Shown: positions 1-36,248 of the stretch, piece by piece
How positions within the stretch are numbered: position 1 is the first letter of the stretch
Layout of the letters: each line of letters opens with the position of its first letter
Source: a virus
Taxonomy: Duplodnaviria; Heunggongvirae; Uroviricota; Caudoviricetes
Reading direction: 5' to 3' (one strand)
Length of the DNA stretch: 36,248 nucleotides
IMG/VR virus record: IMGVR_UViG_2778261316_000009
Made by a program: the position numbers and the translations under genes
The notes under the pieces: model-generated
The model's input: only the letters and a program-made list of their open reading frames with translations
Told to the model about the DNA's origin: nothing
The model's database searches: none

Positions 1-762
1 ATGCACGTAAAAAATGTGTTTTTAATTGAGCAAATAACTAATCTCAAAGAGTGGGTTAATAAGTATATTGGAGATTGCACTGATGAGGAATTAAACGATC
101 GTGAATTTATTGCATCAGTTGTTGATCGGGCTATTTTTCATTTTGCGATTAATAGTATATGTAATCCTGAGGATAATAAAGATGCAACGCCCATAGAACG
201 ATATACTTTTGATGTAGAAACCAAGAATGGCCTTCCCTCCACGGTTCAGCTTTTTTATGAGGAATCTAAAGATAATGAACCTTTAGCGAATATACATTTG
301 CAAGCAATAGGTTCTGGTTTTTTAACGTTTGTTAATGCATGTCAGGAATATGATGACAACAGCTTAAAATTATTCGCTTCGCTGTTGATTTCACTTTCAT
401 ACTCTAGTGCCTACACAGATTTAGCAGGAGCAGAAAAAGTGAATATTAATGATGATAATGAGAACTATCTGACAGCTCAGTTTGAAGAGTTATCTCAACG
501 TGATATGAAGAAGTACCTGGGAGAGATGAAGCGTCTGGCAGATGGGGGAGAAATGAATTTTGATGGCTATCTGGATAAGATGTCACATCTGGTGAATGAA
601 GGAAAGCTCGCCCCTGATATTTTAAGCAAAATGCGAGATGCTGCACCGAAATTAATTGACTTTGCTAAGTCGTTTGACCCAAACTCAAAGGAAAAGATTA
701 AAATATATACAGACACTTCTAAATTAATTTATGATTTATTCGGGGTTAAATCGGAGAAATAA
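1..762 (+). CDS. hypothetical protein on the host-side flank upstream of dusA; ORF is open to the window edge and may be 5'-truncated
   Basis: 253-aa ORF in AT-rich DNA, followed by a hairpin terminator at 801-833; lies upstream of the dusA 5' fragment, so outside the prophage; no recognisable motif. Confidence 0.5.
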   Translation: MHVKNVFLIEQITNLKEWVNKYIGDCTDEELNDREFIASVVDRAIFHFAINSICNPEDNKDATPIERYTFDVETKNGLPSTVQLFYEESKDNEPLANIHLQAIGSGFLTFVNACQEYDDNSLKLFASLLISLSYSSAYTDLAGAEKVNINDDNENYLTAQFEELSQRDMKKYLGEMKRLADGGEMNFDGYLDKMSHLVNEGKLAPDILSKMRDAAPKLIDFAKSFDPNSKEKIKIYTDTSKLIYDLFGVKSEK

Positions 763-800
763 TATGTGAAGTTCTTCGATGGTATGGAAGGCATTACATA

Positions 801-833
801 AAAGAACCCAATGCTTATTGGGTTCTTTTTTTC
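801..833 (+). terminator. rho-independent terminator
   Basis: AGAACCCAAT / ATTGGGTTCT 10-bp stem with GCTT loop, followed by a T-run. Confidence 0.6.
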
Positions 834-1124
834 TCTATCAGTGCTATTAGCAGGGAGAGATATCACCGGAGTTTAATGTGTGATTTTTATTTATCGTCGA
901 ACCTGGATTGTTTATCATTGGCCTTAACAAAGCTAACGGCTAATAAGATTATTTCCATCACTTCGTGAGAGCTTCATGCCTTGAGAGGATCTCAATTTTC
1001 TTTTGCAATGAGACAGGCGCTTCCTGTTGTTATGGTATAGTACCCCGTTATTGAGCCTCCTGAACAGTGATGCTGAATAACATAACCCCATGATATATCG
1101 ATAAAATAATCTCTACATTTGAAA

Positions 1125-1247
1125 ATGCACGGTAATTCTGAAATGCAAAAAATCAACCAAACCAGCGCAATGCCTGAAAAAACTGACGTTCACTGGAGTG
1201 GTCGGTTTAGCGTTGCACCAATGCTCGATAGGATGTACCGTTTTTGA
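1125..1247 (+). pseudogene. dusA: truncated 5' end of tRNA-dihydrouridine synthase A, interrupted by the prophage
   Basis: translation MHGNSEMQKINQTSAMPEKTDVHWSGRFSVAPMLD matches the DusA N-terminus as I recall it, then diverges at about 1230 into RMYRF-stop. Confidence 0.7.
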
Positions 1248-1372
1248 AAAACAAGTAGTTATACACTTTGTGGGAGCCTATTGGGAACCCGGTGTTTTCA
1301 TTTCAAGGTGTAATCCATGCGGGGCATCAGAATGAGATATAATGAGATTTTTAGTGTTCCGCTTGAGAGTCT

Positions 1373-1909
1373 ATGATGCTTACCCTGGACGAGATAGGTC
1401 AATCTGTACGTAACAATATCCAGTTGATTATTGATCATGTCGGCTTACCTCTTGCTGTTGGTCCGCTCAGTGATGATGATTACAAGATTCTGTGTGGTGG
1501 CTATGGTGAGCTTGAATGGGACTATGCGTTAAGCACCTATGGCAACTCCAGAGAAAAGTATGAGTTCTGCATAAAACTTGTTCAGCAAGGTCGGGTTCAG
1601 GGAATACCATCAGGAGCAGCAATTTGTGTTTATGGGGTTGAAGAAAACATCTTTCGTATCCATATGATCGAAAGGTTTTCTAGAGAAGATGAATCTCACC
1701 CATTGAAAGGGCGCATGGTTTTACTCACTCTTATGAGTGCTTTTATATTTTGTAAAGCTGTTGAATGTAAAGTTGTCCACATTGTAGAGCCAGTACCAGA
1801 ACTGGTGCAGTATTACGAGTCTTTTGGTTTCCGCATGGAACAGTGCGGTTATGTGATGTCTGCAGTCATTGATGAGCTGCAGGATATCTTTCTTAAATTT
1901 GCTCAGTAG
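1373..1909 (+). CDS. hypothetical cargo protein, possibly GNAT-fold acyltransferase-like
   Basis: 178-aa ORF, moderately AT-rich, opposite in orientation to the early-left operon; C-terminal pattern (KGRMVLLTLM ... LVQYYESFGF) is reminiscent of GNAT motifs A/B, a weak call; a TATAAT hexamer lies at 1338-1343. Confidence 0.5.
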   Translation: MMLTLDEIGQSVRNNIQLIIDHVGLPLAVGPLSDDDYKILCGGYGELEWDYALSTYGNSREKYEFCIKLVQQGRVQGIPSGAAICVYGVEENIFRIHMIERFSREDESHPLKGRMVLLTLMSAFIFCKAVECKVVHIVEPVPELVQYYESFGFRMEQCGYVMSAVIDELQDIFLKFAQ

Positions 1910-2014
1910 GTATAGACGAGAAGGGGCTACAAATTGTAGGATACCCGTCCAGATTACCTTAAAGGTACATCTATGGCAGTCGTTTTGTGCTTAAACTACT
2001 AAGAAACGATGTCA

Positions 2015-2035
2015 CCAATCGACATGATCGATTGG
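2015..2035. promoter_or_regulatory. perfect 8-bp inverted repeat (CCAATCGA-N5-TCGATTGG), candidate operator upstream of the small ORF at 2106
   Basis: read directly from the sequence; further short inverted repeats follow between 2040 and 2095. Confidence 0.3.
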
Positions 2036-2105
2036 CATAAGTTAGCTAAACAAGCTAGCTTTAAAGAGAGGGTTAGAGACGCCTTTACTGTCTCGGGAGT
2101 TTTCT

Positions 2106-2279
2106 ATGAAAGATCAAAAAGCAACCAAGCCACAGGTTAAGTTCGACACAATGAAAGCATTCGCAGGTATGGGTGCTGCTGTTGAAGTTCTGATGAAGGC
2201 TGCTCCTAATGCGTTCACTCACGCTACTGTCTCTGGTAAAGAGCAGCAGGGTAAGCTTCGTCGTCGCAAAGCAGCATGA
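2106..2279 (+). CDS. small basic hypothetical protein (57 aa), absent from the ORF track because it is under 60 aa
   Basis: ATG at 2106 preceded by GGGAG; translation MKDQKATKPQVKFDTMKAFAGMGAAVEVLMKAAPNAFTHATVSGKEQQGKLRRRKAA; followed directly by a terminator. Confidence 0.45.
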   Translation: MKDQKATKPQVKFDTMKAFAGMGAAVEVLMKAAPNAFTHATVSGKEQQGKLRRRKAA

Positions 2280-2297
2280 TCATAGCTGGTGCTTTTT

Positions 2298-2325
2298 GAA
2301 AACCCGCCTTTAGGCGGGTTTTTTC
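2298..2325. terminator. bidirectional rho-independent terminator between convergent genes
   Basis: CCCGCC-TTTA-GGCGGG hairpin flanked by an A-run upstream and a T-run downstream. Confidence 0.65.
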
Positions 2326-2347
2326 TTTAGTGATGTTCTTTGCCCTT

Positions 2348-2608
2348 CTATTTGCCTGTTCTGACCTGTTCCCACTCGATACGTCCTTCTTCTCGTCTTT
2401 TGTCTATGTATTCCGCAAGATCCTGAATATTGATGCAACGTTTTGCTTTTTGTGATGTGCCGATGCGATATGTTGGAACGGGCAACTTACAAGCGTTTGC
2501 TTTTGCTTCTGCCGTGGCTGGACTCATGCCAAAGTACTTTTGGCTAACTGCTGAGAGTTCAATGTTAGGGGTATTGAATTCAGCCATCAGTAAAAACAAG
2601 GTGTTCAT
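2348..2608 (-). CDS. PrtN-family DNA-binding protein (putative excisionase or transcriptional activator)
   Basis: N-terminus MNTLFLLMAEF ... DLAEYIDKRR resembles the pyocin activator PrtN family; the longest ORF extends to 2635, the third Met (2608) is chosen by family resemblance. Confidence 0.6.
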   Translation of the reverse strand: MNTLFLLMAEFNTPNIELSAVSQKYFGMSPATAEAKANACKLPVPTYRIGTSQKAKRCINIQDLAEYIDKRREEGRIEWEQVRTGK

Positions 2609-2644
2609 AATTTTCTCCATCAAAACCGGCTGCACCCGGGAAAA

Positions 2645-3217
2645 TCATAATTCTGTGCTGGTGGCAGGAATTAATTTCTGCCAGATAGCGGAAACATATT
2701 TTGCCTGATGACGAGCATCAGCCAGGGCGTTGTGCCGTTCGCCATCGAAAGGCATGTCCATTTTGGGGTCGAATCCGATGAAACGCCCAAGCGTAACGAT
2801 CGTGCGTACATCGTGGTCATTCCAGCACGCCCATGGGCAGATTTGTCCTGCTCGCTCATAAGCCCCACGTAAAATTACGTTGTCGAAGGTGGCTCCGTTA
2901 CCCCAGACTTTTAAATATTTCGTATTGTCTGCGTGCCGGTTAATGAAATGGTTCAGTTCAGAGAGTGCATCGCTGATCGACAAAGTATCATCAATACAGA
3001 TTGCAGCTCGTGCTTCAGGGCTTTGTTTCAACCACCACAGGATGGTATCGCCGCCAGGTGTGGCCCCTTGCTCCATAGCACTTTCCAGGCTGACAACCGT
3101 ATAGAATTCTTGTCCGATGTCTCCGGTTTCTGGGGTGAAGAACACCGCGCCAATGGAAACGATTGGTGCATCCTTATTTTTCCCCATCGTCTCAAGGTCG
3201 ATCATTAAGTTGTTCAT
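2645..3217 (-). CDS. DnaQ-like 3'-5' exonuclease
   Basis: MNNLMIDLETMGKN ... PIVSIGAV start and conserved acidic/His residues typical of phage DEDDh-type exonucleases; start ATG overlaps the upstream gene stop (TGATG). Confidence 0.65.
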   Translation of the reverse strand: MNNLMIDLETMGKNKDAPIVSIGAVFFTPETGDIGQEFYTVVSLESAMEQGATPGGDTILWWLKQSPEARAAICIDDTLSISDALSELNHFINRHADNTKYLKVWGNGATFDNVILRGAYERAGQICPWACWNDHDVRTIVTLGRFIGFDPKMDMPFDGERHNALADARHQAKYVSAIWQKLIPATSTEL

Positions 3218-3768
3218 CACTTCACCTCCTGCGGCGGTTCCGGTAGCGGCATCCAGTGAGTTGCTTGCTCAATACCATTACCCGGCTTAATCGTTGCATC
3301 TCCGCGCCGAAAGGTGCTTCCGGTATAGCGTGCGGAGCATATTAGCGGTTCAACCAGAGAGCTATCGAAATTCACCGAAATAAGCACGTTCTGGCCCTTT
3401 TCAGGCATTCGATCACTACAGCTTATCCAACCATCCGGAATCACCGGAGAGTTGCCAGCCTGAAGTATGGCGGCATCGTATGGCTCTTCATCGAGATCAA
3501 TTGGCGAGTCGCATTTCGGGCAATAACCATCACAGTCACCTACTGCGGAAACTTCAATAACCTCTCTGCATGACCAGCACTGAACGGTAGGAACATAAAG
3601 CTCCGCATTAAACGCAGCAATAGCCTTATCAATCACCTTGACAGCATCAGCCATTGCGTAGCCGAGATTACCGCCGTCGCTTTGTGCTGCTGCTTTGCTG
3701 AGTACTTCGCGTATCTGGTGCAGGCGATCTATTGATACAGGACCGTGCGCCGGGTGGTTAGTTGTCAT
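3217..3768 (-). CDS. DUF551 domain phage protein
   Basis: C-terminal DRMPEKGQNVL ... THWMPLPEPP pattern typical of DUF551; ATGA overlap with the upstream gene. Confidence 0.6.
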   Translation of the reverse strand: MTTNHPAHGPVSIDRLHQIREVLSKAAAQSDGGNLGYAMADAVKVIDKAIAAFNAELYVPTVQCWSCREVIEVSAVGDCDGYCPKCDSPIDLDEEPYDAAILQAGNSPVIPDGWISCSDRMPEKGQNVLISVNFDSSLVEPLICSARYTGSTFRRGDATIKPGNGIEQATHWMPLPEPPQEVK

Positions 3769-4037
3769 GGCCTAATCTCCGTTCTGCCGCCGAGAAGGCG
3801 AATAGCAATCCGTTCCCGGAAAGTTAACTGCCGATGCTTGCCGCGAGCATTTACGATTTCCGGTTTCCCATTTGGTGGGTAATTAACCCTGACTGATTGA
3901 CCATCCAGCGCATGAGACGCCTCAAGTAGCGCAGATTTTAAATGCGGAGGACACTCAGTTTGCACTCGTTCGCCGTCTGAAATTACACCTGCAATACCCT
4001 GCAACATGCTCGCTAAATTACTGAGGTATTTTTTCAT
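3765..4037 (-). CDS. hypothetical phage protein
   Basis: 90-aa ORF with a strong RBS (GGGGGAG) and translational coupling on both sides. Confidence 0.5.
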   Translation of the reverse strand: MKKYLSNLASMLQGIAGVISDGERVQTECPPHLKSALLEASHALDGQSVRVNYPPNGKPEIVNARGKHRQLTFRERIAIRLLGGRTEIRP

Positions 4038-4038
4038 C

Positions 4039-4596
4039 TCACTCCCCCTTCACGCCAATGCCAGCGTCGGCACGTTCGGCTTCACTTTGTTCCCAAAACC
4101 ACTTGTGAAGCGCCATAAGCTCTTCGTCAATCGGTGCATATTTGCGGTCAAAGTAGGCCTGAGCATCTTTCTCAGACTCGTCAGGCAATTCACCAGGCCC
4201 AAACAGCGTGTTATAAATCCATGACAGCCCGTTCTTAGCGTCACCAGTTGCCTGCCATTCGATAATCGCAGCTTGCATGACCAGAATGTTCTTCCCGATT
4301 AACAGGTCCAGTTCTTTGTGTCGGTTGCAGATATATGCATTCTCTCTCTGTAATTCAGCATTGCGCTTCTCTGCGGCTTCCAGCGCATTTACCAGATCAT
4401 CAACGATTCCAGCAGATTGGCGTGCGTAATCTGTAATTGCCAGCTCGCATTCAATTTCAGTTCCGTTTTCGTTTGTGTGGCAAATAGCAAAGTAATCGGA
4501 GTCGATTTCGTTATCAGCCAAACGCCTCAGCGTGTCGGCAACCAGCACTCCGTTTTCAATCAGTATCTCTGTTGCGCGTTTGTTGATGTTGCTCAT
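4039..4596 (-). CDS. hypothetical phage protein
   Basis: 185-aa ORF with AGGAGG RBS; stop overlaps the next start. Confidence 0.5.
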   Translation of the reverse strand: MSNINKRATEILIENGVLVADTLRRLADNEIDSDYFAICHTNENGTEIECELAITDYARQSAGIVDDLVNALEAAEKRNAELQRENAYICNRHKELDLLIGKNILVMQAAIIEWQATGDAKNGLSWIYNTLFGPGELPDESEKDAQAYFDRKYAPIDEELMALHKWFWEQSEAERADAGIGVKGE

Positions 4597-5249
4597 TGGG
4601 CGGCCTCCTGGCGGTCTATGCGTTCAATTTCGGCCAGAATAAGTGCGCCAGCTTTCACCATGTCACGGCGTGGATTTGTCGGCTTCCACCATTCTGGTGT
4701 CCACGGCCAGTCAAATGGAATGCGGTTAAATGGATGGATGGCATTCAGTACGTAGCATGAGGATGCCCACAGTAACTGCGATTTGCTGTACTGGTCATCA
4801 TGCTCAGGCGTCCATCCCTCAACTGATTGATGGCGTTGACGCTCTGCAATTACTGACTGAACGGCATTGGATAGCGATTTCACACCCTGCGCACGCACTT
4901 CAGCCAGGATTGCGTCGGTGGCTGGGGTTTCACAGTAAGCAACACGCAAATTAGGCATGCACTTATCCATCATCTGCTCCATTTCGCCAGGCTCAGCAGC
5001 AGCCCAATGAGCCAATGTTTCTTTCGCTGCCGCCTTCAGCCCCGCATTCTCCACAGCCAGCGCCGCGCACTTGGCCTCAAGGTTATCAATCGTGATTCCA
5101 GCAGAACGACACTCCCGCAACGCCGTTTCTAGTTTTGATTCAAGTTCACCGAACTTACGGACAAGATATTCAGCGTTTGTTTCATTCACTTTCAGATCTC
5201 GTGGTACACATTTCCCGCGAAGAAACCCTTCCATTTCGAAAACATTCAT
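4593..5249 (-). CDS. phage protein with a DUF550-like C-terminal domain (Ea22/ead-like)
   Basis: C-terminal GWTPEHDDQY ... WPWTPEWWKP ... VKAGALILAEIERIDR pattern; start placed at the third Met for ATGA coupling with the HD gene stop. Confidence 0.5.
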   Translation of the reverse strand: MNVFEMEGFLRGKCVPRDLKVNETNAEYLVRKFGELESKLETALRECRSAGITIDNLEAKCAALAVENAGLKAAAKETLAHWAAAEPGEMEQMMDKCMPNLRVAYCETPATDAILAEVRAQGVKSLSNAVQSVIAERQRHQSVEGWTPEHDDQYSKSQLLWASSCYVLNAIHPFNRIPFDWPWTPEWWKPTNPRRDMVKAGALILAEIERIDRQEAAQ

Positions 5250-5782
5250 GCGCATTTGCGTAACTCCGATAACTCGTTAAAACGTTCCATAAACATCCCG
5301 TAGGCATGGCCCGGTGCCAGTGGAATCACGTTGAACATCTCAGTTGCCGGGATACCTTCCAGTACAGGCCAGAAAGAGCCATCATCAAGCCCGAGATCGC
5401 GGCGTTCGGTTGCCAGCATAATGAGATCGGCATATTTCACTGGCGTGCTCATAACAGGAGGTAACCCGTATTTCTCACGTATTACGGCGTCTATTTTTTC
5501 TTCCATCCGTTTATAGTCAGGAAGAAGTCGTTTCAGTGGTGCGGGGATGTCCTGGCAATATGCTTCTGTTGCATCATGCATTAAAGCTTCAAAAGCAAAT
5601 TCCTGTGGCACCAGCTGGCTGCAAAGCACCGCATGTTGGGCGACACTGTAGAAGTGTGAAAGATGTCCTGCAAAGCGACAGATATTTGAAAGGGAAACCG
5701 CGATATCGTTAATAACGATGTCGTCTTTATTTATCCTGTCATAATAAAAATGCTTCCCGGAAAAAGTTTTAATAAATGACAT
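5246..5782 (-). CDS. HD-domain phosphohydrolase
   Basis: His/Asp motifs (HSVAQHA ... HDATEAY); start at MSFIKTF with GGAGAA RBS, the upstream Met at 5809 lacks an RBS. Confidence 0.65.
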   Translation of the reverse strand: MSFIKTFSGKHFYYDRINKDDIVINDIAVSLSNICRFAGHLSHFYSVAQHAVLCSQLVPQEFAFEALMHDATEAYCQDIPAPLKRLLPDYKRMEEKIDAVIREKYGLPPVMSTPVKYADLIMLATERRDLGLDDGSFWPVLEGIPATEMFNVIPLAPGHAYGMFMERFNELSELRKCA

Positions 5783-5825
5783 TTTGTTCTCCACGTATAT
5801 GCGCTGCACCGCGCTGAATTCGGGT

Positions 5826-6166
5826 AAAAGGAAGCCCTCACCGTCCGGCGATTATTGAGTCAATTACATTTCCATAAATGCCCCCGTAGGGGCGGTTAGT
5901 TTCTCCACAAAACAGAGAAGAACACCTGCGGTGGCAGCCGCCCGGATGGATTGGGTTATGAGCCCGTCGTCCGGTGATGCTCTTCTCTGTTTTGTAAAAA
6001 GGACGGTACCAGCCGGAAGCAAGGGTACAAGCTGGTACCGCCAAGACTACACACAGCATAAAGTTGTGGTGCCGGGTGCCTCCCGGTGCCTGGCGAAGGT
6101 TGCACACCAGGCGGGTGGGTATCCACAGAAGGTCGACTATCAGCCTCAACCTTAACCCGCGTGCGC
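5826..6166. other. GC-rich, highly structured non-coding element (candidate ncRNA or miniature palindromic insertion)
   Basis: no credible ORF (overlapping Arg/Pro/Gly-rich frames on both strands); 15-bp perfect inverted repeat 5907-5921 / 5981-5995 plus at least four further hairpins (5880-5893, 6005-6039, 6072-6086, 6088-6112). Confidence 0.35.
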
Positions 6167-6172
6167 TGAGCC

Positions 6173-6262
6173 GCATTCACCACAACGCTAAGGATTCTCT
6201 CTGGTTGAAAATACTTAGCTGTTATGTGCCTGTCTTTTCACCACTTCAGGCTCGGTGGTATC
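6173..6262. repeat. repeat B copy 1 (90 bp), identical to 6828-6917 as read
   Basis: direct comparison of the two stretches in the sequence. Confidence 0.8.
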
Positions 6263-6295
6263 CTTTTAAGCCCGTATACATAAAAGGAAAATCAA

Positions 6296-6541
6296 ATGAC
6301 TTTTGATGAAAAAGAACTTGATAATGCAATTAATAAAATCATCGTAACGTCGCTCTTTTCCTGTCTCAGCGACACTCAGCAGAAACAGTTCTACGAATCG
6401 GCTTTCAACATGATCGAGCGTTGTTGTTTCTGCGATGCCGACGAGTTACCTGAAAAAATCAGGAAACAGTTGGCTGATGCTCTTCGAGTGCGACTTTCTG
6501 ACCAATTTTCTGAAATGTACTCTCCGAATTTGGACAAATAG
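6296..6541 (+). CDS. small hypothetical protein (81 aa), cassette 1 plus-strand gene
   Basis: AAAAGGAAAA RBS 6 nt before the ATG; transcribed opposite to the pL operon. Confidence 0.45.
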   Translation: MTFDEKELDNAINKIIVTSLFSCLSDTQQKQFYESAFNMIERCCFCDADELPEKIRKQLADALRVRLSDQFSEMYSPNLDK

Positions 6542-6734
6542 AAAAAGGCCATTTCCATTCAGGGTCTGATGGAAAGACTTCAGCCTGTTCCAAAGCACGG
6601 TGTAAAGAGAATACAACTCCAGCCATAATCTGATGTTTCCCATTGGTCCAGCTATCGCCGCTCTGATCTACAGGAGCGGCTATGTCGTATGACCAAACGA
6701 CTTCACCACTATTGTTTAAAATCTGGACTTTCAT
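6459..6734 (-). CDS. small hypothetical protein (91 aa), cassette 1 minus-strand gene
   Basis: start MKVQILNN lies inside repeat A; converges on and overlaps the 3' end of the 6296-6541 gene. Confidence 0.4.
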   Translation of the reverse strand: MKVQILNNSGEVVWSYDIAAPVDQSGDSWTNGKHQIMAGVVFSLHRALEQAEVFPSDPEWKWPFSICPNSESTFQKIGQKVALEEHQPTVS

Positions 6735-6827
6735 TTTGTTCTTTAACCTCCAGATACGGGCGTTTAATTGCCCCGCCGAACAGCTCTTTTCCGCAATAGC
6801 TGCAATGTCTTTCGCGCATCAGCCTGC
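6693..6827. repeat. repeat A copy 1 (about 135 bp), second copy at 7321-7455, a few mismatches
   Basis: direct comparison; A copy 1 is contiguous with B copy 2. Confidence 0.8.
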
Positions 6828-6917
6828 GCATTCACCACAACGCTAAGGATTCTCTCTGGTTGAAAATACTTAGCTGTTATGTGCCTGTCTTTTCACCACT
6901 TCAGGCTCGGTGGTATC
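6828..6917. repeat. repeat B copy 2
   Basis: identical to 6173-6262 as read. Confidence 0.8.
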
Positions 6918-6951
6918 TTGGTGTTTTCATATAGCCAAGAAGGAAATAGTT

Positions 6952-7143
6952 ATGACCAAAGAAGAAAAAATTCTTTATTTATTCCAACTATCGGTTAAGA
7001 CTCACACTGCATATCAGACTGCTGCCATGACATCAGATAAAAATTACAGTACGTCAGAAAACCCGATAGACGACATAAGCAAGCTTTACGATAAGTTCGA
7101 AGCACTACTCGATAAAAAGTTTGCTGAGGCTGGGCTTGAGTGA
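6952..7143 (+). CDS. small hypothetical protein (63 aa), cassette 2 plus-strand gene
   Basis: AAGGAAA RBS before the ATG at 6952; the longer ORF from 6910 would start at a GTG inside repeat B. Confidence 0.45.
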   Translation: MTKEEKILYLFQLSVKTHTAYQTAAMTSDKNYSTSENPIDDISKLYDKFEALLDKKFAEAGLE

Positions 7144-7311
7144 TTGTTGAATAATCGACAAAACCCAACTTAAATTTTCGTCAGTGGGCTCGATGCCATG
7201 TGCGGTGAGCTCACTTTTCAAAACTCCAAGCAATTCAGAGCTGATTTTCAATATATCTGCTTGATTTCTAACTATTCCCACTTTTTCCTCCCTTGGTCTA
7301 CGCGCGGTCAT
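7105..7311 (-). CDS. small hypothetical protein, cassette 2 minus-strand gene
   Basis: 68-aa ORF; an internal GTG with GGGAGG RBS near 7282 is an alternative start; converges on the 6952-7143 gene. Confidence 0.35.
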   Translation of the reverse strand: MTARRPREEKVGIVRNQADILKISSELLGVLKSELTAHGIEPTDENLSWVLSIIQQSLKPSLSKLFIE

Positions 7312-7320
7312 GTTTTACGC

Positions 7321-7469
7321 CCAAACGACTTCACAGTTATTGTTTAAAATCTGGACTTTCATTTTGTTCTTTAACCTCCAGATACGGGCGTTTAATGGCC
7401 CCGCCGAACAGCTCTTTTCCGCAATAGCTGCAATGTCTTTCGCGCATCAGCCTGCGCATTCACCACAAC
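7321..7469. repeat. repeat A copy 2; carries a 15-codon truncated MKVQILNNNCEVVWA-stop remnant on the minus strand
   Basis: direct comparison with 6693-6840. Confidence 0.8.
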
Positions 7470-7471
7470 TC

Positions 7472-7509
7472 TAAAAACAAATGTAGGATATCCAACATGT
7501 GAGTGTCAA
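7472..7509 (-). promoter_or_regulatory. candidate pL promoter with embedded operator
   Basis: minus-strand TTGACA (7509-7504), 18-bp spacer, TACATT (7485-7480); 18-bp palindromic operators at 7481-7498 and 7516-7533. Confidence 0.55.
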
Positions 7510-7550
7510 GAGTTTATGTTGGTTATCCTACATAAAAAGATAGGCTCATA

Positions 7551-7576
7551 AAAAAACCGGGGATACCCCGGTTTTG
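7551..7576. terminator. bidirectional rho-independent terminator downstream of the repressor gene
   Basis: A6-CCGGGG-ATA-CCCCGG-T4. Confidence 0.65.
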
Positions 7577-7595
7577 CGATAGTGAGGAAGATGTG

Positions 7596-8249
7596 TCAAA
7601 AATCCATTATTACTTGTTTGACAAGACCAACTATTCTGCAGTTCTCACCGCATTCAATAGTTTTATAGTTAGGATTTAGTGGGACGAGATACCTGTTCGG
7701 CCAGTCCTCAACAAATTTTTTGAGTGTCGCTTCTTGCCCACCATTGATATGGGCAACAACGATTTTTCCGTTAATACACTCTGTATCAATAATATCTGGC
7801 TCTACGATAACGATAGAACCTTCTGGTATCGATGGTGAGCCGAGGGGATTGGTCATTGAATCACCACGGACCCGTAGTGCAAATGCCATTTCTGATACAA
7901 GGGCGGTAGTATAAACCCACTCTTCAGCATCTTCTTTCCTGACACCAGGCTCCGTCATTGTCCATGAACCCGCCTGAACCCACGAGATGAGGGGGACTTT
8001 TTTAACTGCGAATATTTCAGGTTTTAGATTTATCTTTGGTTCAGGCGAGCCTTTTCCGCTAACAAGCCACAGAGGATCGCATTTAAGTGCGTTGGCTAGG
8101 GCTTGAAGGTTGGCTCCATTTGGTTGGTAGTCGTCCTTTTCCCATCCAGTAACCGTGACACGGTTCACACCAGTCAAATCAGCCAGTGCTTGTTGTGTCA
8201 GGTTCAGTTCTTTTCGCCTTTGGCGAATACGATCACTCATGTTCATCAT
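7596..8249 (-). CDS. cI-like prophage repressor (HTH plus S24 LexA-type peptidase domain)
   Basis: N-terminal HTH LTQQALADLTGVNRVTVTGWE; C-terminal VRGDSM autocleavage-domain motif; flanked by operator palindromes. Confidence 0.85.
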   Translation of the reverse strand: MMNMSDRIRQRRKELNLTQQALADLTGVNRVTVTGWEKDDYQPNGANLQALANALKCDPLWLVSGKGSPEPKINLKPEIFAVKKVPLISWVQAGSWTMTEPGVRKEDAEEWVYTTALVSEMAFALRVRGDSMTNPLGSPSIPEGSIVIVEPDIIDTECINGKIVVAHINGGQEATLKKFVEDWPNRYLVPLNPNYKTIECGENCRIVGLVKQVIMDF

Positions 8250-8313
8250 GTAGGCAATCCTACCACATGCCCATGTAGGATTCTTGACATTGGTATGTTG
8301 GATATCCTACATT
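8248..8313 (+). promoter_or_regulatory. OR region: operators plus candidate pR, with a pRM-like arrangement abutting the repressor start
   Basis: sites ATGTAGGATTCTTGACAT (8273-8290) and ATGTTGGATATCCTACAT (8295-8312), degenerate site 8248-8268; TTGACA 8284-8289, 18-bp spacer, TACATT 8308-8313. Confidence 0.55.
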
Positions 8314-8344
8314 TCTGCTTAACGTAATTTAACGGGAGACAGAA

Positions 8345-8542
8345 ATGCGGAAATCCGACGTGATTAATTATTTCGGCGGAGTTTGTAAAACCGCCGAAGC
8401 CCTAGGTATTAAGCATCCGTCTGTTTCAGAGTGGCCTGAGATTATTCCTGAAGGCCGAGCGTACCAGTTAGAAAAAATTACTAACGGGAAACTGAAAGTT
8501 GACGTGTCTTTATATCAAAAGACTAACAGTGCTGCGGCATAA
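8345..8542 (+). CDS. Cro-like DNA-binding regulator
   Basis: 65-aa protein divergent from the repressor, GGGAGA RBS, downstream of pR. Confidence 0.7.
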   Translation: MRKSDVINYFGGVCKTAEALGIKHPSVSEWPEIIPEGRAYQLEKITNGKLKVDVSLYQKTNSAAA

Positions 8543-8569
8543 AAACACCACAGAAATGAGGAATTAACC

Positions 8570-9154
8570 GTGGGTAAAGAACCTGAATGGAAAGTTGATA
8601 AACAACCAGCATGGCTGGTGGCAGCAATACGAAGAACGATTGCTGATTTACCTCATGGCTATGAGGAAGCAGCAGAAATTCTTGGTTTGTATAAATCTGA
8701 TGATATCACCCCAGCAAAAGATCAATTGCATAACAGACTGCGTAGCGGTGGGGATCAAATTTTTCCACTTGAGTGGGCCATGGTTTTACAGGATGCCAGT
8801 GGTACCAGGCATGTAACAGATGCAATAGCCCGTCGTAGTAATGGGGTGTTTGTGCCGCTGGTGGTCATTGATGACATTGACAATGGTGACATTAATCAGC
8901 GGCTGATGGAGTCAATAGAATGGATTGGCAAGCATTCCCAGTACTTACGCAAGGCAACTGCTGATGGAGTTATTGACCAAGCTGAGCGTGAGCAAATCGA
9001 AGAGAACAGCTACCAAGTAATGGCGAAGTGGCAGGAGCATTTAACACTGTTATTTCGTGTTTTTTGTGCGCCGGAAAAGAGTAACGCCCGCGAGTGTGCA
9101 GCTCCGGGCGTCGTGGCGTCGATTGCTTCTGGTTGTGGAGAAACTAACGCATGA
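8570..9154 (+). CDS. phage regulatory protein, CII-like / YmfL-like
   Basis: 194-aa ORF, GTG start with GAGGAA RBS; position after cro and size match the e14 ymfL slot; assignment from recall. Confidence 0.45.
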
Positions 9155-9489
9155 ACAGTTTAACAACACACTACCGTCGCTCGCAACTGATTGCGCTTCC
9201 TGTACCGGGTGGAAAAGCGAAGGTGGAGTATTGCTATGCAGTGAATGTACCAGGTGACAGGGAAATTGTAACCCACAGCTTTGCAGAGTGGGCTGTGGGG
9301 GATTTCAACCGGCAGAAGGAGACAGTCCTTTGCGACAAGTTAACCGCTGGTTCAAAGATCACTACGGAGTGCCCGTCAGAGTCATTCGTTGGGAACCGGA
9401 AACACAACGGGTTATCTACCTCCGCGAAGGCTATGAGCATGAGTGCTTCAGTCCGCTCGAACAGTTTCGTCGTAAATTCAGGGAAATAG
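9151..9489 (+). CDS. hypothetical protein (YmfM-like slot); possible frame change into the overlapping 9288-9509 ORF
   Basis: ATGA overlap with the upstream stop; the C-terminal half is Ser-rich and low-complexity, whereas the alternative frame ends in a stop overlapping the next start. Confidence 0.4.
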
Positions 9490-9498
9490 AGGTCGGTC

Positions 9499-10440
9499 AT
9501 GAGCACTAAATTAACCGGCTATGTATGGGATGGTTGCGCAGCGTCAGGCATGAAATTATCCAGCGTGGCAATTATGGCCCGCCTGGCTGATTTCAGTAAT
9601 GACGAAGGTGTGTGCTGGCCATCAATTGAAACCATTGCCCGCCAGATTGGCGCGGGGATGAGTACCGTCAGAACGGCTATCGCACGGCTGGAAGCAGAAG
9701 GCTGGTTAACGCGTAAGGCGCGTCGCCAGGGTAACCGCAATGCGTCGAATGTTTATCAGCTTAACGTTGCGAAGCTTCAGGCAGCGGCATTTTCTCAACT
9801 GTCAGATTCTGACCCGTCAAAATCTGACGCATCAAAATCTGACCCGTCAAAATTTGATGCGTCGAAATCTGGCAAAAAAGCGGGTTTTCACCCGTCAGAA
9901 TCTGGCGGGGATCCGTCAGTAAAATCAAAACATGATCCGTCAGATAAAAAACCTTCTCGTCCGGACGCTTCGCAACCGGACACGCAGACGGCTGAACAGG
10001 ATTTTTTAACTCGCCATCCTGATGCGGTTGTATTCAGCCCTAAAAAACGCCAGTGGGGGACGCAGGATGATTTGACCTGCGCACAGTGGCTCTGGAAAAA
10101 AATCATCGCCCTGTACGAGCAGGCTGCCGAATGTGACGGCGAGGTGGTTCGTCCCAAAGAACCGAACTGGACAGCCTGGGCAAACGAAATTCGCCTGATG
10201 TGTGTGCAGGATGGTCGTACTCACAAACAAATCTGCGAGATGTACAGCCGCGTCAGCCGCGATCCGTTCTGGTGCCGTAACGTGCTCAGCCCGTCGAAGC
10301 TGCGGGAAAAATGGGATGAGCTTTCCCTGCGCTTATCGCCGTCCGTCAGCACATACACAGAAAAACGTGAAGATCCGTACTTCAAATCCAGTTACGACAA
10401 CGTGGACTACAGCCAGATCCCGGCAGGATTCAGGGGGTGA
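9499..10440 (+). CDS. phage replication initiation protein (O-like) with an internal iteron-bearing linker
   Basis: N-terminal HTH block (SSVAIMARLADFSNDEGVCWPSIETIARQIGAGMSTVRTAIARLEAEGWL) typical of phage replication proteins; central SDPSK/SDASK repeat; Trp-rich C-terminal domain. Confidence 0.6.
   Translation: MSTKLTGYVWDGCAASGMKLSSVAIMARLADFSNDEGVCWPSIETIARQIGAGMSTVRTAIARLEAEGWLTRKARRQGNRNASNVYQLNVAKLQAAAFSQLSDSDPSKSDASKSDPSKFDASKSGKKAGFHPSESGGDPSVKSKHDPSDKKPSRPDASQPDTQTAEQDFLTRHPDAVVFSPKKRQWGTQDDLTCAQWLWKKIIALYEQAAECDGEVVRPKEPNWTAWANEIRLMCVQDGRTHKQICEMYSRVSRDPFWCRNVLSPSKLREKWDELSLRLSPSVSTYTEKREDPYFKSSYDNVDYSQIPAGFRG
9800..9950 (+). repeat. iteron array (candidate origin of replication) inside the replication gene
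   Basis: four tandem 15-bp units TCTGAC(C/G)C(G/A)TCAAAA followed by degenerate CCGTCAGA copies and an A-rich stretch. Confidence 0.5.
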
Positions 10441-10442
10441 TC

Positions 10443-10931
10443 ATGAGTCTTTTGAATGAAGTTCAGAAATTCATTGAAGCCCATCCGGGGTGTACTTCCG
10501 GAGACATTGCGGATGCTTTTGCAGGTTACTCACGGCAGCGCGTTCTGCAGTCAGCAAGCAAGTTACGTCAGAGTGGGCGTGTGGCTCACCGTTGTGAAGG
10601 AGATACACGCAGACATTTCTCGCGCCTGACTGAGAGAGCGCAGGAGCCGGAACCACAACCAGTTCGTGAAACCAGACCTGTGCGCAAGTTCTATGTCGGC
10701 ACTAACGACCCCCGGGTGATTTTGTGCCTGACCCGCCAGGCTGAAGAACTGGAGTCGAGGGGCTTATACCGTCGTGCTGCAACGGTGTGGATGGCGGCAT
10801 TCCGTGAAAGCCACTCCCAGCCAGAACGAAACAATTTTCTGGCGCGTCGTGAACGGTGTTTACGGAAAAGCAGTAAGCGGGCTGCATCAGGTGAAGAGTG
10901 GAATCTCTCAGGGAATTACGTGGGGGCTTAA
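10443..10931 (+). CDS. PerC-like transcriptional regulator
   Basis: AEELESRGLYRRAATVWMAA matches the PerC-family signature as recalled; GGGGG RBS before the ATG. Confidence 0.5.
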   Translation: MSLLNEVQKFIEAHPGCTSGDIADAFAGYSRQRVLQSASKLRQSGRVAHRCEGDTRRHFSRLTERAQEPEPQPVRETRPVRKFYVGTNDPRVILCLTRQAEELESRGLYRRAATVWMAAFRESHSQPERNNFLARRERCLRKSSKRAASGEEWNLSGNYVGA

Positions 10932-11584
10932 TGAGTAATAAATATTGCCAGGCGCTGGCGGAACTGCGGAACAAACCAGCCCATGAACTGAAGGAAGTGG
11001 GCGATCAGTGGCGCACGCCGGACAACATTTTCTGGGGAATTAACACCCTGTTTGGCCCGTTTGTTCTGGATCTGTTCACTGACGGTGATAACGCCAAATG
11101 TGCTGCGTATTACACGGCGGAAGACAACGCGCTGGCGCATGACTGGTCAGAACGCCTTGCGGAGCTTAAAGGTGCTGCCTTTGGTAATCCCCCATACAGC
11201 CGCGCCAGTCAGCATGAGGGGCAATACATCACCGGCATGCGTTACATCATGAAGCATGCCAGTGCCATGCGTGATAAAGGCGGGCGCTATGTTTTCCTGA
11301 TCAAAGCTGCCACCAGCGAAGTGTGGTGGCCGGAAGATGCAGATCATATTGCTTTTATTCGCGGGCGTATTGGTTTTGAACTGCCTGCCTGGTTTATCCC
11401 GAAGGATGAGAAGCAGGTGCCGACAGGCGCTTTCTTCGCTGGTGCTATTGCTGTTTTCGACAAGACCTGGAAGGGACCGGCAATCAGCTACATCGGGCGC
11501 GATGAACTTGAGGCATGTGGTGAGGCCTTTCTGGCGCAGGTTCGCCAGCAGGCAGAAAAACTGGTCAGGGAGATGGCGGCATGA
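10931..11584 (+). CDS. phage DNA N6-adenine methyltransferase (Dam-like)
   Basis: NPPY catalytic motif (FGNPPYSR); start MSNKYCQ at a TAATG overlap with the upstream stop. Confidence 0.75.
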   Translation: MSNKYCQALAELRNKPAHELKEVGDQWRTPDNIFWGINTLFGPFVLDLFTDGDNAKCAAYYTAEDNALAHDWSERLAELKGAAFGNPPYSRASQHEGQYITGMRYIMKHASAMRDKGGRYVFLIKAATSEVWWPEDADHIAFIRGRIGFELPAWFIPKDEKQVPTGAFFAGAIAVFDKTWKGPAISYIGRDELEACGEAFLAQVRQQAEKLVREMAA

Positions 11585-11907
11585 CGACGTTAACTCAATG
11601 CCAGCAGCAGGTGCTGGATATGCTGATTTCTTATCAGAAAGAACGTGGCTTCCCGCCAACCAATCAGGAGGTGGCAACCATGCTGGGATACCGTTCAGTG
11701 AATGCAGCGGTGGAGCATCTTCGCGCACTGGAGAAAAAAGGCGTCATCACGATAAAGCGTGGCGTGGCCCGGGGCATCACGCTTCATACCGCGGTGAAGG
11801 ACGACGACAGCGAGGCGGTCGGGATTATCCGCGCACTGCTTGCCGGTGAGGCAAACGCCAGGCTGCGTGCAGCCCACTGGTTACATGAGAGGGGCCTGAA
11901 AGTATGA
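11581..11907 (+). CDS. LexA-type DNA-binding domain protein
   Basis: QQVLDMLISYQKERGFPPTNQEVATMLGYRSVNAAVEHLRALEKKGVI resembles the LexA N-terminal winged helix; ATGA coupling. Confidence 0.5.
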   Translation: MTTLTQCQQQVLDMLISYQKERGFPPTNQEVATMLGYRSVNAAVEHLRALEKKGVITIKRGVARGITLHTAVKDDDSEAVGIIRALLAGEANARLRAAHWLHERGLKV

Positions 11908-12293
11908 AGCTAATACTGCCTTTTCCGCCCAGCGTGAACACGTACTGGCGACACCCCAACAAAGGGGCGCTTGCAGGTAAGAGCCTGATAAGCGCGGCGG
12001 GGCGAAAATTCCAGAGCGCAGCGTGTGCAGCCATCATTGAGCAGTTACGTCGTCTGCCGAAACCAACGTCGGCACCAGCTTCAGTGGAGATCGTGTTGTT
12101 TCCTCCGGATAACCGGCTTCGCGATCTGGACAACTATAACAAGGCGCTGTTTGACGCCCTGACCCACGCGGGTGTGTGGGTGGACGACAGCCAGGTGAAA
12201 AGAATGCTGGTGGAGTGGGGGCCGGTTATCCCGGAAGGGAAGGTCGAAATCACTATCAGTAAGTACGAGAAAACGGCGGGTGCAGCCGCCTGA
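11904..12293 (+). CDS. rusA: RusA-family Holliday junction resolvase
   Basis: MKLILPFPPSVNTYWRHP ... RLRDLDNYNKALFDALTHAGVWVDDSQV is the characteristic RusA signature. Confidence 0.85.
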   Translation: MKLILPFPPSVNTYWRHPNKGALAGKSLISAAGRKFQSAACAAIIEQLRRLPKPTSAPASVEIVLFPPDNRLRDLDNYNKALFDALTHAGVWVDDSQVKRMLVEWGPVIPEGKVEITISKYEKTAGAAA

Positions 12294-12312
12294 TTAAGAG
12301 GAGAAACGAAGT

Positions 12313-13122
12313 ATGAATAATCTGATGGTTATTGATGGTATTGAAGTTCGTCGTGATGCTTATGGGCGTTACAGCCTGAACGATCTGCATCGCGCAGCAG
12401 TAGCATCTGGTGCAAATGCCAGAACCAAGGAGCCAGGAAAGTTTCTTTCCAGCCAACAAACTGTTGAGCTTGTTCATGAATTAACCAACACCCAGAATTT
12501 GGGTGTTGACCCGGTGAGTGTGATTCATGGGGGAAATGAACGGGGAACGTATGTCTGTAAGGAACTGGTGTATGCCTATGCAATGTGGATCAGCCCGTCA
12601 TTCCATCTGAAGGTGATCCGTACTTTCGATATGGTAACCAGCGCACCGGAAAAATTATCCGGACAGGCTGCTGACAAGATGCAGGCTGGCGTGATTCTGC
12701 TGGACTTTATGCGCCGGGAGTTAAATCTGTCTAACTCATCTGTGCTTGGGGCCTGTCAGAAACTCCAGGAGGCTGTTGGCTTACCGAATCTGGCACCGCG
12801 CTATGCCATTGATGCACCTGCTGACGCGCCTGATGGCTCAAGCCGCCCGACGCTGTCGCTGAGTGCACTGCTGAAGCAGTATGGTATCCGCCTGACGGCT
12901 AATCAGGCATATCACCAGATGGTGAAGCTGGGGATCGTCGAGCAGCGCGAACGATACAGCCGTACCGGGATTAACAACATCAAAAAATTCTGGTCGCTGA
13001 CGGCGAAAGGCTGCATGTTCGGCAAGAACATCACCAGTCCCGCAAATCCGCGTGAGACGCAGCCGCATTTCTTCGAATCCCGATTCCCTGAGCTGTTAAA
13101 GCTGCTCGATACCGTTCATTGA
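12313..13122 (+). CDS. KilA-N domain protein
   Basis: N-terminal IDGIEVRRDAYGRYSLNDLHRAA ... pattern typical of KilA-N; strong GAGGAGA RBS. Confidence 0.6.
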   Translation: MNNLMVIDGIEVRRDAYGRYSLNDLHRAAVASGANARTKEPGKFLSSQQTVELVHELTNTQNLGVDPVSVIHGGNERGTYVCKELVYAYAMWISPSFHLKVIRTFDMVTSAPEKLSGQAADKMQAGVILLDFMRRELNLSNSSVLGACQKLQEAVGLPNLAPRYAIDAPADAPDGSSRPTLSLSALLKQYGIRLTANQAYHQMVKLGIVEQRERYSRTGINNIKKFWSLTAKGCMFGKNITSPANPRETQPHFFESRFPELLKLLDTVH

Positions 13123-13123
13123 G

Positions 13124-14119
13124 GTGACCGTGAGAGCACTACTGACCCCTGAAATAGCCCCGCGTATGGGGATTGTATTGTTCAGACCAGGTTCAGAGCT
13201 GATGCCCCTGTTTATGCAGGGGCGTGTCCTGCTGGAGCCTGAGCCGGAACGTTATTCATCTTTCGCCAGTGGTGCCGTTCCGGCGGCATCACAACCGCTG
13301 GCGGATGATCCTGCCGTTAGGGCCGTGTTCCGCAATGAGGCAGTGATCCGTCGTGCTGGTGGCGTGGAATGTCTTGAAAGCTGGTTACTTCGTGAAAAAG
13401 GCTGCCAGTGGCCTCATTCCGACTGGCACAGCGAGAACATGACCACAATGCGACACGCGCCGGGCGCGATCCGTCTGTGCTGGCACTGCGATAACCAGCT
13501 GCGCGATCAGTTCACGGAACGGCTGGAATCAATGGCAACGGATAACTGTGCCCGCTGGGTGTTGTCTGTAGTCCGTCTGGATCTCGGTTTTGATGATAAC
13601 CATGCCGTGACAATGCCGGAACTGTGCTGGTGGCTGATTCGTAATGACCTGGCGGATGCCTTACCGGAAAGTGCAGCCCGTAAGGCACTGAGATTACCGA
13701 AGCCTGTTGTGCCGTCTGTCACCCGGGAAAGTGACCTTGTGCCTTCGGTTCCTGCCACCAGCATCATCCAGGATAAGGCGAAAAAGGTGCTGGCGCTGAA
13801 AGTGGATCCGGAGTCGCCGGAGTCTTTTATGTTACGCCCAAAACGCCGCCGCTGGGTTAATGAAAAGTACACGCGCTGGGTTAAGACACAGCCGTGTGCA
13901 TGTTGTGGAAAGCCTGCTGATGATCCCCACCACCTGATAGGCCACGGTCAGGGTGGAATGGGTACAAAAGCGCATGACCTCTTTGTGTTGCCTTTGTGCA
14001 GAAAGCATCACGACGAGCTGCATGCGGATACCGTGGCATTTGAAGAGAAGTATGGCTCTCAGCTGGAGCTGATATTTCGTTTTATCGATCGTGCGCTGGC
14101 AATTGGCGTATTGGCGTAA
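13124..14119 (+). CDS. DUF968 domain protein
   Basis: C-terminal Cys/His cluster (CACCGKPADDPHH ... CRKHHDELH); GTG start. Confidence 0.55.
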   Translation: MTVRALLTPEIAPRMGIVLFRPGSELMPLFMQGRVLLEPEPERYSSFASGAVPAASQPLADDPAVRAVFRNEAVIRRAGGVECLESWLLREKGCQWPHSDWHSENMTTMRHAPGAIRLCWHCDNQLRDQFTERLESMATDNCARWVLSVVRLDLGFDDNHAVTMPELCWWLIRNDLADALPESAARKALRLPKPVVPSVTRESDLVPSVPATSIIQDKAKKVLALKVDPESPESFMLRPKRRRWVNEKYTRWVKTQPCACCGKPADDPHHLIGHGQGGMGTKAHDLFVLPLCRKHHDELHADTVAFEEKYGSQLELIFRFIDRALAIGVLA

Positions 14120-14132
14120 GTGGAGAACGAGC

Positions 14133-14885
14133 ATGAACCTTGAAGCCTTACCAAAATATTACTCCCCAAAATCTCCAAAATTGAGCGATGACGCACCGGC
14201 GACAGGCTCAGGTGGTTTAACGATTACGGATGTGATGGCTGCGCAGGGGATGGTGCAGTCGAAAGCACCGCTTGGGTTTGCCTTATTCCTGGCAAAAGTT
14301 GGTGTTCAGGATCCTCAATTTGCGATTGAAGGTCTGCTCAATTACGCGATGGCACTGGATAACCCGACATTGAACAAATTGAGTGAAGAAACCCGGTTAC
14401 AGATCATCCCTTACCTTGTGAATTTTGCCTTTGCTGATTATTCCAGGTCTGCGGCAAGTAAGGCTCGCTGTGAGCATTGTGCTGGTACTGGATTTCATAA
14501 TGTATTGCGCGAAGTGGTGAAACACTCCAGAAGCGGGGAATCTGTTATCAAGGAAGAGTGGGTGAAGGAACTATGTCAGCATTGTCATGGTAAGGGAGAA
14601 GTCAGCACAGCGTGCAGAGGGTGTAAGGGTAAAGGTATTGTCCTGGATGAAAAAAGGACCCGGCTTCATGGCACGCCTGTTTATAAGATTTGTGGGCGTT
14701 GCAATGGAAACCGGTTTAGCCGTTTACCAACCACGCTGGCACGACGTCATGTCCAGAAGCTGGTACCAGACCTGACCGATTATCAGTGGTATAAGGGGTA
14801 TGCGGACGTCATTGGTAAACTGGTAACAAAGTGCTGGCAGGAAGAAGCATACGCGGAAGCGCAATTGAGGAAGGTGACGAGATAA
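14133..14885 (+). CDS. late-gene antiterminator Q (QuuQ-like, with DnaJ-type zinc finger)
   Basis: CxxCxGxG repeats (CEHCAGTG, CQHCHGKG, CRGCKGKG); sits directly upstream of a promoter/terminator pair and the lysis genes; about 250 aa. Confidence 0.65.
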   Translation: MNLEALPKYYSPKSPKLSDDAPATGSGGLTITDVMAAQGMVQSKAPLGFALFLAKVGVQDPQFAIEGLLNYAMALDNPTLNKLSEETRLQIIPYLVNFAFADYSRSAASKARCEHCAGTGFHNVLREVVKHSRSGESVIKEEWVKELCQHCHGKGEVSTACRGCKGKGIVLDEKRTRLHGTPVYKICGRCNGNRFSRLPTTLARRHVQKLVPDLTDYQWYKGYADVIGKLVTKCWQEEAYAEAQLRKVTR

Positions 14886-14916
14886 ATGATTTTTGCTGAA
14901 GATGGCGACATGATGC

Positions 14917-14945
14917 TTGCATTTTTCAAAAAATATGGATAAGAT
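14917..14945 (+). promoter_or_regulatory. candidate late promoter pR'
   Basis: TTGCAT, 17-bp spacer, TAAGAT, immediately after Q. Confidence 0.5.
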
Positions 14946-14991
14946 TTTCCCAACGATGGGCTTTGTATGTCTACCGTTGATAAGATTTAGG

Positions 14992-15016
14992 AACCCGCCA
15001 CTGAGCGGGTTTTTTG
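14992..15016 (+). terminator. rho-independent terminator (tR'-like)
   Basis: ACCCGC-CACTGA-GCGGGT hairpin followed by a T-run. Confidence 0.7.
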
Positions 15017-15137
15017 TACCTGTAAACTTGGTGCAGTACAGTAAACACGCTGGTGGTCGTGAATACTGACTTTTTATCTTGCTGGATTTTTAGACAAGAG
15101 TTATTGGTATGTCATGTTAACCAGAAGGGAAAAAGAC

Positions 15138-15341
15138 ATGCTAAAACAGCAAGATATGACAGAAACCGCCGCCGCAGTCCTTCATTTCTTACCTGCTGAC
15201 AAGTGGGTAACGCCACGCATGATGACGAGAACTACCGGAGTAAGCGAAGCCCGGTGCCAGTTAATACTGACTCAGTTAGTTCTGGCGGGTCTGGCGAAGG
15301 ATAACGGCGGGTACGGGAATAAATTCAGACGCTGCCAGTAA
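15138..15341 (+). CDS. small winged-helix protein (PapI/FaeA-like?)
   Basis: AAGGGA RBS before the second ATG; pattern VSEARCQLILTQLVLAGLA is wHTH-like; weak call. Confidence 0.35.
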   Translation: MLKQQDMTETAAAVLHFLPADKWVTPRMMTRTTGVSEARCQLILTQLVLAGLAKDNGGYGNKFRRCQ

Positions 15342-15491
15342 TGGCGGTTTCCTGCTGTGAAAATGGGCGGCTGGTGGGTGTTGGTAGCACCTGCCAGCCA
15401 TTCGCTCATGCTTACTGGTCACAAGCGAACCACGGCCCACTGCTTTAGCGCAAAAGCAGAGTGAGCCTACCAGAGTTACGCTTACTGATCC

Positions 15492-16544
15492 ATGAAAAAT
15501 ACTGTAAAAATAAACAGTGTTGATTTAATCAACGCTGATTGCCTGCATTTTATTCAGTCCCTGCCTGATGATTCCATTGACCTGATTGTTACCGATCCGC
15601 CTTACTTCAAGGTGAAACCTAACGGTTGGGACAATCAGTGGAAAGGGGATGAAGATTACCTTAAGTGGCTGGACCACTGTCTGGCCCAGTTCTGGCGGGT
15701 GTTGAAACCTGCCGGAAGCCTTTACCTGTTCTGTGGGCATCGCCTAGCATCTGATATTGAGATCATGATGCGTGAACGTTTCAACGTGCTTAACCATATC
15801 ATCTGGGCGAAGCCGTCCGGACGTTGGAATGGGTGTAATAAAGAAAGTCTGCGCGCATATTTTCCTGCCACAGAGCGCGTTCTGTTTGCTGAACATTACC
15901 AGGGGCCATATCGCGGCAAAAGTGACGGCTATGCGGCAAAAGAAAGGGAACTCAAACAGCACATAATGGCACCGCTGATATCGTATTTCAGGGATGCTCG
16001 TGCCGAACTGGGTATAACGGCAAAACAAATTGCCGAAGCCACAGGTAAGAAAAATATGGTTTCCCACTGGTTTGGTGCCAGTCAGTGGCAGTTGCCGAAT
16101 GAGGCTGACTATCGGAAGTTACAGGCACTGTTTTCCCGTATAGCGGCAGAGAAGTTTCAGGAACAACAACTGGAACAACCACACCACCAGCTGGTGGCAT
16201 CTTATGATTCACTGAATCGCAAATATTCTGAATTGCTGGATGAGTTTAAATCTCTCCGGCGCTATTTCTCCGTATCAGTCTCCGTGCCTTATACCGATGT
16301 CTGGACGCATAAGCCCGTTCAGTTCTACCCGGGTAAACATCCGTGCGAGAAACCGACGGATATGCTCCGGCAAATAATCAATGCCAGTAGTCGACCTGGT
16401 GATCTGGTTGCTGATTTCTTTATGGGATCCGGTTCCACAATAAAAGCAGCAATGGCGCTGGGGCGTCGGGCGTTAGGTGTTGAACTTGAGTCAGAGCGGT
16501 TTAATCAGACGGTGAAAGAGGTAAGTGAACTGGTGGGGAAATAA
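15492..16544 (+). CDS. DNA methyltransferase (N6-adenine/N4-cytosine family) in the late-region moron position
   Basis: DPPY catalytic motif (DLIVTDPPYF) N-terminal and AdoMet-binding FxGxG (DFFMGSGST) C-terminal. Confidence 0.8.
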   Translation: MKNTVKINSVDLINADCLHFIQSLPDDSIDLIVTDPPYFKVKPNGWDNQWKGDEDYLKWLDHCLAQFWRVLKPAGSLYLFCGHRLASDIEIMMRERFNVLNHIIWAKPSGRWNGCNKESLRAYFPATERVLFAEHYQGPYRGKSDGYAAKERELKQHIMAPLISYFRDARAELGITAKQIAEATGKKNMVSHWFGASQWQLPNEADYRKLQALFSRIAAEKFQEQQLEQPHHQLVASYDSLNRKYSELLDEFKSLRRYFSVSVSVPYTDVWTHKPVQFYPGKHPCEKPTDMLRQIINASSRPGDLVADFFMGSGSTIKAAMALGRRALGVELESERFNQTVKEVSELVGK

Positions 16545-16549
16545 TTCTG

Positions 16550-16575
16550 GTGGCCACGTTGCGTGGCCTTTTTAT
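16550..16575 (+). terminator. rho-independent terminator after the methyltransferase
   Basis: GGCCACG-TTG-CGTGGCC followed by T5. Confidence 0.6.
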
Positions 16576-16620
16576 TTCCAACACAGCACCCGCAAATATC
16601 GCGAGGTGAGAGATGACGAA

Positions 16621-16956
16621 ATGCCTCATAACCCAAATACCTGGCCGGACTGGCTGGAGTTGTTTCAGAGCTGGTGGCGTGGAGACACACCGCTGGGTGC
16701 AGTGATTATGTCGATCGTTATGGCTGGTTTGCGCATCGCCTATTTTGGCGGTGGTGGTGGCTGGAAGCGAAAAACGCTCGAGATTTTGCTCTGTGGCGCT
16801 CTGACGCTGACCTTTGCATCCGCTCTTGAATATGTCGGATGGCCTAAATCGCTTTCTGTTGCCATTGGTGGTGGCGTGGGGCTGATCGGTGTCGATGCTA
16901 TTCGTGGGGCTGCAATGCGAGTAATCGGTAACAAATTTGGTAGCTCGAAGGAGTAA
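16621..16956 (+). CDS. holin (lambda S-like)
   Basis: hydrophobic helices and basic C-terminus; immediately upstream of the endolysin; start chosen downstream of the terminator. Confidence 0.6.
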   Translation: MPHNPNTWPDWLELFQSWWRGDTPLGAVIMSIVMAGLRIAYFGGGGGWKRKTLEILLCGALTLTFASALEYVGWPKSLSVAIGGGVGLIGVDAIRGAAMRVIGNKFGSSKE

Positions 16957-16959
16957 TTT

Positions 16960-17436
16960 ATGCAGGCACTAAATTCCCAGCGTAAAGCTTTCCTGGATAT
17001 GGTGGCATGGTCAGAAGGAACGGATAACGGGCGACAACCGACACGTAACCACGGTTATGATGTTATTGTTGGTGGCGAACTGTTCACTGATTACTCCGAT
17101 CACCCTCGCAAACTTGTCACGCTAAACCCCAAACTCAAATCAACAGCCGCCGGACGTTACCAGCTTCTTTCACGCTGGTGGGATGCTTACCGTAAACAGC
17201 TTGGCCTGAAAGATTTTTCTCCAGAAAGCCAGGACGCTGTAGCTCTGCAGCAGATTAAAGAGCGTGGTGCTTTACCGATGATTGACCGCGGCAGTATTCG
17301 TCAGGCAATCGACCGTTGCAGCAATATCTGGGCGTCGTTACCTGGTGCAGGTTACGGTCAGTATGAACATAAAATCGGTGACCTGATTGCCCGATTTAAA
17401 AAAGCTGGTGGGGTAGTAAATGAAGCTGAGATATAA
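16960..17436 (+). CDS. endolysin, lambda R-type lytic transglycosylase
   Basis: QRKAFLDMVAWSEGTDNGRQ ... NHGYDVIVGGELFTDYSDHPRKLVTLNPKLKSTAAGRYQLLSRWWDAYRKQLGLKDF closely matches lambda R as recalled. Confidence 0.9.
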   Translation: MQALNSQRKAFLDMVAWSEGTDNGRQPTRNHGYDVIVGGELFTDYSDHPRKLVTLNPKLKSTAAGRYQLLSRWWDAYRKQLGLKDFSPESQDAVALQQIKERGALPMIDRGSIRQAIDRCSNIWASLPGAGYGQYEHKIGDLIARFKKAGGVVNEAEI

Positions 17437-17812
17437 GCTGGTTATTGTTGCCTTCGTTGTTACCGTCATTGGTTCCTTCATCTGGTCTGCCGGGCATTAC
17501 TACAGCAAATATCAGCACGAAAAGGAGCGTGCTGATGAGGCTGTACGAAATGCTGAATCAGCAACTGCCATTACCCGTAACGTTCTGCAATCACTGCAAA
17601 TCGTCAATACAGTTCTGGAGGCTAACCAGCATGCAAAACAGCAGATCGCACTGGAGTCACAGAGAACCCAGGAAGATATCAAAGTGGCTGTTGCGGATGA
17701 TGATTGTGCTTCACGTCATGTGCCTGCTGCCGCTGCTGACCGGTTGCGGAAGTACGCGAACAGTTTACGTACCGATTCCGGCGGTACCGTTGCCAGCAAG
17801 CCTGACTACTGA
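17420..17812 (+). CDS. i-spanin (Rz-like)
   Basis: N-terminal TM helix (LVIVAFVVTVIGSFIW) plus a charged periplasmic domain; overlaps the endolysin stop. Confidence 0.6.
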   Translation: MKLRYKLVIVAFVVTVIGSFIWSAGHYYSKYQHEKERADEAVRNAESATAITRNVLQSLQIVNTVLEANQHAKQQIALESQRTQEDIKVAVADDDCASRHVPAAAADRLRKYANSLRTDSGGTVASKPDY

Positions 17813-17969
17813 AACTCCCCAGCCAGTCATTCCCGAGCCGATGACCTATGGGGCCAGTCTGGATCTGAATGTGAGCCTGCTTTCGGCGTTGGGACAATGC
17901 AATATTGACAAAGCGGGGATTCGAAGTATCGAGATGCGCCGTAACGCTTTGCTGGCAGCAGTCAAATAG
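17697..17969 (+). CDS. o-spanin (Rz1-like lipoprotein) in an alternative frame, overlapping and extending past Rz
   Basis: lipobox LLTGC followed by a Pro-rich sequence. Confidence 0.55.
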   Translation: MMIVLHVMCLLPLLTGCGSTRTVYVPIPAVPLPASLTTETPQPVIPEPMTYGASLDLNVSLLSALGQCNIDKAGIRSIEMRRNALLAAVK

Positions 17970-17995
17970 TCCGGATAAAGAACAGGAATATATTT

Positions 17996-18346
17996 ATGCC
18001 CCCTCGAACTCCAAAAGCCTGCCGCGTTCGCGGCTGCCGTAATACCACGACAGACCCGTCAGGCTACTGCGAAAGCCACAAAAGCGAAGGCTGGAAGCAA
18101 TACAAGCCAGGACAATCCCGTCATCAGCGCGGTTATGGTTCGAAGTGGGATGTTATCCGCGTGCGTGTGTTGAAGCGTGACAAAGGACTGTGCCAGTTGT
18201 GCCTGCGTGCCGGTGTGGTGCGTGAAGCGAAAACCGTTGATCACATCATCCCTAAAGCGCATGGCGGCTCTGATGCCGACAGTAATCTGCAGAGCCTGTG
18301 CTGGCCGTGTCATAAGGCGAAGACGGCCCGTGAACGGTTGAAGTGA
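17996..18346 (+). CDS. HNH endonuclease
   Basis: Cys/His motifs (CRVRGC, DHIIPKAHGG, NLQSLCWPCH); position just before the small terminase subunit. Confidence 0.8.
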   Translation: MPPRTPKACRVRGCRNTTTDPSGYCESHKSEGWKQYKPGQSRHQRGYGSKWDVIRVRVLKRDKGLCQLCLRAGVVREAKTVDHIIPKAHGGSDADSNLQSLCWPCHKAKTARERLK

Positions 18347-18367
18347 TAATAATTCTCAACTGCCTGA

Positions 18368-18431
18368 GGGGAGGGGCGGGTCAAATCCCTGCGGCCTGAC
18401 GTCTTCCGGACTGCCCGCCCCATCGTTTTTT
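18368..18431 (+). other. candidate cos-region structure or terminator
   Basis: GGGGCGGG ... CCCGCCCC inverted repeat with a 33-nt loop, then a T7 run, between HNH and terminase. Confidence 0.3.
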
Positions 18432-18471
18432 TATACCCGCGAAAAATGAAATTTAACCAGGAGTGCCGCAT

Positions 18472-18966
18472 ATGGCTGGAACGGCGGGGCGTTCCGGGCG
18501 TCGCCCCAAGCCAACGGCGCGCAAGGCGCTGGCCGGAAACCCCGGCAAGCGAGCCCTGAACAAAGATGAACCTGTTTTTACGCCCATCAAAGGTGTTGAG
18601 CCACCAGAGTGGTTCGCTGAAGAAGATCTCCCTCTCGCCACGATCATGTGGCAACTGACAACCAAAGAACTCTGCGGTCAGGGCCTGTTGTGCGTGACTG
18701 ACCTCGCGGTGCTTGAGCGGTGGTGCGTGGCCTATGAGTTCTGGCGACGTGCCGTGAAAAATATTGCCATACAGGGCAACACCATCACCGGTGCAATGGG
18801 CGGCAGGGTCAAAAATCCGGAGCTGACCGCCAAAAAAGAACAGGAGTCCGAGATGAGCAGCACGGGGGCAATGCTCGGACTCGACCCCAGCAGCCGCCAG
18901 CGTCTGATTGGCCTGGCGGGGCAGAAGAAAGCCACTAACCCGTTTCTGAAAATCATCGAGTCATGA
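18472..18966 (+). CDS. terminase small subunit (P27 family)
   Basis: [27 protein letters not shown] start is typical of P27-family TerS; AGGAG RBS. Confidence 0.8.
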
Positions 18967-20696
18967 GCCGGAAATCTTACCCCAACGTAAATGCTGCCAA
19001 TCAGTATGCCCGTGATGTTGTGCGCGGAAAGATTGTGGCCTGCCAGTTTGTGATTCAGGCCTGCCAGCGCCATCTTGATGACCTGATGGCGGAAAAAAGT
19101 AAGTCGTTTCGTTACCGCTTCGACAAGGACCTGGCTGAACGGGCCGCCAAATTTATTCAGCTGTTGCCGCACACCAAGGGTGAGTGGGCATTCAAGAGGA
19201 TGCCCATCACGCTGGAGCCGTGGCAGCTATTTGTGGTCTGCTGTGCGTTTGGCTGGGTCAATAAAGGGTCCCGGCTGCGCCGCTTCCGGGAGGTGTATAC
19301 CGAAATCCCCCGTAAGAACGGCAAATCGGCAATCTCTGCCGGTGTTGCCCTGTATTGTTTTGCCTGTGATAACGAGTTTGGCGCGGAAGTGTATTCCGGT
19401 GCCACGACAGAGAAACAGGCGTGGGAAGTCTTTCGCCCGGCGCGACTGATGTGTAAACGCACACCCATGCTGACGGAAGCGTTCGGGATTGAGGTTAACG
19501 CCTCAAACATGAATCGTCCGGAGGATGGCGCGCGGTTTGAACCGCTGATCGGTAACCCCGGTGATGGTTCATCACCCCACTGTGCGGTGGTGGATGAATA
19601 TCACGAGCACGCCACCGATGCGCTTTACACCACGATGCTTACCGGGATGGGGGCGCGACGTCAGCCACTGATGTGGGCCATTACTACTGCCGGGTACAAC
19701 ATTGAGGGGCCGTGCTACGACAAGCGAAGGGAAGTTATCGAGATGCTCAACGGGTCGGTACCCAACGATGAACTGTTCGGGATCATCTATACCGTTGACG
19801 AAGGCGATGACTGGACCGACCCGCAGGTGCTGGAAAAAGCTAACCCGAATATTGGCGTGTCGGTTTATCGCGAATTTTTGTTAAGTCAGCAGCAGCGTGC
19901 GAAAAATAACGCCCGTCTGGCAAACGTCTTTAAAACAAAACACCTCAATATCTGGGTGTCGGCGCGTTCGGCGTATTTCAACCTGGTGAGCTGGCAGAGC
20001 TGCGAGGATAAATCACTGACCCTTGAGCAGTTCGAGGGGCAGCCGTGCATTCTGGCCTTTGACCTGGCGCGTAAGCTGGATATGAACAGCATGGCGCGAC
20101 TTTATACCCGCGAGATTGACGGTAAAACGCATTACTACAGTGTGGCCCCGCGTTTCTGGGTACCGTATGACACGGTGTACAGCGTCGAGAAAAATGAAGA
20201 TCGCCGGACAGCCGAACGCTTTCAGAAATGGGTGGAAATGGGCGTCCTGACCGTTACCGATGGTGCAGAGGTGGATTATCGCTACATCCTCGAAGAGGCC
20301 AAAGCGGCGAACAAAATCAGCCCGGTCAGCGAGTCACCCATCGACCCCTTCGGGGCGACCGGGCTGTCACATGACCTTGCTGATGAAGACCTGAATCCCA
20401 TCACCATCATTCAGAACTACACCAACATGTCCGACCCGATGAAAGAGCTGGAAGCGGCAATTGAATCGGGGCGCTTTCATCATGATGGCAATCCCATCAT
20501 GACCTGGTGTATCGGCAACGTGATCGGCAAAACCATTCCGGGTAACGATGATGTGGTGAAGCCCGTCAAAGAGCAGGCGGAAAACAAAATCGATGGTGCA
20601 GTTGCGCTGATTATGGCGGTTGGCAGAGCCATGCTGTATGAGAAAGAAGACACGCTGTCCGACCACATTGAGTCCTACGGGATCCGCTCGCTTTAA
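18963..20696 (+). CDS. terminase large subunit
   Basis: 577 aa with a Walker A-like EIPRKNGKS and nuclease-domain acidic residues; ATGA coupling to TerS. Confidence 0.85.
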
Positions 20697-20707
20697 CTGA
20701 GGTAATT

Positions 20708-20890
20708 ATGATCATGCTGATTCTCGCGCCTCTGGTGGGCGTGCTGGGTGCGCTTTTGCTGGCGTATGGTGCCTGGCTGATTTATCCCCCGGCGGGGTTT
20801 GTTGTTGCCGGGGCGTTGTGCCTGTTCTGGTCGTGGCTGGTGGCGCGATATCTCGACCGTACACAGTCGTCTGTCGGCGGAGGTAAATAG
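20708..20890 (+). CDS. small membrane protein (two predicted TM helices)
   Basis: 60-aa hydrophobic ORF with GAGG RBS; stop overlaps the portal GTG start. Confidence 0.45.
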
Positions 20891-22131
20891 TGTTCTTTTC
20901 GGGATTATTTCAACGAAAAAGTGACGCACCGGTGACCACGCCAGCAGAGCTGGCGGATGCTATCGGTTTGTCCTACGACACCTATACCGGAAAGCAGATC
21001 AGCAGCCAGCGGGCCATGCGACTGACGGCGGTTTTTTCCTGTGTCAGGGTGCTGGCGGAGTCGGTCGGGATGTTGCCCTGCAACCTGTATCACCTGAACG
21101 GCAGCCTGAAGCAGAGAGCCACTGGCGAACGTCTGCATAAGCTGATCTCCACGCATCCCAATGGCTATATGACGCCGCAGGAGTTCTGGGAGCTGGTGGT
21201 CACCTGTCTGTGCCTGCGGGGAAACTTTTACGCCTACAAAGTGAAAGCATTTGGCGAAGTGGCTGAACTGCTGCCCGTCGATCCCGGCTGTGTGGTACCG
21301 AAGCTTAACAGTAGCTGGGAGCCGGTCTATCAGGTCACATTCCCGGATGGCTCCACGGATGTACTGAGCCAGGAGGATATCTGGCATGTGCGCACGCTGA
21401 CGCTGGACGGACTGGTGGGGCTGAATCCCATCGCCTATGCCCGCGAGGCAATATCGCTGGCGGCAGCGACCGAAGAGCACGGGGCCAGACTGTTCAGCAA
21501 TGGCGCGGTGACGTCGGGTGTGTTGCGTACAGAGCAGACGCTGTCAGATCAGGCTTATGAGCGCCTGAAGAAAGATTTTGAGGAGCGTCACACCGGGCTT
21601 GGCAATGCTCACCGCCCGATGATCCTTGAGATGGGGCTGGACTGGAAGTCGATGGCGCTGAACGCCGAGGACAGCCAGTTCCTGGAAACCCGCAAGTTTC
21701 AGCTTGAAGAAATCTGTCGTCTGTTCCGGGTGCCGTTGCACATGGTGCAGAACACCGATCGCGCCACCTTCAACAATATCGAAGAGCTGGGGCTGGGATT
21801 TATCAACTATTCACTGGTGCCGTATCTGACCCGCATCGAACAGCGGATCAACACCGGACTGGTACGAAAAAGTAAGCAGGGCGTTTATTACGCCAAATTT
21901 AACGCCGGGGCGTTACTGCGCGGGGATATGAAGTCCCGTTTTGAAGCCTACGCCACCGGGATCAACTGGGGAATTTACTCTCCCAATGACTGCCGCGACC
22001 TGGAAGATATGAATCCGCGTCCCGGTGGTGATGTCTATCTCACACCGATGAACATGACCACGCAACCCTCCGATGGCAGTAAAGCCGGTAAGCAGAAGGA
22101 TAACGCCAATGCAGACGAAACAACGTCTTGA
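20890..22131 (+). CDS. portal protein (HK97 family)
   Basis: 413 aa, position after terminase; GTG start. Confidence 0.8.
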   Translation: MFFSGLFQRKSDAPVTTPAELADAIGLSYDTYTGKQISSQRAMRLTAVFSCVRVLAESVGMLPCNLYHLNGSLKQRATGERLHKLISTHPNGYMTPQEFWELVVTCLCLRGNFYAYKVKAFGEVAELLPVDPGCVVPKLNSSWEPVYQVTFPDGSTDVLSQEDIWHVRTLTLDGLVGLNPIAYAREAISLAAATEEHGARLFSNGAVTSGVLRTEQTLSDQAYERLKKDFEERHTGLGNAHRPMILEMGLDWKSMALNAEDSQFLETRKFQLEEICRLFRVPLHMVQNTDRATFNNIEELGLGFINYSLVPYLTRIEQRINTGLVRKSKQGVYYAKFNAGALLRGDMKSRFEAYATGINWGIYSPNDCRDLEDMNPRPGGDVYLTPMNMTTQPSDGSKAGKQKDNANADETTS

Positions 22132-22759
22132 TGTACCGCTGAGTCTGAAATCTGTCAGTGACTCCGGTGAGTTTGAAGGGTATGGCTCCGTCTTTGGTGT
22201 AAAGGACAGCCACGATGATGTGGTGATGTCCGGGGCATTTGCTGCTTCCCTGCGGGCGTGGAGTGACAGAAAAGCGTTACCTGCGCTGCTCTGGCAGCAC
22301 CGCATGGATGAGCCCATCGGAGTTTACACCGAAATGAAGGAAGACGATGTCGGGCTTTACGTCAGGGGGCGGTTGCTCATTGATGATGATCCCCTGGCAA
22401 AACGCGCACATGCACACATGAAGGCCGGTTCGTTAACCGGCCTTTCTATTGGGTACGTCCTGAAAGACTGGGAATACGACCGGACGAAAGAAGCCTTTTT
22501 GCTGAAAGAAATCGACCTCTGGGAAGTCAGTCTGGTGACGTTTCCGTCTAACGACGAGGCGCGGATCAGCGACGTCAAGAACGCGCTGGCCCGCGGGGAA
22601 ATCCCTGAACAGAAAAAAATCGAAAGAGTCCTGCGTGATGTCGGACTCTCCCGTACCCAGGCCAAAGCATTCATGGCCGGGGGCTATGGCGCACTGTCCC
22701 TGCGCGACGCTGAGGATGTGGGCTCTGCACTGAATGCACTGAAAAATCTGAACTTCTAA
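22109..22759 (+). CDS. prohead protease (HK97 family)
   Basis: EGYGSVFGVKDSHDDVVMSGAF motif typical of HK97 proteases; start at MQTKQRL. Confidence 0.8.
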   Translation: MQTKQRLDVPLSLKSVSDSGEFEGYGSVFGVKDSHDDVVMSGAFAASLRAWSDRKALPALLWQHRMDEPIGVYTEMKEDDVGLYVRGRLLIDDDPLAKRAHAHMKAGSLTGLSIGYVLKDWEYDRTKEAFLLKEIDLWEVSLVTFPSNDEARISDVKNALARGEIPEQKKIERVLRDVGLSRTQAKAFMAGGYGALSLRDAEDVGSALNALKNLNF

Positions 22760-22773
22760 TCAGGAGAAATACG

Positions 22774-23979
22774 ATGGCGGTTGATATTAAAGATGTGGAA
22801 CAGGTCGCGCAGGAGCTGCAGCAGAAGTTTGACGACTTCAAGGCAAAGAACGACAAGCGCGTGGATGCGATTGAGCAGGAAAAAGGCAAACTTGCCGGGC
22901 AGGTGGAAACCCTGAACGGGAAACTCAGCGAGCTGGAAAATCTCAAAAGCGATCTTGAAAAAGAGCTGCTTGAGCTGAAACGTCCGGCAGGTGGTGTGCA
23001 AAATAAACTGGCCACTGAGCATAAAGAAGCGTTTGTGGGCTTTCTGCGTAAAGGCCGTGAAGACGGTCTGCGCGATCTGGAGCGCAAGGCATTACAGGTG
23101 GGCACCGATGAAGACGGTGGCTATGCCGTGCCGGAAGCACTGGATCGCAACATTCTCACCCTGCTGAAAGATGAAGTGGTGATGCGCCAGGAAGCTACGG
23201 TGATCACTGTTGGCGGTTCCGACTACAAAAAACTGGTGAATCTGGGCGGTACGGCTTCCGGATGGGTGGGGGAAACGGATACGCGATCCCAGACTGCCAC
23301 CTCCAGACTGGAGCTGATTGAACCTCTCATGGGGGAAATTTACGGCAACCCGCAGGCTACCCAGAAAATGCTGGACGATGCCTTCTTCAACGTGGAGGCC
23401 TGGATCAACAGCGAGCTGGCAACCGAATTTGCCGAACAGGAAGAAATTGCCTTTACCTCAGGCGATGGCACCAAGAAGCCGAAAGGGTTCCTGGCGTATG
23501 AATCCACTGATGAAAACGACAAGGTCCGGGCGTTCGGCAAACTTCAGCATATTGTATCCGGCGAAGCGACCGCGGTGACCGCAGACGCCATTATCAAACT
23601 GATTTACACGCTGCGTAAGGCACACCGCACTGGCGCGAAGTTCATGATGAACAACAACAGCCTGTTTGCCATCCGTCTGCTGAAAGACACCGAGGGTAAC
23701 TATCTGTGGCGTCCGGGGCTGGAACTGGGGCAGCCGTCCTCTCTGGCGGGTTACGGTATCGCTGAAAACGAACAGATGCCGGATATCGCCGCTGATGCGA
23801 AAGCCATTGCATTTGGTAACTTCAAACGGGGTTACACCATCGTTGACCGTATCGGCACCCGCATTCTGCGTGACCCGTACACCAATAAACCGTTTGTCGG
23901 TTTTTATACCACCAAGCGCACCGGCGGGATGCTGGTCGATTCGCAGGCCATCAAACTGCTGAAGATTGCAGCGGCGTAA
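22774..23979 (+). CDS. major capsid protein (HK97 fold) with N-terminal coiled-coil delta domain
   Basis: 401 aa, AGGAGA RBS, coiled-coil N-terminus, position after the protease. Confidence 0.85.
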   Translation: MAVDIKDVEQVAQELQQKFDDFKAKNDKRVDAIEQEKGKLAGQVETLNGKLSELENLKSDLEKELLELKRPAGGVQNKLATEHKEAFVGFLRKGREDGLRDLERKALQVGTDEDGGYAVPEALDRNILTLLKDEVVMRQEATVITVGGSDYKKLVNLGGTASGWVGETDTRSQTATSRLELIEPLMGEIYGNPQATQKMLDDAFFNVEAWINSELATEFAEQEEIAFTSGDGTKKPKGFLAYESTDENDKVRAFGKLQHIVSGEATAVTADAIIKLIYTLRKAHRTGAKFMMNNNSLFAIRLLKDTEGNYLWRPGLELGQPSSLAGYGIAENEQMPDIAADAKAIAFGNFKRGYTIVDRIGTRILRDPYTNKPFVGFYTTKRTGGMLVDSQAIKLLKIAAA

Positions 23980-24005
23980 TCACTCAGGGGCGTGGAACCG
24001 CGCCC

Positions 24006-24028
24006 CCTGTTCTGACGGGTGAAGAATC
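24006..24028 (+). terminator. hairpin after the capsid gene (weak terminator)
   Basis: GGGGCG-loop-CGCCCC followed by TGTTCT. Confidence 0.35.
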
Positions 24029-24220
24029 ATGATCCTGAAACAAGATCTGAAATGGTCACCGGACGGTATGCGTGTTGAGGTCATTCGGGCCGGTGAGTAT
24101 GACGACGGGGCGCTTCCTGCCCGGGTGCAGGAGATTGCACTTCAGGCCGGGTTAGCAGAGCGCGGAACCAGTGCAAAAAGCAGTAAAGCGACAAAAGAGA
24201 AAAAAAGCCACGACCAGTAA
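24029..24220 (+). CDS. small hypothetical head-module protein
   Basis: 63-aa ORF with a Lys-rich C-terminus. Confidence 0.4.
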   Translation: MILKQDLKWSPDGMRVEVIRAGEYDDGALPARVQEIALQAGLAERGTSAKSSKATKEKKSHDQ

Positions 24221-24232
24221 AGAGGGCTGAGT

Positions 24233-24556
24233 ATGCTTCTGACAATGGAAGAGATTAAAGCCCAACTCAGGCTGGATGAGGATTTCGATGCTGATGACCG
24301 CCATCTGCAACTGCTGGCCTGTGCGGCGCAAAAGCGGACGGAAACGTATCTGAACCGGAAGCTCTATGCTCCGGATGAAACCATTCCGGACAGCGATCCG
24401 GACGGGCTGCACCTGCCGGATGATATTCGTCTGGGGATGCTGATGCTTATCAGCCATTTTTACGAAAACCGCTCGTCGGTTACGGAAGTGGAGAAACTCG
24501 ACATGCCGCAGAGTTTTGGCTGGCTTGTCGGCCCGTACAGGTACTTTCCGCAATGA
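24233..24556 (+). CDS. head-tail connector protein (gp6-like)
   Basis: MLLTMEEIKAQLRLDEDFDADD start typical of the gp6-like connector family. Confidence 0.65.
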   Translation: MLLTMEEIKAQLRLDEDFDADDRHLQLLACAAQKRTETYLNRKLYAPDETIPDSDPDGLHLPDDIRLGMLMLISHFYENRSSVTEVEKLDMPQSFGWLVGPYRYFPQ

Positions 24557-24963
24557 AAATTCGTCAGGCGCAGACCAGCGCAACCTACATTCTGCCGGAC
24601 CCCGGTGAACTGAATAAACGCGTCCTGATCCGCCAGCGGGTGGATATGCCCGCGGATAACTTTGGCGTGGATCCTCAATACCCGGTTGCGTTCCGGACAT
24701 GGGCGAAGGTTGTCCAGACCAGTGCCACCACCTGGCAGGAAACCGCGCAGACCGGGGACGCCATCACCCATTACATCACCATTCGTTACCGCCGGGGGAT
24801 CACCGCTGATTATGAGGTGGTCTGCGGTGACAGTGTGTACCGGGTGAAACGTCAGCGCGATCTGAACGGGGCGCGGCGCTTTCTGCTGCTGGAGTGTACG
24901 GAACTGGGCGAATTTACGCAGAGTCACGGAGGCAGCAATGGTGACTCCCTTTTTTCACGTTGA
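24553..24963 (+). CDS. head closure / head-tail adaptor protein
   Basis: size, position and ATGA coupling; pattern resembles SPP1 gp16-like head completion proteins. Confidence 0.6.
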   Translation: MKIRQAQTSATYILPDPGELNKRVLIRQRVDMPADNFGVDPQYPVAFRTWAKVVQTSATTWQETAQTGDAITHYITIRYRRGITADYEVVCGDSVYRVKRQRDLNGARRFLLLECTELGEFTQSHGGSNGDSLFSR

Positions 24964-25444
24964 TGTTCAGCAGCCCGCGGAGATGCGCTTTAACCGTGCC
25001 CGTGTCCGGCGGGCGTTTGTCACGATTGGGCAGCGTCATATGCGTGATGCCCGTCGGCTGGTGATGCGCCGTGCGCGGTCGGCACCGGGTGAAAACCCCG
25101 GTTATCAGACCGGACGCCTGGCTCGTTCGATTGGTTACATGGTGCCGATAGCCAGTAAAAAGCGAGCCGGTTTTATGACACGCATTGCCCCTAACCAGCG
25201 CAACGGGAAGGGGAACCGGATGATCTCTGGTGACTTCTATCCGGCGTTTCTGTTTTTTGGTGTCCGGGGAGGAGCAAAGCGTCGTCGCAGCCATCATCGT
25301 GGTGCATCCGGTGGCAGCGGCTGGCGACTGGCTCCACGTAATAACTTTATGGTGGAAACGCTTGAAAAGAACCGCAGCTGGACACGCTATTTTCTGGCGC
25401 GGGAATTACGTAAATCACTGAAGCCGGAGCGACGACACAGATGA
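24938..25444 (+). CDS. HK97 gp10-like tail completion protein
   Basis: basic 168-aa protein at the head-tail joining position; GGAGG RBS. Confidence 0.55.
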   Translation: MVTPFFHVDVQQPAEMRFNRARVRRAFVTIGQRHMRDARRLVMRRARSAPGENPGYQTGRLARSIGYMVPIASKKRAGFMTRIAPNQRNGKGNRMISGDFYPAFLFFGVRGGAKRRRSHHRGASGGSGWRLAPRNNFMVETLEKNRSWTRYFLARELRKSLKPERRHR

Positions 25445-26001
25445 AACTGACGCCTGTTATTGCTGCGCTGCGTGCCCGCTGCCCGTATTTTGAAAACCGG
25501 GTGGCAGGCGCGGCACAGTTCAAAAATCTGCCGGAGGTCGGAAAGCTGAGACTCCCGGCGGCGTATGTGGTACCGGGTGATGACTCTCCGGGAGAAAACA
25601 AAAGCCAGACCGACTACTGGCAGGAGCTGAAAGAGGGCTTCTCCGTGGTTGTCATACTGAGTAACGGGCGTGATGAGCGCGGTCAGTTTGCTTCGTATGA
25701 TGTGGTGGACGATGTCCGGCAGATGCTCTTTAAGGCCCTGCTGGGCTGGAACCCGGAAGCGTGCGGTAACCCGATTACCTATGACGGCGGCACGCTGCTG
25801 GATCTGAATCGTCATGAACTGATTTATCAGTTCGATTTTTCGGTCATCAGCGAGCTGACCGAAGACGATACCCGCCAGCAGGATGACCTGAACAGTCTGG
25901 ATGAACTGCGAACGCTGGCGATTGATGTTGATTATCTCGATCCCGGTAACGGGCCTGACGGCGATATCGAACATCACACCGAAATAACCCTTCCTTCCTG
26001 A
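25441..26001 (+). CDS. Mu gp37-like tail protein (DUF1834-like)
   Basis: position immediately upstream of the gp38-like and sheath genes; MKLTPVIAALRARC start resembles this family. Confidence 0.5.
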   Translation: MKLTPVIAALRARCPYFENRVAGAAQFKNLPEVGKLRLPAAYVVPGDDSPGENKSQTDYWQELKEGFSVVVILSNGRDERGQFASYDVVDDVRQMLFKALLGWNPEACGNPITYDGGTLLDLNRHELIYQFDFSVISELTEDDTRQQDDLNSLDELRTLAIDVDYLDPGNGPDGDIEHHTEITLPS

Positions 26002-26009
26002 GAATCTTC

Positions 26010-26180
26010 ATGTTTGTGAAACCTGTTAAAGGGCGGTCAGTGCCTGACCCTGCCCGCGGTGACCTTTTGCCCACCGAAGGGCGAAATGTTGATGAGAACA
26101 ACTACTGGCTGCGCCGTGAAGCAGCGGGTGATATCCGGCGCGTGAATAAAAAGGTGAACACCGATGACGATAAGCTTTAA
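26010..26180 (+). CDS. Mu gp38-like small protein (56 aa), absent from the ORF track
   Basis: MFVKPVKGRSVPDPARGDLLPTEGRNV ... NYWLRR matches the small protein conserved before Mu-type sheath genes; overlaps the sheath start. Confidence 0.55.
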   Translation: MFVKPVKGRSVPDPARGDLLPTEGRNVDENNYWLRREAAGDIRRVNKKVNTDDDKL

Positions 26181-27660
26181 CACCATTCCGTCGAATACGC
26201 TGGTTCCGCTGTTTTATGCGGAAATGGATAACCAGGCGGCGAATACTGCACAGGACAGCGGAGCATCGCTGCTGATTGGTCATGCCAATAACGGTGCAGA
26301 GATTGTTGCCAACAGTCTGGTGCTGATGCCGTCGGCAGACTATGCACGCCAGATTTGTGGTGCGGGAAGTCAGCTGGCGCGTATGGTCGAGGCTTATCGC
26401 CAGACCGACCCGTTTGGTGAGCTGTATGTGATTGCCGTTCCTGAATCCACGGGCGCGGCGGCAACGGTTACGCTGACGGTGACCGGGGCGGCAACCGAAA
26501 CCGGCACGGTTAATGTTTATGTGGGACGTACCCGCGTACAGGCACCGGTGACCAACGGCGATAACGTTGCGACGATTGCCAGCAGTATCAAAGATGCCAT
26601 CAATGCCGTTCCGGCCCTGCCGTTTACGGCTTCATCTTCGGCAGGCGTGGTCACACTGACCGCGCGTCATAAGGGGCTTTGCGGGAATGAAATTCCTGTC
26701 AGCCTCAATTACTACGGGTTTGGTGGGGGCGAAGTGCTGCCAGCGGGCGTACAGATTGCCGTGGCGACGGGTACCGCCGGAACGGGCGCTCCGGTTCTCA
26801 CCGGCGCGGTGGCTGCAATGGCGGATGAGCCGTTTGATTATATCGGCCTGCCGTTCAACGACACGGCCTCCGTTAACACGCTGGTGACCGAGATGAACGA
26901 TACCAGCGGTCGCTGGAGCTATGCGCGTCAGCTGTATGGTCATGTGTATACGGCAAAGATCGGCACGCTGTCAGAACTGGTGACCGCAGGTGACCAGTTT
27001 AACCAGCAGCACATTACCCTGGCGGGATACGAAAAAGACACTCAGACGCCAGCCGACGAGCTGGCGGCAAGCCGTACCGCCCGCGCAGCGGTGTTTATTC
27101 GCAACGATCCGGCACGTCCCACGCAGACCGGTGAGCTGGTGGGTATGCTGCCTGCGCCGAAGGGGAAACGGTTCACGATGACCGAGCAACAGACCCTGCT
27201 GTCTCATGGCGTGGCAACGGCGTATGTCGAAAGTGGGGTACTGCGCATTCAGCGTGATGTCACCACGTACAGGAAAAACGCTTACGGGGTTGCGGATAAC
27301 AGCTACCTCGACAGTGAGACGCTGCATACCAGCGCGTATGTACTGCGCAAACTGAAATCCGTCATTACCAGTAAGTACGGGCGTCACAAGCTTGCCAGTG
27401 ACGGTACCCGCTTTGGTCCCGGTCAGGCGATTGTCACCCCGGCGGTGATCAAAGGGGAACTGCTGGCAACCTACCGTCAGCTCGAGCGTGCGGGGATCGT
27501 GGAAAACTACGAACTGTTTAAGCAGTACCTGGTTGTGGAGCGTGATGCCAGCGATCCGAACCGCCTGAACACGCTGTTCCCGCCTGACTATGTTAACCAG
27601 TTGCGTGTCTTTGCCGTGGTTAACCAGTTCCGTCTTCAGTATTCAGAGGAGTCTGCATAA
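26164..27660 (+). CDS. contractile tail sheath protein (Mu gpL-like)
   Basis: 498 aa, followed by tube, chaperone and tape measure genes. Confidence 0.85.
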   Translation: MTISFNTIPSNTLVPLFYAEMDNQAANTAQDSGASLLIGHANNGAEIVANSLVLMPSADYARQICGAGSQLARMVEAYRQTDPFGELYVIAVPESTGAAATVTLTVTGAATETGTVNVYVGRTRVQAPVTNGDNVATIASSIKDAINAVPALPFTASSSAGVVTLTARHKGLCGNEIPVSLNYYGFGGGEVLPAGVQIAVATGTAGTGAPVLTGAVAAMADEPFDYIGLPFNDTASVNTLVTEMNDTSGRWSYARQLYGHVYTAKIGTLSELVTAGDQFNQQHITLAGYEKDTQTPADELAASRTARAAVFIRNDPARPTQTGELVGMLPAPKGKRFTMTEQQTLLSHGVATAYVESGVLRIQRDVTTYRKNAYGVADNSYLDSETLHTSAYVLRKLKSVITSKYGRHKLASDGTRFGPGQAIVTPAVIKGELLATYRQLERAGIVENYELFKQYLVVERDASDPNRLNTLFPPDYVNQLRVFAVVNQFRLQYSEESA

Positions 27661-28016
27661 TGGCCCGTATCGGGGGAACCTGTTATTTCAAAATTGACGG
27701 TCAGCAGCTATCGCTGACCGGCGGCATTGAGGTGCCCATGAACAAAACGGTTAACGATGACATCATCGGCCTGGACGGTTCAGTGGACCGCAAGGAAACT
27801 CACCGTGCACCTTATGTCAAAGGGACCTTCAAGGTGCCGAAGAATTTTCCGGTGAGCAAAATCACCTCGTCTGATGAGATGACCATCACTGCCGAGCTGG
27901 CGAACGGTCAGGTCTATGTACTGTCGTCTGCCTGGCTGCACGGCGAAGCGAACCATAATGCCGAAGAAGGCACGGTCGATCTTGAGTTCCACGGTGAAGA
28001 AGGGGATTACCAGTAA
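27660..28016 (+). CDS. tail tube protein (Mu gpM-like)
   Basis: 118 aa, TAATG coupling to the sheath gene. Confidence 0.8.
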   Translation: MARIGGTCYFKIDGQQLSLTGGIEVPMNKTVNDDIIGLDGSVDRKETHRAPYVKGTFKVPKNFPVSKITSSDEMTITAELANGQVYVLSSAWLHGEANHNAEEGTVDLEFHGEEGDYQ

Positions 28017-28285
28017 TGAAAGAGCTTGAGTTAAAGAAACCGATTACCGCTCATGGCGAGACACTCTCCGTACTGGAGTTTGATGAGCCCACCGGGAAAG
28101 ATGTCCGCGAGCTGGGATATCCCTACCAGATGAATCAGGATGAGTCCGTCAGACTTCTGGCGCATGTGGTATCGAAATACATCGTGCGGCTGGCGAAAGT
28201 GCCGCAAAGCTCTGTCGACCAGATGTCTCCGGCAGACCTGAATGCAGCGGCGTGGCTTGTGGCCGGTTTTTTCCTCCAGGCCTGA
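28016..28285 (+). CDS. tail assembly chaperone; a predicted -1 frameshift product extends to 28434
   Basis: slippery heptamer T_TTT_TTC at 28267-28273 in the zero frame; the -1 frame ORF runs to the tape measure start. Confidence 0.7.
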   Translation: MKELELKKPITAHGETLSVLEFDEPTGKDVRELGYPYQMNQDESVRLLAHVVSKYIVRLAKVPQSSVDQMSPADLNAAAWLVAGFFLQA

Positions 28286-28426
28286 CGGCTGAATACCTCA
28301 CTGATCGCTTCTTTGACTGCGCCAGTTACTGGCGCATTAATCCCTTCGAATTGCTGAATATGCCGATCAGTGAAATTCCCTTGCTGGTCAGTCAGGCAAA
28401 CAGGATAGAGCAGGAGAAACGCACAC

Positions 28427-30262
28427 ATGGCTGAATTTGAGCTTAAGGCGTTGATCACCGGTGTCGACAGGCTTTCTCCCGCGCTGTCGAAAATGCAAAA
28501 GAAAATCCGGGGATTTAAACGCCAGGCGGAAGAAGCGTCACAGGGTGGGCTGGCGCTTGGTGGCGGACTGGCAGCGGGTCTGACGCTTTCCCTGAAATCT
28601 TATGCCGATCAGGAAAACGCCGCCACCGGGCTGAAAGTCGCCATGATGGATGCGAACGGCGAGGTTGGAAAGAGCTTTCAGGACATCAATAAACTGGCTA
28701 TTGGCCTGGGTAACCAGCTACCCGGTACAACGGCTGATTTCCAGAACATGATGCAGATGCTGGTGCGTCAGGGGATCCCGGCAGAAAACATTCTTGGTGG
28801 TGTGGGTAAAGCGACAGCTTATCTTGCGGTACAACTGAAAAAAACACCGGAAGCGGCTGCTGAGTTTGCTGCAAAGATGCAGGATGCTACCGGAACGGCG
28901 TCAGAAGACATGATGGGGCTGTTCGACACTATCCAGAAGGCGTTTTATCTGGGCGTTGACGATACCAACATGTTGTCCTTCTTCACTAAAACCAGTTCTG
29001 TTCTGAAGATGGTGAACAAGGACGGTCTTCAGGCTGCACAGAGCCTTGCCCCCATCAGCGTCATGATGGATCAGATGGGGATGAACGGGGAGTCGGCAGG
29101 TAATGCCCTGCGAAAAGTTATCCAGTCCGGATTAAGCGTTAAGAAAATCAGGGACGTCAATAAAGTCATGGCCCGCCAGAGACTCGGGGTACAGCTCGAT
29201 TTTACTGACGGCAAAGGAAGTTTTGGCGGTCTTGATAACATGTTCAGGCAACTGGCAAAGCTGCGAAAACTGACCGACGTTAAGCGAACAGGTGTACTTA
29301 AGGCAATATTTGGTGATGATGCCGAAACCCTTCAGGTGGTCAATGCACTAATCGATAAAGGAAAGGATGGCTACGATCAGATCCAGCAGAAGATGAATAA
29401 ACAGGCCAGCCTGAATAAACGTGTTCAGGCACAGCTTGGTACGCTGTCCAACCTGTGGGAGGCAATGACGGGGACCGCAACTAACGGCCTTGCGGCTATT
29501 GGCGGCGCATTTTCTGGTGACGCCAAAAATATCACGCAATGGCTGGGGGAGTTGGGGGAAAAATTCACGAAGTTTGCGGATGAAAATCCCCGGGTTATTC
29601 GCGGCGTCGTCGGGCTTGCTGCCGGTCTTGCGATTCTGAAACTGGGATTGATGGGCGTGGGCAGTGCCATCAGTATCGTCAGCAGGATCATGTCGATGAC
29701 GCCGATTGGCATGATTGCGACGGCGATTGCCCTGGCTGCGGGATTAATTATCACTAACTGGGATGTTGTTGGACCTTATTTCAAGAAGCTCTGGGAAACC
29801 ATTGGTCCTTATTTTGAGGCTGGCTGGGAACTTCTGAAGAAGGTTTTTGCCTGGTCGCCGCTGGGGATGGTAATCAATAACTGGGGACCGGTTGTTAAGT
29901 GGTTTCAGGATATGTGGGACAAGCTGAAGCCAATTATTGAGTGGTTTACCGACAGTTCCGGTGACACGGTCGATGCCATTAACTCTGCGCAGTGGGGCGC
30001 GGGTGCTTATGATGCTTATGGGACGGGAATACCGGCGCGGGGATACACACCTTATCCGGCGGTAGATCCGGCTCAGTCAAACAACGCCTCCGATGCTACA
30101 GGCCCGAATCCCTTCATGATTAACAAAGCTTCTGCGCCAAAAGTTGACGGTGAGATCAAGGTCTCTTTTGTGAATTTGCCTCCGGGTATGCGGGTTATGG
30201 AAACGCGATCCAGCGGTTTTGATATAAATCACGATGTTGGCTATACGCATATTGGCAGATGA
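28427..30262 (+). CDS. tail tape measure protein
   Basis: 611 aa, Ala/Gly-rich with TM-like segments, downstream of the chaperone. Confidence 0.85.
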   Translation: MAEFELKALITGVDRLSPALSKMQKKIRGFKRQAEEASQGGLALGGGLAAGLTLSLKSYADQENAATGLKVAMMDANGEVGKSFQDINKLAIGLGNQLPGTTADFQNMMQMLVRQGIPAENILGGVGKATAYLAVQLKKTPEAAAEFAAKMQDATGTASEDMMGLFDTIQKAFYLGVDDTNMLSFFTKTSSVLKMVNKDGLQAAQSLAPISVMMDQMGMNGESAGNALRKVIQSGLSVKKIRDVNKVMARQRLGVQLDFTDGKGSFGGLDNMFRQLAKLRKLTDVKRTGVLKAIFGDDAETLQVVNALIDKGKDGYDQIQQKMNKQASLNKRVQAQLGTLSNLWEAMTGTATNGLAAIGGAFSGDAKNITQWLGELGEKFTKFADENPRVIRGVVGLAAGLAILKLGLMGVGSAISIVSRIMSMTPIGMIATAIALAAGLIITNWDVVGPYFKKLWETIGPYFEAGWELLKKVFAWSPLGMVINNWGPVVKWFQDMWDKLKPIIEWFTDSSGDTVDAINSAQWGAGAYDAYGTGIPARGYTPYPAVDPAQSNNASDATGPNPFMINKASAPKVDGEIKVSFVNLPPGMRVMETRSSGFDINHDVGYTHIGR

Positions 30263-30278
30263 CGGAACCAGATATAAT
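30252..30278 (+). promoter_or_regulatory. candidate promoter for the tail-module moron
   Basis: TTGGCA (30252-30257), 15-bp spacer, consensus TATAAT (30273-30278). Confidence 0.4.
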
Positions 30279-30314
30279 TTGTCTTTAAGTTTGTTATCAA
30301 CTGAAGGGAAATCT

Positions 30315-30692
30315 ATGGGTCTGTTACATGCCATTATAGGTAATGCCGGTGAAATTAATGCATCAGATGCACAACAGGAATTAGGGGCTGTTTTAGGTGA
30401 GGGAGAAAATGTCGAACTTGCCTATAAACTCATTCGTGACCAAATTATTCTGACTAACAGAAGGTTAATTTTTATTGATAAGCAGGGTGTCACAGGGAAA
30501 AAAGTAGAGTATCGTTCGATTCCTTATAAATCTGTGACAAACTTTTCTATTGAAACCGCCGGGCATCTTGATCTTGATGCTGAAATGAAGATATGGATTT
30601 CTGGTATTGCAGAACCGATAAAAAAACAGTTCAGTAAAGGAGCAAACATTTATAAATTGCAGGCTCATCTGGCTCAAAAAATAGCAGGGTAA
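30315..30692 (+). CDS. moron: small bacterial PH-domain-like protein
   Basis: AT-rich 125-aa ORF with AAGGGA RBS and its own terminator, inserted between tape measure and gp43-like genes; LIFIDKQGVTGKKVEYRSIPYKSVTNFSIE resembles bacterial PH domains, a weak call. Confidence 0.55.
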   Translation: MGLLHAIIGNAGEINASDAQQELGAVLGEGENVELAYKLIRDQIILTNRRLIFIDKQGVTGKKVEYRSIPYKSVTNFSIETAGHLDLDAEMKIWISGIAEPIKKQFSKGANIYKLQAHLAQKIAG

Positions 30693-30715
30693 ACCTTACA
30701 TTAATTTATGTCTTT

Positions 30716-30741
30716 CATGCCCACTTCGGTGGGCTTTTTTA
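30716..30741 (+). terminator. rho-independent terminator after the moron
   Basis: GCCCAC-TTCG-GTGGGC followed by T6. Confidence 0.7.
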
Positions 30742-30755
30742 TATCCGGAGTTTAT

Positions 30756-32210
30756 ATGACGTGGAAAGACAGGCTTCAGGACGCGTCATTTCGCGGTGTG
30801 CCGTTTAAGGTTGAAGAAGAAAGTGCGGGAACAGGTCGCCGTGTGGAAACACACGAATATCCGAACCGCGACAAACCCTATACCGAAGATCTGGGAAAAG
30901 TCACTTTCCGCCCGTCCATCACGGCTTATGTGGTGGGCGATGACTGCTTTGACCAGCGCGATCGCCTGATTGACGCGCTGAATAAACCCGGTCCCGGCAC
31001 GCTTGTCCACCCGACTTACGGTGAGCTGAAAGTCTGTGTTGACGGAGAGGTTCGGGTCAGCACATCGAAAAGTGAAGGGCGTATTGTCCGCTTTGACCTG
31101 AAGTTTGTCGAAGCGGGAGAACTCTCTTACCCCACATCAGGTGCGGCGACGGCGCAGACGCTGATGTCATCCTGTTCTGCACTGGATGACTGCATCAGTG
31201 ACAGCTTCAGCGGTTTCAGTATCGATGGTGTGGCGGATTTCGTGCAGAACGACGTTATCGGTAATGCCAGCATAATGCTGGGGTATGTTTCTGATGCGAT
31301 GAAAGTGGTGGATTCTGCCGTATCGGATGCCGCCAGGCTGTTGCAGGGGGATATCTCGGTACTTCTGCCGCCGCCATCGTCAGGCAAAAATTTCGTTGAG
31401 CAGGTGCAGAAAATGTGGCGTACCGGGAAACGCCTTTATGGTAACGCCAGCGACCTGGTCACCATGATCAAAACGCTTTCCGGTGTCAGCCTCGGCAGCG
31501 ATCTGCAACCGCGCGGCGTCTGGAAAACGGACAGTAAAACCACCGCCACGGCGACGCAGCAGCGTAACGTGGTTGCCAGCACCCTTCGTGCGACCGCAAT
31601 CAGCGAAGCGGCGTATGCCGTCACCCGATTGCCTGCGCCAACAACTTCCGCGGTGATGCAGAATGCCGCAGTGGGGCAGTCAACAACTTCCGCGGTGATG
31701 CAGAATGCCGCAGTGGGGCAGTCAACAACTTCCGCGGTGATGCAGAATGCCGCAGTGGGGCAGTCAACAACTTCCGCGGTGATGCAGAATGCCGCAGTGG
31801 GGCAGTCAACAACTTCCGCGCAGAGCACCGGCTGGCCTTCCGTCACGCATCCGGCACTGAACAATGCACCGGCGGTGAAAAACACGGTTGACCTGCCAAC
31901 GTGGGAAGAACTGACTGACATTCGCGACACACTGAATACGGCAATTGATAAGGAGTTGTCCCGTACAACCAGTGATGCGCTGTTTCTGGCGCTGCGCCGG
32001 GTGAAAGCAGATCTGAATGCGGATATCAACACGCGCCTTGAACAGTCTGCTCGGATCATTCAGCGCACGCCGGATGAGGTCTTACCCGCGCTGGTGCTGG
32101 CGGCGACCTGGTTTGATAACGCGGCGCGTGACGCGGACATTATCCGGCGTAATGCCATTACGCATCCCGGCTTTGTGCCGGTGATCCCTCTGAAGGTGCC
32201 AGTGCAATGA
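30756..32210 (+). CDS. Mu N / gp43-like DNA circularisation protein with an internal tandem repeat
   Basis: MTWKDRLQDASFRGVPFKVEEE start typical of the DNA circularisation N-terminal domain; CCGGAG RBS. Confidence 0.75.
   Translation: MTWKDRLQDASFRGVPFKVEEESAGTGRRVETHEYPNRDKPYTEDLGKVTFRPSITAYVVGDDCFDQRDRLIDALNKPGPGTLVHPTYGELKVCVDGEVRVSTSKSEGRIVRFDLKFVEAGELSYPTSGAATAQTLMSSCSALDDCISDSFSGFSIDGVADFVQNDVIGNASIMLGYVSDAMKVVDSAVSDAARLLQGDISVLLPPPSSGKNFVEQVQKMWRTGKRLYGNASDLVTMIKTLSGVSLGSDLQPRGVWKTDSKTTATATQQRNVVASTLRATAISEAAYAVTRLPAPTTSAVMQNAAVGQSTTSAVMQNAAVGQSTTSAVMQNAAVGQSTTSAVMQNAAVGQSTTSAQSTGWPSVTHPALNNAPAVKNTVDLPTWEELTDIRDTLNTAIDKELSRTTSDALFLALRRVKADLNADINTRLEQSARIIQRTPDEVLPALVLAATWFDNAARDADIIRRNAITHPGFVPVIPLKVPVQ
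31641..31820 (+). repeat. perfect 42-bp tandem repeat, four copies plus a partial, in frame (TTSAVMQNAAVGQS)
   Basis: identical units starting at 31641, 31683, 31725 and 31767. Confidence 0.9.
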
Positions 32211-33286
32211 ACGATAACGTCACGCTACGGGTAAATGGCCGGGAGTGGAATGGCTGGACATCGGTGCGCATCGGTGCCGGTATTGAACGGCTGGCGCGGG
32301 ATTTCAGCGTGGAGATCACCCGCCAGTGGCCGGGAGATGAGGGTATCACCACGCTTCAGCCGCGCATTAAAAATGGTTCAAAAGTGGAAGTGCTGATTGG
32401 TGATGAGCTGGTGATCACCGGCTGGGTGGAGGCGACCCCCGTTCGTTACGATGCCCGTTCGGTCAGCACCGGTATTGCCGGACGTAGTCTGACGGCTGAC
32501 CTGATTGACTGTGCAGCCGAACCGACACAGTTTAACGGACGCTCGCTGGTGCAGATTGCGCAGGCGCTTGCTGCGCCTTTCGGCATTGAGGTGGTGAACA
32601 GCGATGCGCCGTCGGGTGTTATTCCGGATGTCCAGCCTGATCACGGTGAAACGGTGATCGAGGTGATCAACAAAATACTCGGTCAGCAGCAGGCGCTGGC
32701 TTATGACGACCCGCACGGCAGGCTGGTGATTGGTGGTATTGGCTCAACGCGGGCACATACCGCGCTGGTACTTGGGGAAAACATCCTTTCCTGTGATACG
32801 GAGAAGAGTATCCGGGAGCGGTTTTCAGTTTACCAGGTGGCGGGGCAGCGTGCCGGAAACGACGATGATTTCGGTGAGGCCACCACCACCGCGCTGCGGG
32901 CCCGCACAGAGGACGCATTTATTGCCCGTTACCGTCCGATGTATATCAGGCAGACAGGGCAGGCTACGGGGGCAGGCTGTATTGCCCGTGCGGACTTTGA
33001 AGCCCGACAACGGGCGGCGCGGACGGATGAAACCACCTATGTGGTGCAGGGCTGGCGACAGGGTAACGGTACGCTGTGGCAGCCCAACCAGCGGGTGATT
33101 GTCTTTGATCCGGTCTGTGGTTTCGACAATACCGAACTGCTTGTTTCGGAAGTCACGTTTACTCAGGACCAGAACGGCACCCTGACGGAAATCCGTGTCG
33201 GCCCACCTGATGCTTATCTGCCTGAACCCGAAGCCCCCGGCGCGCGGAAAAAGAAAAAAGCCAGAGTACAGGAGGAGCCGTTCTGA
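32207..33286 (+). CDS. Mu P / gp44-like baseplate hub protein
   Basis: 359 aa, ATGA coupling, position after the gp43-like gene. Confidence 0.7.
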   Translation: MNDNVTLRVNGREWNGWTSVRIGAGIERLARDFSVEITRQWPGDEGITTLQPRIKNGSKVEVLIGDELVITGWVEATPVRYDARSVSTGIAGRSLTADLIDCAAEPTQFNGRSLVQIAQALAAPFGIEVVNSDAPSGVIPDVQPDHGETVIEVINKILGQQQALAYDDPHGRLVIGGIGSTRAHTALVLGENILSCDTEKSIRERFSVYQVAGQRAGNDDDFGEATTTALRARTEDAFIARYRPMYIRQTGQATGAGCIARADFEARQRAARTDETTYVVQGWRQGNGTLWQPNQRVIVFDPVCGFDNTELLVSEVTFTQDQNGTLTEIRVGPPDAYLPEPEAPGARKKKKARVQEEPF

Positions 33287-33834
33287 TGAGGACGATTGAA
33301 GCCATGCAGCGACAACTCCTCGGCCTGATTGGGCGGGCCGTGGTGAAAAGCATCAGTGCCGCCACGAAATGTCAGACCGTGGATGTGTCCCTGATTGCCG
33401 GTGAACCCAAAGCCGGGGTTGAACATCTTGAACCCTACGGTTTTACCGCAAGGGCAAACAGCGGTGCGGAAGCGGTGGTGTTGTTTCCGGATGGCGACCG
33501 TTCTCATGCGGTGGTTGTTACGGTGTCGGACCGTCGCTACCGCCTGAAAGGGCTGCAAACGGGGGAGGTGGCTGTCTATGACGATCAGGGGCAGTCCGTG
33601 ACGCTGACCAGGGAGGGGATCGTGGTGGACGGTGCAGGTAAAACGATCACGTTTCGCAATGCGCCCAGAGCACGCTTTGAAATGGACCTGGAAGTGACAG
33701 GACAGGTGAAAGACCTGTGCGACTCCGGCGGCACCACCATGTCAGCGATGCGGCTTGCCTATAACGGGCATCGTCACAGAGAGAACGGTCAGGGAAGTAA
33801 CACCGACAAACCTGATAAAGCGATGGAGGCATGA
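33286..33834 (+). CDS. baseplate assembly protein V / spike (Mu gp45-like)
   Basis: LEPYGFTARANSGAEAVVLFPDGDRSHAVVVTVSDRRYR matches the phage baseplate V family pattern. Confidence 0.75.
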   Translation: MRTIEAMQRQLLGLIGRAVVKSISAATKCQTVDVSLIAGEPKAGVEHLEPYGFTARANSGAEAVVLFPDGDRSHAVVVTVSDRRYRLKGLQTGEVAVYDDQGQSVTLTREGIVVDGAGKTITFRNAPRARFEMDLEVTGQVKDLCDSGGTTMSAMRLAYNGHRHRENGQGSNTDKPDKAMEA

Positions 33835-34259
33835 TGGAACTGTGGCTGACGGTGAACGGTAAACGCACCTGCGCCAGCGCACCGCTGGATCCGCTGCCCC
33901 GCGCCGTGGTGATTTCCCTGTTCACCTGGCGGCGGGCGGAGCCTGATGACAACGCCGACGTCCCGATGGGATGGTGGGGGGATACCTGGCCTGCGGTACA
34001 GAATGACCGTTACGGCTCCCGACTGTGGCTGCTTCAGCGCAGCAAACTGACCAATCAGCTGGTGCAGACGGTAAGGGGGTATATCCGCGAATGCCTGCAA
34101 TGGATGATTGATGACGGCGTGGTGTCCCGTATTGATCTGGATATCCGCCGCACCGGGATTAATGAGCTTGGTAACAGTATCACTCTCTGGCGTCGTGACG
34201 GACCGGTAATGATTTCTTTTGATGATCTGTGGAGTGCGATAACGCATGGCGGACAGTGA
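33831..34259 (+). CDS. Mu gp46-like baseplate protein
   Basis: 142 aa, position and ATGA coupling. Confidence 0.65.
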   Translation: MMELWLTVNGKRTCASAPLDPLPRAVVISLFTWRRAEPDDNADVPMGWWGDTWPAVQNDRYGSRLWLLQRSKLTNQLVQTVRGYIRECLQWMIDDGVVSRIDLDIRRTGINELGNSITLWRRDGPVMISFDDLWSAITHGGQ

Positions 34260-35304
34260 ATTTCAGCGCCCGACGCTGGCAGAAAATATCAGTATGCTCC
34301 GTAACGATTTATTCGCCAGGCTGGACGTCAGCGACACGCTCCGGCGCATGGATGAAGACGTGCGGGCAAAGGTGTATGCGGCGGCGCTGCATACGGTTTA
34401 CGGGTACATCGATTATCTGGCAATGAATATGCTGCCTGACCTGTGCGATGAGTCCTGGCTGGCGCGACATGCTGCGATGAAACGGTGTCCGCGCAAGGGG
34501 GCCACGGCTGCCAGCGGGTATATGCGCTGGGAAGGTGTCAGCGATGGCCTGAAGGTGACTGCCGGGAGCGTGATTCAGCGCGATGACCTGGTTCAGTACA
34601 CGGCAACTGCCGATGCAACCAGCTCCGGTGGTGTCCTGCGTGTGCCGATCACTTGCTCAACTACAGGCGCGGTCGGTAACGCTGACGACGGTACGGCATT
34701 AATCCTGGTCACGCCGGTGAATGGTCTGCCGTCTTCCGGTGTTGCAGATACCCTGACTGGCGGATTCGATACTGAAGATCTGGAAACGTGGCGCGCCCGC
34801 GTCATTGAGCGGTATTACTGGACGCCGCAGGGCGGGGCTGACGGGGACTATGTCGTCTGGGCTAAAGAAGTGCCCGGCATTACCCGCGCATGGACATACC
34901 GTCACTGGATGGGAACGGGAACTGTCGGTGTGATGATTGCCAGCAGTGACCTGATTAATCCCATTCCGGAAGAATCAACGGAAACGGCGGCAAGACAACA
35001 TATCGTGCCACTGGCCCCGGTGGCAGGCTCTGATTTGTATGTGTTCAGGCCGGTGGCACATACGGTGGATTTTCATATCCGCGTGACGCCGGACACACCG
35101 GAAATACGGGCTGCCATCACCGCGGAGTTGCGTTCGTTCCTGCTGCGTGATGGTTATCCGCAGGGAGAACTGAAGGTATCGCGTATCAGTGAGGCGATTT
35201 CCGGTGCGAACGGGGAATACAGCCATCAGTTGTTTGCACCGGCAGACAATATCTCCATTGCAAAAAATGAACTGGCGGTACTGGGGACGATTTCATGGAC
35301 GTGA
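34246..35304 (+). CDS. baseplate J-like protein (Mu gp47-like)
   Basis: 352 aa, position. Confidence 0.75.
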
Positions 35305-35879
35305 CAAACGATGATTACATCCGTCTGTTGTCGGCACTGTTGCCCCCCGGTCCGGCGTGGTCAGCCAGCGATCCGGCGATTGCCGGTGCGGCACCGTCAT
35401 TAACCCGCGTTCATCAGCGTGCGGATGCCCTGATGCGGGAGCTGGATCCGCGCACCACCACCGAACTGATAAATCGCTGGGAGCGTCTGTGCGGCCTGCC
35501 GGATGAATGTATTCCCGCAGGGACACAGACCCTTCGCCAGCGTCAGCAACGACTGGATGCGAAGGTTAACCTGGCGGGCGGCATCAATGAGGATTTTTAC
35601 CTTGCACAGCTTGCTGCCCTGGGCAGACCAGACGCCACCATCACGCGATACGACAAAAGCACGTTCACCTGCTCATCGGCCTGTACTGACGCGGTGAATG
35701 CGCCGGAATGGCGGTATTACTGGCAGGTCAACATGCCAGCCGCCACCAACACCACCTGGATGACATGTGGCGATCCCTGTGATTCCGCACTGCGTATCTG
35801 GGGCGACACCGTTGTCGAGTGTGTGCTTAACAAACTCTGCCCGTCGCATACCTACGTAATTTTTAAATATCCGGAGTAA
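35295..35879 (+). CDS. ymfQ: DUF2313 tail protein (Mu gp48 / YmfQ-like)
   Basis: 194 aa, Cys-containing C-terminal region; position between the baseplate J and tail fibre genes as in e14. Confidence 0.65.
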
Positions 35880-35882
35880 TCC

Positions 35883-36248
35883 ATGCATCGTATAGACACG
35901 AAAACCGCGCAGAAGGATAAGTTCGGCGCGGGTAAGAACGGTTTTACCCGTGGTAATCCCCAGACTGGTACGCCTGCCACCGATCTGGATGATGACTACT
36001 TTGACATGTTGCAGGAGGAGCTTTGCAGCGTTGTGGAGGCATCCGGTGCCAGCCTGGAGAAGGGGCGGCATGACCAGTTGCTTACCGCACTTCGCGCACT
36101 GCTGTTAAGCCGCAATAATCCGTTTGGTGATATCAAATCGGACGGCACGGTACCAACGGCTCTCGAAAACCTTGGTTTGGGAGAAGGTTCGGCATTACCC
36201 GTTGGTGTGCCTGTTCCGTGGCCTTCCGCCACTCCGCCAACAGGCTGG
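35883..36248 (+). CDS. tail fibre protein, N-terminal part (truncated by the window end)
   Basis: [47 protein letters not shown] is the conserved N-terminus of enterobacterial phage side tail fibres; no stop reached. Confidence 0.75.

Follow-up and report, generated by a model that had tools for sequence, protein, structure and literature searches.

A conserved structured leader RNA precedes an M.EcoGII-type adenine methyltransferase gene in the late region of an SfV-like lambdoid prophage

Results

Gene order and terminators of the cassette

The window analyzed here is a 36,248-nt stretch of Caudoviricetes DNA (IMG/VR record IMGVR_UViG_2778261316_000009). Between the gene for the late antiterminator Q and the lysis genes it carries a small open reading frame (ORF) and a DNA methyltransferase (MTase) gene, separated by a structured spacer and bracketed by two intrinsic terminators (Table 1). 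The order Q, terminator, cassette, terminator, holin agrees with the late-region site proposed in the initial annotation, and the features it had listed (MTase, small ORF, and flanking elements) were all confirmed in place.

A 78-nt segment holding the upstream, tR'-like terminator folds at -24.6 kcal/mol, and the SfV and Ayreon records have a terminator annotated at the homologous place. In the nucleotide comparison, many phage matches begin at query base 107, corresponding to window position 14992, and this terminator is the 5' edge of a mosaic module common to several phages. At the other end, the terminator scan recovered the dedicated downstream terminator that had been proposed, a 7-bp GC-rich hairpin (16552-16568) followed by TTTTTATTT, and this element is annotated in SfV and Ayreon as well. 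The genes 3' of the cassette encode, according to Pfam and PHROG profile matches, a holin (PF05106), an endolysin, and Rz; in the SfV annotation, S is 336 nt long. No endonuclease-like ORF was present in the ORF list between Q and the holin. The MTase is flanked only by Q, the small winged-helix ORF, and the holin, and its status as an orphan enzyme without an adjacent restriction enzyme therefore stands.

A scan with the sigma-70 consensus found no promoter-like site 5' of position 15138 or 15492. The sole match on the + strand was a weak 9/12 site within the small ORF, and the candidate late promoter is likewise a weak consensus match only. The cassette thus has a terminator of its own but no sigma-70-like promoter in front of it, and the term moron, which had been applied to it, does not fit in the strict sense.

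Table 1. Positions in the window of the cassette, its neighbors, and the helices of the leader RNA
Feature	Position	Strand	Basis
Late antiterminator Q, Q82/PF03589 type	14091..14885	+	PF03589 E=1.9e-53; phrog_127 E=3.8e-108
tR'-like intrinsic terminator	14989..15017	+	10-bp hairpin (14989-15014) and U6 run
67-aa stand-alone winged-helix protein (SfV orf47, phrog_331)	15138..15341	+	phrog_331 E=3e-26
Conserved structured leader RNA of the MTase mRNA	15358..15491	+	Alignments, covariation counts, covariance model, fold energies
Fold A (three-way junction), P1	15364-15368 / 15435-15439		
Fold A, P2	15369-15380 / 15388-15399		
Fold A, P3	15401-15406 / 15424-15429		
Fold A, P4	15440-15445 / 15454-15459		
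Fold A, P5	15460-15466 / 15480-15486		
Fold B, P2 extension	15363-15368 / 15404-15409		
Fold B, sequestor helix	15417-15421 and 15423-15427 with 15479-15483 and 15486-15490		
M.EcoGII-family beta-class N6-adenine MTase (SfV orf48), predicted sequence-non-specific	15492..16544	+	PF01555; 81% identity to M.EcoGII
Downstream intrinsic terminator, between the cassette and holin S	16552..16575	+	Terminator scan; fold -12.5 kcal/mol
Holin S, first downstream lysis gene	16621..16956	+	PF05106 E=5.9e-27; phrog_126

Distribution of the cassette

The cassette is present in about half of complete Escherichia coli genomes. The order described above recurs in the annotations of SfV, Ayreon, phiP27, and Stx2a_1447, and the order together with the flanking terminators is shared by SfV (orf47-orf48, U82619), phiP27, Stx2a/2c phages, cdtI, mEp460, and Ayreon, the related phage cassettes being 90-99% identical at the nucleotide level. 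In these records, SfV labels both ORFs as unknown, the others call the larger one a DNA methylase, and the spacer is unannotated. The position of the cassette is constant, with Q genes from four families and holins of several types beside it; in several Stx phages it shares the late transcript with stx2 and is found just 5' of it. Since the cassette is annotated in SfV and frequent in E. coli genomes, the core finding of its existence is already known.

The methyltransferase belongs to the M.EcoGII family

The larger ORF encodes a 350-aa protein matching PF01555 (N6_N4_Mtase) with E=1.6e-42 and 146.4 bits (cut-off, 26.7), with residues 29-341 aligned to profile positions 1-220 of 221. The positions of TDPPYF (residues 34-39) and FMGSGS (residues 310-315) follow the beta-class motif order, i.e., an N-terminal catalytic DPPY, a central TRD, and a C-terminal SAM-binding FxGxG. 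The match above the curated Pfam threshold, together with the DPPY and FxGxG motifs, bears out the reading of this gene as encoding a DPPY-motif orphan DNA MTase. Identity to M.EcoGII was 81% over 349 aa, compared to 89% for Anc291 and 70% for SUPREM. Within the TRD (residues 160-237), 60 of 78 positions are the same as in M.EcoGII; of the 67 substitutions that separate the two enzymes, 18 fall in this 78-residue domain. Neither the identity to M.EcoGII nor the conserved structured leader was part of the initial annotation.

M.EcoGII / M.EcoGI from E. coli O104:H4 C227-11 is a non-specific adenine MTase (Murray et al. 2018, PMC5778455). In vitro it methylates up to 99% of adenines, which blocks many restriction enzymes; it is not expressed in the lysogen, and it slows growth when expressed (PMC5778455). 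Anc291 and SUPREM were reported to be largely non-site-specific, on RNA and by nanopore sequencing (PMC11551740). The enzyme studied here shares with M.EcoGII the DPPY-TRD-FxGxG order, a length of about 350 aa, a prophage location, and the lack of a partner endonuclease. Judged from its sequence, it is a prophage copy of an M.EcoGII-type enzyme that methylates every adenine, and both genes of the cassette are real and already known. This allele would accordingly be expected to methylate adenine in any sequence context and, like M.EcoGII, to be silent in the lysogen. In Shiga toxin-producing E. coli (STEC) lysogens, homologues contribute no methylation motif, and a review places M.EcoGII and Mu Mom side by side, describing both as toxic and as silent in lysogens (PMC12707154). 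Because the family is expected to be motif-free and silent in lysogens, the absence of a new motif from lysogens cannot refute a function of the MTase.

The small protein: a stand-alone winged helix of generic type

The small ORF can be read as 67 or, from position 15114, as 75 aa. We preferred the shorter reading, since an AAGGG Shine-Dalgarno sequence lies about 8 nt upstream of its start and the resulting N-terminus, MLKQQDMT, is kept in homologues down to about 50% identity. The protein matches phrog_331, a family of unknown function, and has 150 homologues, some of which NCBI names 'TrmB family' or 'TrmB family transcriptional regulator'. In the alignment, the recognition-helix motif RCQL(I/L)LTQ is invariant across genera. 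The AF2 model (pLDDT 86.9) has helices at residues 4-17, 26-33, and 37-49 and strands at 53-55 and 63-65, giving the topology H1-(S1)-H2-H3-beta-hairpin wing of a winged-helix fold, and the best Foldseek matches are all winged-helix domains (Zalpha, TrmBL2, IclR). The AF2 topology and the Foldseek matches therefore support the winged-helix-like character that had been suggested for this partner.

Among the 22 members of the small-protein family, no Pfam family reached threshold; weak matches were to TrmB, DprA_WH, MarR_2/MarR, and Rrf2. A PDB sequence search returned chance matches only (E about 1), and NCBIfam and PADLOC hold no model for the protein. The resemblance to PapI/FaeA noted earlier was not upheld: Pfam FaeA gave no match in 22/22 family members at E<=10, and the PapI-family structure PefI (2jt1) ranked only 35 in Foldseek, at TM 0.60 among generic winged-helix matches. 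The genomic context also differs, the gene being part of a phage late operon and not of a fimbrial operon with Lrp/GATC switch sites. The Zalpha domain of ADAR1/E3L and the N-terminal domains of TrmB and IclR have the same topology and size as the small protein; the comparison with Zalpha gave TM 0.80 and rmsd 1.5 A, at 16% identity. The conserved residues of the small protein are located on helix 3 and the wing. By inspection, the Asn/Tyr/Trp triad of Zalpha is replaced by Gln/Thr/Phe-Tyr at the matching positions; membership of the Zalpha family was rejected, since the fold agrees but the Z-DNA-contacting residues differ.

The small ORF lies directly 5' of the MTase gene in 59/80 genome loci, and viewed from the side of the small protein an MTase neighbor was found in every context looked up. 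At 14 loci the leader is kept and the small ORF is absent. Closely tied to the MTase, the small protein is thus a stand-alone winged helix of generic type, and its gene is dispensable in about 14 loci.

The spacer encodes a conserved structured leader RNA

The spacer between the two ORFs (15342-15491, 150 nt) is the most conserved stretch of the module. Its length is constant at 149-150 nt across the alignment, its conservation exceeds that of the small ORF, and a GATC just 5' of the MTase ATG is invariant. RNAalifold alone gave a partial structure, and the full model was derived from inspected compensatory changes and then tested by counting pairs. Two folds were obtained (Table 1), which are near-isoenergetic in the window (-61.7 and -62.2 kcal/mol) and differ by a mean of 1.5 +/- 3.9 kcal/mol over 47 sequences. 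In the sequestor helix, an alternative to P3, positions -13 to -2 (numbered from the MTase AUG) are paired; the AUG itself is unpaired in both folds, and no Shine-Dalgarno sequence is recognizable 5' of it.

In the leader model, 84.8% of cells were paired and 15/29 pairs had double changes. None of 500 shuffles reached these values, and slid controls were 25-52% paired, the latter contrast being inflated because the window sequence had itself been used in deriving part of the structure. The P2 extension was 98% paired and P5 89%. The sequestor helix was 91.7% paired with double changes in 4 pairs, which represent few independent events, since much of the signal comes from one clade (Morganellaceae). 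For diverged Proteus and Morganella leaders, the minimum free energy structure has the same fold-B architecture. The leader is not universal: in relatives from Xenorhabdus and Photorhabdus, a terminator-like hairpin takes the place of the second domain. A scan of viral contigs for leader diversity returned 98-100% identical copies only, adding nothing to the covariation.

The leader covariance model gave a single match per locus, always abutting the MTase ATG, and at these loci the leader is associated only with this SAM-dependent enzyme. Of 5,426 complete E. coli genomes, about 2,700 carry the leader, which none of the records listed annotates. A cmscan of positions 14850-15600 against Rfam 15 gave no match at E<=10 within 15342-15491; there were no Rfam matches at gathering score anywhere in the window, and ARAGORN found no tRNA or tmRNA gene. 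Long-form spacers contain no sigma-70-like site and no hairpin with a following U run. A hidden peptide was considered and rejected: ATGs overlapping stops (TAATG/TGATG) are frequent in the spacer, but the upstream ORFs that they open range from 2 to 60 codons, lie in differing frames, and are broken by 1-nt loop indels. A literature search for a leader or riboswitch of EcoGII, or for the leader sequence, found nothing; the leader looks undescribed, the enzyme and the cassette being known already. We read it as a putative cis-regulatory element of the MTase mRNA, functionally reminiscent of Mu com-mom, and most likely it tunes or gates MTase translation.

Discussion

Taken together, the locus is probably an anti-restriction cassette that an SfV-like lambdoid prophage expresses late and under Q, that encodes an M.EcoGII-type enzyme, and that is safeguarded by a leader RNA. 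Transcription from the late promoter would end at the tR' hairpin in the lysogen, leaving the cassette silent. Upon induction, Q would render RNA polymerase terminator-resistant, and readthrough of tR' would extend through the small gene, the 150-nt leader, the MTase, the second terminator, and the lysis and structural genes. The MTase could then convert adenines to N6-methyladenine in nearly any context on replicating phage DNA before packaging, and the methylated progeny DNA would as a consequence be pre-protected against many Type I/II/III enzymes that need unmethylated adenine. Anti-restriction, one of the functions initially considered, is the best reading of the MTase. Since indiscriminate adenine methylation is toxic, extra safeguards on expression would be expected; candidates are the terminators on both sides and the two-way leader, which in one of its folds has the bases next to the AUG on the 5' side paired and which most likely tunes or gates translation. 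The winged-helix protein may be a nucleic-acid-binding accessory acting on the leader, like Mu Com, or on DNA.

Mu Mom is a toxic, late adenine-modifying enzyme directed against restriction; a small ORF lies 5' of its gene, and the start region of the message is occluded by an mRNA stem. The small ORF, which overlaps mom, encodes the zinc-finger protein Com, and Com relieves this occlusion. The cassette resembles com-mom in having a small upstream ORF and a predicted mRNA structure before an adenine-modifying late gene. Unlike Com, the small protein here is a winged helix encoded 150 nt upstream of the MTase, and it has no Cys4 motif. The two systems show no relationship in sequence or fold, and a Com-like activator role for the winged-helix protein is putative. 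Mom, unlike the enzyme here, is not a methyltransferase, and Mu is regulated by Dam/OxyR and the C activator, while the cassette would depend on Q antitermination. The parallel between Mom and M.EcoGII has been drawn before (PMC12707154), and published M.EcoGII work covers the enzyme and not its regulatory context, i.e., the small ORF, leader, and terminators.

To a true moron or epigenetic module, in which a sequence-specific MTase expressed from the prophage and a PapI-like protein would together control host or phage genes through heritable patterns of methylation, we give only the slimmest chance. The site is one where lambdoid phages carry conversion genes, the cassette has its own terminator, a small protein of DNA-binding type is co-encoded, and the GATC before the MTase ATG is invariant; against this, the enzyme is 81% identical to a demonstrably non-specific one, its homologues yield no motif in lysogens, the family gave no FaeA/PapI match in 22 members and only a generic fold match to PefI, and the absence of a promoter-like site upstream argues against epigenetic regulation in the lysogen, which had also been proposed. 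It is unlikely, too, that the winged-helix protein controls transcription by binding DNA in the manner of the C proteins of restriction-modification systems, repressing or timing the MTase, with the leader conserved mainly as its operator. A recognition helix invariant across genera does imply a conserved nucleic-acid target nearby, and both the weak TrmB, MarR, and Rrf2 matches and the NCBI name 'TrmB family transcriptional regulator' for relatives would suit such a protein. However, compensatory changes are present in the element, as are many conserved G-U pairs that would be A-C mismatches on the opposite strand, and this pattern fits an RNA but not a duplex operator; moreover, it is unchanged in the 14 loci without the protein, and no promoter was found for the protein to control.

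If the leader acts as RNA, as we favor, it could do so in several ways. We doubt that it is simply a stable structure that protects or processes the late transcript (a nuclease barrier, an RNase III/E site, or a folding insulator) without any switching. Such a role is suggested by the very stable hairpin P2 and by the Stx-phage cassettes lying upstream of tRNA genes and stx, where transcripts are processed, but it would not explain why the same AGCG segment is complementary in two mutually exclusive pairings, conserved even in diverged Morganellaceae, or why the distance to the AUG is fixed. The aptamer-like three-way junction, the highly conserved unpaired nucleotides, the mutually exclusive expression-platform helix, and the exclusive association with a SAM-dependent enzyme recall a metabolite riboswitch coupling MTase synthesis to the supply of methyl donor, e.g., SAM or SAH. 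This has a slim prospect, given that no Rfam riboswitch class was matched even at E<=10, that short-form relatives lack the junction, and that metabolite sensing is of little obvious use to a phage late gene; moreover, enterobacteria are not known to use SAM riboswitches. Possible, though we hold it tentatively, is that the leader represents an undescribed class of bistable riboregulator gating translation of a toxic m6A writer and flipped by a trans-acting factor, for which the most attractive candidate is the winged-helix protein, binding RNA and activating as Com does, or else by a metabolite.

Since EcoGII-type enzymes are already marketed as a tool and are a textbook case of phage "Trojan horse" defence, another prophage copy of the enzyme is in itself routine. 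The literature offers no description of how phages keep so dangerous an activity silent until infection is nearly over, and the cassette offers three candidate control parts: the bracketing terminators, the covarying and apparently two-state leader, and, usually, a tiny winged-helix protein. If the leader is a switch, it would be a compact and testable example of how toxic phage genes can be controlled after transcription, and a natural off-switch of this kind could ease the cloning of EcoGII-type enzymes.

Gene content and phage setting of the cassette

The window is an SfV-like lambdoid prophage, in which KilA-N, DUF968, HNH and terminase, and Mu-like tail and baseplate genes accompany Q, the lysis genes and the other features in the table. 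The initial annotation had placed a DPPY-motif methyltransferase, with a small ORF upstream and a dedicated terminator behind it, between the Q-side terminator and the lysis genes, and each element of this layout was recovered. The methyltransferase carried TDPPYF at residues 34-39 and FMGSGS at 310-315. The stated lack of an adjacent restriction endonuclease was also borne out, as no nuclease-like ORF was present among the neighbouring ORFs. The small ORF could be read from 15114 as well (75 aa), but the start in the table lies about 8 nt behind an AAGGG Shine-Dalgarno, and the N-terminus it gives, MLKQQDMT, was kept across homologues.

Features of the cassette and its surroundings
Feature	Coordinates	Strand	Remarks
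CI-type repressor	7596-8249	minus	
Q	14091-14885		PF03589
Strong terminator upstream of cassette	14989-15014		followed by U6
Small ORF	15138-15341		67 aa
Methyltransferase ORF	15492-16544	+	350 aa; PF01555 (N6_N4_Mtase), E=1.6e-42
Terminator closing cassette	16552-16568		GC-rich hairpin, then T run
Holin S	start ~16621		downstream of cassette
Endolysin			downstream of cassette
Rz			downstream of cassette

At 17996-18966, an HNH endonuclease (PF01844) lies directly 5' of the small terminase subunit, as is usual for HK97/P27-type packaging genes. It is no restriction partner for the methyltransferase. At the edge of the window, positions 1-2500 were low in GC (34-45%, versus ~55% for the phage) and held a DUF2713 protein (1-762) and an ORF without family (1373-1909); this segment is probably foreign cargo or host flank at the prophage edge.

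Downstream of Q, a short late-leader unit (14917-15017) ends in the hairpin of the terminator tR'. It contains a weak promoter-like pair, TTGCAT (14917-14922) and TAAGAT (14940-14945) separated by 17 nt, and a repeated GATAAGATTT motif (14938-14947 and 14979-14988). This unit would yield a terminated RNA of ~60 nt, comparable to lambda 6S RNA or StxS. A sub-threshold Rfam match to STnc130 was seen on the opposite strand at 14983-15119 (27.7 bits versus a gathering score of 55).

Distribution and prior annotation

The closest phage to 14886-16620 was vB_EcoM-720R4 (99.5%), with SfV, mEp460, Ayreon, cdtI and Stx2c phages at 90-98%. The SfV record already annotates Q, terminator, orf47, orf48, terminator and S, both terminators included, and Ayreon has the identical gene order. 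A 1.7-kb query matched 2,994 of 5,426 complete E. coli genomes. The position of the cassette was constant beside four Q families (PF03589, PF06530, DUF1133/PF06576, and PF06323) and several holin types, with unrelated cargo genes between Q and the small ORF at some loci. Many phage matches began at query base 107, the tR' hairpin, and the mosaic unit therefore extends from one terminator to the other. In phiP27 (locus L095, 2790-5816) and Stx2a_1447 (locus L094, 3284-6314), the small ORF, the leader and a 'DNA methylase' stand immediately 5' of tRNA genes and stx2AB, so that cassette and toxin share one Q-dependent transcript. The enzyme family and the cassette are already known, the latter being annotated in several phages, and in its submitted form the finding is ordinary.

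The intervening tRNA genes in Shiga-toxin phages are ileZ/argN/argO. The cargo between Q and the small ORF was on the reverse strand at five retrieved loci (L003, L004, L006, and L007 at 2136-3588, minus; L005 at 2274-3735), and one such E. coli cargo gene encodes a defence-like moron product, an AAA_15/AAA_21/AAA_23 ATPase of 483 aa. Different inserts, with an extra terminator, occupy this site in mEp460 and Ayreon.

Identity of the methyltransferase

The methyltransferase was 81% identical to M.EcoGII over 349 aa (two gaps), ~89% to the reconstructed ancestor Anc291 and 70% to SUPREM, figures that are approximate because the M.EcoGII source, Supplementary Table S1 of PMC11551740, was machine-read text. 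This similarity identifies it as a member of the M.EcoGII family, and we strongly infer non-specific adenine methylation by the window allele. M.EcoGII acts on adenine whatever the sequence context; in vitro, as much as 99% of dA becomes methylated, and the treated DNA resists many restriction enzymes; the enzyme is silent in its native lysogen and deleterious once expressed (PMC5778455). All reconstructed ancestors retained DNA and RNA methylation activity, and Anc291 and SUPREM were largely non-site-specific on RNA by nanopore sequencing (PMC11551740). Homologues in STEC lysogens add no methylated motif (bioRxiv 10.1101/173336), and a review places M.EcoGII beside Mu Mom, both being toxic and silent in lysogens (PMC12707154). 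The labels 'moron' and 'epigenetic' in the initial annotation found no support. The absence of a new motif in lysogens, proposed there as a refutation, cannot refute, because the same result is expected for this family.

The winged-helix protein

The small protein had no family in Pfam, NCBIfam or PADLOC and belongs to phrog_331, which has no assigned function. Homologues down to ~50% identity were found in Escherichia, Salmonella, Klebsiella, Kosakonia, Pantoea, Proteus, Morganella, Xenorhabdus, and Photorhabdus, with an invariant helix-3 motif, (P/E)RCQL(I/L)LTQ, and a conserved aromatic-basic C-terminal wing. Its proposed winged-helix nature was supported by AlphaFold2 (22-sequence alignment; pLDDT 86.9, pTM 0.75, canonical topology) and by Foldseek, which returned generic winged helices only (Zalpha at TM 0.80, TrmBL2, and IclR N-terminal domains); a viral structure library added no specific match. 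The suggested PapI/FaeA resemblance found no such support. A Pfam scan of 22 members at E<=10 gave sub-threshold TrmB (18/22), DprA_WH (15/22) and MarR_2 matches and none to FaeA, and the PapI-family structure PefI ranked 35th in Foldseek (TM 0.60). Linkage to the methyltransferase is tight: of 80 genome loci retrieved by way of the methyltransferase, 59 had the small ORF immediately 5' of it, and when four divergent small proteins served as queries, all loci retrieved showed this adjacency.

A conserved leader RNA

The spacer was 149-150 nt long in E. coli, Salmonella, Kosakonia and one metagenome contig, and surpassed the small ORF in conservation, the product of that ORF being only ~51% identical in the same comparison. 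A three-way-junction model (P1-P4) was read from visible compensatory changes in the leader alignment A3 (48 Enterobacterales sequences) and then tested, with pairs counted on a covariance-model realignment of 56 sequences. In total, 84.8% of cells were paired and 15 of 29 pairs showed double changes; no column shuffle out of 500 attained even one of the five measures, and pairing fell to 25-52% when the 3' partners were displaced by 1-3 columns. The clearest compensating pair, in P3, occurred as CG 26, AU 11, UA 7, and UG 4 times, and the Proteus P2 stem was wholly rewritten with complementarity intact. On the opposite strand, many of the conserved G-U pairs would become A-C, so the mRNA strand is the folded one. 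This covariation identifies the spacer as a conserved structured RNA.

The covariance model gave exactly one match per locus, each ending at the methyltransferase ATG, and none elsewhere in the window. Fourteen loci had the leader without the small ORF, and leader and methyltransferase therefore form the tighter unit. Copies of the leader were present in 60 phage records and, at up to 8 per genome, in 2,690 of 5,426 E. coli genomes; among the matches listed, almost every copy had no annotated feature beneath it. No Rfam 15 family matched it.

The Xenorhabdus and Photorhabdus cassettes (L059-L091) have spacers of ~85-100 nt that lack the second domain and were undetected by the covariance model. 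Here, a strong, terminator-like hairpin with a U run behind it lies between small ORF and methyltransferase, ~100 nt 5' of the methyltransferase start at 2501, which fits the idea that the space before the methyltransferase serves extra silencing.

Two alternative folds

The leader segment AAGCG (15423-15427) has two possible pairings. In fold A, it pairs with the upstream UUCGCU (P3), alongside P1, P2, P4 and a 3' hairpin, P5. In fold B, it pairs with a downstream CGCUU; together with a helix between GGUCA and UGAUC (-6 to -2 of the AUG), this makes up the 'sequestor', and P2 is extended. Both helix sets kept complementarity along the alignment (sequestor, 91.7% paired with double changes in 4 pairs, mostly from one clade; P2 extension, 98.2%; P5, 89.1%), the fold model being partly derived from the sequences tested. 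By approximate nearest-neighbour energies, the window leader gave -61.7 kcal/mol for fold A and -62.2 for fold B (MFE -62.7), and the difference over 47 distinct sequences was 1.5 +/- 3.9 kcal/mol. For the nascent transcript to 15460, the computed MFE was fold A, with fold B prevailing after synthesis of the 3' strand; diverged Proteus and Morganella leaders gave the fold-B architecture unaided. The methyltransferase has no recognisable Shine-Dalgarno, and its AUG is unpaired in both folds.

A Dam site, GATC (15486-15489; A3 columns 150-153), just 5' of the ATG was essentially invariant in all long-form leaders. In Morganellaceae its pairing partner is GATC too, and RNA pairing may explain the invariance; a DNA-level Dam link like that at Mu mom would be another possible explanation. 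In the window (15339-15343) and homologous loci, an ATG frequently shares bases with the small-ORF stop (TAATG or TGATG) and begins a short uORF that extends into the leader, with conservation too low to call. Ribosomes reinitiating there could unfold P1/P2, which could matter for the candidate switch.

Proposed mechanism and significance

By homology and the established lambda and M.EcoGII paradigms, transcription in the lysogen would halt at tR'; after induction, Q-modified polymerase would pass both terminators, and the methyltransferase would hypermethylate phage-DNA adenines before packaging, protecting progeny in restricting hosts. We further infer that the leader may gate or tune methyltransferase translation and that the winged-helix protein may recognise a conserved nucleic-acid target, possibly the leader. 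The arrangement functionally resembles Mu com-mom in that a small ORF, and an mRNA structure that may occlude the start region, precede a late and presumably toxic enzyme that modifies adenine; no part is homologous between the two. Our literature search found no paper with the leader sequence or tying EcoGII to a leader or riboswitch. The two-state leader and its obligate association with an M.EcoGII-type enzyme appear to be undescribed, and both are readily testable.

What the first reader, a model, noticed from the sequence alone, without database searches (positions are those of the whole stretch)
28016..28434. Programmed -1 frameshift site in the tail assembly chaperone
The chaperone ORF (28016-28285) overlaps a -1 frame ORF (to 28434) that ends at the tape measure start. 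The overlap contains the canonical slippery heptamer T_TTT_TTC at 28267-28273 in the zero frame. This is the conserved two-product chaperone arrangement and the ORF track splits it into two unrelated ORFs.
Basis: partly seen in the sequence, partly recalled or inferred. Interest (0 to 1): 0.4.

Follow-up and report, generated by a model that had tools for sequence, protein, structure and literature searches.

The report
Tail chaperone programmed −1 frameshift site
This is an ordinary, well-known kind of viral recoding signal: a slippery run of T's lets some ribosomes shift frame and make a longer version of a phage tail-assembly helper protein, and public genome annotation misses it in this phage group.

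Summary
The 89-aa ORF 28016-28285 is a Phage_TAC_7 tail assembly chaperone (the family of P2 gpE and Mu gp41). It lies between the tail tube and tape measure genes of an SfV/SfI/SfII-type prophage. T_TTT_TTC (28267-28273) is in the zero frame, and the -1 frame runs open to 28434, overlapping the tape measure ATG (28427) by 8 nt. The motif alone is not rare. The case rests on comparison. 202 of 209 unique relatives keep a zero-frame TTTTTT(C/T/G). Substitution periodicity switches from frame 0 to frame -1 at the heptamer. The heptamer's synonymous sites are almost frozen. No relative has its own ribosome-binding site for the -1 ORF. The experimentally proven P2 E/E+E' site has the same heptamer position and geometry. 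The predicted products are an 89-aa chaperone and a 139-aa fusion. No record I inspected annotates the shift, and the -1 ORF is deposited about 1,000 times as a hypothetical protein. The one new element is a subfamily-specific, unusually stable RNA structure (28280-28397) that starts 6 nt after the heptamer. Its apical hairpin (28318-28336) has frozen synonymous sites. It is a candidate stimulator, not a proven one. Overall this is a new, unannotated member of a known kind, of low interest.

The parts
28016..28285 (+). Zero-frame tail assembly chaperone gene (lambda G / P2 E analogue), 89 aa
   Evidence: ORF. Pfam PF10109 Phage_TAC_7, E=1.9e-16, 60.3 bits against cut-off 25. phrog_166 'tail protein'. 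RefSeq calls it 'phage tail assembly protein'.
28267..28273 (+). Slippery heptamer T_TTT_TTC (zero-frame codons GGT TTT TTC)
   Evidence: TTTTTT(C/T/G) is conserved in the zero frame in 202 of 209 unique relatives. Among 97 close relatives, position 28267 is T in 93, position 28270 is T in 97 and position 28273 is C in 96, while the adjacent Ala third base uses all four nucleotides. P2's proven site is in the same alignment column.
28273..28434 (+). -1 frame extension (P2 E'-like / lambda T analogue): 53 codons plus TGA. Predicted fusion = join(28016..28273, 28273..28434), 139 aa
   Evidence: Frame -1 codon periodicity of substitutions, 0.24/0.12/0.69. The conserved protein motif is shared by 10 relatives and P2. 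hhalign against P2 E' gives probability 83%, E about 1e-5. phrog_32181 'unknown function', E=4e-40.
28274..28279 (+). 6-nt spacer between the heptamer and the first predicted stem. Part of the nearly invariant dual-coding stretch 28274-28285
28280..28397 (+). Candidate long-range RNA structure (outer stem GCCUGAC 28280-28286 pairing with GUCAGGC 28391-28397). A possible frameshift stimulator or mRNA-protective fold. Not established.
   Evidence: Fold of 28274-28400: -43.5 kcal/mol, z=-4.37, 0 of 200 shuffles as good. The same closing stem with a 6-nt spacer appears in 47 of 65 independently folded relatives, median z -4.2. 9 pairs have double changes, reached by 0 of 500 shuffles. Against it, RNAalifold does not recover it and the slid controls give an equal covariation score.
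28318..28336 (+). Apical 8-bp hairpin UGCGCCAG-YUA-CUGGCGCA (a perfect 19-nt palindrome), 45 nt 3' of the heptamer, with suppressed synonymous variation
   Evidence: Local fold z=-3.4. It is invariant in 65 sequences. Synonymous entropy is 0 / 0 / 0.08 / 0 in the stem codons TGC, GCC, TAC and CGC, against 0.97 in the loop codon and 0.6-1.4 in the flanks. None of the 28 four-fold codons in the chaperone domain is frozen. It is present only in the window-type subfamily.
28412..28429 (+). Tape measure ribosome-binding site (AGGAG 28412-28416) and ATG 28427, embedded in the 3' end of the extension. The ATG overlaps the -1 stop as ATGGCTGA.
   Evidence: CAGGAG...ATGGCTGA is conserved in the commonest versions of 97 relatives. 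The synonymous sites of CAG and GAG at 28411-28416 are frozen. The -1 stop ends +7 or 0 relative to the next ATG in 195 of 202 unique versions.
28427..30262 (+). Tail tape measure protein gene (611 aa), downstream partner of the chaperone pair
   Evidence: PF10145 PhageMin_Tail, E=9.8e-27. phrog_28 and phrog_17727 'tape measure'.
27660..28016 (+). Tail tube protein gene (118 aa), upstream neighbour. Its stop overlaps the chaperone ATG.
   Evidence: PF10618 Tail_tube, E=3.3e-33. phrog_185.

Best explanation
This is a programmed -1 ribosomal frameshift site of the P2 E/E+E' class, in the tail assembly chaperone gene of an SfV-type prophage with a Mu-type contractile tail. Most ribosomes read 28016-28285 and release the 89-aa chaperone. 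A minority slip back one base on U_UUU_UUC. E. coli's single tRNA-Phe species (anticodon GAA), sitting on UUU in the P site and UUC in the A site, re-pairs with UUU and UUU. Those ribosomes continue in the -1 frame to 28434 and make a 139-aa fusion (...AGFF-PPGLTAEY...). By analogy with lambda G/GT, both proteins bind the tape measure protein through the shared N-terminal domain. The extension recruits the tube subunit, and the fixed ratio set by the shift efficiency is needed for correct tail assembly. Neither protein ends up in the virion. What is shown here: the sequence anatomy, family membership, synteny, conservation of the heptamer and of the -1 coding frame, and the absence of an independent start. 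What is inferred: that the slip is ribosomal, its efficiency, and the protein functions. A subfamily-specific RNA structure starting 6 nt downstream may raise the efficiency, but that is only a candidate.
For: Anatomy. The ORF is Phage_TAC_7 and lies between tube and tape measure. In 12 named phages spanning Escherichia, Shigella, Salmonella, Edwardsiella, Pantoea, Burkholderia, Pseudomonas and Bordetella, each has a zero-frame T-rich heptamer. The -1 frame is open to within +7, 0 or -3 nt of the tape measure start, while the zero-frame tail varies from 3 to 21 codons. 202 of 209 unique nucleotide versions keep TTTTTT(C/T/G). The codon before the run encodes G, R, N, S, P or D in different lineages yet always ends in T. 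Entropy by codon position switches from frame 0 (0.26/0.16/1.01) to frame -1 (0.24/0.12/0.69) at the heptamer, whose synonymous sites are almost frozen. The extension is conserved as protein and aligns to P2 E' (hhalign 83%, E about 1e-5). P2 E+E' is colinear with the family, with the slip-site Phe in the same column. P2's annotated -1 site, GGT_TTT_TTG, has the same geometry, with its -1 ORF ending +7 past the tape measure ATG. According to PMC3091744 it yields 91-aa and 142-aa products. H_HH.U_UU.Y motifs are among the most efficient -1 motifs in E. coli (PMC4066793). No unique version has a -1-frame start preceded by an SD-like motif.
Against: There is no direct evidence of the fusion protein for this phage group. 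The heptamer on its own is common in the window, and the ORF geometry alone is not unique. The extension has no direct Pfam or NCBIfam hit, and BLASTP against P2 E+E' is not significant (E=0.56). Four close relatives have GGG_TTT_TTC/T, which weakens P-site re-pairing. One unverified Paraburkholderia record has GGC_TTC_TTC. Ribosomal and transcriptional slippage would give the identical protein and cannot be told apart in silico.
Confidence: 0.88

Rival explanations
1. Transcriptional slippage. RNA polymerase adds one extra U while copying the T6 run, and normal translation of the U7 transcripts yields the same 139-aa fusion.
For: The product would be identical. Selection for a long T-run is also expected under this model. 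A weak terminator-like stem abuts the run. The 24 nt 5' of the run fold more stably than other windows of the gene in the window-type relatives, and 48 of 97 have a hairpin of at least 5 bp ending within 2 nt of the run. 1-nt insertions at the run do occur at the DNA level.
Against: Efficient slippage by bacterial RNA polymerase is reported for runs of 9 A/T. Shorter motifs need a strong stem-loop immediately 5', such as GCGGGCgcaaGCCCGC (PMC5009743). Here the run is 6-7 nt. With composition-matched controls the upstream fold is unremarkable (median z -1.1, -0.8 and +0.4), and its shape is heterogeneous, with 27 structures among 35 sequences. The window's own stem is 4 bp with a 10-nt loop. 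The upstream synonymous sites vary freely. The homologous P2 site is described as a translational frameshift (PMC3091744).
Confidence: 0.06
2. The -1 ORF is an independent small gene (60 aa, started at GTG 28252), as some pipelines annotate it, and no frameshift is involved.
For: The mechanical ORF list gives a GTG start. The 60-aa product is deposited as 'hypothetical protein' on about 998 contigs, and one phage record annotates it separately. It has its own PHROG, phrog_32181.
Against: None of the 202 unique relatives has a -1-frame start preceded by an SD-like motif. None of the 36 phiP27-type versions has any start codon between the upstream -1 stop and the heptamer. At 28252, 41 of 97 close relatives have CTG. 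Upstream of the heptamer the periodicity is purely frame 0. An independent start would not explain the frozen heptamer.
Confidence: 0.03
3. It is a non-functional coincidence or decayed remnant: the overlap and T-run persist by descent in a prophage without being used.
For: The locus was sampled largely from prophages. Rare variants weaken the heptamer or fuse the frames.
Against: The arrangement is kept across lineages with only 35-45% protein identity and in plaque-forming phages. There is purifying selection in frame -1. Synonymous sites are frozen specifically in the heptamer while their neighbours are saturated.
Confidence: 0.03

Closest known systems
Bacteriophage P2 E / E+E' programmed -1 frameshift (Christie et al. 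2002, as cited in PMC3091744; annotated in NC_001895)
   Same: Same Pfam family for the upstream protein (PF10109, named for P2 E). The T6N heptamer is in the zero frame in the same alignment column (GGT_TTT_TTG against GGT_TTT_TTC). Product sizes are similar (91/142 aa against 89/139 aa). The -1 ORF ends 7 nt past the tape measure ATG in both. The extension shares the Φ-x-x-A-x-Φ-(W/F)-x-x-x-P-x-E-L ... A-x-R core.
   Different: Here the last base is C (Phe in the A site) and not G (Leu). The zero-frame tail is 3 codons, against 6 in P2. Sequence similarity is only at profile level (BLASTP E=0.56). The surrounding tail module is Mu-type (DNA circulation protein, gp44-like hub) and not P2-type. 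P2 is reported to lack a downstream structure, whereas this subfamily has a candidate one.
Lambda G / GT tail assembly chaperone frameshift (Levin 1993; Xu, Hendrix and Duda 2004, 2013, 2014; summarised in PMC5009743)
   Same: [quoted passage not shown]
   Different: There is no detectable sequence homology. Lambda slips on G_GGA_AAG with tRNA-Lys. Lambda's tail is non-contractile.
Phage Mu gp41 chaperone (-2 frameshift)
   Same: The neighbouring genes here are Mu-like (sheath L, tube M, tape measure gp42, DNA circulation N, hub P). Pfam names PF10109 for Mu gp41 as well.
   Different: Mu gp41 is 144 aa and has no X_XXY_YYZ heptamer. Its -1 frame closes 38 nt after the stop, and its +1 (equivalent to -2) frame is the open one. 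Mu is reported to use a -2 shift (PMC5009743 and PMC2628397).
E. coli dnaX and IS3-family -1 frameshift cassettes (heptamer plus a downstream stem-loop 5-9 nt away)
   Same: An efficient X_XXY_YYZ heptamer, and in this subfamily a predicted stable structure beginning 6 nt downstream.
   Different: No upstream SD-like stimulator was seen by eye in the 20 nt before the run, and the synonymous sites there vary freely. The candidate structure is a 118-nt long-range fold and not a compact hairpin, and it is unproven.

Membership tests
Conserved tail-assembly-chaperone frameshift of long-tailed dsDNA phages (Xu, Hendrix and Duda 2004) | Two overlapping ORFs lying between the major tail/tube gene and the tape measure gene | tested here: met
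   Tube 27660-28016, ORF0 28016-28285, -1 ORF to 28434, tape measure from 28427.
Conserved tail-assembly-chaperone frameshift of long-tailed dsDNA phages (Xu, Hendrix and Duda 2004) | [quoted passage not shown] | tested here: met
   T_TTT_TTC at 28267-28273, 9 nt before the stop codon. It is conserved in 202 of 209 unique versions.
Conserved tail-assembly-chaperone frameshift of long-tailed dsDNA phages (Xu, Hendrix and Duda 2004) | The second frame is conserved as coding sequence in relatives and lacks its own translation start | tested here: met
   Frame -1 periodicity, a conserved extension motif, and 0 of 202 versions with an SD-preceded start.
Conserved tail-assembly-chaperone frameshift of long-tailed dsDNA phages (Xu, Hendrix and Duda 2004) | A fusion protein is actually produced, at a low fixed ratio, and is required for tail assembly | not testable with these tools
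   This needs mass spectrometry, a reporter assay and genetics.
Pfam PF10109 Phage_TAC_7 (P2 E, Mu gp41) | HMM score above the gathering threshold across the domain | tested here: met
   60.3 bits against 25. Residues 4-86 match profile positions 2-78 of 79.
P2 E/E+E' type -1 site | A T6N heptamer at the end of the E domain, with a -1 extension that overlaps the tape measure start | tested here: met
   The heptamer falls in the same alignment column and has the same +7 overlap geometry as annotated P2.
P2 E/E+E' type -1 site | The extension is homologous to P2 E' (Pfam PF06528 Phage_P2_GpE) | tested here: inconclusive
   The window's extension has no Pfam hit. 1 of 10 relatives hits PF06528 at E=0.0098. 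A profile against P2 E' gives hhalign probability 82.6%, E=9.7e-6.
Mu-type -2 chaperone frameshift | The extension is encoded in the +1/-2 frame, with no X_XXY_YYZ heptamer | tested here: not met
   In the window the +1 frame closes 7 nt after the stop and the -1 frame is the open one. Mu shows the opposite pattern.
Programmed transcriptional slippage sites | A homopolymer of about 9 or more A/T, or a shorter run with a strong nascent-RNA stem-loop immediately 5' | tested here: not met
   The run is 6 nt (7 nt in phiP27-type relatives). The upstream fold is weak, heterogeneous and mostly explained by base composition. The criteria come from PMC5009743.
-1 PRF cassette with a downstream stimulatory structure | A stable structure beginning 5-9 nt 3' of the heptamer, maintained by covariation | tested here: inconclusive
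   z=-4.4 with a 6-nt spacer. The same stem appears in 47 of 65 relatives, and 9 pairs have double changes. However, RNAalifold fails to recover it, the slid controls are equal, pairs are broken in 11-38 sequences, and it is absent from the other subfamilies.

The most novel reading that the evidence does not exclude
The SfV-type subfamily has acquired its own RNA element, which P2 lacks. It is a roughly 118-nt long-range fold (28280-28397) that begins 6 nt after the heptamer and is nucleated by an apical hairpin with frozen synonymous sites (28318-28336). It might tune the chaperone-to-fusion ratio as a frameshift stimulator. Alternatively it might protect the sparsely translated 141-nt stretch between the chaperone stop and the tape measure start from Rho or RNase attack, or control tape measure initiation.
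Probability: 0.3. Interest if true: 0.4.

Novelty: new member of a known kind. Interest (0 to 1): 0.2.

Why it matters
There are three practical points. First, annotation. The locus occurs in about 1,100 of the 20,395 records of complete E. coli genomes (1,089 of 5,426 genomes) and in the reference phages SfV, SfI, SfII, SfIV, ST64B and phiP27. None of the records I inspected carries the joined CDS. RefSeq leaves 141 nt unannotated, or the -1 ORF is called a hypothetical protein. Second, it shows that a Mu-type tail module can carry a P2-type chaperone recoding cassette instead of Mu's -2 site, which illustrates mosaic exchange at the level of a recoding signal. Third, the candidate downstream structure with synonymous-site constraint offers a simple testable system for how the frameshift ratio, or the stability of a poorly translated inter-cistronic stretch, is tuned. 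None of this changes current understanding of tail assembly.

Tried and rejected
- Direct family hits for the extension: none in Pfam or NCBIfam. The PDB sequence hits were spurious, with no stretch passing on its own.
- Single-ORF 'fusion' proteins P0001-P0006 from the big protein search looked like natural fusions. They are singleton, error-ridden assemblies that change frame several times.
- The exact 139-aa fusion exists in NCBI, but the encoding contigs carry 1-nt insertions at the run (GGG-T6 or T7), so this is not annotated recoding.
- The first viral-contig scan returned only copies at 99% identity or more. The alignment query on genome contigs failed, and the single-protein query gave 12 useful loci.
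- A terminator-like stem at 28253-28265 is within chance expectation (2 found against 1.1 expected), and its partner base varies among relatives.
- Upstream SD-like stimulator: none seen by eye in the 20 nt before the run, and the synonymous sites there vary freely.
- The palindrome GCGCCAGnnnCTGGCGC as a repeated DNA binding site: it occurs only once in the window.
- Rfam gave no match.
- The +45 hairpin as a universal element: it is absent from the phiP27-type, Pseudomonas and Bordetella relatives and from P2.
- Christie et al. 2002 (PMC135442) is not held, so the P2 facts come from secondary citations.
- I found no paper reporting this frameshift for SfV-type phages.
Full report
**1. Observation**

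- ORF0 runs from ATG 28016 to TGA 28283-28285 and encodes 89 aa.
- The -1 frame is open from 28144 to TGA 28432-28434.
- The next gene's ATG is at 28427, so the two overlap as ATGGCTGA.
- The zero-frame codons around the T-run are GGT TTT TTC. T_TTT_TTC at 28267-28273 is therefore a genuine X_XXY_YYZ heptamer, 9 nt before the zero-frame stop codon.
- A -1 slip gives a 139-aa product, 86 residues of ORF0 plus 53 new ones: ...LVAGFF-PPGLTAEYLTDRFFDCASYWRINPFELL...THG.
- The mechanical ORF list does split the locus into 28016-28285 and a GTG-started 60-aa ORF at 28252-28434.

**2. Is it more than chance?**

On sequence alone, only weakly.
- TTTTTTC occurs 20 times in the window on both strands, against 8.3 expected.
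- Among 99 mechanical ORFs of at least 80 aa there are 51 zero-frame heptamers. Five of them have a long -1 frame running past the stop. I did not examine the other four individually. The one I converted to window coordinates (33214-33558, minus strand) lies antisense to the baseplate-hub gene.

The weight of the case comes from context and comparison.

**3. Context**

The neighbouring genes are:
- tail sheath, 26164-27660
- tail tube, 27660-28016
- tape measure, 28427-30262
- DNA circulation protein, 30708-32210
- Mu gp44/P-type baseplate hub, 32207-33286

ORF0 itself is Pfam Phage_TAC_7, 'tail assembly chaperone proteins E, or 41 or 14', at 60.3 bits against a cut-off of 25.

The DNA is 98-99% identical to phages SfV, SfI and SfII and 100% identical to a prophage of E. 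coli 730V1. The locus is present in 1,089 of 5,426 complete E. coli genomes.

No record I inspected has a joined CDS. RefSeq leaves 141 nt empty between the chaperone and the tape measure, and one phage record calls the -1 ORF a hypothetical protein.

**4. Comparative test**

*Named phages.* I examined 12 named phages from Escherichia, Shigella, Salmonella, Edwardsiella, Pantoea, Burkholderia, Pseudomonas and Bordetella hosts, with chaperone identity down to about 35%. Every one has a zero-frame TTTTTTC, TTTTTTT or TTTTTTG at the end of the conserved domain. The -1 frame is open from there to +7, 0 or -3 nt relative to the tape measure start. The zero-frame tail varies from 3 to 21 codons and is unrelated in sequence between lineages. 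The +1 frame is not consistently open.

*Larger sample.* After adding loci from bacterial genomes and viral contigs there were 209 unique nucleotide versions.
- 202 keep the heptamer.
- Extensions are 50-63 codons long.
- The -1 stop sits at +7 or 0 relative to the next ATG in 195 of them.
- The codon before the run encodes Gly, Arg, Asn, Ser, Pro or Asp in different lineages but always ends in T.

*Codon periodicity.* Among 97 unique close relatives (69-100% nucleotide identity), column entropy by codon position is 0.26/0.16/1.01 in frame 0 upstream of the heptamer and 0.24/0.12/0.69 in frame -1 downstream. The coding frame therefore switches at the heptamer.

*Frozen synonymous sites.* Within the heptamer the synonymous sites are nearly fixed: the Gly third base is T in 93 of 97, TTT is kept in 97 of 97, and TTC in 96 of 97. 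The adjacent Ala third base uses all four nucleotides, with entropy 1.72.

*Extension as protein.* The extensions share a Φ-x-x-A-x-Φ-W-(R/K)-Φ-(N/D)-P-x-E-L ... A-x-R-I core.

**5. Relation to known systems**

*P2.* P2 is annotated with the E/E+E' -1 frameshift. Its site is GGT_TTT_TTG in the zero frame, and its -1 ORF ends 7 nt past the start of tape measure gene T. Its E' peptide (..VAVIFHWPPSEL..ALRR..) aligns with the extension profile at hhalign probability 83%, E about 1e-5. P2 E+E' is colinear with the whole family, with the slip-site Phe in the same column. According to PMC3091744, P2 shifts at TTTTTTG to give 91-aa and 142-aa proteins and has no downstream hairpin. PMC5009743 states that P2-type efficiency is 2-3 fold that of lambda.

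*Mu.* Mu has no heptamer, and its +1 frame is the open one. The literature reports a -2 shift for Mu. So a Mu-type tail module here carries a P2-type recoding cassette.

*Motif efficiency.* PMC4066793 ranks H_HH.U_UU.Y motifs among the most efficient -1 motifs in E. coli. It also lists U_UU.U_UU.C as under-represented in genes and as shifting at more than 0.1% without any stimulator.

**6. Rivals**

*An independent gene started at GTG 28252.*
- None of the 202 unique versions has a -1-frame start preceded by an SD-like motif.
- The phiP27-type relatives have no start codon at all in that stretch (0 of 36).
- 41 of 97 close relatives have CTG at 28252.

*Transcriptional slippage.* It would give the same protein.
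- Efficient slippage is reported for runs of 9 A/T, or for shorter motifs with a strong adjacent stem-loop.
- The weak stem flagged at 28253-28265 is within chance.
- The apparent stability of the 24 nt upstream largely disappears with composition-matched controls (median z -1.1, -0.8 and +0.4), and the predicted shapes are heterogeneous.
- It cannot be excluded in silico.

*'Natural fusions'.*
- P0001-P0006 are error-ridden singletons.
- The exact 139-aa sequence deposited in NCBI comes from contigs with a 1-nt insertion at the run, either GGG-T6 or T7. These are rare indel variants or homopolymer errors.
- The 60-aa ORF is deposited as a hypothetical protein on about 998 contigs.

**7.

*Single-sequence folds.* Short local folds next to the site are unremarkable. 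The stretch 28274-28400, however, folds into one long-range structure at -43.5 kcal/mol, z=-4.37, with 0 of 200 dinucleotide shuffles as good. Its outer stem (GCCUGAC 28280-28286 with GUCAGGC 28391-28397) starts 6 nt after the heptamer.

*Relatives folded independently.* 47 of 65 unique relatives place the first stem at the same 6-nt spacing. 61 of 65 close onto the same distal partner. The median z is -4.2.

*Pair counting.* On the alignment, 91% of cells are paired and 9 pairs carry double changes, which 0 of 500 shuffles reach. On the other hand the slid registers give an equal covariation score, several pairs are broken in 11-38 sequences, and RNAalifold recovers only the apical hairpin.

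*Apical hairpin.* The hairpin at 28318-28336 (UGCGCCAG-YUA-CUGGCGCA) shows clear nucleotide-level constraint. All four synonymous sites in its stem are frozen, while the loop's synonymous site (entropy 0.97) and the flanking ones (0.6-1.4) vary. None of the 28 four-fold codons in the chaperone domain is frozen.

*Distribution.* The element is confined to the window-type subfamily. It is not repeated in the window and has no Rfam match.

I regard it as a candidate stimulator, or alternatively as a fold that protects the sparsely translated stretch before the tape measure start. It is not established.

**8. Mechanism and verdict**

- Shown: the anatomy, family membership, synteny, selection on the heptamer, frame -1 coding, and the lack of an independent start.
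- Inferred from P2 and lambda: tandem tRNA-Phe slippage on U_UUU_UUC, a minority fusion product, chaperone binding to the tape measure, and tube recruitment by the extension.
- My confidence that this is a functional programmed -1 frameshift is about 0.88.
- It is an unannotated member of a well-known class, of low interest apart from the annotation gap and the candidate RNA element.

Noticed in passing
window 30234-30692 (+); probable true start near 30315: An ORF with a bacterial PH domain (PF08000 bPH_1, E=6e-48) sits between the tape measure and DNA circulation genes. In SfV these two genes are separated by only 45 nt, so this looks like an inserted 'moron' gene inside the tail operon.
   Followed up: partly
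window 31639-31820 (+), inside the DNA circulation gene 30708-32210: A perfect 42-nt tandem repeat with 4.3 copies and 100% matches. It encodes a 14-aa repeat (TSAVMQNAAVGQST) and makes the protein 500 aa, against 447 aa in SfV.
   Followed up: partly
L001 (E. coli 730V1, NZ_CP061764) compared with window 28427-30262: The tape measure gene is 651 aa in a genome whose tube-to-tape-measure-start region is 100% identical to the query stretch 27660-28700, against 611 aa here and in SfV. Tape measure length, and presumably tail length, varies among otherwise near-identical prophages.
   Followed up: no
L073, L067, L324, L036 (IMG/VR contigs), equivalent to window 28265-28273: Four close relatives have GGG_TTT_TTC or GGG_TTT_TTT in place of GGT_TTT_TTC. 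This is a synonymous change that removes the first U of the heptamer and leaves only the A-site U_UUY tetramer. They are possibly lower-efficiency natural variants.
   Followed up: partly
L350-L353 (two NCBI E. coli assemblies, two Logan assemblies): These carry 1-nt insertions exactly at the run (GGG-T6 or T7). The insertion fuses both frames into one 139-aa ORF, deposited as 'mu-like prophage FluMu gp41 family protein' (KDU22203.1, KEL88680.1). They could be real fused-only mutants or homopolymer sequencing errors. This was not resolved.
   Followed up: partly
L011 (Paraburkholderia phage IPK, UNVERIFIED record), around 1040-1090: This relative keeps the conserved extension motif (FDLAHFWNVSP) in the -1 frame but has GGC_TTC_TTC instead of a T-run. 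Its -1 frame opens only in the last three codons of the chaperone ORF. It may use a different slip site, or the record may contain errors.
   Followed up: no
L126 (IMG/VR, phiP27-type): The heptamer is intact, but an extra G 38 nt downstream (GG to GGG) puts the zero frame into the extension frame, giving another apparently fused version.
   Followed up: partly
L010 (Burkholderia gladioli phage BgVeeders33) and the literature (PMC5581363, PMC9603447): The Phage_TAC_7 family also contains Bg_9562, a B. gladioli 'prophage tail-like protein' reported as a secreted antifungal effector. The B. gladioli phage homologue has the same heptamer and -1 extension. That raises the question of whether Bg_9562's own locus also encodes a frameshift product.
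   Followed up: no
window 28274-28285: The 12 nt after the heptamer are nearly invariant at all three codon positions in 97 relatives. This stretch is the zero-frame tail L-Q-A-stop and also the -1 frame P-P-G-L. The stop changes only from TGA to TAA. The cause could be dual coding, a requirement on the spacer sequence, or the 5' arm of the candidate structure, and these could not be separated.
   Followed up: partly

Follow-up and report, generated by a model that had tools for sequence, protein, structure and literature searches.

An optional bacterial PH-domain gene of moron design at the tape measure/gpN junction of SfV-like E. coli prophages

Why does a small, AT-rich gene stand between two genes of a phage tail module, and whom does it serve? 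The question is raised by the window, i.e. the whole stretch of 36,248 nucleotides analysed here (IMG/VR record IMGVR_UViG_2778261316_000009). On its plus strand, a 125-aa gene (30315-30692) separates a tail tape measure gene (28427-30262; PF10145, E=1e-26, and PHROG tape measure families) from a gpN/gp43-like DNA circularisation (baseplate hub) gene further downstream (30756-32210; PF07157, DNA_circ_N, E=3e-34, PHROG 184). The initial annotation had described this arrangement as a moron with its own promoter and terminator in a Mu-type tail module, and its placement of the gene ends, the open reading frame, the TATAAT and AAGGGA motifs and the terminator agrees with ours exactly or to within a few bases. 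The composition of the insert is deviant: the reading frame has a GC content of 0.38 and the complete intergenic cassette of 493 nt one of 0.37, as compared with 0.52 for the tape measure gene and 0.57 for gpN. The ATG at 30315 is regarded as the true start because all homologues open with MGL; a longer frame (30234-30692, 152 aa) that starts within the tape measure gene was rejected on the same ground, as the 30315 start also has its own ribosome-binding site. The window prophage is an SfV-like E. coli prophage with a Q antiterminator and lambdoid regulation, an HK97-type head and a Mu-type tail. The label Mu-type therefore fits the tail module and not the phage overall, which is of the lambdoid SfV type and encodes a Q-type antiterminator at 14091-14885 (plus strand; PF03589, E=1.9e-53). 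From 16978 on, its late region matches E. coli G3/10 at ~97-98%, in that region only, which makes the prophage a mosaic relative.

The product of the gene belongs to the PHb1 family (Pfam PF08000, bPH_1). The family profile is matched with 163.2 bits against a cut-off of 27.7 (E=3e-48) over positions 2-121 of 122, and the solved structures 3DCX and 3HSA are recovered from the PDB at E of about 1e-39. An AF2 monomer model (pLDDT 80.7) with seven core strands and a C-terminal helix predicts a PH-like fold, in which a beta-sandwich is capped by this helix. The best Foldseek matches of the model are again 3DCX and 3HSA (TM 0.79-0.87), with eukaryotic PH domains next in rank, while a comparison with viral structures returned just weak PH-like matches of no clear meaning. 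Profile search and structure prediction thus both bear out the earlier suggestion of a bacterial PH domain. All 46 family-invariant columns, common to 13 homologues of several phyla, are retained, and identity to cellular homologues across phyla amounts to 57-66%. Crystal structures show close PHb1 homologues, which are soluble, as pentameric, dome-shaped rings that have a conserved pocket between their subunits (Xu et al. 2010, PMC2817789). Nine of the ten pocket or structural residues named in that study are kept (I40, R41, T47, R50, V59, T60, T81, D86 and D88), and the tenth, F85, is replaced by L in the window protein. Judged by these comparisons, the cargo protein is a canonical, unmodified member of the cellular PHb1 family (PF08000/DUF1696), which shares length, ~60% sequence identity and predicted fold with 3HSA and 3DCX and differs from them in that those are chromosomal Shewanella genes, whereas the window copy is phage cargo. 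By analogy with its close homologues, it would form a homo-oligomeric ring.

The idea that this protein may be a membrane-associated exclusion or defence factor finds no support in these data, though they do not refute it either. The sequence contains neither a hydrophobic segment nor a signal peptide (highest 19-residue Kyte-Doolittle mean 0.58), and searches of PADLOC-DB v2 (E<=1) and NCBIfam gave no match. Furthermore, the protein is of a highly conserved cellular type, and 57-66% identity across phyla is atypical of a factor engaged in a phage arms race.

Is the gene a regular component of this tail lineage? The tail junction is found in about 1,095 of 5,426 complete E. coli genomes, just 28 of which carry the PH cassette. 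Four of these copies are split by IS1, and the reading frame is intact in the other 24 genomes as well as in 11 IMG/VR contigs. Near-identical tail modules, otherwise ~96-97% identical, thus lack the cassette in ~97% of cases, as do the isolated phages SfV, SfII and SfI, and no further copy of the PH gene is detectable in E. coli at the DNA level. Slot typing in an even sample of 60 out of 1,103 matching records gave 28 empty slots, 13 with an SKA5-type reading frame, five with an OB-fold protein, two with the PH gene and one with a 225-aa reading frame; the remainder comprised ten junctions with another tape measure type and one spurious 38-nt match. Altogether, six states of the slot can be distinguished: empty, PH, a signal-peptide protein, a membrane-anchored OB-fold protein encoded on the opposite strand and thus antisense to the late operon, a lipoprotein, and a tight junction of the SfIV type. 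The PH cassette is hence one of at least five alternative occupants of the tape measure/gpN junction, a slot for which the searched papers contain no description in SfV-like phages. Its right border, ATATCCGGAGTTTAT (30741-30758, plus strand), includes the gpN ribosome-binding site and leads into the gpN ATG; it is identical in the forward alleles (PH, empty, SKA5-type and 225-aa). The left breakpoint relative to empty alleles lies inside the 3' end of the tape measure gene, whose last ~40 nt (from ~30223) were exchanged together with the cassette. Three of the co-allelic cargoes are envelope proteins with Kyte-Doolittle values of 1.75-2.16, as opposed to 0.58 for the PH protein, and PADLOC searches with the four other cargoes found no matches.

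These comparisons with insert-free prophages confirm a foreign accessory insert in a Mu-type tail module, and they bear directly on the proposal that the protein is an assembly or virion accessory factor of this tail lineage, whose partner could be, for example, the tape measure protein or gpN. Such a role would suit a gene that is flanked by the tape measure and hub genes and recurs in the same slot of E. coli and Edwardsiella phages. Yet the gene is neither present in all related tail modules nor needed for tails: viable, infectious SfV, SfII and SfI lack it, so that tail assembly proceeds without it, and other alleles hold unrelated envelope proteins or nothing in its place. Outside the lineage, the gene is part of lysogeny modules or lies on non-phage chromosomes. 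In addition, the C5 ring of close homologues (PMC2817789) would probably be mismatched with the three- or six-fold symmetry of a tail. A tail factor is thus scarcely credible as an explanation.

A different test of the gene's value is provided by Edwardsiella prophages and the phage EPP-1, which carry the PH cassette in the corresponding tail slot. There, the cassette brings along a non-coding remnant of the 3' end of an E. coli-type tape measure gene, while the Edwardsiella phages' own tape measure protein is just 32% identical and gpN 63%. A comparison of the PH gene in E. coli with that in Edwardsiella gives a dN/dS of about 0.02-0.03 at saturated dS, which indicates strong purifying selection on the phage-borne gene. 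Conceivably, the insert could have been a decaying, functionless hitch-hiker, i.e. AT-rich junk left by illegitimate recombination with a disused reading frame, and its rarity (28 of 1,095 junction-bearing genomes) and the four IS1-interrupted copies would accord with such an origin. The selection analysis largely refutes this idea, as do the intact reading frames in E. coli and IMG/VR, the 46 invariant residues and the conservation of ribosome-binding site and terminator, and we regard it as highly improbable.

If the gene is maintained for a function, the signals around it may tell when it is expressed. A candidate sigma-70 promoter (30252-30280, plus strand) straddles the tape measure stop codon. 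It combines the -35-like TTGGCA at 30252-30257, inside the final tape measure codons, with either TATAAT at 30273-30278 (15-nt spacer) or TAATTT at 30275-30280 (17-nt spacer). The TATAAT is one of just two on the plus strand of the 36-kb window. A consensus promoter scan made no call at this TATAAT, because the sole good -35 hexamer, TTGGCA, lies 15 nt away. In a rough PWM ranking of 72,434 positions, the TTGGCA/TATAAT pair came 4th and TTGGCA-N17-TAATTT 8th. Promoter-like hexamers arise readily in AT-rich DNA. The Edwardsiella cassettes retain TTGGCA-N17-TAnnnT, there within a non-coding stretch, and the perfect -10 is altered to TATAAC. They also keep GGAAGGGG at the Shine-Dalgarno-like AAGGGA, which in the window lies at 30304-30309 (plus strand), 5 nt before the ATG. 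Of the earlier claim of an own promoter, the TATAAT thus stands, but the element is reduced to a plausible sequence-level candidate with non-optimal spacing.

On the other side of the gene, a terminator scan and folding identify an intrinsic terminator at 30719-30740 (plus strand; GCCCAC-UUCG-GUGGGC followed by U6), with a stem-loop at 30719-30734 of 6 bp (five of them GC) closed by a UUCG loop and T6 at 30735-30740. The region contains 12 terminator-like sites against 9.0 +/- 3.0 after shuffling, which is no excess; the case for this terminator is made by its conservation and not by the scan count. In the Edwardsiella cassettes, the 26-nt hairpin and T-run are 100% identical, whereas the reading frame is just 79% identical there. 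The record of SfII lists the homologue of this hairpin as a rho-independent terminator. A reading of 30000-31000 as a small RNA was discarded, as the only Rfam matches, which fell on the terminator, were below threshold and due to chance (isrB, 24 bits; cut-off 35). The hairpin abuts the gpN ribosome-binding site and is found in identical form at empty junctions, so that its arrival need not be tied to that of the gene. Hence, a terminator does follow the gene, as had been proposed, but it is not private to the insert. The presence of a terminator within a late operon is explained by the Q antiterminator encoded in the window: the role of Q antitermination has been described for SfV-like phages (PMC3851460), and Q would let late transcription pass the terminator of the cassette.

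With Q present and the PH gene oriented with the late operon, the gene could also be a late-expressed passenger that has no working promoter and is made just in lytic growth from the Q-antiterminated transcript, its ring aiding the phage. Non-optimal promoter spacing and the loss of the perfect -10 in Edwardsiella would fit such a passenger, as would the retention of the gene by EPP-1, which forms plaques (PMC11043334). The inter-protomer pocket (PMC2817789) is, by analogy, reminiscent of phage 'sponge' proteins; the ring might then, for instance, sequester a host signalling molecule or counter a host defence. However, the conserved terminator just downstream makes sense chiefly for a unit expressed from the prophage, one co-allelic cargo is read in the direction opposite to the late operon, and TTGGCA-N17-TAnnnT is kept in Edwardsiella although its context there is non-coding. 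Moreover, other temperate phages carry the gene in the repressor/integrase operon and not in lytic modules. On balance, expression restricted to lytic growth seems unlikely, albeit far less so than a tail factor or a hitch-hiker.

These other phages are unrelated to the window prophage and place bPH_1 genes in their lysogeny modules, e.g. in the order CI>..>PH>int in ul36 and CI>PH>SIR2-like>int in a Vibrio 186-like prophage, as well as in IMG/VR contigs. Among 47 bPH_1-bearing IMG/VR contigs that are 20 kb or longer, the gene is no more than 2.5 kb away from an end in 22, where 6.8 are expected. Neighbours of phage bPH_1 genes are mostly HTH repressors, integrases, and ImmA-type M78 and S24 peptidases. 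The SIR2-like neighbour in Vibrio matches a PADLOC model (Aga_SIR2, 3.5e-64), and the Vibrio bPH_1 homologue itself has no PADLOC match. The family also occurs in non-phage chromosomes, where guilt by association at 80 cellular loci revealed no neighbour conserved past genus-level synteny; in plasmids, occurrences are sporadic and uninformative. Literature searches on PF08000/DUF1696, YvbH/YozO/YjqA and prophage or defence PH proteins yielded nothing functional later than Xu et al. 2010. Lactococcus ul36 ORF124, Microbacterium Min1 ORF77 and the copy in Vibrio 10N.286.45.B12_PE001 resemble the window gene as non-essential temperate-phage cargo and occupy sites expected to be expressed in lysogens. 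Unlike it, they lie between repressor and integrase and are just 36-45% identical, whereas the window copy sits in a late tail operon and needs a terminator and Q read-through to coexist with it.

The closest precedent for the design is gene 15 of HK97 (Juhala et al. 2000; Cumby et al. 2012; reviewed in PMC3594210, where the moron definition of Hendrix and Juhala is summarised as well). Both are single small genes of deviant composition that adjoin the tape measure gene in a lambdoid tail operon, have promoter and terminator signals on their flanks (the promoter being a candidate here), are missing from collinear relatives and derive from a cellular gene family. Absence from collinear relatives, deviant composition and a downstream terminator, albeit one that also marks empty junctions, speak for a genuine moron of ordinary design, in which the promoter is a candidate and expression from the repressed prophage is predicted. 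The proteins themselves differ: gp15 sits in the inner membrane, prevents the entry of DNA and has drifted away from the cellular YebO proteins to which it is related, whereas the window protein is predicted to be soluble, has no membrane segment and is nearly unchanged from its cellular family. The same holds for membrane superinfection exclusion proteins in general (HK97 gp15, P22 SieA, Cor, lactococcal Sie), from which it is set apart by the lack of a transmembrane segment, signal peptide and lipobox. As to the slot, P2 and P4 are reported to harbour variable cargo and defence hotspots, a finding ascribed to Rousset et al. in 2022. The tape measure/gpN slot is similar in being a fixed junction of conserved genes with alternative, unrelated AT-rich cargo in either orientation. 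In contrast to those hotspots, none of its five cargoes matches a PADLOC defence model, which leaves the label 'defence hotspot' unproven.

Taken together, the cassette is probably a classical moron, that is, optional cargo at a recombination hotspot between tape measure and gpN genes, which encodes a lysogen-expressed ring protein of benefit to the lysogen. In the lysogen, a modest sigma-70 promoter straddling the tape measure stop codon would give rise to a monocistronic PH transcript that ends at the hairpin and leaves the baseplate genes unexpressed. In the lytic cycle, RNA polymerase modified by Q would come from the late promoter and ignore the hairpin, and the PH gene would be expressed as a passenger too. 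The protein may then act in the cytoplasm as a homo-oligomeric ring and bind to a ligand or partner that is conserved in cells. Two analogies count for a lysogen-associated role, namely the placement of bPH_1 in lysogeny modules elsewhere and the three co-allelic cargoes, which are envelope proteins typical of lysogenic conversion or exclusion. By these analogies, the PH protein most likely benefits the lysogen, and the benefit would most probably be directed against other phages or envelope stress and not lie in virion assembly. More tentatively, and with a rather low probability in our estimate, PHb1 rings could be unrecognised prophage factors for lysogen protection that have been captured repeatedly and act through their pocket, with the tape measure/gpN junction as a hotspot of protective cargo. 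This wider reading would extend to temperate phages of several phyla, with expression from lysogeny operons or morons, sometimes beside SIR2-like or Schlafen-like effectors; the pocket might, for example, bind a nucleotide signal, or the ring might cap a conserved cellular complex.

As a genetic element, the cassette is ordinary and adds one more moron to those built like HK97 gp15. The orphan family PF08000, for which structures have been solved, is now tied to a recurrent phage context, i.e. lysogeny operons in phages of Firmicutes, Actinobacteria and Vibrio and a tail moron in enterobacterial phages. A slot with six states in ~96% identical tail modules constitutes a ready isogenic series for the roles of tail-module morons and, as searches at the DNA level revealed no further copy in E. 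coli, a comparison of lysogens that carry the cassette with others that lack it would offer a clean genetic test of the function of the family.

The tape measure gene of the window (PF10145 and PHROG tape-measure families) ends at position 30262 on the + strand, and the gpN/gp43-like baseplate hub gene (N-terminal domain of Mu gpN/gp43, PF07157; PHROG 184) starts at 30756 on the same strand. The 493-nt stretch between them harbors a single ORF of 125 aa (30315-30692, +), termed the PH gene here for the bacterial PH domain it encodes. AAGGGA can be read from the sequence 5 nt before its ATG, preceded by TATAAT (30273-30278, +), a hexamer that occurs just twice on the window's + strand, and by the only good -35 element, TTGGCA (30252-30257, +), which lies within the final tape measure codons. 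Downstream, a terminator scan returned GCCCAC-TTCG-GTGGGC followed by T6 (30719-30740, +), which folds as expected. With a GC content of 0.37-0.39 over the insert versus 0.52 in the tape measure gene and 0.57 in gpN, every element described in the initial annotation is present, i.e. an AT-rich 125-aa ORF, TATAAT, AAGGGA and a hairpin between the tape measure and gp43-like genes. The promoter should be regarded as a reasonable candidate only, since a consensus promoter scan of the region called none at the PH gene and the spacer between TTGGCA and TATAAT is 15 nt, although this pair ranks fourth among 72,434 window positions in a rough position-weight scan of our own that penalised the 15-nt spacing. 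The alternative register TTGGCA-N17-TAATTT ranks eighth of the 72,434 positions in the same rough scan. Rfam also gave a weak match to the Hfq-binding sRNA isrB at 30677-30739 (24.2 bits, gathering threshold 35, E=0.06), across the end of the ORF and the terminator; most likely the terminator hairpin produced it by chance.

By its distribution, the insert is accessory. Its flanks are 96% identical to the Shigella/E. coli serotype-converting phages SfV, SfII and SfI, and the insert is absent from these three isolated, infectious phages. The tape measure/gpN junction occurs in 1,095 of 5,426 complete E. coli genomes, only 28 of which cover the insert; a query with the insert alone recovered 24 intact and four IS1-split copies from E. 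coli genomes, all in the same slot and 99-100% identical. It is neither a constant part of related tail modules nor, as SfV, SfII and SfI do without it, a gene needed for tail assembly. In the four split copies (e.g. NZ_CP075062.1), IS1 lies within the PH gene at the equivalent of about window position 30404, and the gene is therefore dispensable for prophage upkeep. In E. coli 730V1 and three others, the tape measure gene is 120 nt longer (1,956 vs 1,836 nt) and the adjoining cassette is identical; the cassette is thus common to tail-length variants.

When 60 junctions evenly spaced among 1,103 matching records were typed, 28 were empty, i.e. without cargo gene, 13 carried a 170-aa ORF as in phage SKA5, five an 'OB-fold protein', two the PH cassette and one a 225-aa ORF; ten belonged to a different tape measure type and one was a spurious 38-nt match. 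The alternative cargoes are likewise AT-rich (GC 0.31-0.42) and all are envelope proteins: the SKA5-type protein has a signal peptide, the 225-aa protein a lipoprotein signal, and the OB-fold protein (PF12869, tRNA_anti-like), encoded on the opposite strand, an N-terminal membrane anchor. None of the three matched PADLOC. SfIV-type modules have a tight 24-nt junction lacking a hairpin. Because several unrelated cargo alleles share one site with empty and tight variants, the junction is a multi-allele cargo hotspot. On the left side, the alignment with the empty allele loses its identity near 30223, still inside the final ~40 nt of the tape measure gene. The forward-oriented alleles all end in differing hairpin stems fused to a common TTTTTTATATCCGGAGTTTAT-ATG(gpN); in the OB-fold allele, a bidirectional-looking hairpin stands straight after the tape measure stop.

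The terminator is not private to the PH gene, since an identical hairpin is present at the 60-nt empty junction of E. coli QEC11-421 and of 13 or more other genomes; that of SfII has a close variant annotated by its depositors as a rho-independent terminator. Two origins are conceivable: the empty sites may be scars left by the deletion of former cargo, or the PH gene may have been inserted 5' of a hairpin that was already there. The empty junction (277-336 in QEC11-421; 1964-2024 in SfII) is AT-rich (GC 0.35). It appears to be a composite, with an opening ~22 nt similar to the beginning of the SKA5-type cassette and a hairpin equal to that of the PH cassette, and may be such a scar.

The same cassette occupies the same slot in Edwardsiella prophages and in EPP-1, a plaque-forming Edwardsiella phage (PMC11043334). 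The Edwardsiella tape measure and gpN proteins are 32% and 63% identical, respectively, to those of the window. The Edwardsiella PH gene is preceded by what remains, as non-coding sequence, of an E. coli-type tape measure 3' end, TTGGCA included. The -10 hexamer reads TATAAC in place of TATAAT, but the TAnnnT core survives in the 17-nt register (TTGGCA-N17-TAACCT), and the RBS is kept. The 26-nt hairpin with its T-run is 100% identical, compared to 79% DNA identity over the PH ORF. As all four parts are found together among divergent tail genes, the mobile unit comprises the tape measure tail end, the promoter-like region, the PH gene and the terminator. Between E. coli and Edwardsiella, dS of the PH gene is saturated (>2) and dN is 0.05-0.07; with a dN/dS of 0.02-0.03, the gene is evidently being used.

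HK97 gene 15, the original moron, has a matching design: a small foreign gene of cellular-family origin adjoins the tape measure gene within the tail operon and has a promoter (a candidate here) and a terminator (PMC3594210). Four of the five defining features of a moron were examined from sequence; three were found, and the fourth, the promoter, is represented by candidate hexamers with 15- or 17-nt spacing. The initial reading of the cassette as a moron in a Mu-type tail module is supported with three corrections: the foreign accessory insert stands, but the terminator also occurs at empty sites, the promoter is a candidate, and regulation is lambdoid, with only the tail being of Mu type. 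The window encodes a Q-type antiterminator (14091-14885, +; PF03589, E=2e-53) and lysis genes. Between Q and holin, lambdoid phages often carry morons or toxin genes; in the window, a DNA methylase gene (15492-16544; PF01555) is located here, 5' of the holin gene (16525-16956). Late-operon terminators of SfV-like phages are read through by Q-modified polymerase (PMC3851460), so a strong terminator directly before the baseplate genes would be no paradox. The late region (16978-36248) is 97-98% identical to the E. coli G3/10 prophage, annotated with HK97-type head genes and a Mu-type contractile tail, whereas positions 1-16977 show no similarity to it, so the window is a mosaic of an early and a late module. 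GC content is low (0.34-0.45) over the first ~2.4 kb, with a DUF2713 protein at the start. Within the gpN-like gene, a perfect 42-bp tandem repeat (4.3 copies, 31639-31820) encodes TSAVMQNAAVGQST repeats, whose copy number differs from strain to strain, as the protein has 484 aa versus 442 aa in its G3/10 homologue. The tail assembly chaperone ORF (28016-28285; PF10109) is overlapped by an ORF in another frame (28252-28434) that reaches into the tape measure start, a layout typical of a programmed frameshift producing a putative G/GT-like chaperone pair.

The predicted resemblance to a bacterial PH domain was borne out: the protein is a full, canonical member of PF08000 (bPH_1, formerly DUF1696; 163 bits, threshold 27.7) and also matches the functionally unannotated PHROG 7115. 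The Shewanella structures 3DCX and 3HSA (E about 1e-39, roughly 60% identity) are single PH-like domains without assigned function that form dome-shaped pentameric rings, in which neighbouring subunits enclose a conserved pocket (PMC2817789). An AlphaFold model (pLDDT 80.7) adopts a PH fold and retrieved these two best (TM 0.79-0.87), followed by eukaryotic PH domains, and of ten pocket and structural residues listed in that study, nine are kept. The protein is 57-66% identical to homologues from Photobacterium, Endozoicomonas, Clostridia, Bacilli, Streptomyces, cyanobacteria and Chloroflexi, and 46 of 125 columns are invariant among 14 sequences from Gammaproteobacteria and Bacillota; the family is thus unusually conserved. 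Given this identity across phyla, the cargo is essentially an unmodified cellular gene. Its closest non-phage homologue (72%) is an ordinary chromosomal gene of Edaphovirga; the low GC content would fit a low-GC donor.

The proposal of a membrane-associated exclusion or defence factor fared less well. The protein sequence contains no hydrophobic segment or signal peptide, contradicting the membrane part, and defence remains speculation, as PADLOC and NCBIfam scans of the protein matched no defence family. The very high conservation and lack of membrane features disfavour a gp15- or Sie-like membrane exclusion protein and instead favour a protein that binds a conserved ligand or partner of the cell. 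No conserved neighbours of PF08000 genes were seen in cellular genomes, and our literature search found no functional paper on these proteins. The strongest clue to the role is the location of bPH_1 in other phages. In 42 non-redundant viral loci, the two genes on each side of bPH_1 gave 150 neighbouring proteins, among which HTH_3 (15), phage integrase (12), ImmA-type Peptidase_M78 (8) and S24 peptidase (7) were the most frequent families. Of 47 non-SfV viral contigs with a length of 20 kb or more, 22 have bPH_1 no further than 2.5 kb from a contig end, with 6.8 expected under uniform placement. Gene order is CI-like repressor, ORF195, ORF355, PH and integrase in Lactococcus phage ul36, and CI, PH, SIR2-like protein and integrase in the 186-like Vibrio prophage 10N.286.45.B12_PE001, whose SIR2-like protein, encoded directly beside bPH_1 (region 3150-5437), matches PADLOC Aga_SIR2 (3.5e-64) and PDC-S65. 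One IMG/VR contig has the order HTH repressor, Schlafen/AlbA_2-HATPase protein, PH, 178-aa ORF and integrase; the Schlafen/AlbA_2-HATPase_c_4 gene directly adjoins bPH_1 (region 713-2692 of the locus). In these two unrelated prophages, bPH_1 thus has a large defence-like neighbour inside the repressor-integrase operon, and the SIR2-like and Schlafen-like pairings could be two-gene units or coincidence.

Based on the repressor and integrase neighbours and the contig-end bias, temperate phages of several phyla keep bPH_1 where prophage-expressed accessory genes sit. Such positions, together with the envelope-protein alleles of the tape measure/gpN slot, of which one runs antisense to the late operon, favour a function exerted in the lysogen. 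The most plausible class of function is one that protects the lysogen from other phages or from envelope stress; Bacillus subtilis YozO belongs to the sigma-W envelope-stress regulon (PMC2817789). The element belongs to a well-known kind, the moron. It is of value chiefly as a way into the role of PHb1 rings, and because the alleles found at this cargo slot of the tail module form a natural series.

Follow-up and report, generated by a model that had tools for sequence, protein, structure and literature searches.

A homologue gene of the Mu tail-tube initiator gp43 carries a perfect 42-bp tandem repeat, and the number of repeat copies ranges from 1.33 to 6.33 on an otherwise identical gene. 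Most probably, the array is a coding minisatellite that arose by replication slippage or unequal exchange after a 14-bp echo of the repeat unit had become perfect, and it is tolerated and probably near-neutral. The DNA analyzed is a single stretch of 36,248 nt, called the window here.

The repeat array and its host gene

Tandem Repeats Finder was run on the complete window and reported 4.33 head-to-tail copies of a 42-bp unit at 31639..31820 (+), with 100% identity, no indels and a score of 364. Direct reading of the sequence gave four identical 42-mers (31639-31680, 31681-31722, 31723-31764 and 31765-31806, all +) followed by a 14-nt partial copy (31807-31820, +). Thus, both approaches agree on the perfect repeat of four copies and a partial described in the initial annotation; the start given there, 31641, denotes the identical array in codon phase. 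Each unit (ACAACTTCCGCGGTGATGCAGAATGCCGCAGTGGGGCAGTCA) is composed of the 14-mer CAACAACTTCCGCG and then the 28-mer core GTGATGCAGAATGCCGCAGTGGGGCAGT, and is translated in frame to TTSAVMQNAAVGQS. The borders of the array are sharp. On the left side the preceding base is C instead of the T of the unit, and past the last 14-mer the sequence reads CAGAGC in place of GTGATG. At an offset of 42 an exact self-match of 140 nt was found, and a match of this length within 36 kb cannot have originated by chance. The locus therefore has the structure of a coding VNTR, with at least two head-to-tail copies, a unit of at least 10 bp and high identity.

The longest ORF containing the array spans 30708..32210 (+). 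In near-identical relatives the PGAP start corresponds to position 30756, resulting in a gene at 30756..32210 (+) and a protein of 484 aa, which exactly matches P0001/WP_123055535.1. The ORF list, Pfam, PGAP, PDB and Foldseek were used to assign this gene as the Mu gp43/N homologue (tail-tube initiator or 'DNA circularization protein'). The domain DNA_circ_N (PF07157) was detected with E=3.3e-34 and 117.7 bits (gathering cut-off 21), covering profile positions 2-88 of 88. The best PDB sequence match was 9KI1, 'DNA circularization protein N' (E=6e-13). Chains of 9KI1 were also the top Foldseek matches (E=1.9e-19 and 3.4e-19, ~500 columns), followed by the tube initiators of Milano and 7-7-1 (8FQC_U1, 8e-18; 9RKU_A1, 5e-16). 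TM scores to solved gp43-type initiators were only 0.41-0.50, because the domain orientation differs in the isolated model.

The gene order is PhageMin_Tail, a PH-domain cargo gene, gp43, gp44, gp45, gp46, Baseplate_J (gp47) and gp48, as in Mu. According to the ORF list and Pfam, the upstream tape-measure gene (PhageMin_Tail) lies at 28427..30262 (+) and the downstream baseplate hub gene (Mu gp44/P homologue) at 32207..33286 (+). The start of the latter overlaps the gp43 stop codon. The tape-measure gene has a 120-bp copy-number polymorphism of its own, and tape measures of 611 aa, 651 aa and longer occur. Alternative cargo genes between tape measure and gp43 gave no match in Pfam scans, and PADLOC scans of two of these and of the PH-domain gene of the window gave no match either. 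With a Pfam domain above threshold, a gp43-type fold and a position between tape measure and gp44, the protein belongs to the tube-initiator family, and the label 'gp43-like tail gene' was correct. The gene is carried by a prophage of the SfV-like type with a Mu-type tail, found in E. coli and related Enterobacteriaceae. This element is mosaic, combining a tail like that of Mu with an early region of lambdoid type.

A first AlphaFold run with 41 close homologues had a mean pLDDT of 44 and was discarded as unusable. The AF2 model used here was based on a 120-sequence alignment including distant representatives (mean pLDDT 87, pTM 0.72). It predicts an N-terminal tube-like beta domain including DNA_circ_N at aa 1-119 (30756..31112, +; pLDDT 91-98), in line with Pfam and hhalign. 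The hhalign alignment of the family with Mu gp43 was confident for residues 25-133 only (probability 98%). A helix-rich region at aa 132-289 (31149..31622, +) ends in a long helix, 261-289, and was assigned from the model and the domain description in PMC11915804. The C-terminal part (31902..32207, +) comprises helices at aa 383-430 and a putative LysM-like module at aa 433-483, with a beta-alpha-alpha-beta arrangement in the model and no Pfam LysM match at E<=0.001. A conserved motif, RRN.I.HPGFVP, is common to the window protein and Mu gp43.

Copy-number variation and origin of the array

Alleles with 1.33, 2.33, 3.33, 4.33 (window), 5.33 and 6.33 copies were found in public genomes. Database entries exist for each of the corresponding proteins (442, 456, 470, 484, 498 and 512 aa), and each translates from its locus. 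The 1.33-, 5.33- and 6.33-copy alleles were analyzed at the DNA level and contained one distinct unit; outside the array the gene had 0/883 and 0/390 mismatches. The 6.33-copy allele is present in GCA_022977545.1 and the 1.33-copy allele in GCA_964055295.1. Similarly, 730V1 (3.33 copies) and HH107 (2.33 copies) had no mismatches to the window over 859 and 390 bp. In all checked alleles the 1,273 bp of the gene beyond the array were identical to the window. Degenerate unit copies were not found in any allele examined, which fits a young or fast-turnover array. Copy number hence varies on near-identical alleles in exact 42-bp steps that keep the frame (42 = 14 x 3), as is typical of a coding VNTR. 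The recent expansion and the copy-number-variable locus that had been proposed were both borne out across related prophages, where the copy number differs and is not invariant.

Among complete E. coli genomes carrying the gene, two or more units were present in 5 of 1,097 (4.33, 3.33, 2.33, 2.33 and 2.33 copies), and the unit-to-unit junction was absent from the remaining ~1,090. IMG/VR contributed one 4.33-, one 3.33- and four 2.33-copy alleles, and a gut metagenome one with 2.33 copies. Exact look-up of the proteins with one to six units gave 145, 238, 96, 2, 3 and 1 contigs, respectively; these are mostly draft assemblies, and such counts are unreliable as frequencies because short-read assemblers may collapse or break long arrays. 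The allele frequency in these counts falls sharply above three units. This could result from selection against long loops, or from short-read assemblers collapsing or breaking arrays longer than the k-mer. In the phage collection, the match span fitted 1.33 copies in 12 of 12 records, and none of these was an induced or virion-derived phage carrying more than 1.33 copies. The expanded array was also found in other 5' backgrounds. CFS3292 has 16 and L018 has 21 mismatches per 859 bp upstream of the array, and 0-2 per 390 bp downstream. Therefore, the array persists through recombination.

The array length in the window or in its relatives might also stem from collapse or expansion during assembly, a worry already raised in the initial annotation. 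Arrays of 140-266 bp are longer than common de Bruijn k-mers. It can be reasoned that with a k of 56 or less all k-mers of the 1.33-copy allele are also contained in the longer alleles, making collapse possible. In addition, most allele counts come from drafts, and the window itself is likely located on a 45-kb draft contig. However, the 4.33-copy allele was recovered from four or more independent assemblies, one of them closed: besides the likely source contig of the window, the identical array was found in the closed CFS3292 chromosome, in an IMG/VR contig and in a second NCBI protein record (P0002). Copy numbers of 2.33, 3.33 and 4.33 are seen in closed genomes of different national origin, the perfect 1.33-copy allele is located on a 4.98-Mb contig, and length differences between alleles are always whole multiples of 42 bp, with sharp borders. 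An artefact is very unlikely on these grounds, and the worry is largely answered.

In most relatives a single 42-bp unit is followed by a 14-bp sequence that imperfectly echoes the first 14 nt of the unit. This echo was found in an SfV type (...CAGG CAACAACACCTGCG) and in an intermediate type (...CAGT CAACAACACCCGCG). The sequences of SfV, SfIV, SKA5 and 720R4 were read directly, and the echo is imperfect in all four. One haplotype has the perfect echo, giving two exact 14-bp direct repeats around the 28-bp core. Variation of the 42-bp unit (1.33-6.33 copies) is restricted to this perfect-echo haplotype, and all units are identical. The 1.33-copy allele with perfect 14-mers was not detected in complete E. 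coli genomes (best match with 2 mismatches); exact protein look-up recovered it from other assemblies.

We propose that the array was seeded when the 14-bp direct repeat flanking the 28-bp core turned perfect. This last step (AC to TT) is not simple slippage and needs a separate mutation or conversion. The first duplication would have occurred by slipped-strand misalignment or unequal exchange between the two 14-mers, and later gains and losses by misalignment between whole 42-bp units. In E. coli, misalignment at a repeat length of 42 bp does not need RecA. Either slippage or unequal exchange mediated by RecA or a phage recombinase may have acted. Copy-number change would outpace point mutation. 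Each step would add or remove TTSAVMQNAAVGQS in frame, because the unit has 14 codons, and would do so within a loop predicted to be disordered. The six loop copies per baseplate would get longer, and the protein would still assemble. We infer that the length variation is neutral or nearly so, and would represent mutational noise in a floppy loop rather than regulation.

Possible consequences of array length

The repeat (aa 296-355) is located in a hypervariable, predicted-disordered loop at aa 290-382 (31623..31901, +), delimited by the AF2 model, alignments and composition. In the model, aa 312-354 are the only long stretch with pLDDT <50, and aa 290-382 contain no strand; helices there do not exceed 6 residues (one short helix lies at 300-305). 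Residues S/T/A/G/Q/N/P make up 75% of the loop, and charged as well as aromatic residues are missing from the repeat unit. Alignment A1 places the array between the invariant P293 and G359/W360, without any conserved column. The 120-member family alignment gave a linker of 93 aa in the window protein vs 7-68 aa in the others, with a gap fraction of 0.7-0.99 and a conservation of 0.16 or less in the loop. The loop is the only non-conserved, indel-rich, low-confidence segment of the protein. Thus the statement that the repeat lengthens a linker holds insofar as a flexible, non-conserved segment of a baseplate/DNA-circularization protein gets longer. However, this segment is not an inter-domain linker. 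The true inter-domain linker is located at about aa 120-131, and the repeat segment forms a loop inside the helix-rich C-terminal region.

The cryo-EM model of Mu gp43 covers residues 23-278, 282-363 and 383-494 only (PMC11915804 Table S2), and 19 residues of its S/T-rich linker (364-382) are without model (PMC11915804). Residues 337-383 of Mu gp43 consist of 81% S/T/A/G/Q/N/P vs 75% in the window loop. By position and composition, the window loop appears to correspond to this S/T-rich linker. The mapping was based on a low-confidence part of the phmmer alignment together with position and composition, because the profile-profile alignment (hhalign) was confident in the N-domain only.

An influence of the repeat on tail geometry, as suggested before, found no support in the data analyzed. 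In Mu, the tape measure gp42 sets the tail length, and gp43 is the tube initiator (PMC11915804). By homology, the role of the tail-length ruler would belong to the neighbouring gene (28427-30262), and the gp43 homologue would form one ring at the tube base.

Adaptive tuning of loop length was considered as well. Here, the number of 14-aa modules would set the reach of the gp43 loop, as a mutational 'dial' kept by selection. Mu gp43 is multifunctional, with roles in tube initiation, wedge-hub stabilization and DNA circularization (PMC11915804), and in-frame repeat shuffling modulates function in another injection machine, H. pylori CagY (PMC2194252). Six alleles coexist in nature, and the expanded array was carried into different 5' gene backgrounds. 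Yet no other part is less conserved in the family or varies more in length than the loop, and the unit offers neither charge nor aromatic side chains. Independent tandem expansions of the loop were not found in 120 close and 117 distant homologues; therefore, expansion is not a recurrent family trait. The expansion is rare and limited to a single young haplotype, and since all copies are identical there is no sign of long-term maintenance. We consider such tuning unlikely, and equally so its candidate effects on wedge contacts, contraction triggering, access of LysM to peptidoglycan, DNA-end binding by the injected protein or sensing by host defence. Still somewhat less likely is the full scheme, in which the module number would be a selectable 'dial' acting through six loops per baseplate directed toward wedges or envelope, with slippage supplying a standing pool of variants. 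If true, the length of the loops might influence how contraction is triggered, how far LysM extends to peptidoglycan, or whether the injected gp43 is recognized by a host defence or superinfection-exclusion factor.

Perfect tandem repeats are a classic substrate of phase variation, and a slippage-prone switch had been suggested for this array. A contingency locus could act on gp43 itself or on gp44, given the overlap of the two genes. However, with a unit of 42 nt, whole-unit slippage cannot change the frame, and the six alleles with one to six units are all full-length, intact ORFs and annotated as intact by PGAP. A sigma-70-like promoter was not found in 31300-32300, and terminator-like matches were located only outside the array. 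Since the unit is in frame, the alleles are intact and a promoter-like site is missing, slippage cannot switch the gene on or off. Neither a frame shift nor a change in promoter spacing, the marks of a phase-variable locus, was observed. The switch is refuted for whole-unit changes, and phase variation of gp43 or gp44 is the least credible of the explanations weighed here.

Alternatively, the array might be a DNA-level element whose overlap with gp43 is incidental, for example an antisense gene, a recombination site or iterons bound by a protein. Folding of the array strand is somewhat more stable than that of shuffled sequences (z=-2.9); this modest hairpin potential is explained by the palindrome CCGCGG within the repeat. 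Antisense ORFs at 31436-32059 and 31621-31812 span the array. The first of these has no match to a Pfam family and was treated as spurious. No Rfam family or tRNA was found in the array, which is also free of promoters and terminators, and ~99.5% of relatives and all sampled records of the phage collection lack the repeat. A function of this kind is highly improbable.

A tolerated coding minisatellite thus remains the preferred explanation. The locus provides a clean natural example of minisatellite birth in a coding region, in which a 14-bp echo was perfected and the 42-bp unit went from one to six copies with the rest of the gene unchanged. It maps the tolerance for large insertions in a baseplate protein to one part, and the loop (aa 290-382) is a candidate permissive site for tags or display peptides in Mu-type baseplates. 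The array may serve as a fast-evolving typing marker for strains with this prophage haplotype. It is also a warning that the length of this gene may be misreported by short-read assemblies. Greater importance would follow only if loop length affects infection or evasion of defence.

Comparison with known systems

The window protein resembles Mu gp43 (N protein; PDB 9KI1; PMC11915804) in its N-terminal Pfam domain, its gene position between tape measure and gp44 hub, and its succession of beta domain, helix-rich region and putative C-terminal LysM-like module, with an S/T-rich linker before the last helices. In contrast, identity outside the N-domain is only ~20%, and the Mu linker is non-repetitive. 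The Mu N protein is injected with the DNA, binds the DNA ends and circularizes them (PMC11915804). Unlike Mu, the host phage is an SfV-like mosaic and not a transposable phage, and therefore circularization of DNA ends may not apply.

Orthologues with 97-98% identity, annotated as 'tail/DNA circulation protein' genes, lie in the corresponding tail module of SfV (orf15), SfII, SfIV, SfI, SKA5 and vB_EcoM-720R4. In contrast to the window, these SfV-group genes have one unit and an imperfect 14-mer (G...ACACCTGCG or ACACCCGCG). Therefore, they lack a perfect direct repeat, and no expansion is seen there. No relevant publication on this repeat, or on repeats in DNA-circularization proteins, was retrieved in a literature search.

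The cagY gene of H. pylori (type IV secretion; PMC2194252) is similar in that recombination between direct repeats is always in frame and affects a structural part of an injection machine. In cagY there are many repeats, which have diverged from each other, and rearrangement of these has been shown to affect function. The window units, in contrast, are few, identical and without known phenotype, and lie in a loop predicted to be disordered. Like the window locus, STTR6 on Gifsy-1 of Salmonella Typhimurium (PMC3901673) is a prophage tandem repeat whose copy number varies among close strains. STTR6 has a short unit and a long-established range of alleles for MLVA, whereas the window locus is built from a 42-bp in-frame unit in a structural gene and belongs to one haplotype only.

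An in-frame repeat in a tube-initiator gene

At window 31639-31820, Tandem Repeats Finder located a repeat of period 42 and 4.3 copies, scored at 364, with 100% matches and free of indels. On direct reading, CAACAACTTCCGCGGTGATGCAGAATGCCGCAGTGGGGCAGT occurs four times in identical form before the array ends with CAACAACTTCCGCG. The array lies in frame within a plus-strand ORF from the ORF list (30708-32210), and translation of the unit in codon phase from 31641 yields TTSAVMQNAAVGQS. The perfect 42-bp repeat in a gp43-like gene and its peptide, both described in the initial annotation, were thus confirmed in full. In the NCBI annotation of near-identical relatives the gene starts at the position equal to window 30756, which results in a protein of 484 aa.

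The ORF matches the Pfam domain DNA_circ_N (PF07157, E=3.3e-34). It is flanked on one side by the tape-measure gene (28427-30262; Pfam PhageMin_Tail) and on the other by homologues of Mu gp44, gp45, gp46, gp47 (Baseplate_J) and gp48. The top sequence match in the PDB was the phage Mu 'DNA circularization protein N' (9KI1, E=6e-13), a Mu baseplate entry with six chains (PMC11915804). Mu gp43 is a hexameric tail-tube initiator: a tube-like beta-barrel domain forms its N-terminus, and a helix-rich region with a LysM module is packed between the wedges (PMC11915804). AlphaFold gave no usable model from 41 close homologues (mean pLDDT 44). With 120 sequences, distant representatives among them, it gave a confident one (mean pLDDT 87, pTM 0.72). 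For this model, Foldseek ranked the gp43 chains of 9KI1 first (E=2e-19) and the tube initiators of phages Milano and 7-7-1 next. Domain content, predicted fold and synteny all place the window protein in the Mu gp43/N tube-initiator family. Where a LysM module would be expected, the model has a beta-alpha-alpha-beta arrangement at aa 433-483, the motif RRN.I.HPGFVP is common to this protein and Mu gp43, and Pfam gave no LysM match at E<=0.001.

The whole window is an SfV-like prophage that combines a lambdoid early region with a Mu-type tail. Its first 25 kb share 98.3% identity over 81% with phage record vB_EcoM-720R4. The draft E. coli contig NMEQ01000039.1 (GCA_002542525.1) equals the window in all segments compared (28801-30230, 30780-31638 and 31821-34200) and encodes an identical 484-aa gp43; the window probably derives from it.

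Further features were observed in the early region and at the window's edge. Another tandem repeat, TCTGACCCGTCAAAA x 4.3 with a period of 15 (or 30) and 81-88% identity, is located at 9808-9871 within ORF 9499-10440, which encodes an HTH_36 domain and occupies the lambdoid replication-initiator position. The lambda O gene carries origin iterons inside the initiator gene, and the repeat looks like a comparable set of iterons embedded in an initiator gene. Directly downstream, ORF 10437-10931 encodes a PerC transcriptional-activator domain (PF06069, E=4.8e-9). Prophage regulators of the PerC/Pch type can affect host virulence genes. An ORF listed from the window's first base (1-762) matches DUF2713 (E=4e-144).

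Copy number and origin of the array

The gp43 gene was present in 1,097 of 5,426 complete E. coli genomes. A 70-nt junction query, which can match in full only where two whole units adjoin, matched five of these 1,097. Counting units in the fetched DNA gave 4.33 copies (four whole units and the 14-bp partial) in CFS3292, 3.33 in 730V1 and 2.33 each in 873.10, HH107 and 1332KP. All twelve records from the phage collection (SfV, SfII, SfIV, SfI, SKA5, 720R4, 689R6 and VIT_AJPSC, some as duplicate accessions) had match spans 126-127 bp shorter than the window, corresponding to 1.33 copies; four of the twelve were read directly at the repeat. This collection contains no phage, induced or obtained from virions, that exceeds 1.33 copies. 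IMG/VR contigs carried alleles with 4.33 (n=1), 3.33 (n=1) and 2.33 copies (n=4), and a human-gut metagenome contig added one further 2.33-copy allele.

Proteins with one to six units were built on the window's background, and each was looked up by exact sequence. All six have real entries, with counts that are unreliable as frequencies because arrays longer than the assembler k-mer may collapse in draft assemblies: 145 contigs for one unit (442 aa), 238 for two (456 aa, Salmonella entries included), 96 for three (470 aa), 2 for four (484 aa), 3 for five (498 aa) and 1 for six (512 aa). The arrays of the 1-, 5- and 6-unit alleles measured 56, 224 and 266 bp and contained one distinct unit, and the remaining gene had 0/883 and 0/390 mismatches to the window. 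Likewise, the closed genomes 730V1 (3.33) and HH107 (2.33) showed no mismatches over 859 + 390 bp. Since alleles of 1.33 to 6.33 copies occur with no mismatch elsewhere in the gene, copy number on this haplotype has changed more quickly than point substitutions have accumulated. The length variation is real, because closed genomes differ and a 4.98-Mb contig carries the 1.33-copy allele. The recent expansion and the copy-number-variable locus proposed in the initial annotation were both borne out, and the comparison across relatives that it called for yielded several lengths, so the locus is not invariant.

Downstream of the 28-nt core, common alleles carry an echo that reproduces the 14-mer upstream of the core imperfectly. 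This echo reads ...CAGG CAACAACACCTGCG in SfV, SKA5 and 720R4, ...CAGG CAACAACACCCGCG in SfIV and ...CAGG CAACAACAGCTGCG in 30EVA2. A rarer intermediate (FDAARGOS_1262, LP50-1, E89) has ...CAGT CAACAACACCCGCG, 2 nt short of perfect. The echo is perfect in the founder haplotype (...CAGT CAACAACTTCCGCG), which therefore contains two exact 14-bp direct repeats with 28 bp between them. The perfect 14-mer and the T were present in every allele with at least two units that was read. The 3' gene flank of these alleles had 0-2 mismatches per 390 bp against the window, and the 5' flanks (window 30780-31638) diverged in CFS3292 (16 mismatches per 859 bp) and in another relative's locus, L018 (21 mismatches over the same length). 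We read the expanded array as having arisen once and then spread by recombination to other prophage backgrounds. The divergent 5' halves and near-identical 3' halves in CFS3292 and L018 suggest breakpoints at, or slightly upstream of, the array.

The first duplication would have arisen by misalignment between the two 14-mers, and later copy changes by misalignment between whole 42-bp units. RecA-independent slipped misalignment of short tandem repeats is well established in E. coli. Simple slippage does not yield the AC-to-TT change by which the echo became perfect; templated conversion, with the upstream copy as donor, may have produced it. The alleles examined contained no degenerate units, so the arrays are either young or subject to rapid turnover.

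A variable loop in the C-terminal region

Among 41 aligned enterobacterial homologues, the only block without any conserved column is the one that holds the array, between the invariant P293 and G359/W360. The array block has 13-14 residues in other genera and 23 in the common E. coli alleles. In the 120-sequence family alignment, the segment from the helix end at about aa 289 to the helix start at aa 383 has a gap fraction of 0.7-0.99, and the window's 93 residues make it the longest (others 7-68). The confident AlphaFold model has helices at 261-289 and 383-403 and, between them, a loop (aa 290-382) without secondary structure except for a six-residue helix (300-305); the sole long low-confidence stretch is aa 312-354. 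S/T/A/G/Q/N/P account for 75% of the loop, and the repeat unit contains no charged residue. The Mu gp43 counterpart is a 47-residue linker (aa 337-383, 81% of the same residues) directly preceding the helix that aligns with LPTWEELTDIRDT, a mapping based on position, composition and weak alignment, with hhalign confident for the N-domain only. Residues 364-382 of Mu gp43 are missing from the cryo-EM model (PMC11915804). According to alignment and model, the length added by the repeat would fall in a floppy loop inside the C-terminal region, six per baseplate. The initial annotation's lengthened linker thus holds for this loop and not for the inter-domain linker at about aa 120-131.

Role of the repeat and comparison with known systems

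The best-supported reading is that repeat instability has produced a length polymorphism that is tolerated and neutral or nearly so. A slippage switch, as suggested initially, was ruled out because a change by whole 14-codon units keeps the frame, each of the six alleles has an intact ORF, and searches in and around the array gave no promoter-like site, no Rfam family and no tRNA. Tuning of tail geometry by the gp43 repeat, also suggested there, is unsupported: tail length is determined by the tape measure, and gp43 forms a single ring at the base of the tube (PMC11915804). That repeat number adaptively tunes the reach of the loop is improbable, as the loop is extremely variable throughout the family, 237 homologues include no independent expansion, and expansion of the array is rare and young.

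The tape-measure gene itself holds a 120-bp (40-aa) segment, SGDTVDAINSAQWGAGAYDAYGTGIP.RGYTPYPA..., at window 29957-30076. The window, SfV and several others have this segment once and a tape measure of 611 aa. Copies were judged by occurrences of a diagnostic 29-mer, found twice in 730V1, 873.10, HH107, 1332KP and the 1.33-, 5.33- and 6.33-copy loci, and three times in one IMG/VR contig (L017). Among the relatives listed for this segment (loci L002-L005, L016, L017, L023-L026 and L028), a second tandem copy was confirmed in L023 by alignment. The 29-mer counts suggest two copies in many relatives, in agreement with 651-aa tape measures. The copies are imperfect, and thus the duplication predates the gp43 repeat. 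Because tape-measure length sets tail length, this polymorphism, and not the gp43 loop, would most likely alter tail geometry.

Between tape measure and gp43 lies a cargo ('moron') slot (30263-30755). In the window, 730V1 and others it carries a bacterial PH-domain gene (bPH_1, E=6e-48; 30315-30692, or 30234-30692 from the first ATG). The slot is empty in SfV, FDAARGOS_1262 and E89, and unrelated hypothetical genes occupy it in CFS3292 and 720R4 (162 aa), SKA5 (170 aa) and LP50-1 (164 aa). Pfam gave no match for the cargo genes of CFS3292, SKA5 and LP50-1, nor did PADLOC for those of CFS3292 and SKA5 or the window's PH-domain gene. The first ~20 residues of gp43 exchange along with the cargo (MTWKDRL..., MDFSHISSYLSSDSRSGWREKL... 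or MDLSSFPTRPSLLSSSSGWRDRL...).

A literature search found no report of this gp43 repeat locus. The array is an ordinary coding VNTR. It resembles STTR6 on Gifsy-1, a precedent for repeat-number variation borne by a prophage (PMC3901673). Its in-frame copy changes have a precedent in cagY, which encodes a secretion-machine component and undergoes in-frame repeat rearrangement (PMC2194252).
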